DNA of 59,896 nt, counting the filler, from Dimargaris cristalligena (Eukaryota), in assembly GCA_003614675.1 (NCBI GenBank). It is 8 parts of 8 records of this genome, joined end to end, with 100 filler letters (N's around TTAATTAATTAA, not from the genome) between each part and the next. Parts side by side here need not be neighbours in the genome. Positions count along the whole stretch, not along the records: positions 1 to 7,462 come from ML003414.1; 7 more parts are not named here. The stretch is one strand, 5' to 3'. A model generated the notes under the pieces. The model saw nothing but the letters and a program-made list of their open reading frames with translations. It did not search any database and was not told the origin of the DNA. A program made the translations under genes and the position numbers. Positions 1 to 59,896 of this stretch are shown piece after piece (within the stretch, counting starts at the first letter, position 1; each line of letters starts with the position of its first letter).

Positions 1-1420
1 AAAAAAGAGGGGATTTGGAAAGGTCACTAGCATATCTAGTAGTATGCAGGACAGAGGCAAGAAGGTGTAAAAGGGAATCAAGTAGCAAGGAATTATATCT
101 AAGGCAATACTTGGCAATAAGGGTCTCTACCCTAATAGCCATGGGTGGAAGGTGTGAAATATGTCTAAGGACAGAAGTGGAAGCAGATTTATAGGCCCCA
201 ACCAGCATTCTTAGGCAGGACCCTTGTATCCTTTCCAACTTTTCCAGTTGGCTATCATTCCAGGTAGAGATGGCTAGGCCATACTCCATAACTGGTCTGA
301 TAAGAGAAGCATAGAGCCTGGAACTAAGGTGGAGGTTAAACCCAGATTTATTAAGACCAATGTAGGAGAAAGCAGAGAGCCTCTTGATAACCTTAGGGGT
401 AAGGTAGTCCAGGAGAGCATTAGTAGAAAGGCCATAGGTAAGGAAAGGAACCCCTAGGTAAAGGAAGGAATCAACTAGGGGGAGAAGTTCACCATAGAGG
501 GAGAAGGAGTGGTGGGAAGATGGGCAGAGTACAGCACATTTTGTAGGGCTCCACCGGTAGCTAGTGGCTAAGGAATGTTCCTCAGCCAACTTGAGTATCC
601 TGGTAACAGCTGCCACTGAGCCATATAGGGTCATATCATCAGCATAAAGAAGAGAATTAATGGCTCCAGAGGGAGAAACAGAGTCAGGAAGAAGGGAAAC
701 AATAGGGGTAGTGGGGGTGGCAATAGCCCTTAGAGCAGCTGGGAGGGAGTTAATATAAATGGAATATAGGTGGGGACTAAGAACAGAACCCTGAAGTACA
801 CCTGTAGAGGGGGAGAAGGGGGTAGAGGAGAAGTTGGATAAGATCACTGAGACTTTGATATCATCAAAGAGGTGGGCAAGGAGAGAAACAAGAGCAGGTG
901 GAGCAGTAGAAGAGAGGGCTTGCCAAATAATCCTGTGATCAACAGTATCATAGGCAGCCTTGATATCCAGGAAAACAGTTACAGGGTAGTGGTAGTGGTG
1001 GAAGTAGTACTCCTTAATCAGGTTATGTAAACACAGGGCCTGGTCAAGAGCACTCCTCTGTGGCCTAAAGCCACCCTGGGCAGGATCAAGAGGGAGAGAG
1101 TATATATGTAAAAGTGGAGCTAGATAATACTCAAATAGCTTCCTAAATACAGAAGTAAGGGAAATGGGCCTGTAGTTGGCTGGGTCAGCTTTGTCCCCCT
1201 TCTTATAGATAGGGAACACCTGGGCCATCCTCCACAGAGGTGAAGTTAGGGACCAGGACCAACACAGGGTAAAAAGAGGGGCTAGAATATGGGAAAGGGT
1301 AGAAGAAATAGGTCTAAGCATCTCAGCCCTGATATGATCAGCCCCAGGAGCCTTGGCTCTAGGGAGGCAAGTGATGGCATCAGCTATCATAGAGGGGGTA
1401 AAAAGAAAGGGAGGTGTCTT
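1..1420 (-). mobile_element. LINE (non-LTR retrotransposon) reverse transcriptase fragment, CpG-erased; runs off the window start and is absent from the ORF track
   Basis: Manual minus-strand translation is stop-free for ~473 codons: KAPGADHIRAEM, PIYKKGDKADPANYRPISLTSVFRK, QGGFRPQRSALDQ, FLDIKAAYDTVD, GVLQGSVLSP, LLYADDM, YRWSPTKC, YLGVPF, RPVMEYG. Only one CG (555-556) in bases 1-1560. Confidence 0.95.
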
Positions 1421-2018
1421 AACCAGGTGGGCTTACTCTTAGGAGACTCTCACTGATAGAGGAGGGTTGTTGGATCAGCCAGTGGAGTATTGCATGAGAA
1501 GTATTAGGGCCTGGTCATAGTGGGTTATATAGCAAGAGAAGAGTACTATGGTGCAATAAGGCAAGATCGGACAGGACAATCAGTATTCTGTATTTAGGGA
1601 GGATTAGGTGGGCTAACAATTCATGACAATGGCCATGTGCTATGATAGCTTTATACTGATATTCTGGTTTTTATAATGAGATTCTGGATTATTTATAACA
1701 ATCAATTTACAACCTTAGTTTGAGGAGCCCTCTTCCTGCAATGGAAAGCAATTTTTTGTTCATAATTCCTATTTTCTTCTCAATTACCACTATCATAAAT
1801 AAAAACTAAAAATATATACTTTTCCTCAAAAATACAAAGATATTAAATACTTTTTCTTCAATGTCATGCCTCCCCATTCATTCCTCTGGACCTAGCATCC
1901 CACCTTCGTCTGGCCCGGGTACACCACCATCCATGCCCCAGTGCTCTGTACCTGAGCAGGGCATACCAACTGCTATGCCAAGTCCTAGCAGTGAATTGGA
2001 TAACCCTAATGCCAATAC

Positions 2019-2162
2019 ATATGGGTGAATATCAACCCAACTGTATAAGATTTTACACAATATGTGTATGGGATAATATGTGGGAGAATAACTTTTGACC
2101 AGTAATATTTACCTCATCAAATAGATTATTCATTATACAGCCTGGATAAACTTCTGCCATAT
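2019..2162 (+). mobile_element. 144-bp MITE family A, copy 1
   Basis: ATATGGGTGAATATC...CTGTATAA / TTATACAGC...AACTTCTGCCATAT imperfect ~30-bp TIRs; collinear with the other copies. Confidence 0.85.
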
Positions 2163-5062
2163 TAAATCGTCGGTCTCTGGTCAATTTAGCGAATGGGCTA
2201 GTCCCGAACTCCGGGATAATCTCCGCCTGGCCTCATTTAGCCTCTCCTCTGGACGGAATATACCAATGGGAGGCTATTCATCCATCACCAAAGGAAACCC
2301 CATTGGCCCATCCTCTTCTATACATTCGATTTACGGTCTTGTTCGTACTATCAGCCGCAAAGTCTTGAAAGGGGATACCCAACTGACGAGCCTAATAGTG
2401 TATGGATAAGATGGATCACCCCTATGGTTTTAACTCCACTCTATAGAGTCCTACAAGCTTGACTACCACGATGTCCTTGGACAAGCCTGGGCCTATAAAG
2501 GACTGAGGGTATATGCTATATACACCAATAAACACACGTCTACGTCACCCCCGACGCCCGGCCGATTTTCCATGCAGATGCTATATCTTCTATTGGATAG
2601 AGTGACTGTGATTTCTATTTAGATCGCTCCAGGTTGTGGTGGTCATTTTTACACATACCATATATATATATATATATAGTACAAAAAAGACCAGTTCCGC
2701 GGAATCTAATCTAAGAAATATAGTTTAAAGCGGGATGTGATCGAGAATACATTAAAGCTGATGCTGATTCAAAGGCATGAAATTGTCCCTAATTTTGCGC
2801 AGGTAATATTGGGTGAATGAAGGAGGAAGGGGATATGGTGGATGTACGAACGAGTATCATTCCAGAGGATGGGGTGATTGGTAGTTGGGTAACCACCACA
2901 ATTATAGGACCGAAATGGAGGGCAGATCTAATAGAATCCAAGGTATTTCTGGGGGGAGGCCCATGACCCGAAAGGGGCCAGCGGTGTGTAGCGAGCAAAG
3001 AACGGAAAGACGCCCCTTAATCGGTATAGTATGGGGACGGTTCTGGTTATTTTTCGCTTGAAAGAGGGCGTGTGGCTATTTTCGGATAGCGGGACTCAGC
3101 AAAGGGGATTAGATATAAAGGGGGCGAGATGTAAGTTAAGGGGAGAGTGTATAAGGGACAGACAAACGAGCGCGGACTGGAAAAAGATCGGACGCAGTGG
3201 AAGCGGTGCTGGCTTTGGTAGTGGTGTGGGCGACGGCTACACAAAGCAAGCGCGCCATGAGAGTTGGAATACTGAACCTAAACGGGGAATATCCATGGGC
3301 CTTGTAGGAGGGATATAATAGTTAAGTTGTATTACCACTTGCTCGAATATCCACCAACCCGCTGCCGACTCCAACATATGCCTAGTATTTCCGGATGCCG
3401 ATCCCACGCACACATTGCCCCACATACTCGACTGTCCCGATATTGTCGCTGAACAGCTAGCTACTAACAGACCTATTCATTAGGTAGATGATAGGTGGTT
3501 ATTCCCGTCATATTAAATACTATATACCGCACACACCGACTAACTAACAACCTACTACTTACTACTACTATACTACCCACCTTGCTGACCTCGCACATTC
3601 CCCACTCATACCTCTCTCTCTTCTCTAATTCTATTCTATATTATTTTATTCTATTATACCCTTTCTTATTCGTTCCTTTCACTGCCTTGGTATCGTGCAT
3701 GCGTTCCATTCTTCTCCGATCCGTGCGCGTCCATCCTGTAACCCCGGCCGGCCCCCCTTTCCCTTTTCTACTTCCTGTACCTCGAAGCGGCTCTGCCATT
3801 CTTGGGAAGGCCCCACTCGTGCGTATCCTCTCGTGCTCATCGTCCTATACTACCTACTCCTCTCCTCACTCAGCTCCTCTTTTGTTACCCTCCCCACACT
3901 CGTCTATCACTGAGCACCACCTCGCCAGCTTCGTAGTGCCCCCCGTCTTCGTTTTCAGCTTTGCCCTGGTTACCCACCCCTCTTCTACACTCACCCAATC
4001 TCGTCACCTCCCCCGCCAACCATGTTTTAGATAGAGTATTGCCTTCTCCCTTTCCCACTTCCTTCCTTCACTGGTTTCAAATCATACCTTATTCTCTATT
4101 TGCCCCGCTTTGTTATACTTTCTCGCTTCCTCCTTTATTATTAGGTATACCCTCAGCGAGTTTATTTAGGGCACCTTGTCTCGCTTATCCCTCTAGGCCC
4201 ACCCCCCCTTGACATTGCCTGGTTTTCGGTCGACTCCCTTGGCCCTTCCAGCCCGCTATACCTTTATTAGCGTAGTACCCGAATACGAAGCACCCCGTGA
4301 ATTCCAAGCCGCCTCGCCCATTTTACCAGTCCCTGCACTCCCCCCCTCCCGTCTGGTGTGGCTACAATTTATTTGGTGGTATATTCACCCTACTCACTTC
4401 CCCCCTGTTTAGGATTATTTTTTTTGTCCCACCACCTTTGCCGTAGTGTGTGCACCCTCCTTCTCCCCCAAGAAGCCGGTTCTAATTATCCATGCTAGCC
4501 ATAGAGTAGCGTGTGTTATAATAGTACCTGAACTGTCCGTATCACTGCTGCCCTTCTGCTCCATTCTCAGCCTCTGTGGTGATTTTAAATCTATGTGAAA
4601 CGCCCGCCAAAGCACACTGTTTTATACATCATCATCTCCTCCCCTTTTTCCTCTTCATACACACCCGCTCGCGCTCTCTAGGCCGTCGATTCACTCCTTA
4701 CTTGCTGACCCCTATCCAGCACGTGATCGTATTTACTTTTTGGGTGTCTAGAGCCATTTCGCTGGTTGCACACACCCTTCTCTGTCACTGTTGCTAATGT
4801 TTACCCTTGGCTCCTTTTCCCCCCCAACCGTTGTTGATTTGTTGCCCGTTTACGCCTCCAGGAATGTTTATTTATTCCTCCTATATTAACTAGCCTCGTC
4901 TTCGCCGCTGTTTACCGCTGCTTTATTCTGTATTTATTGCTTATCCTCTTCCCCTTCGATATCCCTTTTTATATTACACGCTCTCTTTCCATACCGTATC
5001 TCTCTTTATCGAATACTTCGTAACACATAGCCCCCTGCTCCATTGCTAGAACTGTGAGCTCC

Positions 5063-7246
5063 ATGACGCAATATATCCCCTTTTCCAAGAGGCACTGCAC
5101 CTGCTCCTCTTCTAGAAGCTGCCACTCAGACCCGTCGCCCTCTCTCGCCGCCAAGGCACGATACAGCAACCCCAAGCTCAGCACCCCAGCACCTGACTTG
5201 CCCACTCCGTCGACGTGTCTGGCCCACAGCTCCGCCGCCCGCCTAGAAATCGAAAAGGTAGCTAAGCTTATTCTAGCTTCCAAACGCTGCGTCGTGGTCA
5301 GTGGCGCGGGTATTTCGTGTAGTGCCGGTATCCCGGACTTCCGCTCCTCCTCGGGCCTCTTCAGTACCCTCAAAGAACAGCACGGGAATCATATTAACCA
5401 AGGCCGGGACCTTTTCGATGCCCAGTTGTTCAACAGCGAAACCACCACCCGTATTTTCCATCAGTTTATCGGTCAGTTCAAGCAGTCCATCGAGAATGTC
5501 CAGCCTACTCCTACCCACCAGTTCCTGTCCTGGCTACACTCCCAGGGTCGCCTGACTCGCTGGTACACCCAGAACATCGACGGCCTCGAGGCTAAAACCG
5601 GCCTATCGGTTCTGGGCCAACTCCGGGCGAAGCCATCCCTCGAAAAGGCCCCCGTGGGTCAGGACGAACTCGACTACTTTCGTTTCACTCCCTCCGATGA
5701 CTTGTACCCGGACCCGACCCAGCGGACGCTGCCCTCTCGTCCGGCCCGCAGCCTTTCCCCCGAATCACTCACCTCCTCCGATGACGGCTCAGCCCCCGCT
5801 AGCCCCCAACCCACCTCCACCCCTCTTAGTTCCCGGATCGCCACCCCTATGGGGTATCCTAGCCCTTGCACCCCATCGCGCATCTCCCGTGACCATAAAT
5901 CCACCGTGGTGCCCCTGCACGGCGATTTGGACCAACTGGTTTGTCCGCTATGCTCCACCTATTACCCCTTCACCCCGGCGTTCTTCTCGAGCTACCAACA
6001 GGGTGAAGCTCCCATCTGTCCCCACTGCGCTAAACTGAATGACAATCGCCTGGAAGCCGGCCGGCGGCCTATTAGTGTCGGCAAACTACGCCCTAATATC
6101 GTACTCTACAACGAGCCCCATCCATCCGGTGAACTCATTGCCAAGGTCATGAACACCGACGTGCGCCTCAAACCCGACCTACTGCTTATTTTAGGCACCC
6201 GGCTTAACGTTCACGGATGCAAAGCCTTGGTGAAGGCCATGGCGCGTACCGTGCGGCAGCAGAAACACGGGAAGATCATCATGGTGAATTTGGACCCTAT
6301 TCAGAGTAAAGAATGGGATGACCTGATTGATATCCAGGTTTTGGGACCCGCCGATGATTTGATCCGCGATATCATTCGCGTACGCGATTCGCAAACTTGC
6401 CTCACCCAGTTTTGGGGATCGTCCCACGAAGATCCATTCCACTCCGGCAAACCTCCGGCGTCCTCGCCCATTACCGACCCGGATACGGCGTCACGACCTG
6501 CCCCCACCAAGCGCGCGGCGGTCAAGCGAAACCGTAGTGCCACCCCAACCCCCGCCCCATCGGATGTCGAGACGCCGCCTAGTGTCGCTAGTCAGCCCTT
6601 ACCCAAGCTGAAGCGGACTCAGTCCCACACCGAACGACCCGTCCAGCGTCGTACCAGAGCACCAGTTGATTCTGCGGCGACCAGTTCGGCTGCGCCTCGG
6701 ACTTCGCGCCGGGCCGCTGGTCGCTCTCAATCAGTCGATAGCCAGTCGACTGTATCGAGTGACCAAGATGAGTTGCCCCCGCGACCCGCTAAGCGGCAGC
6801 GTAAGGCCTCGATCCCCACCGTTCAGCCATTGGTACTCAACAATGTCAATCAGACCTCCCAACCTACCCACGCTTCACCCAAAATGGAGATATCAGCCCT
6901 GCTTTCGAATGAGCCCTGCGAGTCCATACCTCTTATGTGCCTATCCACTGCGTTACCACTATCTCCCAAGCGCCCTGTCACTGTTCCTTCAACATCGGCG
7001 TCGCTTGCCTTGCCACCCGCCCCCATGACCCAATTTTTCAAGGCAACCAAGCCATCCGGTCTGCGGGCCCAGTCCAAGGGAGGCCGATCCAGTGGCCAGC
7101 CCAAGAAATTCAATTCCCCATTAATCTTGGGGAATACAGAATTGACCAAAACTATCCCTTTGACTTCGAAACTACCACCCATGCCGGCCACTTCCAATGC
7201 CCGGATAACAAGGAGTAGCTCCCGTCTTGCAACTTCTGTTCACTAG
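5063..7246 (+). CDS. NAD-dependent deacetylase, Sir2 family class I, Hst3/Hst4-like, with long disordered C-terminal tail
   Basis: SGAGISCSAGIPDFRS, YTQNIDGLE, PLHG..CPLC..CPHC zinc site, LRPNIVLYNEPHP; first ATG at 5063. Confidence 0.93.
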   Translation: MTQYIPFSKRHCTCSSSRSCHSDPSPSLAAKARYSNPKLSTPAPDLPTPSTCLAHSSAARLEIEKVAKLILASKRCVVVSGAGISCSAGIPDFRSSSGLFSTLKEQHGNHINQGRDLFDAQLFNSETTTRIFHQFIGQFKQSIENVQPTPTHQFLSWLHSQGRLTRWYTQNIDGLEAKTGLSVLGQLRAKPSLEKAPVGQDELDYFRFTPSDDLYPDPTQRTLPSRPARSLSPESLTSSDDGSAPASPQPTSTPLSSRIATPMGYPSPCTPSRISRDHKSTVVPLHGDLDQLVCPLCSTYYPFTPAFFSSYQQGEAPICPHCAKLNDNRLEAGRRPISVGKLRPNIVLYNEPHPSGELIAKVMNTDVRLKPDLLLILGTRLNVHGCKALVKAMARTVRQQKHGKIIMVNLDPIQSKEWDDLIDIQVLGPADDLIRDIIRVRDSQTCLTQFWGSSHEDPFHSGKPPASSPITDPDTASRPAPTKRAAVKRNRSATPTPAPSDVETPPSVASQPLPKLKRTQSHTERPVQRRTRAPVDSAATSSAAPRTSRRAAGRSQSVDSQSTVSSDQDELPPRPAKRQRKASIPTVQPLVLNNVNQTSQPTHASPKMEISALLSNEPCESIPLMCLSTALPLSPKRPVTVPSTSASLALPPAPMTQFFKATKPSGLRAQSKGGRSSGQPKKFNSPLILGNTELTKTIPLTSKLPPMPATSNARITRSSSRLATSVH

Positions 7247-7462
7247 CCCCATCATTTGCTTTGCCTGATGCTTTTTTATATATCTTTCTATAGTTTTTTT
7301 CAGTAATAGCCTAACTCTGGTTTCTTTCTACTATTTAGAAAGCCATTCCCTTTCTGTACTGTTTTTATTTATATTTTTGCTCGCCCCCCCTGTACTCTAA
7401 TCCTCGTGAATAATTGAACTAGAATTAAAAATAATTTGCCATGGTGCACATTAGTCATGTTG

Positions 7463-7562
7463 NNNNNNNNNNNNNNNNNNNNNNNNNNNNNNNNNNNNNN
7501 NNNNNNTTAATTAATTAANNNNNNNNNNNNNNNNNNNNNNNNNNNNNNNNNNNNNNNNNNNN
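7463..7562. other. Artificial contig-joining linker N-TTAATTAATTAA-N; also at 14992-15091, 22507-22606, 30020-30119, 37500-37599, 44975-45074, 52439-52538
   Basis: Identical 100-nt spacers carrying six-frame stops; the pieces decrease monotonically in size (7462, 7429, 7415, 7413, 7380, 7375, 7364, 7358 nt). Confidence 0.97.
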
Positions 7563-7904
7563 TTCTCTAGCGAATTGAAATGGTTGGGAGAGAGTGAAAG
7601 TGTACTATGGAATAATAGTTATTTGGGAAAGGAATGCGGCTAATAATCTACGTGACCGGCACGATGAATTAATTAACCGAGAGAAAATTTAATGGGGGTG
7701 GATAAAGGATGGACTGCAATGCTGAAATACCAAATGGTAGCGAAACTAGTATTTGGGTAGCTAATTGAGGAAGAGCAGGGTGTATATAAACCAATATGGT
7801 AAAAGGTGGCAACTGGCTAACGGCTATTAATTGTTTTTAAAAAAGAAAAGCGGATGTCGACAAGTATCAACGAAGGGAAGGATGAAATGGTGATTATTTT
7901 AAAA
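7563..7904 (-). repeat. Near-identical duplicate of the LPMO upstream leader region 13749-14090
   Basis: Direct repeat offset by 6186 nt; about 5 mismatches in 342 nt by eye. Confidence 0.93.
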
Positions 7905-9151
7905 GGAGGTAGGTGGGGCAGACGCTTTTTATATGTAAATATCTGTACCACAGCTCCGCTTCTACTACTGCCTGTGTGCGGAAAGCGGGAATAGAGGTTA
8001 GTGGGCTTGGGGATAAAAACACATACTTTCGTGGATCCATAGTCAAGCGAGACTTCCGACTGGCTGAACATGCCCACTTCCTAAAGTCCGCTTCATCGAT
8101 TTGCGAGTGACCCTGTATATACGCGGGCTACCGATGTCTAGGGATCTTTGGATCGGGCACCTTTGTCTACAGCAAGGGAAATGATTGAGAATCTTGCTGG
8201 TATATATTTACCCTGCCCCGTACCACCCAGCGGGTCCCATCATTATTCTGTTGAGTTAGCTAATTGTTCTTCCCTCTTATTCAACCCTCCCGAATTTTTG
8301 GATTGCATACTAAGTCACTCTCGCAGCCTAATGCCGCTACTCCCCTTTGCTGTAAAATCGCCGCCGATATCGTCCGATATTAGGATAAGTCGTTTAGGGA
8401 CCTTTTTTTGCCGCCAACATGGGCCCCAGCTTACAATTTGTTTATCAATCTAAGGCGCGGGAGTTAAATGAGGTAGAATAGGCGACGGACGGAATTTATT
8501 AAAAGTAGGCTAATTGATATGAGTGGATGGTGAATCCAAGTGCTATTTACGGATATTAAGATTTTAATTTGCGATGCACTTTATCCTGGTATATGTATTG
8601 CAGCCAACTATCTAACTACCATGTAAAATCGAGAGCGACCAAATAATATAGCACCTCTGATGTGTAGGCCAGAAAGGGTTTGAAATTTATATACTGATTT
8701 TGCTGGGTTTTTTTAAATAATGGACCCATTGGATATGCTTACATTATACACCCTTCCTCATTACCAAATTATGTTTAAAAAAATGCAAAATAGGGTAGAT
8801 TCTATAAGATTATCATAGCTTTCTCAGTAATTTCATTTGAATTGATATAATTTTGTATTCTGTCACCCAGGTTAACCACTCTTAGTCCATTAAGAGTCCT
8901 GAGGATAGGCTTCTAATGGTAGGTGGGGCTTAGACTTAGCCAAGTAGGCTACTAGCATTAGGATGGGGTGCAGTACTAACCAATAAAGGATAAGTACATG
9001 TATATGCAAGGGACATGCAGTGGGCACACTTACTAGTTAATATAAGGGGGTGAGTATATAGAGAGTTTATTGAGGTAAACTATGGGGGTATGAATAAGCT
9101 AAGGAATTAAACCAATCCCAGTGGGGCCCAGTTATATATATGTGGGGATAG

Positions 9152-9657
9152 TGTCATAACAGGTTGATTTGAACTATAAGAATAACCAGCCATACAAGTA
9201 AAAACCCATACCAATGGATGGGTAAATTAATATTAACATTACAGAAATATATCCCCATTACCCTACTGTGTTTTATTTCCATTGTTATATTCCCCATATT
9301 ATCTAGATACTGATTCATATAGGTGAAATTCGGCCCAGCTATATAAGGGTTTCCATTATACATGTATGGGAAAATATATGGGAAATGTATTTTTAACTAG
9401 TAATATTGGCTGAATTTAATGGATTTTTCATTATATAGTTTAGATGAAAATCTCCCATATTCATTAGTCATCATTATTCTTTCCCTGCCCCTTGAGTCTA
9501 GATATAACCCCAACCGTTTTCCCACAGTGTGCTCTTTAGCTTACAACTCCTCTTTTATTTTGTCTTATTCTGATATTTATCCTAATAAATTTATTCCTGT
9601 CCTTTGAAGTCTGGTCCATCCTGTGGTACCTGGCCTTAATACTGACCCATCATAACA
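9152..9657. mobile_element. Nested solo-LTR-like element (family C)
   Basis: TGTCATAACAGG...CCCATCATAACA inverted termini; 5-bp TSD GATAG at 9147-9151 and 9658-9662. Confidence 0.85.
9317..9460 (+). mobile_element. MITE family A copy 2, inside element C
   Basis: ATATAGGTGAAATTC...GAAAATCTCCCATAT, 144 bp. Confidence 0.85.
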
Positions 9658-9957
9658 GATAGCTCCAGAGGGAGGTCCCAAGGGAAATGCTACTAAGACT
9701 AAGGTATAGGTAGATAGATAGACTGACTAGATGGCTTTGTATCTGGAAGAGTCTTTGGATCATCAGGTTGAGTATTTTATATGAAGCACTGGGGCCGGAA
9801 GGAGAAGGGTTATATACTGAATGATGATCCCAAAGTACTGAGGGTAACTATGGGAGGGTTAATATGGTACTATAAGGCCTAATAAGGGAGGACAATTGTT
9901 AAGTCCAGATTAAGTCAGATTAGGAGGGCCAACATATTCAAACTTAATATTTTATTA

Positions 9958-10537
9958 TATTACCTGGATTAACCACTATTAGTCCATCAAGAGTCCCAGG
10001 GATAAGCTTCTAATAGTAGGTGGGGCTTAGAATCAGCTAAGCAGGCTACTAGTATCAGGTATGGGCCATAATACAAATAAATAAAGGATAAGCAGTAGGG
10101 ATATGTAAGGAATGTGTAGTCAGTACACTTACTAGTTAATAGGGGGGAGTAAGTATATATAGGGTTTATTAGAGCAAACTAGGGGTAAGAATAAGCTAAG
10201 GAAATTAATTAGTCCCAATAGGGCCCAGTTATATATATGTAGGGATGACTCCAGAGGGAGGTCCCCAAGGAGGACACTACTAAGACTAAGGTATAATAAA
10301 TAAGCCAACTGGACAGCCGTGAGGATCTGGAAGACTTAGGTGGTAACTGGAAGAGCCTTTAGATCAGCACTGGGGTGATTGGTGTAAACCAAGGAGTCCA
10401 GAAGGGGAACAGTTATATGATATAGGGTGATCCTATAGTACCAGGGGTGACCATGGGGAGCTTAATATGGTGCTATAAGGCCCAGTAGAGATGGATGATC
10501 ACTATATCTGGATTAAGTCAGATTAGAAGGGCCAATA
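9958..10537 (+). mobile_element. Solo LTR family B copy 2
   Basis: Full-length homology to copies 1 and 3; termini mutated to TATTAC...GCCAATA; no matching TSD seen. Confidence 0.85.
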
Positions 10538-10660
10538 ACCTCATTACTAGAAGGTGTGCCTTGACGTATTGATTTATTAGAATCTCCTATAGAGTAGATA
10601 CTGGTGTAATATTCAATAGGTGCATACCATATGGATTCGTATTGAAATAAAAGTATTTAG

Positions 10661-11239
10661 TATTAGCCCTCCTAAACTGACTTAATCCAGTCCTAATGAT
10701 TGCCCATCCTTATTAGGCCTTATAGTGCCATATTAACCCCCCATAGTTACCCCTGGTCCTATAGGTCATCCTTTATTATGTAACCCCACTCATTTGACCC
10801 CAATGCTTTGCACCCAAACACTCAACTCACTGATCTAAGACTCTTCCAGTTCCCATGAGAGTCTTCCTGAGGCAAGCCATCTGGTCGGATTCCTTACCTA
10901 TCCATACCTTAGTCATAGTAGTATTTCCCTTGGTACCTCTCTCTGGAGCTGTCTCCATGTATATATAACCAGGCCCCACTGGGACTAGTTTGATCCTTAG
11001 CTTATTCATATCCCCCAGTTTACCTCAATAAACTCTATATACTCATCCCCCCTTGTACTGACTAGTAAGTGTGCCTGCTGCATGTCCCTGGCATTTACCA
11101 GCATCTATCCTTTATTGGTTTATAATACACCCCCATCCTAATACTAGTAGCCCACTCAGCCAAGCCTAAGCCCCCACCTACTGTTAGAAGCCTATCCTTG
11201 GGAATCTTGATGGACTAAGAGTGGTTAACCCAGGCAACA
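10661..11239 (-). mobile_element. Solo LTR family B copy 3
   Basis: Reverse-complement copy starting TGTTGCCTGGGTTAACCAC; 5-bp TSD TTTAG at 10656-10660 and 11240-11244. Confidence 0.9.
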
Positions 11240-11325
11240 TTTAGCATTGTGATAGTAATCCAATAGCATAATTAAACTTTGAATTTCATATACCATATCC
11301 TCAAAAAGAAAGAGTTCACAAATAT

Positions 11326-11469
11326 ATATGGTAGAGGTTTGGCTGAGCTGTATGACAAAAAATCCATTGGGTGAAGTAAATATTACTGGTTAACAATAAA
11401 TCTCCCATATATTATCCCATATACTTATCATTTAAACTCTTATACAGCTGGTCCGAATTTCACCCATAT
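11326..11469 (-). mobile_element. MITE family A copy 3
   Basis: ATATGGTAGAGGTTT...GAATTTCACCCATAT, 144 bp. Confidence 0.85.
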
Positions 11470-12574
11470 CTCACTGAATAACTTATTAAATATAGATGAG
11501 TGTACTATAAAATAAGAAAACTGAAGAATGCATATTAATCTTTTAGTCTAGGTGAAATCAGCATGATGGCAAATGATAAGTATATTAATAATCAAATTCC
11601 TCTCTAGCACTTTCAGTACTGTAAGGCCATCACATGGGGGACTCTAGTAAGTGAATAATTGATGGCACTTAATAATGTAAACTTAATAGAAAAATACAAA
11701 TGTATCCCCATTCCAAAATAATCCAATACTGGGATACACTGAGACATGTCTATTTTAAATGAAACTACGGAGGGCCTAATGCTAAATTTTCTAACAAAAT
11801 GCACCAAATTAGAGGTGAATATTGTATCAATCATATGTTTTATGCAATTCTACTCCATAGTAAGTGCTATGGAAGGATCCAACTGGCAGTATAGCCCTAT
11901 GGCTCGCGAATTTTAAGTATTACTTGGTATATAAAATACACATTAGCCCTGATTATATGCTAGCCTTTCTACTAGGTGAATGTGTTAACAAGTGTATTGG
12001 TCATCCATAATACTATATAGACATGCCCTATTTCAGGTGGTAACCAACAGAACAGTAGCCATAGGTCGATTAGCCGTACATTGACGTTCAATGCCTATTG
12101 ATAGATTATGAGACCCAAAATAAAACATTTATTCTTAATTTACATATTGTCACTGCAGGATTTGTGGTCTGCTTTAAGGAGAGAAGTGAAGCACAGCTTC
12201 TGTTGCATGTCTTTGGTTGGCTCAATAGGCTCAATCATGCCAAATGCCAGCAATGCGATTATAAATAAAGAAACAATTATCTGAAAGAAATATATATATA
12301 TATATATATATAACAACCAATAGTCCGAAGGGGGGGTGTCTTGCTATGAATTATGTCGCGGAAACCAGTTCCTTGACATACACCAAGACCGGGTGGCCGT
12401 CCGGAATGATAGACCCGGTTATCGCAAAAGGGGCGCACCCTTATTGACTTTACTAAAATTTGAGAATCTCTTCGGGAAAGGGAAAAGATCAGTAGGGTCG
12501 CGTATACACAGTCGAAAGAGGCCAAAGGACAGACAAATAAACGTCAAAGTGTCAAACGAATCGGAGGGGGGAAA

Positions 12575-13540
12575 CTAGGCCGCCCCCTTTTTGGGAATGT
12601 CACAGAAGGCCCCCACACCGTTAGTGTTATTACACACCATCCCCTTGGCACAGGAGGTAATAACATCCTTGCCGAGATGCTTCACGACGATATCGGCCGA
12701 TTTCCCGGCGGATTTACAGGCCGGACCAGCGGACTCGCCGCTGGTTGTAGAGGGTTTGGTTGAGGTGGTCGGTTCTTCGGGAGTGGTCGCGGTGGTGTCC
12801 TTGTCCTTGTCATCGGCCGGAGTAGCGGGGTTTTTGGTACCCTTACCGGGTTTGGTAGTGGTTGGCTTGGCCGGAGCTTCCTCCGTCTCTTCAGGCGCGC
12901 TAATGGTGGGGGTCTTACTACCGCTACTACTGCCACCGGGATAGTACTCGCTGCCGTCGTTCGTACCGCTAAGGAACTCGCCGATAGTGACACCGCCGGG
13001 ATAGTTGGCAATAACAATCTTGGGCCCCGAAAGCGAACCGCCCGCCTTACCCTCAATCTTCACATCCGCGCAGTTCATGTAAAACTCGCGGTTGCCCGAT
13101 TTATTGACCCAGGTCCAGGCAAAAATGGCCATGGCAGCGGAAGGGGCGTTAGAGGGAATGGGAACACTTAATGAACCACCCAAGGTAGGGCAGCTGTTCA
13201 TGATGGTGTGGATGGCAGTGAATGTCTTGCCCTTGTCATACGACAGGGAGAATTGACAATGGCCGCCGTTGTGAGCGGCACCAGTTGAGGAGAATTTGAC
13301 TGACGCACTGCCACCCGCCTTATAGGTGGCCACGGGGGACGCATAGGCCTCGGTGTAATGGCACAGGGGAAACGCCTTCACCCCACCGGAACCAATGGGG
13401 GCCGAAAGATAGTTGGGGTCCGGATTGGGGTATTTGCAGCTAGCGATGGTGGACCCGCGAACACAAGGGGTCTCCAAGAATATGTGACCAGCCACGCTGG
13501 TGACCAAGGCGCCAAGGATAAGGGCAGTTGAACCGATCAT
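12575..13540 (-). CDS. Secreted lytic polysaccharide monooxygenase, AA11-type (probably chitin-active), with Thr/Pro/Lys linker and C-terminal 4-Cys module
   Basis: 18-aa signal peptide followed by His1 (VAG|HIFL); AAHNGGHCQFSLSYD; WTWVNKSGNREFYMNCADV. Confidence 0.9.
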   Translation of the reverse strand: MIGSTALILGALVTSVAGHIFLETPCVRGSTIASCKYPNPDPNYLSAPIGSGGVKAFPLCHYTEAYASPVATYKAGGSASVKFSSTGAAHNGGHCQFSLSYDKGKTFTAIHTIMNSCPTLGGSLSVPIPSNAPSAAMAIFAWTWVNKSGNREFYMNCADVKIEGKAGGSLSGPKIVIANYPGGVTIGEFLSGTNDGSEYYPGGSSSGSKTPTISAPEETEEAPAKPTTTKPGKGTKNPATPADDKDKDTTATTPEEPTTSTKPSTTSGESAGPACKSAGKSADIVVKHLGKDVITSCAKGMVCNNTNGVGAFCDIPKKGAA

Positions 13541-14111
13541 TTTGGTAACTGGATTGATAAGAAAAAGAGGAAACGGGTCACACGCTAGGCGAGAAAATAG
13601 ACTGTAAATATTGGAGAAGAGGATAAATCACCGTCGTTGATGGTTCCAAAAAAGTTGATAACTCGTCGATAACCGAATAAGATAATGGGTAGAGGTAGGG
13701 AAAAACAGTAATAGTATAGCCAGCCAGCCTTGCAGAATAGTCCAATGTTTCTCTAGCGAATTGAAATGGTTGGGAGAGAGTGAAAGTGCACTATGGAATA
13801 ATAGTTATTTGGGAAAGGAATGCGGCTAATAATCTACGTGACCGGCACGATGAATTAATTAACCGAGAGAAAATTTAATGGGGGTGGATAAAGGATGGAC
13901 TGCAATGCTGAAATACCAAATGGTAGCGAAACTAGTATTTGGGTAGCTAATTGAGGAAGAGCAGGGTGTATATAAACCAATATGGTAAAAGGTGGCAACT
14001 GGCTAATGGCTATTAATTGTTTTTAAAAAAGAAAAGCGGATGTCGACGAGTATCAACGAAGGGATGGATGAAATGGTGATGATTTTAAAATGGGGTGGGC
14101 GATGTAGGCGC

Positions 14112-14119
14112 TATTTATA
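14112..14119 (-). promoter_or_regulatory. Candidate TATA box of the LPMO gene
   Basis: TATAAATA on the minus strand just upstream of the duplicated leader; TATAAAA at the equivalent position (7927-7933) in the duplicate. Confidence 0.5.
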
Positions 14120-15092
14120 AGGATGAGACTACGTGGGTCTCCACCCCACCCTTGCCGTGTCACTAAATTGACATCGATAGTTCCGATTAACTAGGACTCA
14201 TACCTACCCGTTGTCCTCCTCTGGCATTGGAGCGGGCGGCCAAGACTTGACAAATCTCAGACATATCCCCTATCCGTGCTATGAGCTGCAATCCTTTTAC
14301 TCTGGGTGACCCCGAGCCACTCTATGAGTCGCTGGGCTCGATTCCCACATAGCGGCGATGGAACTGACAGTTTTCTCCTAATTCATCCGCTTTTCACGTT
14401 TCGCATTTCTCTCGACTAGCCCACGCCATTATTAATACTGTCTCTCTAGCCGTTCTTTTGGCGCACTTATTAGAGCGAATATTCCTCCTAGACTTAGCCA
14501 TAATCGCATATTCTCGAGTGGATCCCCTTTGTCCGGCACAAGGGGGTCCGAATTTAATATCCGAGAACTGCGATGGTGCGAAAAGAAGAGTATACAAATT
14601 TCACGAAGGGATTGGGTAAAGGCAATGAGTTTGGTCTACTCTATTTTAGTGGACGAAGATGGGCTAATGATGAAGGGGGGAAGAGAGGAGAGTCCTTTTT
14701 TGGCGGAAAACCACCTTATGTTATTGAATGTCCATAGGCCATTACATCCGATGCCCCCTTGGCACAAAGACCCCTGCTGGCCACAGTGACCAAAGGGAAT
14801 CCGATGACCAGATCGTATCACCAGGCAAGAGTCGGGGCAGTGAAAACACCGCCTCTCTCCTCTCTCATACTACCTCGAGACTCGGATTATATCCCAATAA
14901 ACATCACCCTCTATATTAGGAGCCGCACCCTCCAGTACCCCCCCTTTCGAGTCATCTGGCAAATAACCTAACTTCGGGCAGTCGGGTAGAANNNNNNNNN
15001 NNNNNNNNNNNNNNNNNNNNNNNNNNNNNNNNNNNTTAATTAATTAANNNNNNNNNNNNNNNNNNNNNNNNNNNNNNNNNNNNNNNNNNNNT

Positions 15093-15245
15093 AAGACTAA
15101 GACGGGAATAGCTACGCAGGCGGCTCAGCTGTTGTCGCCGGGTTATCGAAAGATACGCAACCTTCCGATTGGTTCCACTTACAATAACCCCTCGGCCAAA
15201 ACCTCTACTGCCAAAACCTCTGCTGCCAAACCGCCTAGTAAATAA
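15093..15245 (+). CDS. Possible 3' end of a CDS truncated by the contig edge
   Basis: Open frame from the contig start: KTKTGIATQAAQLLSPG...AKTSTAKTSAAKPPSK*. Confidence 0.3.
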   Translation, partial: KTKTGIATQAAQLLSPGYRKIRNLPIGSTYNNPSAKTSTAKTSAAKPPSK

Positions 15246-15818
15246 CCCGACAAACCCCAAAATGTCAGGTGGGTCGCCTATGGACAGCTCCACTCCGTGT
15301 TCCTCCTCTTTTTGAACTCAAACCTTATTGTCCTGGAGTATTTTCCTGACTTAGGCCGTTGTCAAACAAATATATAAATATGCCTATATAACGGCGTGGA
15401 TATGGTACGCAATGCGAAATTAAACGACAACTGCTAGGCTGTATGATGGGACTCTCAAGATTTTATTATCGACATTCATAGCGAGGGGGGGGGGAGTGCC
15501 AGTGTATATGTAGGTTTTAGTATATTCTTGGTCAGAGCGACTGTGGGAGGGGGGAGGTGAACATATGTAATTAAAAGTATATTAATATTTTATTGCGACG
15601 AGGAACCCGGGATGATGTGAGATATTCTTATTTTTATACACTGGGTTTGTTTGTGTGGCCCGCTTAGCTAGTAACTATCCATAGCCTGTGTGACGGTGAG
15701 CTGACGCTGGTGGGGTTGGGCGATTTCCCAGGTTCTGGGTACTTGACCCCACCCATCAGTGACACTAATAGACCCAAGCTAGTACGGTGGTTAACCACTC
15801 TTAGTCTATTAAGAATCC

Positions 15819-15920
15819 ATATGGGAGAAGTTCATCCAAGCTGTATAACGAAAAATCCATTAGATGGGGCCAACATTACTGATTAAAATGGTATACAGCT
15901 GGCTTGAATTTCACCCATAT
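15819..15920 (-). mobile_element. MITE family A copy 4 (internally deleted), abutting a 30-bp LTR-B end fragment (15789-15818)
   Basis: Both TIRs retained, 102 bp; preceded by GGTTAACCACTCTTAGTCTATTAAGAATCC. Confidence 0.8.
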
Positions 15921-17129
15921 GACACAAGGTGCTATCATGGAAAGATTCTATAGCACAGAAAGGTCTATGACAGAAATCTGAGTGGGGACCAAGTAAACTA
16001 GTAAATACCGAGGAGGGTTATTTAGGAAGAAGATATATAGGTTTTTAAAATAAGTATTTTATTGAAACATGAAGATCTTTTGGGTATGCGAGTTGCCACC
16101 TCTTTTATATCTATATCTCTGGTATCTGGGTAGAGTGACTACCGTTCGCTGCTTGTTCTGAGGGGGCCGCTATAGTGAGGGGGTTAGATGAAGAGTTCTC
16201 ATTGGTTGAGATGAGGGGTCGTTCTGACTCGGGGTTGTCCGCCCCCTCTGAGGGTTGCAGGTCTAATGTAAGTGAGCCATACAGAAAGGCCTTAGCCCTA
16301 GTAAGTTGCATTAGCCAGCGCAGCACTCGCATACTAGGGGTGAACATATAAGGGTTTATTAGTATACGGGTTGACAACAGTCTGACCAACTCTCTCTCTC
16401 TCTCTCTGTAGTAGTAACGCCAGTGTGGATAGGTATTTACCATAGTTACACGTAGAATTGGTGAAAAAAAAAATATGGATATTGAAAATGATTACCATGC
16501 AGGATAATTCAATCTAAAATCATTACCGCCATTCCTATATTTAGGTACATACGCCTGTCACTAGCACTGGATTTTAGCCCCCCTCCCAAATGCAGTCCTA
16601 CCACTCCTTTAAGCACCGCCTTGGCTGCAAGATGGGGGACTCTGCCCTAATGACGCCAATCCACCATGAGAGAGATAGCAAGCCTACTTCCCGCATTCCT
16701 AGGTCTGGCACCTTGAAAACTAAGTCACCCAGTATTTCATTATTTAATATCATGCTAGCAATTTAGTGTTTTTGGGGTAGGCCTAAAGCAAGGTATTGGC
16801 GGATAATCCTGGTGCAGTTTACAGCAGAAGACTAGAATGAACACGCCACTGAGTCCCTTGGAAAATAAAGCCCAAAGAATAAATAACTGAGAGTAGACGA
16901 CAGGTTCTCCTGAAGGGTAGCAACCCTTTAGCTCATTGATTCCAAAATACCATTCTGATAATTGTAGGCTTAATATAATTCGCATTTTATTATAGCAGTT
17001 GGTATATAATAATTATGGATTATGAAGCGGGGTACTTGCGGGAGATCCCAAAAATAAACAATTCAAGTGTAAATCCCTAAAATAAAATGTGGAGGGGGGG
17101 GAATACAATCACCATGAGACTAAGCTGTC

Positions 17130-18974
17130 TCAGTGGATAGGAAAGACACGATTTCTGAACTCCTGAAAAATACCGGGCGTAGTTGAGCTTGAGGGTGCTA
17201 TTAGAGCCGGGTCCTCGTCTTCGGGGGTTTGGTGAGATGCGTTGCCGAACCTAATTTTCGGCCATAACCTTGAGCTTACCTTGGCGGCATTCTGTTTAAT
17301 CCGTTCGTCGCGTTCCTGGAGGTTCGTATCAAAACCATAGGGAGGAAGCTTAAAGTCCGGGTTAGTGCCCAAGTTGGTGTAGACTAGGTCGGCATTATTG
17401 ATCGGGGCGGCCGGGACATATTGAACGGGACTCCCTTCCTGGGTTAAGCGAAAGGCCAATTCTAGAATAGGCTGAGATTCCGCCTTAGAATCACCATTAG
17501 TCTTGGCGCGTACCGGCCAAAAGGCTTCAAAAGATTCCTTATGGTAAAGCTTAAGCGAATAAAGCGTACGCATAAGTGACCGTCTGCCAATACCCAAGGA
17601 AGAGAAAAAGGGCTTGGTGATCAAATTCGAATTCGAATTAAAAATCGTTTGGGACTGATCAGATGGCAGATTTTTGGATCGAACATAAGCAAATGCGAGA
17701 AATGCATGGGCCTGCTCACGAATACCATTAGTTCTAGTCCTGGTATTCCCCACATCATCCTTTGAAGTTTGGATGTGGGCAGCCACCCTTTCAAAGTATT
17801 GGCTAACCTCCTCATCGCGCCCGTTTTGGCAGAGGTACCATAATCCGGTTTGGGTCACCCGGTTCACTACTTCCGGTATAATGTCGGCAAGTAATGGAAA
17901 TATAACCCCGGTCCCTCCGGTTACTAGGCCGGGCATGTAGGTCATGCGAGTGCTAGAAGTATGGCCAACCACCAAACCCTCGTGCAAAAAATGCTCCCAC
18001 AGCGTAAACAGGCGAGCACCGGTGAGACTGGCCGCCATGGGAAACATGGTTCGAAAATCCGCATCGGCAAGTTTGGATACGTCAATCGCCACCCGAGGGC
18101 TGGCCGTAAGGAAATCGCGGTTATTTACCAGAAATTGATCGTAAACTCGGGCAGGCTGGATATTCCCTTGGAATCGATTGCCGGACCCTTGATAGTACCG
18201 GACACAATCCTCGTGACATCTCTTATGGGTAGCTAGAATGCTCATTAGAAATACATCCCAGGTTTCCAGTAGTGCCAATTTATTCCAGAACAGGAACAGG
18301 CCATCCCAGTCTTTCTGGTTAGTATAAATGTTCGTATTGCTTTGAAGTATTTTCGCCCAGGCGGCGTCAATCTAGAAAAATTCAATGGGTTAACGAGGGC
18401 CAGGATAGTGGTGAGATTCATGAACAGGTCAGATACAAGTAGGTTTTAATCGCACTTCCAAGGCTCAGACCATGGGTGTAAAAGTGTAGCACAGTCTACT
18501 ATTCAACACGGGGGTTATTATAGAGAAAATAACTCATTGAACAATTTTGCTTTTTGTTGTGTATGTTTGGTGTCCACTGCCTAATATTTGCCTGTAGCTA
18601 TACTGCAGGGAAATAACACGTGGTGGATTCGACTCCAAATTGCCGAGGCGTACCTCTAAAATGGGGCTGTGGTATTGGCATTGGGTCACTGCCCATTAAA
18701 TTAATGATTATAGACTTACTTCCTGGGGCCAAGTAGATGGTGCACTCTTGCCGGCCACGAATTCATTGAAATGGCGCTCTCTTAAAGTTGGTAAACCCGT
18801 CGAAAAATCCGTCTCATGTTTCAATTTAGTCGGGGGGATGGGATAGCCAGTTAAATCTAACGCGGGGCTAGTCGACATACGAGCGCCAGCGGTTCCCTTG
18901 AGTAAATTCGCCTGGGTATGCCAAATAAGCGCAAGGCCGGTGGCAATTGCGTAGATATGGATGGAAACTCGCAT
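17130..18974 (-). CDS. Two-exon secreted protein of unknown function, ~498 aa (exons 18974-18720 and 18371-17130)
   Basis: Signal peptide MRVSIHIYAIATGLALIWHTQA; phase-0 GTAAGT...TTTTTCTAG intron 18719-18372 joins WPQE|IDAAWAK in frame with the 382-aa ORF. Confidence 0.8.
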
Positions 18975-20529
18975 GTTGGTCGAATGTTGGTCGGGAAGAG
19001 GCAGCGGAGAGGAGGGGGGGTGGTACTCAAACACACTTTGGGTCAATGAAATAACAGAATGTAAGATTAGCAAAAAAGGTCGTCCGAAATTAGGGGGTCC
19101 CAAGAGATGAAATAGGGCCGAGGTTAAAGATTAAACAGCGAAAGCGTAGGGGAAAGATATCATAGTTTAAAGTAGTCTTGTTCAGCGGCGCCCAATTTAT
19201 ATATATATATATATGTATATATAAATTGCCATTCCATGGGCTTCAAGGGGGGGGGTCCATAGTGGCTACCAACCCGGTCGAAGACATGGTCACCCTTCAC
19301 CTGGGGCCCATTAGGGTGGGTGGCTACTGCTTTCGATAAAATAATAGGAAAAGAGTTGGACTCGCGGTGCCATACAGCTGTGCAGCCAACTCATCTGTTT
19401 ACCATAATCAGCTTCACCCAACTGGTTATTGGCAAGCTAGGCCACCTCATGACCCGGTTAACAGTGAAGCGTAGCTTGCGTTGCCAATTAGGTTGACCTT
19501 TTCTTCTGCAAATATCGCTATACACAAGGAAGTTTGGCTCCTGTGGGTGGGCCTTCTTTATAATGTGGGGTATGTAGGCTCTCTCCCCCCCCATTCCGTT
19601 CAATCGGAATTGGACGAGGCTAGATAGCCATTATTGGCCCGCCAGAAGTTGGTGGAATAAAGGGGCCGGATTGGATAACCAGTCTCTCTCGCCCATTTGT
19701 ACCCAGTGCCAAAAAAATAAAATAATAGAGGGTGTCGGATTTGAGAATAACATCGACCATTCCGAGTCTATAGGGAGGGGGGCTAGCCTCCATTTTATCA
19801 ATTATTAAAGGGTGAGCCCCGAGTCTTCCGAGCCTGAAGGCCAACTTATAGCTAGTGTACTTGGCCACTCGCTCGTATTATACTTCGTATGTTCGTTACT
19901 TGGCCTACAAAGGTACATTCTGGGTAACGAATCGATTTGGGTGAAATGCGACACGGCTGTATCGAGTTTCAGCCGATAGGTATAGAGGGGGGAAACGATG
20001 CAAGATAGTCATTTTCGGCCAATAGTTTGTACCTTGCGACAGGCCACTCGGCTAATAACAGAGTTAGCAGAACAAGTGGGTTTACCCCCGCCGGCTGTTA
20101 CCAAAACCAAGTGCCCCCGCCTCACCCTAGTTCGGGGAGGTCCTTTCATTAAACATCCCTACCCAATACCCCGATTAACCCTATTCCCACTTCCCTCCGT
20201 TTGCATGCCACAGCCTAATCCAACAAATTTTTGGTTATGGGGTCCAGTTGAACCTCTCGCATTTATTTAAATGATTAGGTTAACTGATACGCCTGGATTA
20301 TTATATGTATGCACTAAAGGAATAATGGGGAAGAAGTTTAATATGAATGTAGAATATATATTCCGTATAAGAAAGTAGGTTATATAGGTTAAAAACAATT
20401 ATCCAGCTCATTTCCCACTTACATTATACTCCAAACCTTTTACTGGCGTATTGAATTCCACCTATATTATATTGGGCTAGAAATCATTAGCGCTAAAGGC
20501 CTATGGTAATTGCCGGAAGGGAGCAGATG

Positions 20530-20905
20530 AGACTAGTATTGTGACCCACATTAAACTGGGTATGTGTTACAGGTGCCTGGTGAATTGGAATACAAATGGC
20601 AGGCAAATGCCCTAATGGACAACTACGAGACTTCACAGAAGGAACTTTGGCTGGAAATACGCCCCCATCCGGGAAATATTCTGACATAGCAGTGTCGGTA
20701 GTGATTTGAGGACCTGCTACATTACCTTCCAGACAACAGTCCAAGTTAAGCATCTCAAATTGGGATTCTTAAATATCCCTTTTGGTTATAAGGTCTGAGT
20801 TGGGTCAAGTCTTATCACTGATCTTTCAATATGCCCAAGAAGAGGCCACGTACCCCATTAGGATAAAGCTGGGTGGTCCCTACCCCTACCCCTCCCCTTC
20901 CCTGA
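20530..20905 (+). pseudogene. Degenerate coding relic, possibly transposon-derived
   Basis: Protein-like frame GYVLQVPGELEYKWQANALMDNYETSQKELWLEIRPHPG...FEDLLHYLPD with several in-frame stops; CpG-poor; no motif recognised. Confidence 0.25.
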
Positions 20906-21324
20906 TAGCAATGCCCTTTTGAGAGGTTGTTTATATGAATAAGGTTTAATATATTATTTAATATGACCGATGGGGCCGGTAACTGGCCATTGTCCTTTAG
21001 ATAGCAGCTTTTCATCAGAAAGGTTATGTGACTGCTTCATCATTTGGGTAGTGGGTCTCTTCGGTTTGATGATTGCGATATACGGCTCTTAATGTAATTA
21101 TAGTTGGCACGACTGGGTAAGGAGGGGATGGGCAAGAAGACTTGGTGGGAAGCGGGCGAGGTTCCAATAAGCAGAGTGATTCGGAAAATAGCGAACCTTT
21201 CTAAGTGTGCGAGAGTTATAATGCTAGGTCAAGGGGAGCGGGCGTATTTACCGCTGAGTAATGAGTTGAATGGGATAGGCTATATATATATAAATTCCAA
21301 ATTATACCTATTTATTTTATTGAA

Positions 21325-21755
21325 TCATAACAAACCCGGGTTTACGGGTGTAATTTCCGCTTTACACTTCAGGCTCATCGTTGGCACCAAATTTGACCAG
21401 TACCGTATCCGTCCTTCGCCAGGCGGGGTTCCCGGGATAACAGGGACAGGCGACCTTTCGGTGCTTCGGGTGTTGAAGTCGCTCCACGGTGACAGAATGA
21501 CTCTTCCCCTCCCCTCGAACCCCCGCGTAAGGCAGAGGAGTTCCAAACAAAAACACGAAAAAAGAAAAACCAACTCGGCGAATCGGCATTTTTGAAGGGA
21601 ACGGGATTCCCGATAGACCTGGGCCAGCGGACGGGGACGAGGGGAGGAGATAGGAATTACATCCATCGAAAATGCTAGCCCGTTTCAATGGATTCTCCGG
21701 GTAGGAAAATGCCCGCCTGACCGTGCTACTCCACCGTGCTAGGCGAGCTTAATTC
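21325..21755 (-). ncRNA. Candidate highly structured RNA, unclassified
   Basis: Several nested helices, most of which pair better on the minus strand through G-U pairs (see findings). Confidence 0.4.
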
Positions 21756-22660
21756 GAAGCTTCTATATTGGGGACGTGGCCTTGAATTAATTGGAACCCC
21801 ACGGCTCCCCCCCACCCAAAAAACAATGGAGGGTACATGGGTCACCCATACAATACCTACGACGAACTAAAATGAAGGGCTTCCCCCGCCTTTGTTCAGT
21901 CTCGATCTCATAAATATGGACTAGGCCGCGATGCTAAAACCCCTCTCCCCCTCACGCACTCTCTCCCCGTATACCTTATGCCCTCCGCCCCCCTTCCGTT
22001 CGTTAAATAATTGGTTAACGTTGGGTATAGCGATAGCCCCCAACAATCAAGCCCGTTCGAGGGGCTAGGCTGTCGATCATTTCGAGCGGATAGACGTAAG
22101 CAACTAGTATAATGTAACGGGAGGAGAAAAATGCGATTGATTGGGACTCTCGGAACGGGGGTACAAAAGTAGAGCAGTCTTTGCTTTCTTGGACCGTTCA
22201 TGGCATAGCCAATCGGACTGGGCCCGCTCTCTTTGTCGAGCGACATACACACAATTACTACTCTACCCACCTACTCGATGGAGCGGCCGCTGAAGGCTGT
22301 CGATCAAAGGGAGAGGAATGAGGGAGGGAAACTACCCCCCCCCACACACACACACATACTATATTCGCCGCTATGCGGGTCGGCGGCCTCAACTAGACTC
22401 GTTTTTAACACCATCAAAAAAACGCGTTTAATTACGCGCATCCTGGTAACGGCATAAATACCGTCGGTGCCGCTGCCATTTACTAACAACTATCGTATTC
22501 CTCGGCNNNNNNNNNNNNNNNNNNNNNNNNNNNNNNNNNNNNNNNNNNNNTTAATTAATTAANNNNNNNNNNNNNNNNNNNNNNNNNNNNNNNNNNNNNN
22601 NNNNNNAATTGGGGGGGTGGGGGGGGACGGAGGGCGAAAAATGAGTAACGGTATGTCTAT

Positions 22661-24543
22661 TTATACGACGCTCTTGGTTTGGTTCATCTCGGAAAAATCT
22701 TGGAAAAATTCCTCGAGATCTTCGCTTCCATCGACGTCTAGGCGACGAGGTGGTTATGGGTTTGCACAAAGGTAACCGCGTAAGATTAGTAATGGAACAA
22801 AACGACAACCAGTTAGACTAACTAGCTTTGGTAGCCGGTGACTGGAGGTGGGGCGGAGTATGGCCATATCGAGGGAACGGAATTTCCGAAACTCGGGGGC
22901 ACTTACCTATAAAATTTGAATTATTATCGAGCGGCGGTGGAGGCATAGACAGCAAGGAAGAGGAAGTTGATCTATCGAGTAGGAGGCCAGTAGCGGATAC
23001 AGTACAGTCAATTACAAATAGACCAATAGTTGAGCCCACGTATGGGCCATTGGGTTAAATAATAAGGCTCGAGTGTATATATTGTAAAGCAAATCCCTTC
23101 GATCAAGTGAAGAGGGACACTGGGGGATCATATTTTTACCCTTATAAGCAAATCGCTACAGTGGCCCCATACGTTCCACATTTCAAATACAATTGCAGGT
23201 TGGGGACGATTAGCTTCCCCGTAATAGAAAGTTGAACAAAATGCATACCCGAATGACGATGCTTTTCGTTGAGAGGAACTATTGCTCCGCGATGCCGAGG
23301 GTTTACGTTTGGGGGAGCCGTCAAGTAGCTTAGCCGGAATTTTGGTGTGATTGGGGGCGGATTTAAGGGAAGGTGAGTTTCGGTTTGAGCCAGGTTTGGT
23401 CTTCTTTCGTATGCTGGTCCCATTACTATCCTTGGAACCCGGTATTTTGCGTTTGCGCTCGACAGTGCCGTTGAGGAGTTTACTGTCGTCCACGAAGGTA
23501 TCGCGATCATCATGCTGGTACTGACTACTGGATCCCGAGGGGTAGGGCGACCCACTATACCGGTCCGACTGGGCCCCAGTCCTAAATTTAAAAAGAGAAT
23601 GCCCAGTATAGTACAAAGATGGCCGTATGTCAGAGAGTTTTAGGGCTTGATAACTAAAATTGAGGGGAGCTGGATTCGGCCAAATAGGTAGCTATTTGAA
23701 TCAAATGACCCAACTTACCGTCGAGAGGATTGGCGTCGACTAGATAATCCTAGACATTTCTCTAAATGGGGTGCGTAGCGGGCGGCGGGGTACTGCCTCT
23801 GACAAGTTGTACAAAGGTAGGTCTCCGTGCTGGGGATTTTTGATGGATCGTTACCAAAAATATCTAAACCCGGTTTATTGACTGGTAGGATCAATGTGCC
23901 ACCACGTTAGAGAGGTATGCAAGGCAAAGAACAGGAATATAAAATAGTTTAGAGCGGTGTGGAAGGGGTGTATGGTGCTAATTGGGTTGGTGAGATGGAA
24001 TAGGAATATGTCTCTGTCCAAATCAAAGTGGGAGTGAGTTGACAGGAGGCAGCGGTTAATCGATCGAGGCACTTATTAATATATTAAACAAGCTTCGATT
24101 TTCTATTAATTGGATTGCCAGGGCTTACCGTAACATCGGCATCTAGCGTCGCGACGTTATTGATCGAGTGCATTAAATGTGGGGATGCATATTAATTGAG
24201 ACGGATACAATAGGGGGATTAGGGGGGAATACGACTATACTATTTACGAGGATGATGACTAGATGCCCAAGAATCATCGGGATTAAACCAGATCAGACTA
24301 ACCTAGTGTTGCAGACGGCGCAGGGCAAACCGGCAATTTTATGTTCTTTGTGAGACTCTGCGACCACCTCAAAAATGCACATCTCAAACAGCTCATAAAA
24401 CAGGCCCCGACACTGGGATATTTAACCGGCGAGTTAATAGAATAGAGGGGGGTGGCAAACGGCGGTAGGTGGTTAGTGGTTGATTGACGGCGTGTAACCA
24501 AGGCACGAGTGGATCCGCCCGAGCGATCGCTTAATAAGGCCAT
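22661..24543 (-). CDS. SGF11: SAGA deubiquitination module subunit Sgf11/ATXN7L3, ~268 aa; exons 24543-24499 (tentative), 24412-24303, 24142-24129, 23881-23719, 23581-23249, 22971-22907, 22737-22661
   Basis: Spliced translation: LFYELFEMCIFEVVAESHKEHK...CAVCNTRCRCYVNKPGLDIFG...YLCTTCQRQYPAARYAPHLEKCLGL (Sgf11 zinc finger); all GT-AG phases consistent; exon 1 donor is weak (GTTACA). Confidence 0.88.
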
Positions 24544-26869
24544 TGGTGTGCTCCAAGGCATTTAGGGGAAATCTGTGCTACCGCTCCGCTCCGCCCTGGC
24601 ACCAGTGGAAGTTGGGACCTGGGTACCCATGGCCAAGCAAAGAGAGACCATGTGAGGCCTAGCAGTAGATTAAAAAGGGCGTAATGGGGCAAATACAGCC
24701 CTTTTGGCCCCCCTATAGCCCACCACATCATGCTGACATCTGCTTCGCCCCCGTTGGAACTCTGCTGCAGTAGGTGATAATGGCATGATGCCATGGCCTA
24801 GAAAAGATGGCATTTGGCCATTCACGAATGCAGCCCAACCGCTGAATCCTCCTCCCCCTATGATTGATCACTGGGTACCGAGGGCGTTGCTACTAGCTAT
24901 ATACCTATTTAACTATCCATGCCTGTGGATTGCTATAACAGGCGTTAGTATTGCCGGGCTGTACAACTTACCAGCATGGCTCGACTGGGTACGGCGGATG
25001 AAGACGGGTCTTTGAAGGGCGAATGGGCCGAAGTATGGTTGGGAGGCATGGTGCAGACCGAACGGCAAATGCCAACCACGGGGTATAAGAGACGGGGAAG
25101 AGCTTGGGTATGTGTGTGTGGGGGGGGGAGGGAAGGAAGGGGAAGTTCCTCTAAAATACCGAGCAGCACGAAGAGAATCAGGGAGGAGTAAAAGGCAGCA
25201 GGGCGTGAAACAACAAAGGCTCAACACAAAACAGCTGGAAAGTGGCGGCGGCTCCACCACCAATAACCGTGGTTGGAGGGAGAAGGAGAAGAAGGAGAGC
25301 AACCAGCGAAACCCTTGGTGGTCTTGGAGGCAAAGGCGGAGGAGGACTTGCTCGGTTGAAAGTAATGGAATGGAGCGGAGTGCAGCAAAGGTTTAGGGAG
25401 ACCACCATACGTGGGGGTAAAACAGAGTGGGCTGGCTTTGCTCTATACTGCCTGGGCGGGTGGCACCCCTAGTCCTTTACTTTATATAGCGAGAGGTGTC
25501 TGGACCGTAATATAAAAGGAAGAAGCGGTATATCCGATAGCCTGCTGCTATTCTTGGGTACGCAGAGGAGGGACCCGGCAATTCGGACAGAGCGAGAGAT
25601 GGAGGAGGACACACACAAGAAGAGGGGAAGCGAAATAAGCTGCTGAAGCGCAGAGCTAAAAGCCAGGTCTCTTACCAGTTGGTGGTGTTCCTTGTAATGG
25701 TATTATTATGGAGTTGGTGTTTGTCATCTTTGTTTGTGGCTATGGTATGGCGGCTCTTCTGCCTGGCCAACAGCCCCCGCCGTCACCTTGCCGCACTTTT
25801 CTTCCTTCTGTTCAACGGATTCAGTATTATTCATTCAGCCATTCATTCATTCTGCTTTCCTTCACTCACACTACTGACTCGCCAAAAATCCCCCGAGCCG
25901 AGTGAAAAGACAGCTGGGGCGGCCAATTACATTGGGTTCCTCTGAGTAAATAGAGGATAAAGTGTGGTACATTACATTATTATGAGCGTGAACATGACCA
26001 TATCAAAAATTCACTTCTTTGATTTATCAATTTGGATTTGCAATTCTTCACTAAACCCCTGGAGCTCGCCGGCCATCTTGCAAAGGACACCATGATATGG
26101 TAGGCCTAACTAATCAAGGAATTTACTATTGGAACCGTCCATCCGGAATAGGGTGCATTAGGAAGGGTGGGCTTGTCCAAAGCCCGCTGTAGCGAGGAAA
26201 CCTTGGATTTAAAATCTCACTCATACTGCTTTACTTCAACCTGCACCTATATTATACTCATCGAGACCCGATCGGAAATAATGTATAATTTGTGCCCTGC
26301 CTAAGCCAATGCCTATGGCTAGTTCATCATTATCACGTGTTTGCAATATCGGTCACCTGATGTATTCTGTTATGCGGAGAAGAGACGCTCGTATAAGTAA
26401 CTAGGCAGGCCTGAGGAGAGTAGTGCCGTCGCGGCGCTGGTTTTTTCCAAGCTGCGAGAATACGAGGGCAAAGAGAAATAATCCTCTATGCCATACCAGA
26501 AATCCGGCGAGGTGGCCGCTATTATACCCATCATAGGCTGTGAGAGAGAGAGAGCTTGTGTGTGTGTGTGTGTGTATGTGGTGCGGATTTCGCACTGCAC
26601 AATGAAGAAGGCGCAGATTACTACCACCACTGCTGAGATCCCCCCACTCTCTACGATTAGCAGACGGGCTCCGACCACTTTCAACCACATAGCAACCTCC
26701 TTGTGATTCAACCAGCCCACCTACGATCAGCTTACCTTACTTTTAATTGTTCTTTTGAATCACTTTAGCGTGCACCATTCCCTCCAACCACGCATCTCTC
26801 TAGTCCCTGTGTAAAGCAGCCAATTCTTTAAATCCTTTTTTTCTCCCCGTCAAATCTTCCGCCGCCACG

Positions 26870-27955
26870 ATGATGAAAGAAAATTGGGCTGACGATATCG
26901 ATGAACTCGGTAAGTCTTTTCCACCCGACCCGTACCGTCCATCTGGTTCCCTCGACCCCCAGACTCCCCGTCCTATCCTACCACAACCCAGGGTTACCCC
27001 GAGGGATTCTGTAAACCCGCTCGAAATGCAGCCAACTTACTTACTCACTCACTAACTAATCGACCCTCTCACATCCCGTATATACCATTCCCCGCCACCT
27101 TCACCCACCGAACCAGAAACCCCTACCCCCGCCGTCTCGGAGGACAATAACATCAAAACCATCGTCGAGTACAAAACCAACGATGAGGGCAAAAAGGTGA
27201 AAGTGACCCGCAAAATCCAAATGAAGCTGGTCACCGAGACCGTCAACAAAGTGGTTGCCGAGCGCAAGAAGCTCCGCAAATTCGGACTCGAGTCCGGTAA
27301 CAAGCCCGGTCCCGACCCGGCCACCACTTCCCTAGGGGAGCAGGTGTTCCTCAAACTCACCGTGGGTTTCCAAGACGTCGAAACCGAAGAATCGCAAAAC
27401 AAGGTGCGCAGTAACCTCAAGGGCAAGAACATCGTGTGCCGTATCTGTAAGGGTGATCATTTCACCACCAAGTGTCCCTACAAGGATACCCTGCAACCCC
27501 TCCAGGACTTGGCCGCCGCTGGGGAAGGTGCTGATGAGGGTGCCGCCGGGGCGGATGCTACTTCCGCTTCGGCGGCCGCCGGCGCTGGGGCCGCTGGGGC
27601 CACCGAAGTCGGGGGTTCCGCCTACGTGCCACCCCATCTCCGCAACCGGGGTGCCGGGGCCGCAGGCCTTACCATGGACAGCGGTCGCGAACGGCGGGAC
27701 GACCTGCCCACTCTTCGCATCACCAACTTGTCCGAAGATACCCAGGAATCCGACCTCCAGACCCTGTGCCGTCACTTCGGCAGCGTTTCCCGCGTGTTTT
27801 TGGCCAAGGATCGGGAAACCCAAATCTGCCGGGGTTATGCTTTCGTTAGTTACTACGACAAGGAAGATGCGGTCAAGGCCCTGGCCGGTCTTAACGGTTA
27901 CGGTTACGACAATCTGATTCTCCACGCCGATTGGGCGAAGCAGAACACCAACTAA
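26870..27955 (+). CDS. TIF35: Translation initiation factor eIF3 subunit G, 292 aa; exons 26870-26909 and 27117-27955
   Basis: N-terminal NWADD; phase-1 GTAAGT..ACTAAC..CAG intron; CRICKGDHFTTKCPY zinc knuckle; YVPPHLR; C-terminal RRM (RGYAFVSY, GYGYDNLIL). Confidence 0.96.
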
Positions 27956-27987
<32 letters not shown>

Positions 27988-28242
27988 GGCAAGGAAGGAA
28001 CCCCCCCCCCCCTCTCCTTCCCAATGTGACTTACTTATACATCTTCCACTACTGCCAAAAACTACTATCAGTATGTCTGAATAACTATATACGTGTATGG
28101 GTTTGAAGTTTGAAGGTTGAGTTCAGGTTCGTTTTCGTGTTCGGGTGTGAGGATATCGGTTGAATGATACAATACATAAATAAAATATTGTTCGCGATAC
28201 GTTCATTTTAACCAGCTTTTTTAGCTGCCTCTGTAAATGGGT

Positions 28243-28387
28243 TGGTATTAGCTGTTCGGCCCAGCTGTATAAGATTTCAAATGGCATGTGTATGGGAAAT
28301 TAGGCCGGAAATTTATTTTTCAACCAGTAGCATTTGCCTTATCCAACGGAGTTTTATTTATACAGGCTGGCTGAATCACTCTCATTG
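28243..28387 (+). mobile_element. MITE family A copy 5, degenerate ends
   Basis: TTCGGCCCAGCTGTATAAG...GTGTATGGG...AACCAGTAGCATT...TTATACAGGCTGG internal homology. Confidence 0.7.
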
Positions 28388-28698
28388 GCATAAGGCCCCG
28401 GGCAACGGAGAGCCTGTCCAGGCAGGGCAGTAATCTAAGTATCGGGAAACCTAATGGGTGGTCCAAGATAGGTACTTGATGAGGGATATTGAATATACAA
28501 CGGGATAACGAGAAGTAAGAGCCTTTCTACCACTCCCAGCTGTGCAGTACCTTGGTAGTTGTCACTAAACAACTGACCATTCCAATTAGTAGTCCTACTA
28601 ATATACCCGGGCCTTAATTCGACCGAGACAAGTGGGTCATTGCCAAGAGTAATAGTAATTCTGGTGCTATGCTACTGGACTAAATGATTGATCGATTG

Positions 28699-28842
28699 AT
28701 ATGGGTAAAATTCAAACCAGCTGTATAAGGTTTTACAATATACGTGTATGGGCGAATATATGTGAGAATATCTTTTAACCAGTAATATTGGCCGCATCCA
28801 ATGGATTTTTCATTATACAGCCTAAATGAACTTCTCCCATAT
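28699..28842 (+). mobile_element. MITE family A copy 6, best-preserved
   Basis: Left TIR ATATGGGTAAAATTCAAACCAGCTGTATAA vs reverse complement of right TIR ATATGGGAGAAGTTCATTTAGGCTGTATAA. Confidence 0.88.
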
Positions 28843-29829
28843 TGAAGTATTTCGTGGTGACTATGTTGTACTAAACGATCCCAGTGGTGGCAGTTTCCTG
28901 CCTGGGAGTAGCTATTCAATGGGTTTAAGTGGAACATGATCAATTTTCGCGCCCATATCATGGATACGGCTGGTATAACATATATCCTGGGACGTTGGTG
29001 CATAAGAGCGTAAAATAAATTTACTTTTTGGACCACTTGTATCTAGTCTGAAGATATCGATAGTAGCACCATAATTTCCGCGACCTACCCACTCGAACTG
29101 ATTTGAATTCCTTATAACAGCCACCAATTGCATTAATGATAACAGGCCGTATTCCGTGTTGCCATATTCGATTTCAAAAAATGGCATCTAAGATTCGCTC
29201 TATCAAAAGAAAAAGCTATTAGGTATACTGTTTTCCAGTTAATTGGGCAGTTGCTTGATACCTAGTCGACATTAAATTGTGAATATAGAAATAATGAAAT
29301 GACTTTTATTACTAAAAGAGAAATATATACTCTGTTATGGGTTAGTTGAAAAGAGTTTGAATTATTAACAATCACTTATGGATTTTATTTTTTGATTAAA
29401 ACTGGGGCGTAGAGAGATGATTGAAGCAGATAAGGACAAATAGGTCCAACGGTGGTTCCAAATCCAATATAAATTTGGTCAGGGCCTGGCAATACCATCT
29501 ATTCAAAAGTCAAAATACTTATGAATATAACCAAGCCCATTTCCGCCACCATTAATCAATTAACAAACTCAGCCACCAAGCCTTTGTCTGTTGCTTGGAT
29601 GACTGGTGTAAAATTGCCAATTGGTCTTCGGTTTCAATACCACATAAAATTAATTGGTATAAACCGGAAAAATAAGGAACGTTGCACTAAATAATACGAA
29701 ATTAGTACAAAAGGGTGGAAGTTCCTCATCAGTAAAAGCTATTAATCAAAATACATGTAATAATAATAACACACTACATATATCCCGAAGAATAGAACCC
29801 TTCCACCATCATAAGTGATCCTTGGTATT

Positions 29830-30018
29830 TCACTCTGCGTCGGATGGGGGAGGGGGAATGCCGCCCTTCTGGGGTAGACGGGGGGCTGACCTCGTGAAGA
29901 AGGAAAAGTCCCTCCAGGATCTCTTGGGGGACTTATGTCCCTTCTTCTTGTAAGGGGGAGTATTAAAATTTGTATTCTGCAATCTTGCAGAATGCGACCC
30001 CCGGTTGCCTATGGGGCC
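29830..30018 (-). CDS. Possible 3' end of a CDS truncated by the contig edge
   Basis: 63-codon open frame GPIGNRGSHS...GGIPPPPSDAE*, followed by AT-rich 3' sequence. Confidence 0.3.
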   Translation of the reverse strand, partial: GPIGNRGSHSARLQNTNFNTPPYKKKGHKSPKRSWRDFSFFTRSAPRLPQKGGIPPPPSDAE

Positions 30019-30695
30019 GNNNNNNNNNNNNNNNNNNNNNNNNNNNNNNNNNNNNNNNNNNNNTTAATTAATTAANNNNNNNNNNNNNNNNNNNNNNNNN
30101 NNNNNNNNNNNNNNNNNNNTGATCCTCGAGTTATAAGTAAGAACTATGAATACTAAATACTGAATATTGAATGTTGAATATTGGAAAAACGGCCTAGTCA
30201 TTGAATGGCTTATAACTGGGTGGGAAAAGATGAAGACTGGTATTTGGTGATGTTCTTCATCTTCCTAAACTAAAAATAGTTTGGCCGGGATATACTATTA
30301 GAGATTAAGCAGGCCCGGCCACAACAACAGACTGAGTGGTTAATCTGGGAAATAAATTAGTAGTTTATAATAAAAAAAGACAAATATTAATAATGATTTT
30401 TTATCAAAATTCTTAGTCAGTTACATTATACCTTTCCTATATTGAATCTCCAGGGTCATCCCAGTCTTACATGCACTGACTGGTACACTAGTTTATTGGG
30501 CCTATTAGGGAAAGCAAAATCCATGGGATATATTATATAGGGAAGTATTATAAATACATGTTCAAATTGTAGAACAAAGGAAGAGGTGGCCCCACCACAG
30601 GACCAACTTAATAAAGAATAGTACACCAAATTCTGAACATCCATCCTCATAACCAAACCCGAAAAATTCTCGAGGTCCAATTAAATCAAGAAAAT

Positions 30696-33600
30696 TTAGG
30701 TATCGTATGTTTGATTGTCCACCTCCGAAATAATCGGTTGGCCCCGTATAAGGGCAGCGATGTGATCTTCGTAGGCCTTGGGCGAATGTTCCGTAAACAT
30801 GGACCGACTGAAATTGAGTTCAAAGAACCGCGAGGTGACATCGAGGCAACGGTAGAGTGACATATACCGCACGGGCTTATTGGTCGAGTCAGTTACATCA
30901 CCATCGGCCAATGTATGGTTGGGGCTGGCGGCCAAGTCCACGGCGGACGACCGTTGACTGGCCAATCGAATGGGTTGGTGAACACTTTGCTGAACTCGGG
31001 GACCGGCCTGGATTTTGGTGGGTGGGGAATTATCCAGGATATAAACATCACCCGGTGGATACAGTTTTTCGGTGTTCATACTCGCCCGCATGGTTTGAAT
31101 AAGAGACCAGAACCAGTCGGCGTATTCACCCACCGGAATGGAAGGCTTCACCAAAGTGGTCGTCGTCGTAGTGAGTGTCGGACTATTCCGAGTGGAGGAG
31201 TTCAAAAGCGTCGATTGGGGGGCTGCCAAGGGGGAGTGAGTCCGAGTATGCCCGTTAGCCGGGCCTTCAGTGGCCTGGCTCCCTGAATTCGAATTCGAAT
31301 TCTGACGGGCCCTTTTGCTGGCACTGACGTAGCGATGACTACGCACCGTAAGGTCCTTGAACTGGGCCGTTCGTTCCACCCGTTTTTGGCGCACCAATGT
31401 CGTGACGGTCCGCTGGACGATTTTTTCAGCAAGGGGTTCTTTTTCCGCGGCTAAAATCGTGGCCACATTTTTGAAATCGTGCAGGAGACCCAGTGATAGG
31501 CAGGGGACGACGTCGTGGGCGTTGGCGATGGATGTAATAAGGCCCCGGCAGTAAATGGCGAGGTCGATACTGGCTACACAGGGAACCCCGTAGGCGTAAC
31601 AATGAATCGGTCGATTGGGGGGCAACCCCGATGCCTCGGAGGTAACAAACCAGCGAATGGGCGCGGATGAAGGGGCGGTGGTGGTGCGCTTGGTACCCCG
31701 AGTGGCGGCGGGTCGCTGTAAACTGACATGCACATCGTCTGAGGTAAACACAGGGGAATCAGGATTTTCCATCGAGGCCCGCAGCTGCTCGGCGTAGTGA
31801 GTATCGCCCTGAGCTAGTTCGTCGGGTGAATGAAGAACCACTCGGGACCATAGGATAGCCAGAATGGCTGCCACTCCACCCCCTAACGAATGTCCGCAAA
31901 ATACGAGACCGTAGTTGGGGTATTGTAGCATAGCGTCACGTAACTCGCGGAACACGGGCGAGTTGGAAGCGGCCAGTAATTGGGCACTCTGGAGTACCCC
32001 TGCGTGGGTACGATAATGGGGACGGGTTGTCCCGGTGTTCCGGGGTAAATCGGGGTAGGGTAGGTCAAATTCCGCGTAGTGGAAGAACAGGTCCGTCAAG
32101 ACGTCCGACAGGCCCAAAGTACCCCGGCAGGTTAAAACAATAGCCGACAAATCATGGTCTACACTGATATAATGCACTAGTGCGTGGAGACTGGGCTTCG
32201 GTAGCTGACTGCCGGGGTTGTAGTTAAGGTGCGACAGAAGACCCCGGGGGGGCGAGGCACTGCGGGCCTGGCTACCTCCAGCTGAGCGATAGCTCCGAAT
32301 CCGGGCCTCATAGAGAGAGCTGAGGTTAGTATAGGATGAATAGAGGATGGAGTCCAAAGGCAGCTCGGTATGGGTGGCGAATGAGTGGTGGTTGGGGTGG
32401 TTGTGGCGGCGACTTAGGGGATTGCGGTAGGGCCGCGCGGGCGTGAGTGGAGTATGATGATTTGCGTGTGGGTGGTGATAGTGCTGGAATGACCGACGAC
32501 GGGAAGTCAGGGCCCGGGGGTGGTGGGTGGAGGCCGAAGTAGATGAAAGATGCGACCCCCGAGGCGGCAAAGGCGGGCGCGTTTCTCGGATCCGTCCTAA
32601 TGCAGCTGCGCGCTTAGATGCCAGTCGCCGCTGAATACCGAAAATACGCATAAATCGGCTCCCGTAGGCGGCGGAGGCATAGCGAATGAAACGAGCAATG
32701 TTGCTCATGATAGGTCGCCGGGGAAAAGGCTGGATGGGGGGCCCCTGGACGGGTGGGTGGGGTGGGGGGATACTGGACGAGGATTCAACAGGAGCGGTAT
32801 ATGCTCGTTTGGGGACGACGGTAGGCTGAGCGTCAATACGTAACCGGTTGGGGTATATTGCTTTAGGCGATGGCGCGGTTCCTGTTGTATCCGGTAGCGA
32901 AGTCGGCTTTGAAGGGAAATAGAAGGCGTAGAGTTGGGACTGCGGGGAAACCTGGGGCTGAATGACATCGAAGCTCTTATGGCGCCGGTCCAGCGGGGCT
33001 GGATGGAGTGAAATGGCACCTCGGGGAGGAAGCGGCGGTACTAGGCTAAAAGACTTTGACCGCCTGGCCCTGGGCGCCGCCGAAGGGGGAAGATCGGGTG
33101 ATTCGGGATCGCTTATTGGTGAGGCACAAACGGGGCTTGGGACACTGTGGGGGGGCACCGCGTTCCGAACTGGTGTGTGTAGATGAGCCATAAGATCGAC
33201 CTCCATATGACGCAGAGTAGTTTCAGGGTTCGATAACGACGGCGACAAGGGCGCCGACTCCACGCTCTCCGGATCGGAATCAGTGGCTACGTCATCGGAT
33301 TCCGTTCCGCCAATGGACGGTTCCCGAGTAGTCGGGCGGCCATCCACGAAGCCGGTTTCCCGGAGTTCGCCTGGCTCGATATCATGCATCTGGGTGTAGG
33401 ACGACGAGGTAGGAGAAGGGAGATCCAGAGTATTCGCAGTCGCTAAGGAAAGGTCGCTTCCGTCGCCCGGCCGGGGAGTGACTACTCCACTCTGCGGATG
33501 GGACGACCGACTAAGTGGCGGAGAGGGGGCCGGTGACAAGGCGGAATCGAGCACCAGGGTTCGCCGGATAAGGGCCAATTTAAAGCGCCGGGCGGTTCGG

Positions 33601-34457
33601 TCCCCCGTGACACACTGTAAACAAGCGAAAGCCGTCAAGGCCCGCACGAAGGAGCTAAACGCCGTGATGGTACCCGACCGACTACTCAGCGCATGGAAAT
33701 CCGAATCATCGTAAATTTCCCGTTTGATCAGGCCCATAATCGCCGAGAGGGCCCGGGAAGTTTCGGTGGAACCGAACAGGGCATCAATCAATCGCACGGA
33801 TTCCTCGGCGCCGCGGAGACTGTAGGTGGCGGTATCGGCCACCACTTGGAACCCCGTCTGGACGAAATGTTCGGCCAGTTCATAGGAGCTATGCATCACA
33901 TAGGCGCCCAGAGCCGTGCCGCGTTCGGCCAATCGCAGCAATGCCGTGGCGCTATGCGGCAGGCACTGGGCCACGGCGTTCCGGGAAAATTGCCAGACGC
34001 CGTAGGCTAAGTCCCCTAAGGGCACGTGACCATAGCGCCGCAACCCCTGCACAAGCTGCAGGACCGTATTAAGCATGAATTCCGGGGTGGACACGGTGGC
34101 CGAGGTACTAAAGCGGACCATCTCTAGGGTGGTTTCAACGATGACGGCCAGGGCCCGGATGGACAGCCGAGTGGCGGTGGAAACCGAAGACACGGTGGAG
34201 GCCAGGTGGGGGTGGAGAATGGTCGGGTGAAGCTGGAAATTGAAGAGGCCCACAAGAGCCTGCTCGCTTTCAGTCTCGGTCTTTATCTCCCGGGCGGTTG
34301 GGGTGGTGGTGGTGGCATAGTCAGCGGCTCGGGACCGGGTTCCTAGTGCCTCATTTGACCTATCCATGGATGCTGCTGGGTCATTGAAATAATCGCTATA
34401 GTCGTCGCCGGCGGCGTGGTTGTTGCCATTGGTTGTTGTCCGTGTAGGACCTGCCAT
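30696..34457 (-). CDS. Class 3 lipase (alpha/beta hydrolase, diacylglycerol-lipase-like), 1253 aa
   Basis: VLTCRGTLGLSDVLTDL lid region, THAG, GHSLGGG nucleophile elbow, CYAYGVP, HDVVP, C-terminal MFTEH. Confidence 0.92.
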   Translation of the reverse strand: MAGPTRTTTNGNNHAAGDDYSDYFNDPAASMDRSNEALGTRSRAADYATTTTPTAREIKTETESEQALVGLFNFQLHPTILHPHLASTVSSVSTATRLSIRALAVIVETTLEMVRFSTSATVSTPEFMLNTVLQLVQGLRRYGHVPLGDLAYGVWQFSRNAVAQCLPHSATALLRLAERGTALGAYVMHSSYELAEHFVQTGFQVVADTATYSLRGAEESVRLIDALFGSTETSRALSAIMGLIKREIYDDSDFHALSSRSGTITAFSSFVRALTAFACLQCVTGDRTARRFKLALIRRTLVLDSALSPAPSPPLSRSSHPQSGVVTPRPGDGSDLSLATANTLDLPSPTSSSYTQMHDIEPGELRETGFVDGRPTTREPSIGGTESDDVATDSDPESVESAPLSPSLSNPETTLRHMEVDLMAHLHTPVRNAVPPHSVPSPVCASPISDPESPDLPPSAAPRARRSKSFSLVPPLPPRGAISLHPAPLDRRHKSFDVIQPQVSPQSQLYAFYFPSKPTSLPDTTGTAPSPKAIYPNRLRIDAQPTVVPKRAYTAPVESSSSIPPPHPPVQGPPIQPFPRRPIMSNIARFIRYASAAYGSRFMRIFGIQRRLASKRAAALGRIRETRPPLPPRGSHLSSTSASTHHPRALTSRRRSFQHYHHPHANHHTPLTPARPYRNPLSRRHNHPNHHSFATHTELPLDSILYSSYTNLSSLYEARIRSYRSAGGSQARSASPPRGLLSHLNYNPGSQLPKPSLHALVHYISVDHDLSAIVLTCRGTLGLSDVLTDLFFHYAEFDLPYPDLPRNTGTTRPHYRTHAGVLQSAQLLAASNSPVFRELRDAMLQYPNYGLVFCGHSLGGGVAAILAILWSRVVLHSPDELAQGDTHYAEQLRASMENPDSPVFTSDDVHVSLQRPAATRGTKRTTTAPSSAPIRWFVTSEASGLPPNRPIHCYAYGVPCVASIDLAIYCRGLITSIANAHDVVPCLSLGLLHDFKNVATILAAEKEPLAEKIVQRTVTTLVRQKRVERTAQFKDLTVRSHRYVSASKRARQNSNSNSGSQATEGPANGHTRTHSPLAAPQSTLLNSSTRNSPTLTTTTTTLVKPSIPVGEYADWFWSLIQTMRASMNTEKLYPPGDVYILDNSPPTKIQAGPRVQQSVHQPIRLASQRSSAVDLAASPNHTLADGDVTDSTNKPVRYMSLYRCLDVTSRFFELNFSRSMFTEHSPKAYEDHIAALIRGQPIISEVDNQTYDT

Positions 34458-35956
34458 GCGGGCTGGGGTCAGAAATAAGCGGATAAGTTACGCGTCGATA
34501 AGGGAATTAGGCTCACAGGTAGCGGCTGCGCATGGCGACTAAATGGAACAGAGAATGAGGTGGGGCAGTTGGGGGGCCCGGGTTAGAATGTAACAGCGGG
34601 ATAAACAAAGCGAAGGGTGGGGGGGGGGGTCTTGAATGCGCAATGCGGCTAGGTATTATAAACAAAGGGAAGTCTGGGGAGTGGCGGCATTGGCAGTATA
34701 TGATTCTATTAATATTTATGTGTGCGCATATATAACTGTGGTTCGATATCGTCCCAGCTGAAGGAAACCATTACTATACAAGGGGAAGTTGAATAGAAAA
34801 CGTAAGTGAACGGGAAAAGGGGTAGGTATATAATACATATATATATTGAGAATATATGAGGAATGTCTCTTGCTTTTTCCATCATTGGGCAGAAAGGAGG
34901 TCTGTCAGAAAAAACCCCCAAGGGGCATAGTAGGATTTATTATAACCAACGAACACAACCGGCGTTTGGGGCGGGTAAGAAGTGCCTGTATTTCTTGTGT
35001 CACGCCACCTCTTACCCTGGAGCAATGGCAGCCACTTTCGCCATCCCCACAGCAGCCAATATCTATTGGGCCTTGTGATAGCCCCACTCATTTTACATCA
35101 TATTGCCAGGGAAGGAAAGGGGCCCATTTATCGCTCAAAAATAGCACAGCCAGTAACATACATACATAATATATATACGCTGATTAGGCGGCCAACCACC
35201 AGAATGAGAGCCGCGGGATGAGCCAACCAAGCTTTCTCCGACTAAAAAGTAAGGGCTGTGGTGGTGGTGGTCGCCCAACCTAGTTCCTGGTAACAACCCA
35301 AAATAGCTAGAGTGACTGACATCTGCTCGGCTATTATCCCACTACGCCGCCGGACAGTATTAATCAGCCAATCTACAATTCCCTAAATAAAATAGAGAAA
35401 AGTAACTAGACCCATCTGACTTTTGTCAATAGTAACTCAGACCTCACCTGATGATCAGCGGAACGTTGGGACTAGATAACGGTTGCCTTAACCTTAACCT
35501 TCAGAATGCCGTAGATGACGACGCCGACCACATGTCAGACATTGCAATTTTAATTGTAATCTTAATAGGTGAGTTCGTTTTAATACTAAATTGATTTCGC
35601 GACTTAATCATATGATACATGGCGCAGCCTTCCTTGTGACGACTAATCTCAAATACATGGCAATTTCCAACTACCCACAACCTAGACCAACTAGAGGGGC
35701 GAGGGTCGAGGGGAATGAATCAAAAAAAAACTAATGATCCCCATATACATCGTCCCTACCAGTATAATGCCCAAGTCTCCTCCTTAATCAGTGTTAACGA
35801 GGGCGGGGGGACTCTTCAAGGGGTTTGTTCGCACTTCCTCGCGCACTAATGGCACACGTGGCCCCAAATATGTAGTCAAAATCCCTCCATCCCCCCTATC
35901 GGTATGTTATATAATTCAACGAGGTTAATGTAATATATATATATATATATATATAT

Positions 35957-37499
35957 TTACAGATACGACAAGTCGACCACCCGGCAGGGTTTGGGTCGAA
36001 TGGGAGTCTGCTGGGTGACTGCCGTAGTGGCAATCGGGTGCGAAAGTCGTTCCCGACTGGCTCGGTTATCCGACTCTGAACCCGAGTCCGTTTCCATTCG
36101 TTGGAAGGGTTTAAGTGGCCTGTTATTATTCCTATGACCCGTCGGGAGCGGGGCTGAAACGGATGTCGGTTGATTCGGGTTCATTCCACCTCCGCCTTCG
36201 CCACCCGCAACGTCACCGTCGCCGTCGCCGCCGCTGCCGTTGTTGTTGTTGTTGTCGTTGCCCATGAGACGGTCGAGTAAGAACGCCCCCAGCATAGTAT
36301 TNNNNNNNNNNNNNNNNNNNNNNNNNNNNNNNNNNNNNNNNNNNNNNNNNNNNNNNNNNNNNNNNNNNNNNNNNNNNNNNNNNNNNNNNNNNNNNNNNNN
36401 NCCTTCCTTGTGACGACTAATCTCAAATACATGGCAATTTCCAACTACCCACAACCCCACGTCCCTGTGTCTGGCTTGCGCTTGGCAGCCCCAGCGGACC
36501 GCCCCCGATAAAACCAACGCCGCCCGCAGCAGCCTCTTTAGTTTTCCCTTTTCCCTGCTCGACAGCATCGATGCCAATTCGAATGGAAGGGGTACAATGA
36601 CTCCGGACCACAGTCTGTGGGAACGGCTTACTACGGTGATTCAGAACCAGGCCCGGTCCCTGGGCCTAGCTCTGACGGAACCCATGAGCCAGGAGTGGTT
36701 CACCACCGACTGGTCCCTGGCCACCCATACCCGGGGTATGTACAGTGCGGACGAGCCTAACCTTAGCGCGTCGGCCATCAACTCGAGCAACGAAATGGAA
36801 TTCATGTACCAGACGGATACGGAGGCGGGTATGCTGAGTGATACCGCCCCGCCTACACCCCGTCCGTCGTCGACCTCTGAATCAGCCTCATCATCGCGGG
36901 TCGACTTGACGTCGTTAATGATGAGCCAGGCCAATTTGGTGCTGAGCCAGAGTCACCACCGCCAATTGGAGCGCCAGCGACAACAACGCCACCGGCAGTC
37001 GATTTCCCGTAGCGCAGAATACCACCACCAGCAAGGGTCCGAATTAGCAACCGGACTGACGCGTGCGTTGGCGGATAGCGAAGCCTACGGGCGAAGCCGA
37101 GGGGCCCGGAGTTGGTCGGTTGGTGAACCAGAAACACCCCCCCCGCGTTAACCACGGGACTAGTGGGCATGATAGTTGGCTTACCTTCACTACACCAACG
37201 ATCGCGGCCACCCCCGCCGGTTCACCCCTACTCACCCCAACTTCCACTCCTATGGCCACGACCCCGGCACCATCCTCGACCGCCATGGAAGGGTCGCTAT
37301 TACCCACCCCCAGCTTGCCGAGTAGTTTGGCCCAGTTGATGGACCTGGTCAACGAATACCAGCTTCGGTTCAGTAACCTTCCCAACTTACTGCCGCCCAA
37401 CTGGGCCCCCCCAGCTGGAATTCTGGTCACCGACTTCGCTCTTGCCACCCATTGACATTGACCTGGAAGCGACTTTCGAGTCCCTCCTACCCCAGAAGG
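35957..37499. other. Fragmented or mis-assembled low-complexity gene: plus-strand body ~36480-37499 with two poly-C frameshifts, and an inverted C-terminal-like piece 36301-35957
   Basis: Frames switch at C-runs near 37137-37144 and 37405-37412; about 55 bp is duplicated at ~35628-35682 and 36402-36456 across the N100 gap (36302-36401). Confidence 0.5.
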
Positions 37500-37599
37500 N
37501 NNNNNNNNNNNNNNNNNNNNNNNNNNNNNNNNNNNNNNNNNNNTTAATTAATTAANNNNNNNNNNNNNNNNNNNNNNNNNNNNNNNNNNNNNNNNNNNN

Positions 37600-38900
37600 A
37601 GGGGAAGGCAACTAATCAAATGTCAGTTTAATACTCATGGGAATGGTGAATACTAATATTACATATAAAGTAGCAAATAGGGGAAAGAGGGCAGCATGAC
37701 CCAAGAATGACTATTAGTTACTGGGAAGGGGAATATTTCTGGGAAATTAATATAAAGACAATAAACTGAAATAGCAAATAGGAGATAGGAGGGGAAGATA
37801 ACTAATTAAAGGATAGTGGAATACTTCTTAGAAATGGTAGTAGAAGATCCAATAATTACCAATAGGTAGTATGGGAATTGTAAAGGAGGATATTTCTTGA
37901 CAAATAGGATATATTCAGGTAATATATTTAAAGAGTACTCTGATTGGTAGGAGGCCATATACTACATTGTGAAATTACTACTGCTTGAAATTATTGTTAA
38001 GATACTAGGTAAGCATCTAACCAAGTATGCTAAGGGAATATTCATAAGGGAATCACTATTAACACATGGAAACTTTTTACGGAACTTATTCAAACTGTTA
38101 CTTTATTGGTTAAGGGCCATGTAGTTGATGATGAAACTTGTACTAACATCTAGACAATAGTATAGTAAAATACTAATGGAGAAACTTAGGTCACATTATA
38201 TGCATTCCATAACTTATCATATACTTTGAATTTTACTATAAATAGCCCCCTATTTTTAACTGTATTTGTCTGTATTATCTACTATCACCATACTTTTACT
38301 AGTATCAGCCAAGTCCACAGTCCACAGTCCAACAGCCCAAGAACCTGCCAGTTTCCCAGCCCAGTTGTAAGAATTATTAATATGGCCAATTATTATGTAT
38401 ATATTTGTGTATAAAGGCTATACATGGTATTAAATAGTAACTAACCACTTTATTATACTTATGCCATTATCATACCCTCCTACATGATACAATCTCAAGC
38501 CAACACCAGTAAGCCAAGGTGAGTATATAGAGATGTACCTATATCTGATGTAGTACATACCTATTGGCTTTACTTATTATGGGGCAGATAGCTATTATGA
38601 TAGACTGTTGTTATGATAGTGTATTATAATAATAGATGGTTGTTATGATAGTATGTTATAATGATATACTATTATAATAGTTCAGCTTAGTAATAGTCCA
38701 TCATAATAATAGTTATTTGATCTAAAAGTCATCCACTATGTTAGTTGGCATTGATTATTGTCTGTTATAATGGCATTCAATAATTAATGCTATCTACTAT
38801 ACTATTAGTTTATTAGCTAATTAGATATATAATAGTTACCTCTCATTATAAATGTGGACATAATATGTGCACTCACTTAGTCAAAGATATTAATATGAAT
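37600..38900. repeat. Heavily mutated TpA-rich, almost CpG-free repeat relic, including a degenerate ~16/32-bp tandem array at 38592-38690
   Basis: Units TATTATGATAG, TGTTATGATAG and TATTATAATAG; stop-riddled protein-like frame on the minus strand from 38210. Confidence 0.6.
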
Positions 38901-38946
38901 CCTTAACTAACAAACTTACCTTTACTCTACCTACCCCCCCCTCTAG

Positions 38947-40914
38947 ATGTCTAACTCCAACACTCCCACCAAGTCCCCCTCTACTGCCTCCAAGAAGTCA
39001 TCCAGCAAACCAACCCGTATGTCTGACACCGAGTTTACTAGGCTCAGTCTTATCAAGGCCTGGGTGATCAAGAACAAGGCCTCCATTGCCTGCCTCAAGT
39101 GTAACACCAAGGGTCACATCACTGACCATGGGGGCAAGCGTTTCAACTGCACCCTCTGTAATAAGCGCTTCAGTAAGGCAAGCCTGTGTGAGGCCCGCAA
39201 CCCTAGGCTGTTCCATGAGCTGGAGGCCAAGTACCCTGATCTCCAAACTGCCCCCAGGCAGCATCCCCCTGCCCAACCTACCCCTGTGACTGCTGCTTCT
39301 ACTGTCTCCAAGCTTGTGGAAGCCAGCACTGTGGTAGTGGAACCTGCTGGTACCAAGTCCTCCAAAGCTGGCCCCCCTGATTGCCAATCTCCTGATCCCA
39401 CCTCTGGTCCTATCATGTCCACCCAGGGCAAACGTCCCCACCTGTCCCCCCCAGTGTATGCCAACAAGAGGCATTGCTCTTTGCCCAGCCGTCCCACTGT
39501 ACCAGCTGAGGCTACCTATGCCGATGTAGTTAAGCGCCTGGGGCTGAAGGGTGAGGCCCAGCAGAAGTCTGGTCTATTGGCCTTACAGAAGCTTTATGCC
39601 AAACCCCAGAAGCCTGAGCTAGTCTATGTCCGAGGCATCTCACGTATGAGAATCCGGGCCCTTAAGGATATCCTATACTCCTTGGGGTTCTATCTTCCAT
39701 CCCTCTTGAACATCTGCTATCTAGGGACAGAGACTGTTGAGTTCCTGGTGGCCCCTACCTATGTGGATGTTTTCAAGGGGAAGGTTAAGGCTGTTGAGCT
39801 CACTCTTCTCCCCAAATTCTCCACCACTGGTGCTACGGATCCTGATGCCTCCCCAGCCATGAAGGAGTGTATCTTGCAGGCCTTTATCAAGCGGGCCCAT
39901 AAGATCATTGCTGGTACCAGGAACCCCCTTGTTGCCCAGACCTTCCGAGATATTCTGGTGCAGAATAAGGTATACCAGTTTTCTGCAGCCCCCCTCCTGG
40001 CAGTCCCAGCCATCCCCTCACCAAGCCCCACTGCCCAGTTACCCAAGTCCTCTGCCCACCTAGCCTATACCACTGGAGAACTGCCCAAGGCCCATGTCCA
40101 TCCATTCCCACCATGTGGTGAACTCAGCCCTGTTCTTGATATTCCCCATGAAGAAGGTGACACCCCCCTTCAGTGTCACTTACATATGGATTCTCCCTTT
40201 TTATGTGGTATGTTAACTGGGTCACCTGGTATGTCCTGTGATACTACCCATAAGCCTCAGCCCAAGATGGTCATTATCAACAGTCCAGTCCTGTCCTCCT
40301 CTCCCTCCCCAGAGCCAACCAGTCCCCACTTGTCCCCCTCCAGTTACCATCTAGAGGCCCCCTGCCTGGATGACCAGTCCCTGAGCCCCATGCACTATGC
40401 CAGCCCTGCTGCAGAACCCCCCAGTTCTGATGGTGAGTCCCTTGATTTCCTCATCTTGTCAAGCCCAATCCCTGGCACTACCCCCCAGCCTCACCTAGCC
40501 CAGCCACCCAGCCCTCCCCTCCCCTGGGGTGATGCCCAACTCCCTACTATGGATAGTTGTGACCATGTGGGTAATGATGTGGTAACATGTCCCCCTGTAT
40601 CTACCCAGGGGAGTTCCACAGAGAATGCTGGCTTAGCTAGACTACGTAGTATTGTTAGCTCAAACCAACAGCCTACTACTTCTACCAAGGTATGGACCAT
40701 CTGGGATAAGAATGACCATATCTTCCGGGAGCATACTATGCAGGATATCCAGATGTGGGCAGATATCTTACAGTATCCTAGTGGTACTTGTGAGTATCCG
40801 GTTCCCAACCTTGAAACTATGATAGCCAACTTGGATAAGCAGGTGGTAGATAGCATGGTTGAATATAGGAAGTGGGTTATAAGCCAACAAGATGCCCCCC
40901 AGTCTTTCCAATGA
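38947..40914 (+). CDS. LINE ORF1 protein, 655 aa
   Basis: N-terminal CLKC-x14-CTLC zinc ribbon; RRM-like VYVRGISRM...VEFLV block; Pro/Ser-rich C-terminal half; directly upstream of ORF2. Confidence 0.8.
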   Translation: MSNSNTPTKSPSTASKKSSSKPTRMSDTEFTRLSLIKAWVIKNKASIACLKCNTKGHITDHGGKRFNCTLCNKRFSKASLCEARNPRLFHELEAKYPDLQTAPRQHPPAQPTPVTAASTVSKLVEASTVVVEPAGTKSSKAGPPDCQSPDPTSGPIMSTQGKRPHLSPPVYANKRHCSLPSRPTVPAEATYADVVKRLGLKGEAQQKSGLLALQKLYAKPQKPELVYVRGISRMRIRALKDILYSLGFYLPSLLNICYLGTETVEFLVAPTYVDVFKGKVKAVELTLLPKFSTTGATDPDASPAMKECILQAFIKRAHKIIAGTRNPLVAQTFRDILVQNKVYQFSAAPLLAVPAIPSPSPTAQLPKSSAHLAYTTGELPKAHVHPFPPCGELSPVLDIPHEEGDTPLQCHLHMDSPFLCGMLTGSPGMSCDTTHKPQPKMVIINSPVLSSSPSPEPTSPHLSPSSYHLEAPCLDDQSLSPMHYASPAAEPPSSDGESLDFLILSSPIPGTTPQPHLAQPPSPPLPWGDAQLPTMDSCDHVGNDVVTCPPVSTQGSSTENAGLARLRSIVSSNQQPTTSTKVWTIWDKNDHIFREHTMQDIQMWADILQYPSGTCEYPVPNLETMIANLDKQVVDSMVEYRKWVISQQDAPQSFQ

Positions 40915-43900
40915 TCCCCTCAACCTTGTCCATTGCCTACTTCAATGCCCGAGGTCTCCCCCACTACCAGCTTGAGGCCTTCATCCGGCACTATCCTATG
41001 AGGTATCATGTCATATTCTTTGCTGAAACCTGGCACTGTGACCGTGAGGCTGTCCTGCAACACCCATGGACAGTCTGCTATCCTACTTATGACCCCTCCT
41101 CTGTCCCCACAATTGGCCGGCTCCCCCATGGCATTCTTTGTATTGCTCCTCCGGCTTTCCACCCCCATATTCAAATCCTGGCTTTTACGCCATTCACCAT
41201 CTCCGCCCTTGTCTTTGGCCAGCCTCTCCATGCAGCCTACTTTCCTCCCTCCATGTCCACTGAGAAAGTCCAGTCTCTGTTAGCCATGCCTAGGGGCTGC
41301 ACCTGTCTTCTTGGGGATTTAAACATCTCAATAAAACCCACCAAGTCCAGCTGGTCACCCCTTGCCCGAGCTGAAGTGCTCTCTGCAGCCCTGTCCCGTG
41401 AACACCTCCGCTGGAAGGCTCCACCCCCTCCCCAAATCTACCACCTTGATCATGCTTTTGTTAGAGCTGAGCTTATGGACCAGGCCCAGGTGCACCTTGA
41501 GCAGTGCCAGGTCCCCTCTGACCATCCCCTCCTGAGTATCCAGCTCCCCACCAAGTCCCCCATGTCCCAACCACCAGGCTCTCTCCGGTTCCATATCCAC
41601 CGGCTCCAGCAGCCCATCTATCAACAGGAATTCAGAGTGGCGTACCAAGTCTTATGCCCTACTATCTCCCAGGTTATGCAGAGGGCCCACCAGGCTATCA
41701 AACATAGTGGTCTTGTAACCTTGGCTGAAATCATCAACTTCCTGGATTCTGTCATTGTTGAGGCTATTCTGGCTGCTGCTTCTAGTAGCATTGGGGAGTA
41801 TGATGCTGGCAAGGTGAGATCCCAGCCTGATAAATCCATTGAGCATATGGTCAAGGCAGGGACTGCTGTGGATGCCATTCGGCTAATGAAGTCCCAGCAG
41901 CGGGGTATTACTCAGATGATTCTTGCCTCTCGGAGTGATGTGTCTGTTGAGGAAGATGTTGTATCTTTCTTTACTAATACCTTTTCAGCACCCAGTCAGC
42001 TAGCCTTTCCCCATAATCTCCACCTGACTGGGACACAGCATCTGGGCATTCATATTACAGCTAAGACAATACGGCAGCTAGTCCAGGAGTATCCTAAGTA
42101 TAAGGCATGTGGTGGTGATGCTATTCATACCCGAATGCTATATACCCTACTTAAGGGGCCCTTTCCCCACCATCTAGCTGATCTCTTCAACCTCTGCCTT
42201 AGGACTGGCTTTACTCCTGCCAGGTGGAATGAATCCATCATCAACCCCATAGCAAAGGATCCCAAGGCCAAGCATATCAATGAGTACAGGCCCATTGCCC
42301 TAACTGTCATCTTTCGTCGGTTATTTGAGAAGCTCCTTCTCCCTGCTCTCAAGAAGCTCCCCTTATCTAAGTTCCAGGCTGGCTTCCGTGACAGGCAGAG
42401 TACTTTGGGCCATGTGCTAGTGTCCCATGACACAGCCTCCCAGCCCATATACCATGCCTTTTTGGATCTTAAGTCTGCTTATGATACAGTTCCTATTGAG
42501 GGAATGCTATCTAAGCTGGCTGGGAAAGGGTGCCCTAGCAGTCTATACTCTCTAGTAGTATCCCTATTTACCAACTGCCAGTCCCAGGTAGTAGTGAATA
42601 GTCAACTGACTTCATCCTTTGATAGGCATAGGGGATTATTCCAAGGCTCTCTCCTCTCTCCCATCTTATTTAATGTCTTCATTGATGACTTACCTGATGG
42701 CCTGCCTATACCTGGTAGGACTGGTGTTCCTCCAATACTAATGTTTGCTGATGACCTCAAGCTCCAGTACTCATCAGCTGAGCAGCTCACTTCTGCATTG
42801 GACTGCTGTCATAAGTGGGCTAAGGCTAATGGAATGCAATTCAATCCAGCCAAGTGTGGGGTGCAGTTCCCTATTGGGATACCTGATCCAGAATTCTCTT
42901 TGGGCCCAGTGGTATTACCTATTACTCCCACTTATAAGTACCTGGGCTTCCCCCATACTGGCCAAGGGGTGGACTGGGCTGCTCATCTCCAGAATAATTT
43001 AGCCAAGGCACAGGCTACCTTCCGGGCTATCAGGTACTCTTCCATTCACTGGGGTCCTGTTATCCGGTTACATGTCCTTAAGCTGATTATACTCCCCCAG
43101 CTTGAGTATGGCTTGCATTTAGTCATATATGCCAGAAGGTGGAATCAGGCCATTGACCTCTTACCTGCTACCCGGGAGGTCACTAGTCTTATTCAATGGG
43201 CTATAGGTAGTAGTAGTAAAGGGAGTGTTGCTCATGCCATGACTGGGTTTGCCAAGTTGCCTGATCGACTCTACCAGCTCCAGGTTAGTCTCTACCAGCA
43301 CCTATGGAATATGCCCTCATATTCCCCTGCTCACCAGTTATTTAAGTCCCTTACCATGTCAAAACAAAAGGGCTCACTCCTCCGGTCAGCTATGTCTCAT
43401 AGAGTACCCAGGAGACTGCCTGTTTTGCCTAATCCTCATAAGCAGATGCAGGAGTACCTCTATACTAGGGTTGACTCTGGTGTTCTTAGTCAACGGATCC
43501 ATAGAATGGCTCGAGTTCAAAGGAAGTGGTCTTCACCAAGTATTCCAATGGACAAGTGCCTAACTATCCCCTCTAGAGAACTTAGGAAACAGGCTATTCA
43601 AATGAGGTGTGGTAATCTATGGATGAAGTACTATTGCACTAGGTGTGGCCTGGGCTATCGCCACTCTCATATTACCAAGTGTAAACTTTTTGATCCAGGT
43701 CCTTGGATATACTACTTCCAAGAGGATAAGGCTACCTTTGCTTCTAATGATATTTACTACTCACCCTTGGATGCTGCTCTCAATCATCAGGAGTATGCAC
43801 ATTTCTCTGCTCTTATTATACAAGTTTTTGGGAGAATTTCCACCAAGCCTCCTGCCTTATTATTTTATCCCTTATATATATTTATTATACATAAGGCTTT

Positions 43901-43937
43901 ATTTTCCCTCCTTTTATCTCTTATTATTGCATATTAA
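40911..43937 (+). CDS. LINE ORF2, AP endonuclease-reverse transcriptase, 1008 aa from the first ATG
   Basis: APE: FNARGL, FAETW, LLGDLN, LDHAF, SDH. RT: YRPIAL, QAGFR, FLDLKSAYD, GLFQGSLLSP, MFADD, YKYLG. Zinc finger: CTRC-x7-H-x3-C. Confidence 0.96.
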   Translation: MIPSTLSIAYFNARGLPHYQLEAFIRHYPMRYHVIFFAETWHCDREAVLQHPWTVCYPTYDPSSVPTIGRLPHGILCIAPPAFHPHIQILAFTPFTISALVFGQPLHAAYFPPSMSTEKVQSLLAMPRGCTCLLGDLNISIKPTKSSWSPLARAEVLSAALSREHLRWKAPPPPQIYHLDHAFVRAELMDQAQVHLEQCQVPSDHPLLSIQLPTKSPMSQPPGSLRFHIHRLQQPIYQQEFRVAYQVLCPTISQVMQRAHQAIKHSGLVTLAEIINFLDSVIVEAILAAASSSIGEYDAGKVRSQPDKSIEHMVKAGTAVDAIRLMKSQQRGITQMILASRSDVSVEEDVVSFFTNTFSAPSQLAFPHNLHLTGTQHLGIHITAKTIRQLVQEYPKYKACGGDAIHTRMLYTLLKGPFPHHLADLFNLCLRTGFTPARWNESIINPIAKDPKAKHINEYRPIALTVIFRRLFEKLLLPALKKLPLSKFQAGFRDRQSTLGHVLVSHDTASQPIYHAFLDLKSAYDTVPIEGMLSKLAGKGCPSSLYSLVVSLFTNCQSQVVVNSQLTSSFDRHRGLFQGSLLSPILFNVFIDDLPDGLPIPGRTGVPPILMFADDLKLQYSSAEQLTSALDCCHKWAKANGMQFNPAKCGVQFPIGIPDPEFSLGPVVLPITPTYKYLGFPHTGQGVDWAAHLQNNLAKAQATFRAIRYSSIHWGPVIRLHVLKLIILPQLEYGLHLVIYARRWNQAIDLLPATREVTSLIQWAIGSSSKGSVAHAMTGFAKLPDRLYQLQVSLYQHLWNMPSYSPAHQLFKSLTMSKQKGSLLRSAMSHRVPRRLPVLPNPHKQMQEYLYTRVDSGVLSQRIHRMARVQRKWSSPSIPMDKCLTIPSRELRKQAIQMRCGNLWMKYYCTRCGLGYRHSHITKCKLFDPGPWIYYFQEDKATFASNDIYYSPLDAALNHQEYAHFSALIIQVFGRISTKPPALLFYPLYIFIIHKALFSLLLSLIIAY

Positions 43938-43969
43938 CTTCCTGTGGGCTGGACGCAACCCATCTTAAT

Positions 43970-44974
43970 CTTCTCTGCCCCTTCTATACAATCTTTATAT
44001 TTCTGGATGTAGTAATATCTACCCTCTGTCTCATTTAGTTAAACATTTTATATGTCTTAGTTGATATTCTTGTACTTACCTTTATAGATACCACTACTAT
44101 ATAGGAACCTCTTCTTCTACAGAAATCTATTACTTTATACTATGGTAGATACCTAGTACTTTCCTTAACAGATTTATAAGCTAGTTCTATGGGTACTCGG
44201 TACCATAAACCTAGTGAATATTATGTTAAGTCTATCCTTTCTCACTATGGTATCCTACTCTTTATAGGATATAACCTATACTCCCAAGTCTGATGGAAAG
44301 GCTACAACTTAGGAACTACATCTATACCTAGCCTTAAAAGCCTACTTTATAAACTTTGGTACTTAGTACCAGATCTATATAAAGTAAGAGCTTAAGGTAT
44401 TATATGGTACTTGAAGTCTCTTTAAGCTACAGTTGAACTCCTACTCAGCCTTCTCTTAGTATACTATTTACCCTGGTCCCCTTTTCTTAAAGGACCAAAG
44501 TTAAAATAGTTCCTCTTACTTCTATATCCATGTGGGCCCTTACCCAGTTACTCCTCTGGAGATTACTAGAACTTCTTAGTACTCCCCCTAGTTTGAGCAT
44601 ATGTCTTTTGGACAACTATATCCGAGACTAAGCCAGACTTAGGTATTTCCAAAGTAGTAACTCCAGAAGGTGAAACTGAATTACTTCCTAGGGTTCACCA
44701 CTTCTCACTCTAGTGTTATTTTGGTTTTATCCTATTACCTCTAATAAGTATCTATATTCACCTTCTCTCCAGCCCACTATTTCAGGAAAGTCAGGCAGCT
44801 GTATGTGAAAAGTACAATGCCAGGACCTATCTAATAAACAACATTAATCCCCTCTAACCCTAACTAACCCTCACTAAACCCTAGTAGGTCTCTCCTGGAA
44901 AAGCCCTATACAAATAAGTTTCTCTCCTCCTTATACACTACCCCTATAGGTAGTTCCCTTACCTCTTGTTACCT
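43970..44974. repeat. Extremely TpA-rich, CpG-depleted transposon-like relic
   Basis: Only a couple of CGs in ~1 kb, dense TA/CTA/TAG, no ORF of 60 aa or more. Confidence 0.55.
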
Positions 44975-45327
44975 NNNNNNNNNNNNNNNNNNNNNNNNNN
45001 NNNNNNNNNNNNNNNNNNTTAATTAATTAANNNNNNNNNNNNNNNNNNNNNNNNNNNNNNNNNNNNNNNNNNNNTTACCTATATTTTTGGGGTCCAAGTG
45101 GGGATTTAATAAATTGACTAAAGTTTTTATATATAATTAGTGATTTTATTAAGACATAACAGAATTCCAATTCTGGGAGCATAGTATGAGATATATACTT
45201 TTTTGTCTTTACATCTTGGGCTCAGTGGAGCTGGTTATCGCTCATGCATTGCTCGGAGGGGGCTCCCGGGAGGACAGGTCACATAAGGGGGTAGCCTCCC
45301 AGTTGGATGAGTTACTCAGCAGTTGCA

Positions 45328-45684
45328 GTATGAATAAGCTAAGGAAACTAACTTATCACAATGGGGCTCAGTTATATATATATAGGGAATAACTCCAGAG
45401 GGAGGTCCCTGGGGGAAGGTACTCTTAAGGTTAATACTATGAGGAATAAACTGACTGGACAGCCATGAGGACCTGGAAGACTCTAATGGTAACTAGAAGA
45501 GTCTTTGGATCACCAATTGAGTAATTGGTGTGAAGGGTGGAGTTTGGAAGGGGAAGGGTTATATGATATAGAAGGATCCCATAGTACTGGGGGGAGACTA
45601 TGGGAAGTTACATAGGGTGCTCTATGGCCCAGTCAGAATGGATGATTGCTACACCTGGATTAAGTCAGATTAGAAGGGCCAATA
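45328..45684 (+). mobile_element. LTR family B copy 4, 5'-truncated
   Basis: GAATAAGCTAAGGAA...CTCCAGAGGGAGGTCCC...GATTAAGTCAGATTAGAAGGGCCAATA. Confidence 0.85.
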
Positions 45685-46060
45685 GTCAGGTCCACATGTC
45701 AGAACAGGTTGCATATAGTGAGAGTGTTATTCATTTATTAAAATTGAATTGGTGAAGTTATTTGGGGATTTCTAATCAAACACACTAGCCAAACCCCTGA
45801 ATCCCAGATATATTCTATAAACAGCTAGTCGTCTTGGTGCAGTTTGTCTAATAATATTGTTGGTGATATTCAAACTAGAATGTGGGGTGGTAGGAAGGAG
45901 AAATAGGTATGCCGAATTGACAATGGGGAAGGGCCGGCTATAAACATAGAGCATTGTAATCTAAATAGAAATTGCAAAGGAGCAATGGATCCAGCTATGC
46001 ACATTTGGGCGTGCCACCTGGAAGAGATGGGTCATAAAAAAAATGCCTCAAAAGCCCCCA

Positions 46061-47698
46061 TTAGCAAACTCGGAACTCAGGTTGAGGGCGAATACGGGCC
46101 AAGAACTGCATATCCTGGGGCCGTAGAGTCACAAACTCCAGCCACTGCTTGAACAGCTGGTCGATATTACCCGCCTCAATGTAAAATAAACGCAGCATAG
46201 TGGCTAATACGGAAAATAGTTCCATATAAGCCAGGTTCTTCCCGATGCACTGGTGGGGACCCGACGAGAAGGTCATGAGTTTAGTTACATTCTTCTCCCC
46301 TTCGACGCCAAGGAAGCGGTCGGGATTAAAGGTATGGGGATCCTCCCATTCGGGACCACGGTGGTAGGCCGACATGGAAAGACCCACCTCGGTGTCTTCG
46401 GGAAGGAAATAAGGACCAATAGTACGGCCTCCCTTGGGCACGGAGCGGACGAAGATGCCTGGGGCAGCGGGAAGAAGGCGCATGGTTTCATGAATGACCG
46501 CTTCGAGAAAGGGCACACGCTCCTTGACAATGTCGGGACGCAAGTTCAGCGCTTCAATGGTTTCCAAGTTGATGGGCATGGCGGTTACCCCTTCGGGAAG
46601 CGGGAAGGCCTGAATGATGTCGGCCTGCAGGCGTGTGAGTTGGTCGGGATTGCGGAATAAATAAAAGAACACCATACACATAGTGACGGAGGTGGTTTCG
46701 GACCCGCCGAACATGATGGTCAGGGTTTCGCACTTGAGCTGATAGTCGTCCAGGCGCTCATTGGTCAAGGGATCCACCGACAGCAACATACTGTCCAGGA
46801 TATCGGCGGGTTTGCGCGAACTGCTGGCGGCCAACACGGCTTCCTGGGGAAGGGTTTCCAACTCCGCCCGGCGGTCCTGGATGCTCTGTAGGGAGTAAGC
46901 ACCCATGTCTTGCACGTCCTGGCGCTGTTTACTAAAACCGAGTTTGATTTTCTTGAGAAAGGGGAAAGTGGTGAACACGGCCACCAACGTGGTGTAGGAG
47001 TAAAACCATTCGACAATAGGGTGGTGGCATTTTTCGAGCACCCCCACGGCTTTTCCCAGGGTTAGCTCGGTAATAATATCTAGTGTCATCAGAGTTAGCG
47101 TCTGGTAGAGATTGATCACCACACCCTGGTCGTTGGAATCCGTTCCCTGGGCCTTGGCGCTGACTTTCCCTTCGGTGTACTGTCGGCACAGCGACTTTAC
47201 CAGGTTACCGGCACCGACTTTGATAATGGTGGGTTCCATAATACGCAGAGACCGAAGAGTGAAGGCCGGTTGTAGAATTCTCTTGCGCTGCCGGTGGAGG
47301 TCCGCATTACGAGTAGTAAACATGCCCTCAGTGAACACTTCGAACCCCTGGTACCAGCTTTCCACCTTGGCGTAATCGTAGCCTTGGTACACTTCGCGCA
47401 GGGAGGCCTTGTCAATGACACTGACGGTGTTGCAACCGACACGTACAATGGGGCCATACTTTTGGTGCCACTCGGTGGTCCGGAGATAGAGGCGGCCTTG
47501 CATTAAAGAGGGCCGCATAATTGTAGGGATAAGTTTACAGGTAAAGGGTCCGGGAATACAGGCCAGCGGGGAGAAGAAACACTGGTAGATGCACCAGCAG
47601 ACCACGGCCACGAGTATTAGAAGGCCGACGAGGCCGGACCAGCCCAATTGAATGTCGAGGTATACACTAAGGGTGCTTAAGATAAGGGACCGGGCCAT
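46061..47698 (-). CDS. Cytochrome P450, intronless, ~545 aa
   Basis: N-terminal membrane anchor and IPGP hinge; KYGPIVRVG; I-helix FGGSETT; ETMR; PDRF; heme loop FSSGPHQCIG. Confidence 0.96.
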   Translation of the reverse strand: MARSLILSTLSVYLDIQLGWSGLVGLLILVAVVCWCIYQCFFSPLACIPGPFTCKLIPTIMRPSLMQGRLYLRTTEWHQKYGPIVRVGCNTVSVIDKASLREVYQGYDYAKVESWYQGFEVFTEGMFTTRNADLHRQRKRILQPAFTLRSLRIMEPTIIKVGAGNLVKSLCRQYTEGKVSAKAQGTDSNDQGVVINLYQTLTLMTLDIITELTLGKAVGVLEKCHHPIVEWFYSYTTLVAVFTTFPFLKKIKLGFSKQRQDVQDMGAYSLQSIQDRRAELETLPQEAVLAASSSRKPADILDSMLLSVDPLTNERLDDYQLKCETLTIMFGGSETTSVTMCMVFFYLFRNPDQLTRLQADIIQAFPLPEGVTAMPINLETIEALNLRPDIVKERVPFLEAVIHETMRLLPAAPGIFVRSVPKGGRTIGPYFLPEDTEVGLSMSAYHRGPEWEDPHTFNPDRFLGVEGEKNVTKLMTFSSGPHQCIGKNLAYMELFSVLATMLRLFYIEAGNIDQLFKQWLEFVTLRPQDMQFLARIRPQPEFRVC

Positions 47699-50600
47699 AC
47701 TAACAGACACAAAGAAAACGCGGAATATGGTGTGCGTAGGTGCGCGTGTGTAAGAGAGGGAGTTTTATCAAAACCGACGGACCTCTATATAGGGATATAT
47801 GAACCAGATACAAGGGCGATCAATTGAGTGTGAATGATCGAATAGGTAATCGAAGTATGGGATGATTAACCGTCGTAGTAATAATATGATTATATAATGT
47901 GCAAGGGGAGACGTGGAAAGTTTTCAGAAAGGAGGTAGAAGGGGAGGCGGCTAGAGTGGGTATGCATCCACCTTTTATAATAAGGTGCTAGAGCCCATGC
48001 CGCAAGGTGAATATTCCTCTAGAGGGCCCTAGGGGTTGGTGGCACAGGTGGATCAACACACACCTTCTCCATATCAGTATATATAAAGTGAAGAAAATGT
48101 AATAGTGTGAATCATGAAGGGTGTTTACCATATTTCCTTTGTTTTAAAAAACGGGGCGTCATGTGGATTGGGCAAGGTTAAACGGGGACGAAGTAGCCAC
48201 GCTTCCTAAATCCGTCGACCTATATATCCTAAATAAGTGGACCTACTCCCCGCCCCTACCGCGTACGCCCATTCGGATACATCTTAAGAAATAGAAATCA
48301 ACAAGACATGGGTGAAATACATTTAGTTAAGTAAATGGACATTATAGACGATAGACATCACCCCTATAATATTTCTGAGCTAGTCCTCCACATTTGCCTC
48401 ATCTCTTAATCACACTTTCCACCTCTATAGCGCTTTAACCTTTTTCAACCTCCCCATTGACAAGACATATGCAACGGCCTCGCCTGTATAACCATTGCAC
48501 GACATTAGCGTGCTAACTTAGCAAGTTATTATAGGAAATGTCCCAAGATGGGTTCCCAACCCAACAAAAATCATTGCAACAACAGGGCATTTTATTCCTT
48601 CTCACCTTCAGAGAACATTCGGCCCAGTTTTGGTAAAAACATCGGGTTTGAAGGGCTCCCCCTCCCTGCTCACCCTCAGATTGAAATACAAGACTAACTG
48701 AAGCAACACGGAAACAACGGCGGGTACAATTCTTTGACCAATTTTGATTGACCTCGTGAAACCGGATCCCCAAGGGGCGCGGAACTCGGCGTTGGTTCAA
48801 TCTATGGGGAAGGGGAGGGTGATCGCTAAGCCCGTCCATAATTATGGCATGTATTTTTATTGCATGGGAATGTTACACTTCGTATACCACTCCCCTTTCC
48901 ATATGACTAACGCCGTTGCCCTTACTGTCCATTTGGTGTGAAATGGGCAGCCCCATACACTTTAGTACAAAGACCTGGTTTGAAACCCATATTCCCACCC
49001 TCTTTCAAAATTAGCCCCGTCGATGCGCCTGTGGCATTTAATCCCTCAAGAGGGGGGTGGGAGGATTGTAATACTTGGATATATGTCGACGAAGCCGCAC
49101 GGACCCAGTACCGGCCCCTCTCCCATATTATAGGGCCTCTTTAGATTGAACTACCCAGTCGATGACACATTTCTTCGTACATATAGTTTTACATATTCCT
49201 GTATGGGACACACTATGTTACCCCTAAAATATTGGCCAACCCTTTACGTCAGCCGCACCAATTCCAGGCAAATTGCAATTTTAAAGAAAATGGCATGGAA
49301 TTAAAAACCAAATGGACTTCCAGTCTCATTCGTGGGTATATTGGACTCCAGCAGTACAGAAATGCCGTCCATCTCCGAATTTTAAATGCCGTTATTTTCA
49401 CAGGATATATTTCCACACGCCCGCCAAATTACCATGGTCCGTTTATAGCTTTATTACTATATCATTATACCAATTGTGTCCCCCTTAGTTTTTGGCTTCT
49501 GGAAAGCCCCGATGATGTAGCCAGTCCAACCACATTGGTCGCACATTACTACAGACATGTAAGATGGAAATGCCTAAGGGAGAAAAACTCAACCATTAGC
49601 CCAAGTATGGACTGGTTGGCAAGATATATTTTTTTCTGCTCTGGCTATTAATCGTTCAGTCAGATTGGAATTGACAATGAAACACTTTTCGAAATTGCGG
49701 AATAGTATCCTGTATGAAAATATTATAAAATATTTTAACCTAAAATTGATCTCAGGCTAGGCCCAATTACTCTATATACACCACAGGGTTATAAAACGTG
49801 TAAAAACACTGTGGCCGTGAGAACTGCCCTCCAAATTTAGGTTTCATCCAGCCAAGGATTGAATTGGAAGATGTTTCAACAGACCCTCGAGCTCTAGCAA
49901 CCCACCTTTCCTTTACGGGCAGACGATTGAAACAAAAGGTAGGTCACTGAATAGATTGTCCAATAAAAAGCCCGGCTAATTAATTGGGAGTGACCATGGT
50001 CATTCTTATTTATGCTACACCAGCTCTACCCTTGTTAGCAGTGCATAAAGTTGATTGTCTGACCATCCTGGTACTAATGGATCGGAAGGTCTTGTATACA
50101 CAATCATACCAGCGAGGAAGGCTCTGGCTACCACCCATAGGACCTCTATAAATCCTGTAGCTTGGGCCTGAAGATATACATTAATAGGATTTTTCCGGGA
50201 AATGTGATTTAATCACAGTGTTCGATCAGGGGAACAGGCAGTAAAGACCAGCGATTTCTACACACTAACACATTATTAATCCCGAGTCATTTTACAAAAG
50301 TCTATTAAAGATGGGATGCCAACGATATTGAAAAAATACACACAATATCTCCCAGGTTTGGCAATAGGTTGGGGGTCTCACTGAGAATTGACGCCTGTCT
50401 TAGGCTACGACAGTTTCATTTAATAGAATACTCGTGGTTATAGAAGGGGTGTTGTAAGCCATCCGTTTAGAGCCAACGTCTATGAAAGGAAATATAGGAT
50501 AATCTAGAAGTAGGGGTGGTAAATACAGGACTGGGTATTGCTGAGTATAGAATGCGACTCCGCTGTAGTGATTGGACAACAGGGGAACAGTATAGTATGG

Positions 50601-52334
50601 CCCCCCTGCCCCATAAAACAACCGCCTGGGTTCAGTCGAACTTAATTATGTATCTAAGCAGACATTCAAAAATAAATTACCAGCGGATCTACATAGTATT
50701 ATTTGAAACGAATATGTAGTGTTGGTGGAAGGGGTGATTTTATGAAATGAAGTGAATGTATAATGGAACCACATTAAGAGACCTCAGAAGGTATTGCGTC
50801 TATGCCAGTTGAATCAGTTCACCAAAAGGCCTGCTATTAGTGGTCAATTGAAACAACTGGCTAGAGAAAACCAGTTTGTGGTAGTGGTGTCACAATAATA
50901 GAATAATTGGGTATATTTGCATACATGTGAATTCGTGAGACCTTCATCCCATAGGCTGTGAATCCCTTGATGTGCCGACCTCATAACCAATCTCGTGCCG
51001 AACAATGATAAGCCTCGGATTGTCTGAAACAATGTATTTCTGCTCACGCCTAAACGGCCCGCAGTCAGGGAAACATTCCTGTGCCGGCTATTCATATTTA
51101 GATATTTCTCGTGGAAAGATCACCCACATTTTATTATCATGGGGTGTACCAGTCACTAAACCTCATTTGCAGTTGTCACCGAATAACTACTATGATTCAA
51201 ATTACACCCCGGCTCATTAATTTCCTATGGTGTAATCAGGCATTACTCTATGAAACATTCGTAGTTGCCGTTGAACAGTCGCAGTTCCGTAACTCTTTTT
51301 TACATTACGGAAATATACTCGAACAACTTAGTAAATTCTAACTTGTTTAAATGGACCAAGGTTTCGTTTATCAATGATTTTTAGTCAATGAAGCCAACGC
51401 CATCACTGCACCTATACATAACACGCAGGTTAAGTAGGGCCAAATAAATTTAACGCTGGCTAGGGAACTTTAAGTAAGAATTTGTCAACATTAAAACATA
51501 AGGGACTCGGGGTGGCATGCGTCATAGTTCATTTTCGTACTCGGCATTCCTCTTTTGACCAATGTGTCATATTGTAACCTAGTGCCGAGTAGGGTAGGAT
51601 AGAGAGTAAGGAAAATGATGCCGAGTGGAGCAGGATAGATGTGAAATAACTGTAGGCGTATTAGTAAATAATAGTAGTTTATTTAAAGACACAGAATCCT
51701 AGTCCGCTGGGCTGGTGGCTAGTTTTATCCTTCTGGGGAGGGGTGTAGTTCTTGTGTCGACGGGGGAGGGTCGTCCTCCTCCATTAGGGGGGTAGATTGG
51801 ACCCCCATGTACATCAGCGGATTTTCTCCTGAAGGGGGGTATGATTAGGTTGGCCGTCCTCCTGATTATTCCGGTCGAAGTTTCCCCTTGGTTGCAATAT
51901 AACTGCTCGCTACCCACCCAACAGGGACAATCGTGGTGTAGGGGCCATATAGTGTGTTTTTGTTGGCAAGTTCGAATAATACGCTGCTGTTTAGTTGGCC
52001 TAACCCACCCCGTGGTTGCACCAACTCTTCGTTTTTCAACCAGGTATATTATGACAATAGCGTCCACCGGACCCTGGGGCTATTATTAGATGATTATTTA
52101 CTAGTAACTATGGTCAGTTGTAAGTTTTCTGGTCATTATGGTTTTCCTGAATACATTAACAGAGGTATTGAATACTTCTTTGCCATTCGTTCCAAGGTGA
52201 TATCATTTTAAATTGTACATTACTAGCTTCATTCACTGCATTGCAAACCAAGTGGCTATTGATATTAATCAATTTACTAACAGCTAATTTTTTATGGAGA
52301 TGCATTCAATAGTTCAATTAAGCATCAAAATCAT

Positions 52335-52438
52335 TGTCGCCCAGGTTGACCACTCTTAGTCCATCAAGAGTCCCAAGGATAGGCTTCTAATGGTAGGCAG
52401 GGCTTAGACTTGGTCAAGTGGGCTACTAGCATTAGGTT
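52335..52438 (+). mobile_element. LTR family B copy 5, 5' end cut by the contig edge
   Basis: TGTCGCCCAGGTTGACCACTCTTAGTCCATCAAGAG...; retains one ancestral CG. Confidence 0.85.
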
Positions 52439-53072
52439 NNNNNNNNNNNNNNNNNNNNNNNNNNNNNNNNNNNNNNNNNNNNTTAATTAATTAANNNNNN
52501 NNNNNNNNNNNNNNNNNNNNNNNNNNNNNNNNNNNNNNGGATAGCCACTGGGCAACCAATAATCAGCGGTGGTCGGCTGGCCCTGTGCGACATTCACCCA
52601 CTGTTAAAGTAGCAGTGATTAGCGATGTTATCGCGACAGGGACGGCTCGATGGACTCCCACACCCGTCTCTAAAGAGATGGAAGACATACAGGCCCAACC
52701 CCACCTCCCTTCACTCCAAGTGGAAGGGTTGTGTCAGCTCCCTTACCCAAGTATGGGCGTTATCTCCAAACAAAATCTAACAAAAGCTTTATCAGCCATT
52801 GCTATTTCCCAAGTGATAATGATACGATCCAAGGTACCAAAGATCCCCCCAATGTCATTTTTTCTCGACTCTCCACGGCCGGCCTACCAAGTGAAACGCG
52901 TGGGAGAGGCCAGTGCAGTAGAGAGCAGAATAGGGCGGGATAGTACATTCAGCAGCCAGTAGCCACTCTATGACCACCAATGCCTAACGATTCTCGACGA
53001 CTATCTAGCAGAGAGGGTTACTTTGAGGGGAGAAGTGTAGTGCTCGAGTTGTTCATTATCGGGTAAACTTAC

Positions 53073-53187
53073 CGGCAGAGTCGTAGCCGCGGTATTCCAG
53101 ACGGGCCAGGCCGTTCAGAAGAGTCTCGGAGATCTTCTTCCGGTCAACGTCGACCAGGTAGTTCAGGTAACCGAAGATGCCGCACAT
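53073..53187 (-). CDS. GFA1: Glutamine:fructose-6-phosphate amidotransferase, exon 1 only (rest beyond the contig edge)
   Basis: [10 protein letters not shown]...[13 protein letters not shown] followed by a GTAAGT donor at 53072. Confidence 0.93.
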
Positions 53188-53468
53188 GGTGGTAGAAAAT
53201 GGGGGGTATGAAAGTAGGGGGGCGGTGAATGGTACTCGAGGACGAGATGAGGAAGGGGCAGCAGATGAGCTAACAGCGAAACTGCGGAGAGGGGACCTAT
53301 ATAGACACAGAGTCGGGCTAAGTAACGAGTTGGAGTGCAAGTACAGAGGATGAGGCGAATTAGGCAAGGATTGGTGAAAAAATGATACAGAAAGGTGGGG
53401 GAGAGGATACAGGGGGAATAGTGCCAAGAGCGGGAGACGAGCATCGAAGGTCGCGGACGGCTCCGTCT

Positions 53469-53475
53469 TTTTATA
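53469..53475 (-). promoter_or_regulatory. Candidate TATA box of GFA1
   Basis: TATAAAA on the minus strand upstream of a pyrimidine-rich leader. Confidence 0.4.
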
Positions 53476-55093
53476 GATTCAGCGGTAGAGCGGTCCGGGA
53501 GGCTCCCAGTCCATAATGAACGGTGCAGATCGCCTCTATTCTGGTTAAGCGATTTCCGTTCCCTCTCTGCTCACCCTCTATGGCTCCGCGGTAGTGTCGG
53601 TCGCCCTATTGTTCTCTCTCTCTCTCTCAAGGAGAAGAGAGGGATTATCCGTGCTTGCTACTTTGTGCAACCCCATTCACGTGACCGTAGTGCAGTGAGT
53701 GGTACTACTCTATACTATGATTCGCCTATATATGTTAAGAAGAGGGAGAGAGAGAGAGAGAGGGGGGGATATTAGCAAAGACTTTACTTCGATTATTGCT
53801 GGTTGGCGAACTTCGGTTTGCGGCCAGCCTACGGAAGATGGTCTTTCTTCCTCTCCGTTAATAAAGAACGGTCGAGAGCTAGTCTATTTTTGCCGCCTTG
53901 ATCACCAGTGCAGTGTGGTGGTTGGAACGGTACCAAGCAGTATGGGCCCCGCTTTCATAGGATTTGTTGGAAGGAATTGAGCAGTTTGGTTTTCCGCTCT
54001 TGCTAACCCTATTCCTCAATAACCTCGGACTAATTGCCAGGAGGGTATGCGGCGGCTGGTGCCCTCATTGCTTCATAGTGATCTATTGTTAGTCTGTGTT
54101 TGCCATTAATATTTAGTCGAGCCAGAGTAGTGGCGCAATTGGTTAGTCGTACCATGCATCTAAGACCAAGTGGTTAAGTAGGCGTGGATTTCGGGCATCG
54201 CAAACTAAAAGGTGTTAAAAAAGATGGTGGCCTAGAAACAATCTGGTAATGTTTCATTTTTGTATAGTATCCCCAACTAAAGAAGGTTCCGGAGTGGTTT
54301 CTAGGCTAGCGGGATATTGGGAATGACATGAGGTCATTTACATTCAAAATTATCTCGATGTGAATTCAGCCAGTCTTGCCCAGCAGAATGTTTAATCAAA
54401 TGGGTCGTGAATAACCCAATGAGCATGATTGCCGAACAACATGTTGGCGAAAGACCTGGGCGGAATGGAACAGCTGGCGGGGTAATTAGCCGGGAGTTAA
54501 GCGGCTGACGAAAAGGACGGAATGCGGCAATCACTATGGTTCTTTTCAGCGGGTTAGCTAGTAGGGAGGGGGGGAGGGATTTGCATATTCAATAGTTGGG
54601 TTAGAGATGATGATCGCCACGCCTGCTTCAACATGGTGGGCAGGCATGTACCCAATGGCAGGCCTACTCCGACTGCTTTAATCCCAATTCAAGGGGATGG
54701 TCATGGGGTAAGAAGGCGAGAGCTACCTACAATTACAATTTATGGCTGTTGGTCTACGGCATTTTATTCGTGGTTACAGGTATTTCCCACTAGCTGGTGT
54801 ATATATATTGTTATGTAATGGGTTAAGTAAGAGAGAGCCACGTCTGGTGGTGATTGGACTGCCTTTTTTGCTGGTTATTTTCACCTCACACATTCCACTT
54901 GTCAATCACCTCACTGGCCAATGAATGGGTGGGCTGTGCCACCACCGCCTTTATTCAACGCGGTGAGCTCATTGACAAGTGGGTGTGGTTGTGGGGTATT
55001 AGATTATATTGGGCTAAAATACCTATCCAGTGCTGTTTTTTAATTGCGGGGAGATGCTGGGCAGACGGAAATGGAGGAAATGAAATCCACACA

Positions 55094-55163
55094 AATACAT
55101 ACATACATACATACATACACACACAGACACACATTCATACCTACATCTATCCATACATACATC
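55094..55163 (+). repeat. (TACA)n-type microsatellite
   Basis: atacatacatacatacatacatacacacac... Confidence 0.8.
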
Positions 55164-55912
55164 CCCCCTTCTTTTGGGCCTAGCAACCGAAGGCCCCTAA
55201 AGAACCGGCTAGGCCATTGGTACGTGTCCCGCCGCCAAATATTCTCTCTCTCCACGCGCGGTGCGGACACCCACACCATACACACTCCGCTGTTCTTCCT
55301 TATCCTTATCGAATCTCATCGGTCCAGGGATGGTGGTGGGTTGCTAACAACCCCCCTATTCTTCTGCCTGTTATAGAGTCCCCTTCGTGTTCTATTTTTA
55401 CCCCAACGGACTGGCGGCCCGCTTTATCCCGTCCACTATGGCTGCCCCACTTGCCTTCTTCAGGTTGGCTGCATCTGATTCACCGGTTTATTTTTAGACC
55501 GTCGACGAGGTGGACAAGGTCCAGCTGATTTAATTGGCGAGGGTCCCCCCTGATAGGAATACTAATAATAGACTGGCCGCCCATTGTTCCTGGCAGTCAC
55601 ACAGCGCAAAGGGATTCAGCTAATAATCCCCTAACCCTTTAGAGCACCCCTTGGCCAATCTCTCCCAAAAGATGCTGCCACGTAAACCCCTATATTTAGA
55701 GATAAACGGCGGAATCAACCGATGAGGAAGGGCCCCACCTGACCAAGTGGTTACCCTAAAGCGATCAGTGCTTCCCCCCTAAAAAAACATCTCTCTTCTC
55801 GGGCATATTTGGGTACGGAATGCGGAGATGGAGCTATAGTTATAAATAGATACCCAATGGCTGGGCAGCTTGATCTATACTCAAGGTTAGTTATATTTAG
55901 ATATATATATAT

Positions 55913-56056
55913 ATATTGACGAGGTTCAACTAGGCTGTATATCGAAACATCCGTTGGATGAGACAAGCATTATTGGCTTAAAAGGAATTTCCCACCTATT
56001 TTTCCAGACTTATATCAGTTAAAGCCCTAGACAGCTGGGCTGAATTATACCCTTAT
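55913..56056 (-). mobile_element. MITE family A copy 7
   Basis: ATATTGACGAGGTTCAACTAGGCTGTATA...CAGCTGGGCTGAATTATACCCTTAT, 144 bp. Confidence 0.78.
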
Positions 56057-57006
56057 ACATCTCTAATCAAACTACACCATAGTTATATCCATTAGAGAAC
56101 AGCAGCTGCGTAAAGCTATCGGGGTCTATTAAGCTGCCCTGAATTTGGATAAGCCGAGGTACTCGGTGGATGATGCGTTGTTAGTCGGGGATGGCCCTAT
56201 TAGCAAGGAAGGAATACCCCCTAGCATGATCTCCAAGTATGCGTTGATATCAACTATCATGGTGCGTATTGGGCGGCGGACGTTAAATTTAGCTGCACCC
56301 TGCAGGAAGTACCCCTGTGGATGACGAACGGTACCATGAAGGCGATTTGGCAAATAGATCAGCACAACAACATGGTCTGCTTTACTCGTCCCTCTTGGCC
56401 AGGCCGTGGCTAGCAACGCACGCGCACTTCAATTATAGCGATTCCCGAATCACCCCAGTTCCTGCCCCTCAGTATGGAACCGCCCCCATTAAAACATGGC
56501 CTATTATTGCCGATGAAATACTCCGTCATTTTCATTAGATGGGCTGGTCTGCGGGAAGGAGGGAGTTGTGGTTTGGCAAAGACCCGGGGTAGTTTTACGA
56601 TGGGATGGTTGTGCTAGTCAACATAGTAATAATAATCAGTAAGCTGTGCGATGTTGGCGGTTTATTATGACCGCCCGGCCTTGGTGGCGCAAACATTTTG
56701 GTCTCCGTTTAGTGCGGGGTAAAATGGGCCTATAGAGAGAGAGAGAGAGTGTGTGTGTGGAGGCGAGGAATGTCTTGGCCACATACCCTTCTGAGTTGAT
56801 TACTGGAATGCATTCACTTTTCCCCACAACTTAGTACAAGTTCTCCTTACCCAGTTCTTCTTTACTTTTGAACCCCCGAACTTGAGAATCCCCCAGCTCC
56901 TCCTATACTTCCACCGTTGCCCAGTTTCCAGGCCTTTCGGTACTTCAGCCTCGAAGAACCCCCTCGCCTTGTCTCCCCGTGTTTCTACTTCCCGCCAGTT
57001 CTATGA

Positions 57007-59004
57007 ATGGACGAATATCTCCCCTCCAACCAATTCTACTTTACGTTTCCGTACCCCGACCAGTCCCGTTCCGAAACAGAGGAGGGCCGGGGGCCCGGTC
57101 TACTGGAAGGCATGGCCAGCCGCGACTACCCTTCGCCCCCTCCTTTAGCCTCGAGTCCTACCGAATCACTGGTGTTCGACTACCAGGCCCACCCCTACCA
57201 AGCTGCCCCTCCTGAACCGCCCGCTCTCCACTCTCTGTCCCTTGCCCTAGTGTCACCCATTACCACCACTACTACTACTGCCACCGCCCTAACCGCCCAT
57301 GGACTGGGCTTGTCCAATTACGGAACCGGTGGCAGTGCATCCATCCACGAAGAGGCCTTCAACCCCCACTGGGACGACATGGTCAACTTACGCCAGGCCA
57401 ACGTGACCCTCCGCTTATCAAGGGCCTGGTCGGAGGCTGATTCCGTGGTGACCGAGCATTCCCGGTTGTTGGCAGGGGGTGGTGACCCGACCGGGGAAGC
57501 GACCCCGGCGGGCCTTCGTCACCGGGGTGAACTCCCCCCCCGGTCGTCACTGGCTCTCCGACTAGCCGGCTGGACGGACACCTCGTGGAAGCGGTTCCTC
57601 CTTTTACAACTCTTACCTGTATTGGTGGTGGTGTTTTGGTTCTCCGTCCCCATTCCCGTGGACCTCTGGCCCGGTTATATCTGGCCCGACGACGAGGACC
57701 CGTCGGTCCCGCCAACTACTACTACTATTACTACCACTACTACTAACCCTACTAATACAATGGCTGGATTCCGGGCCACTGATACAGACCGGGGCGACGC
57801 GGACGACCCCTCCATCGGCCGCCCGGCCAAAATGAACTTCTGGTTCTTCCTGCTCTTCTACTACGGCGGCTACAACGCGGTCGCGCTCTGGCTCGTGAAC
57901 CAAATCTTCCGCGTCTACGCCCTCAACTGGTGGCCGTCGTCCATGACCGCCTGGTCCGCGAATGTGATGACATGGCTGTCGACCCTGGTGGTCGGGGCCA
58001 TCATTTACTACTGCGCATTGCAGAACCTGGAGAAATTCACCCTAACGTGGGTCCTCCTCACCCTCACTACCCTGTTGCTCCCCGTATTGGTATCCCTGGG
58101 CGTTCTGCGCTCCCAAAACCGTAACCGCCACCGCCATACTTTGACCGAGTTCCAGAAAATCTTTCTGGCGGAAGCCGAATGGCGCACCCCGTCGTCCTAC
58201 CGCCGCTTCCTCTGGTTCGCCGTGACGCTATCCATCACTTACCTGGCCCTCCTGGCCGGTGAATATCTGGCCCATCTGTTCCTGTCCACGCTACCGCATA
58301 CCTGGCTCGACGGACTCATTTACGTGTATTCGTGGGTCATCACCGTCTTCGTCTTTGGCTACGTCGCCGAATGGATCATCGAGGCCAAAATCCACTCCTG
58401 GCCCCTGACTATGATCTACCGGTACTACTTCACCCTGATTTATTTCATCTTTTACCGAAGTTTATTCGCCCGTCTACGCTCCCTCGACCAGTTCGTCTTG
58501 GTGCAACTGGGCTCGTCCCTCTGGGTCGTCTGCATTTACCCTATCCGCATGTCCCGCTGGGTCCACTCCCTGCTCGTGTATCTGTTCGGCCTGGAGCGCC
58601 CCTACGAGGACTATGTCAAACACATCAGCCGGACCTTCTTTTTGCGCAACTACGCCGAAAACACCACCATGGTGGCTTTTTTGGCCTCCGTGGTCATCCT
58701 CCACTTCGGTCCCAATGCCCGGTTCTACCCCTATTTTAGTTTCCGCCCCCCGGTGGACGATCACCCCGAACACCAGTACACCCTGGCCCTCACGCTATGG
58801 GCTAGTTTGGCCGTTTGGGCATCGGAATTGGCCGCCAGTTTCTGTACCCGCTGGATCGTATGGCTGTGTTATGGACACGCCATTGGTCGCGAGGCCGCCA
58901 AGGACTTTCAAAGGTACCCCGAACTGGCCCTGGCCATGATCTTCGTGGCTATTCACGTTTTACAAGACATGCTCCTGGCCTTAATTCAGCTCGATTTCAC
59001 CTAA
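57007..59004 (+). CDS. Multi-pass membrane protein of unknown function, 665 aa
   Basis: About 11 hydrophobic segments after a disordered N-terminus; strong C-ending codon bias. Confidence 0.85.
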   Translation: MDEYLPSNQFYFTFPYPDQSRSETEEGRGPGLLEGMASRDYPSPPPLASSPTESLVFDYQAHPYQAAPPEPPALHSLSLALVSPITTTTTTATALTAHGLGLSNYGTGGSASIHEEAFNPHWDDMVNLRQANVTLRLSRAWSEADSVVTEHSRLLAGGGDPTGEATPAGLRHRGELPPRSSLALRLAGWTDTSWKRFLLLQLLPVLVVVFWFSVPIPVDLWPGYIWPDDEDPSVPPTTTTITTTTTNPTNTMAGFRATDTDRGDADDPSIGRPAKMNFWFFLLFYYGGYNAVALWLVNQIFRVYALNWWPSSMTAWSANVMTWLSTLVVGAIIYYCALQNLEKFTLTWVLLTLTTLLLPVLVSLGVLRSQNRNRHRHTLTEFQKIFLAEAEWRTPSSYRRFLWFAVTLSITYLALLAGEYLAHLFLSTLPHTWLDGLIYVYSWVITVFVFGYVAEWIIEAKIHSWPLTMIYRYYFTLIYFIFYRSLFARLRSLDQFVLVQLGSSLWVVCIYPIRMSRWVHSLLVYLFGLERPYEDYVKHISRTFFLRNYAENTTMVAFLASVVILHFGPNARFYPYFSFRPPVDDHPEHQYTLALTLWASLAVWASELAASFCTRWIVWLCYGHAIGREAAKDFQRYPELALAMIFVAIHVLQDMLLALIQLDFT

Positions 59005-59442
59005 TACTCATTCACCCCTTGGTGGTAGGATATCAGCAATCAAGCGTTCTAAAGGATCAGGATTTTCAAGTTCTCTCGATTCCGGCCCAACCCACTTTCC
59101 CCTCTCATTGCTCATTTGCATGTCAAAAAAACACATCTAGACTTATCCGTTTTTTATTTGCGTTTGTCAATCATATTTCCATCCCTTCCGGTCGCCTCGC
59201 TATTATGTGTTACGAGTCCTTTTGGCTCCTTCATTTCCTAATATACCTGGACTACACATGCGTAGGCAATGCCGAACCCTATTGTCAACACCCCCCAATA
59301 TTATTTAATTCCTGGACCGCTTCATTGCTCATGTTGAACGGGTTTCAATCTTATATATACTTTTATTATCTATGCTTAATTCTAATGATCTTAACTTTCC
59401 AACCGTGTAAACTATACTCACCTACAATAAATTATTTTTAAC

Positions 59443-59586
59443 ATGTGGGAGGGGCTCCGCCAGGCTGTAAAACGAAATATCCGTTGGATGGAGCAAATGT
59501 TACTGGTTCCAAACGAATCCCCGGCCTATTTTCCCATATATGTAACATTTAATGCCATATACAATTGGGCCCAAGGTCCCTCATTT
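59443..59586 (-). mobile_element. MITE family A copy 8, diverged
   Basis: ATGTGGGAGGGGCTCCGCCAGGCTGTAAAACGAAATATCCGTTGGATG...TTCCCATATATG...TATACAATTGG. Confidence 0.72.
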
Positions 59587-59896
59587 CTTTTACCTAACTC
59601 AATCCACCAAACCGCGAGCTTCTAGCAACGTCACTTGCGGTTATGTCTCTCACCCACTATTATTTTAAGTAGCTTCAGGGGGACCCCTCGTTAACTATTC
59701 AATATATAATTACGACGCTTTAGATATACAAGTGATCTGGTATATAATACTGCAATGTATTGGTTTTGCTAGCTTTATCTAGACCGGTTTGCGGGACAAT
59801 AGTTCATTCATTTCCTATATTGATACTGAATTTTCCAACTCTAAACATCCAGGATACCTCCCCCTTTACTTTAAACTAAATACAAATATTAGAAGG

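Follow-up and report, generated by a model that had tools for sequence, protein, structure and literature searches.

To our knowledge, Dikarya are the only fungi for which C-to-T mutation directed at repeats is established, and 5mC is usually said to be scarce in early-diverging fungi. The CpG-depleted L1 elements of mammals belong to an active lineage under long methylation-driven CpG decay, and young dead copies are born CpG-poor. Canonical RIP, the RID-dependent process of Neurospora crassa (Pezizomycotina), introduces C-to-T and G-to-A changes into repeats with a preference for CpA and a gain of TpA. Related signatures are described as TpCpG-directed in Pucciniomycotina (PMC3318451) and as a combination of CpA and CpG in Tuber melanosporum (PMC4352252). 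In Zoophthora radicans (Entomophthorales), a composite index is reported to give a hint of RIP in 24.2% of the genome (PMC11105155). Methylation of repeats is reported as 5mC in CG and CHH contexts in Phycomyces and as repeat-restricted 5mC in Linderina (Kickxellomycotina) (PMC11258239). Our literature searches (Dimargaris methylation, Zoopagomycota DNMT1, and RIP-like signatures in early-diverging fungi) found no methylation or RIP data for Dimargaritales.

We analyzed a stretch of 59,896 nucleotides (the window) from a Dimargaris-like host of the Kickxellomycotina (Zoopagomycota). The window resembles the repeat-methylation type, as reported for Phycomyces blakesleeanus, Linderina pennispora, and most Basidiomycota, in having CpG-normal genes and repeats that form sharp-edged CpG deserts (PMC11258239, PMC13297926). 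The non-CpG component of the mutations fits the CG and CHH methylation that these reports describe on Phycomyces transposons (PMC11258239, PMC13297926). One retrotransposon (LINE2) shares with this type the loss of silent CpG, the retention of CGN codons for Arg, and an excess of TpG, whereas another (LINE1) differs in a near-total CpG loss (o/e 0.01) and in the move of Arg to AGR codons. LINE1 and mammalian L1 are alike in inherited CpG poverty, but their hosts, their LINE clades, and the extent of depletion differ. Canonical RIP is similar in its C-to-T and G-to-A changes of repeats, CpA preference, TpA gain, and possibly strand clustering. It differs from what we found in that CpG was apparently the best target here (only two CpG sites were available), the dose was low (~3%, no stops), intact elements persist, and the lineage lies outside Dikarya. 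The CpG C-to-T bias of transposon copies in Pucciniomycotina (PMC3318451) and the combined contexts in T. melanosporum (PMC4352252) are also similar, although each belongs to a different phylum. Z. radicans is of the same phylum as our host, Zoopagomycota, and gives the same hint of RIP-like mutation outside Dikarya; its claim, as reported, uses composition indices only, whereas ours is alignment-based and polarized, with one copy and one further family (PMC11105155).

In this sample of a Dimargaritales genome, every repeat is a CpG desert and genes are spared. With these deserts, the clean selection signature of an intact LINE, and the polarized CpG-plus-CpA preference of a dead copy, the organism offers a cheap test of two alternatives for zygomycete repeats: methylation in CG and CH contexts of the kind reported for Phycomyces, or active mutation. 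We assign a probability of about 0.7 to the reading that LINE1 is a dead-on-arrival truncated copy, which inherited its CpG loss and then drifted by single-step G:C>A:T changes, with methylation of repeats as the likely background.

CpG deserts coincide with repeats

The window consists of eight pieces of ~7.4 kb each, joined via N44-TTAATTAATTAA-N44 linkers and tied together by one common MITE family. Because these are separate pieces and not one locus, most 'host genes' of the window do not adjoin LINE1. Positions 1–1560 contain one CG, in agreement with the original prediction, whereas the base composition would lead one to expect ~77 (o/e 0.01). The CpG desert comprises positions 1–2167, with four CG in all, and ends abruptly at 2168, with normal density onward. 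Its border is the right edge of a MITE-like repeat of ~150 nt (2019..2166), which has seven more copies on other pieces. CpG deserts also coincide with repeats on the pieces holding 8637–12066 and 37600–46000. Within the window, CpG o/e is bimodal: repeats have low values and genes normal ones, and the borders are sharp. The share of CGN among Arg codons was 193 of 203 in the host, 39 of 75 in LINE2, and 1 of 21 in LINE1.

Host ORFs showed CpG o/e of 0.87–1.04, including the SIR2 ORF (5024–7246), which lies on the same contiguous piece as LINE1. Host genes had been called CG-rich, and they are, most of them on pieces other than that of LINE1. The host was recognized by an eIF3g ORF located on another piece, which matches a protein named Dimargaris cristalligena at NCBI with 100% identity, followed by those of Tieghemiomyces (72%) and Dispira (67%); an Atlas search agreed on eIF3g. 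A duplicate (7563–7933 and 13749–14119, 96% identical) showed 14 mixed differences and normal CpG and was uninformative.

LINE1 is a truncated copy of a multi-copy retrotransposon

LINE1 (1..1416, minus strand) is a 5′-truncated copy of a multi-copy non-LTR (LINE) retrotransposon, as indicated by its ORF, its RVT_1 domain, and a contig break. It consists of the reverse-transcriptase and C-terminal part only, the left end being cut by the piece edge. The minus-strand frame 2..1432 is open across 477 codons with six Trp and eight Gln codons, the same counts as predicted, and matches Pfam RVT_1 (PF00078) with an E value of 3.9e-25 at residues 79–329. At the observed mutation rates, ~1.6 stops would be expected in LINE1 and P(none) is 0.21; therefore, the open frame is unsurprising. 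Contigs of other copies depart from LINE1 at 1414–1416 and carry unlike sequence beyond. With its cut at ~1416, LINE1 lacks the N-terminal apurinic-type endonuclease, which full-length relatives have together with RVT_1 (PF03372/PF14529), indicating that LINE1 is a truncated APE-type LINE member.

Within the window, tblastn and blastn found no second LINE1 copy. None of the listed protein matches (the best 120 of 471 near-length and the best 120 of 206 longer ones) came from the source organism, and identities were at most 56% and 58%, respectively. Named relatives among these 240 best matches were all Mucoromycota and none Zoopagomycota, with a top identity of 58%. In Zoopagomycota, proteins encoded by repeats probably seldom receive an annotation, so this match list may be biased.

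The sole CpG left in LINE1 (555..556) lies in the sense codon CGG (Arg). The other 20 of the 21 Arg codons are AGR, a route that needs a transversion. LINE1 showed no combined excess of TpG and CpA (o/e ~1.0; CpA 1.23 and TpG 0.82 on the plus strand), suggesting that its CpG loss is old or took routes beyond simple transitions.

Mutation spectrum of the LINE1 copy

For comparison, we used contigs of other LINE1 copies from public sequencing runs over window positions 1–2200; contig depth does not equal copy number. The visible differences are the best-supported 40 of 249 variable places over 1–2200, 28 of which lie within 1–1416. A run from a second organism (X6) covered 18 of 30 depth bins of 1–2200 at a depth of 2–18 and supported the letter of the other copies fully at 9 of 10 listed places in 117–477 and partly at place 305. 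Between copies in run X1, 148 places were transitions and 47 transversions.

LINE1 is ~3% diverged from the other copies. Among the 28 best-supported places of this one copy, 20 changes were G:C>A:T versus 4 A:T>G:C (p = 0.0015). CpA/TpG was the context of 13 of these 20 changes compared with a background of 26% (p = 3e-4). At the listed places, per-site rates were 7.3% for CpA/TpG, 2.1% for CpC, and 0.4% for CpT, giving the order CpG > CpA/TpG > CpC > CpT, in which the rank of CpG rests on two available sites; trinucleotide context is beyond the reach of 20 changes. A preference for CpA/TpG of 3.5- to 18-fold over other non-CpG contexts exceeds what is usually credited to spontaneous deamination of unmethylated C and calls for an enzyme or for methylation outside CpG. 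Deamination of methylated repeats would account for the combined preference for CpG and CpA, and so would a mild process resembling RIP.

On the plus strand, G>A changes numbered 11 and C>T changes 9, so that both strands were about equally affected. The G>A and C>T changes fell into strand runs (seven, then six); permutation tests selected post hoc gave p = 0.05, 0.045, and 0.011. As a counterpoint to an account by deamination, such strand-wise runs are unpredicted by random deamination.

The 28 listed differences created 15 TpA and destroyed none, and reverting them lowered TpA o/e from 1.19 to 1.09. The same reversion raised the number of CG in 1–1416 only from one to two, CpG being restored at one of the 28 differences. 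The LINE1 family was thus nearly CpG-free already, and the CpG depletion of this copy was inherited. Nonsynonymous differences (15 of 28) struck near-invariant residues, which, together with the truncation, indicates that the copy is without selection.

Three motif changes of LINE1 are single steps

The codons quoted in the original prediction (GAT ATG, CAT AAC, ACT AGC, and GAG TAT) are present in the window; all had been read as changes of both bases of one CpG. We compared them with the other copies and with 26 Mucoromycota proteins (25 Mucorales and 1 Umbelopsis). Codon 267 (632..634, minus strand), preceded by GAT, is ATG (Met) here and GTG (Val) in the other copies, a single G>A at TpG; place 634 is T in the window and C in other contigs, and Val occupies this codon in all 26 relatives. 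Codon 291 (560..562, minus strand), preceded by ACT, is AGC (Ser) here and GGC (Gly) in the other copies, again through a single G>A at TpG (place 562), and Gly is found in 25 of 26 relatives. For codons 267 and 291, 13 of the 14 differences of their covering contig were accounted for. Likewise, codon 137 (1022..1024, minus strand), preceded by CAT, is AAC (Asn) here and GAC (Asp) elsewhere by one G>A at TpG (place 1024); its covering contig (record 19) has all 10 of its differences listed, none of them at 1025. Judged from these aligned copies, the YADDM, LHNL, and TSYRW changes are single G>A changes at TpG and private to the LINE1 copy.

The fourth site, codons 102–103 (1124..1129, minus strand), encodes two Tyr as TAT TAT. 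In the other copies, codon 103 is instead TGT (Cys), differing by G>A at TpG (place 1125), and Cys is the commonest residue in relatives (14/24). At codon 102, TAT was also found in the single long contig that covers the codon with all its differences listed, and the LINE protein of Umbelopsis isabellina has Tyr at this position too; therefore, nothing points to CGT as the ancestral codon. At codons 103, 113, 147, 267, 268, 279, and 291, the residue conserved in the 26 relatives is the one given by the letter of the other copies. A caution for sequence-only reading follows: what passed for double hits in comparison with usual LINE motifs proved to be single hits once the element's own family served as the reference.

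LINE2 and the other repeats are CpG-poor

LINE2 (38947..43937, plus strand) is apparently intact, with ORF1 at 38947–40914 (655 aa) and ORF2 at 40869–43937 (1022 aa); ORF2 shows 29% identity with LINE1 across 392 residues. CpG o/e was 0.13–0.17, and 39 of 47 CpG were within Arg codons. Silent CpG was lost, with 5 NCG among 495 four-fold codons and 3 C|G at 419 codon boundaries, and TpG was in excess (o/e 1.56 in ORF1 and 1.23 in ORF2). The retention of CpG almost only in Arg codons of LINE2 is the pattern left when CpG decays while purifying selection acts on the protein.

Other repeated CpG-poor DNA lies 5′ of LINE1 (1417..2018; three CG), where many unlike contigs and loose ends were observed. 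A CpG-poor repeat island (8637..12066) holds 11 CG and consists of units U1–U3 and two MITE copies; a fourth unit of the U family is located at 45200–45684. Among C/T-variable columns of the U family, 19 of 27 before A versus 27 of 88 before C or T were found in an unpolarized count (Fisher p = 3e-4). This count was left unpolarized because majority polarization of the four-copy family, in which A>G and T>C outnumbered the reverse, was taken as an artifact of too few, heavily mutated copies. Copies of the MITE family contained 21 CG versus ~40 expected, numbers too small for the family to serve as a control.

Immediately 3′ of LINE2, dinucleotide ratios revealed a stretch (43938..44974) that is CpG-free, TpA-rich, and CpA/TpG-poor, with TpA/ApT of 1.81 and (CpA+TpG)/(ApC+GpT) of 0.61. 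The only extreme composite RIP index, 1.31, was at 44001–45000. The index exceeded 0 in 27 of 118 windows, and only 7 of the 27 were CpG-poor; since most were outside CpG-poor DNA, this index is not repeat-specific here.

Origin of the CpG loss and of the later changes

In the preferred reading, active LINE lineages of this genome would have been depleted of CpG gradually, with purifying selection maintaining functional proteins. The likeliest cause would be cytosine methylation on repeats, sparing genes, with deamination to thymine. After insertion, LINE1 may have drifted by ~3% without selection, mostly through G:C>A:T. The residues that resemble CG→TA double hits (Met, Asn, Ser, and Tyr) would have come from TpG>TpA and CpA>TpA steps. 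TA would thus have arisen in two separate steps, an old family-level change of CpG to TpG or CpA and a recent copy-level change of these to TpA, and not in a concerted two-strand event. As to the original prediction, repeat-restricted CpG loss, the zygomycete host, and its fallback of a second non-CpG step hold up, the last through the TpG/CpA→TpA changes found in LINE1, whereas the concerted both-strand CG→TA does not.

A true RIP-like defense, namely enzyme-driven, repeat-directed C-to-T hypermutation at CpG and CpA that made the copy-level changes and possibly the family CpG loss, is an unlikely but serious competitor. The CpA/TpG preference in two unrelated repeat families, the 5:1 excess of G:C>A:T changes over those in the opposite direction, the strand-coordinated succession of a G>A run and a C>T run, and the skewed 1-kb stretch adjacent to LINE2 argue for it, as do the combined CpA and CpG signature reported in Tuber (PMC4352252) and the composite-index hint reported in Zoophthora, also of Zoopagomycota (PMC11105155). 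On the other hand, the dose is low (~3% divergence, no stops in 477 codons, LINE2 intact), positive composite indices fell mostly outside CpG-poor DNA, and the strand-run test, made post hoc, gave a marginal result. Repeat-enriched signatures were reported for Ascomycota only in a k-mer screen across the fungal kingdom (PMC12543289). We consider it doubtful that Dimargaris has an enzyme-driven, repeat-directed deamination of cytosine at CpG and CpA, acting on one strand at a time and of RID-independent or pre-Dikarya origin, which LINEs would survive by eliminating CpG and shifting their Arg codons to AGR. The defense outside Dikarya first proposed is thus a possibility through the CpA/TpG preference, but it has lost its CG→TA basis.

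Dimargaris parasitizes Mucorales. Its order is described as mycoparasitic (PMC9866270). The CpG-poor composition might have been imported by horizontal transfer from a CpG-poor Mucorales host, in line with the exclusively Mucoromycota relatives named among the 240 best matches (best 58%), or selected for evading a CpG-reading silencer. Both are very improbable, as unrelated repeats (LINE2, U units, and non-coding flanks) are also CpG-poor with sharp edges at repeat borders; moreover, 58% identity is far from recent transfer, and the match list is possibly biased.

A concerted mechanism mutating both cytosines of one CpG in one event, CG→TA, was suggested by T|A over codon boundaries at the four places where usual LINE motifs implied C|G, and by the TpA o/e of 1.19. 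When a CpG is deaminated on both strands, replication gives one TG duplex and one CA duplex; such deamination would therefore yield TG and CA daughters, not TA. Three of these places read T|G in the other copies (GAT|GTG, CAT|GAC, and ACT|GGC, one G>A each), and the fourth, where FEY had been derived from CGT, reads the identical TAT. Furthermore, only one of 28 differences restores CpG, and most of the TpA excess is specific to this copy and arose by single steps (15 TpA from 28 changes), a TpG/CpA→TpA rate high enough to explain it. This mechanism is thus highly improbable. Finally, APOBEC-like editing of LINE cDNA during retrotransposition, although consistent with the dominance of transitions between copies, is scarcely credible given the nearly equal changes on the two strands and the same context bias in a non-LINE repeat family.

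Repeat-restricted CpG depletion in the window

The window consists of eight pieces of ~7.4 kb joined by N44-TTAATTAATTAA-N44 linkers (7463–7562, 14992–15091, 22507–22606, 30020–30119, 37500–37599, 44975–45074, and 52439–52538), with a plain 100-N gap at 36302–36401. Because it is a concatenation, features of separate pieces are not neighbors, and only 1–7462 is contiguous with LINE1, the LINE copy at 1–1416 on the minus strand. An eIF3g ORF in piece 4 was 100% identical to a protein named by NCBI as that of Dimargaris cristalligena, and the next matches were from Tieghemiomyces (72%) and Dispira (67%). This identity bears out a zygomycete host (Zoopagomycota, Kickxellomycotina, Dimargaritales); Dimargaritales is described as a mycoparasite order in PMC9866270.

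The original prediction of near-total CG loss in 1–1560 was confirmed, with one CG (555–556) against ~77 expected, and this depletion is genuine, going well past anything that chance would give. The reverse-transcriptase frame of LINE1 (2..1432, minus strand, 477 codons) was stop-free as claimed, matched RVT_1 (E 3.9e-25), and had Trp at 6 codons and Gln at 8, as noted; the quoted codon pairs were likewise present. Host ORFs, including SIR2 on the same piece as LINE1, were CG-rich as noted (CpG o/e 0.87–1.04). The desert holds 4 CG over 1–2167 and ends together with the last repeat, whose edge is at 2168. All other repeats in the window were also CpG deserts (8637–12066 and the pieces from 37600 to ~46000, which hold LINE2, the second LINE). 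These results show that CpG loss is restricted to repeats and has sharp borders.

Comparison of LINE1 with other copies of its family

In five public sequencing runs of one organism, 80–92% of the sampled words of 1–7462 were present. At a likeness of at least 80%, contigs from three of these runs (X1, 486; X2, 477; X5, 610) and from one run of a second organism (X6, 16) were placed on 1–2200. The hundreds of placed contigs show that the LINE1-region DNA is multi-copy; contig depth does not equal copy number here. The contigs of other copies part from the window sequence at 1414–1416, and full-length relatives carry an endonuclease that the window copy lacks; LINE1 is therefore 5'-truncated and was dead on arrival. 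The DNA directly 5' of it (1470–1560) is part of another abundant repeat, and loose contig ends at 1532 run on into sequence similar to the 3' region of the U units, a non-coding repeat family in pieces 2 and 7 (8848–11239, 45200–45684).

LINE1 differed from four long contigs at 41/1,491 positions (~3%). Forty of the 249 variable places were listed, and the codon reading covers the 28 differences inside the ORF among them. Four codon pairs had been taken as candidate cases of concerted both-strand CG->TA mutation. Three of these proved to be the outcome of one G>A step at TpG and are specific to the window copy: codon 267 (ATG, Met, after GAT; GTG, Val, in other copies), codon 137 (AAC, Asn, after CAT; GAC, Asp), and codon 291 (AGC, Ser, after ACT; GGC, Gly). 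For codon 137, all ten differences of the covering contig were listed, and the codon before it carried none; the contig covering codons 267 and 291 had 13/14 of its differences listed. The fourth, codon 102 (TAT, Tyr, after GAG), was the same in the window and the covering contig, and Tyr also occurs at this position in one relative, a LINE protein of Umbelopsis isabellina. The adjacent codon 103 (TAT, Tyr, after TAT; TGT, Cys, in other copies) was again a single G>A at TpG. Only 1/28 differences restored a CpG (CGC to TGC, codon 22). The proposed concerted CG->TA mutagenesis is thus refuted by the criteria put forward with it.

Mutation spectrum of LINE1

Polarity was read against 26 relatives from Mucoromycota (25 Mucorales and 1 Umbelopsis). 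At codons 103, 113, 147, 267, 268, 279, and 291, the letter of the other copies encoded the residue that these relatives conserve (for example, Val in 26/26 and Gly in 25/26), and the window residue was commoner among relatives only at site 319. Of the ten listed places that X6 covered, it sided fully with the other copies at nine and in part at the remaining one (place 305). The 28 listed changes in 1–1416 comprised 20 G:C>A:T, 4 A:T>G:C, and 4 transversions. The G:C>A:T changes lay in CpA/TpG (13), CpC/GpG (5), CpG (1, with just two sites available for change), and CpT/ApG (1) contexts. CpA/TpG accounts for 26% of C and G positions but 13/20 of these changes (binomial p 3e-4), and the per-site rates were 7.3% for CpA/TpG, 2.1% for CpC, and 0.4% for CpT. 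Along 117–1369, these changes form runs of seven G>A (117–485) and six C>T (562–844) and are then mixed.

TpA was created by 15/28 changes and removed by none; its excess, which had been read as a mark of CG->TA, can largely be accounted for by these single steps. With the 28 changes reverted, TpA o/e was 1.09 instead of 1.19, and there were still only 2 CG instead of 1; CpG depletion is accordingly a property of element lineages rather than of the window copy. Fifteen of the 28 changes were nonsynonymous and struck near-invariant residues, so the copy is not under selection. Taken together, the alignments show neutral decay of a dead copy, with a G:C>A:T bias apparently strongest at CpG and then at CpA/TpG.

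CpG loss in LINE2 and the U family

LINE2 (38947–43937, plus strand) is apparently intact, with open ORF1 (655 aa, no Pfam match) and ORF2 (1022 aa, RVT_1) overlapping by 46 nt, and shares 29% identity with LINE1 over 392 residues. Its silent CpG is almost absent: CG ends 5/495 four-fold codons, and C stands at 3/419 codon boundaries before G. By contrast, 39/47 of its CpG lie in Arg codons, and a TpG excess is also present. This pattern looks like CpG-to-TpG/CpA decay under purifying selection, of which retention in Arg codons is a clean sign, and LINE2 may still be active. CpG has thus been lost under selection in an active LINE lineage. Arg was encoded by CGN in 193/203 host codons, 39/75 in LINE2, and 1/21 in LINE1, which has gone further in CpG loss, with Arg shifted to AGR.

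Among the four U units, C/T-variable columns made up 19/27 before A and 27/88 before a pyrimidine (unpolarised count, Fisher p 3e-4), a context effect matching that of LINE1. The alignments of one copy and one further family thus point to a C-to-T preference for CpG plus CpA.

Possible mechanism and comparison with other fungi

We infer that the repeats probably carry cytosine methylation in CG and some CH contexts and that the methylated cytosines would then deaminate. A similar pattern of repeat methylation is reported in Phycomyces (transposons, CG and CHH) and Linderina (PMC11258239, PMC13297926). The main rival is an enzyme-driven RIP-like process acting on repeats. It is favored by the strong CpA preference and by the strand runs (permutation p, in a test chosen post hoc, 0.05 for run number, 0.045 for the longest run, and 0.011 for the top two taken together), as well as by the TpA-rich, CpG-free stretch 3' of LINE2 (43938–44974; TpA/ApT 1.81, (CpA+TpG)/(ApC+GpT) 0.61). 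Neither LINE protein matched this stretch, and the sole extreme composite RIP index in the window was 1.31, at 44001–45000. Against the rival, the mutational dose is low, some elements remain intact, and the index, which exceeded 0 in 27/118 windows, only 7 of them CpG-poor, is not repeat-specific here. The open frame, offered as evidence against CpA-directed RIP, does stand, but it argues neither way: at these rates, the 8 Gln and 6 Trp codons would be expected to yield ~1.6 stops, and the probability of an open frame is 0.21.

A kingdom-wide k-mer screen reports repeat-enriched RIP-like signatures in Ascomycota only (PMC12543289). CpG-type signatures are described in Pucciniomycotina (PMC3318451) and a paired CpA and CpG signature in Tuber (PMC4352252). 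For Zoophthora, also of Zoopagomycota, composite-index values hint at RIP beyond Dikarya, with caveats given by the authors (PMC11105155). No report of methylation or RIP in Dimargaris was found in the literature searched. What remains is a Zoopagomycota case of gene-sparing CpG deserts over repeats, which would be worth more if the process is active and strand-wise.

Relatives of LINE1 and minor repeats

The named relatives of the protein at 2–1432 (minus strand) were from Mucoromycota throughout the best 240 hits listed (best identity 58%), including Rhizopus, Mucor, Absidia, Circinella, and Umbelopsis, with none from Zoopagomycota among them. Dimargaris is a parasite of Mucorales. An old host-to-parasite transfer could explain this distribution, as could simply a bias in which genomes have annotated repeat ORFs.

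A ~150-nt MITE-like family is common to five of the eight pieces (2019–2166, 9317–9464, 11326–11469, 15816–15888, 28255–28365, 28699–28846, 55913–56056, and 59453–59570) and exceeded everything else in 1–2200 by a wide margin in summed contig depth. In contrast to the long repeats, its copies retain about half the expected CpG (21 vs ~40). Piece 2 carries a 371-nt direct duplicate, one copy at each end (7563–7933 and 13749–14119; 96% identical), which has normal CpG (12 and 13 CG) and whose 14 differences are clustered at its right end.
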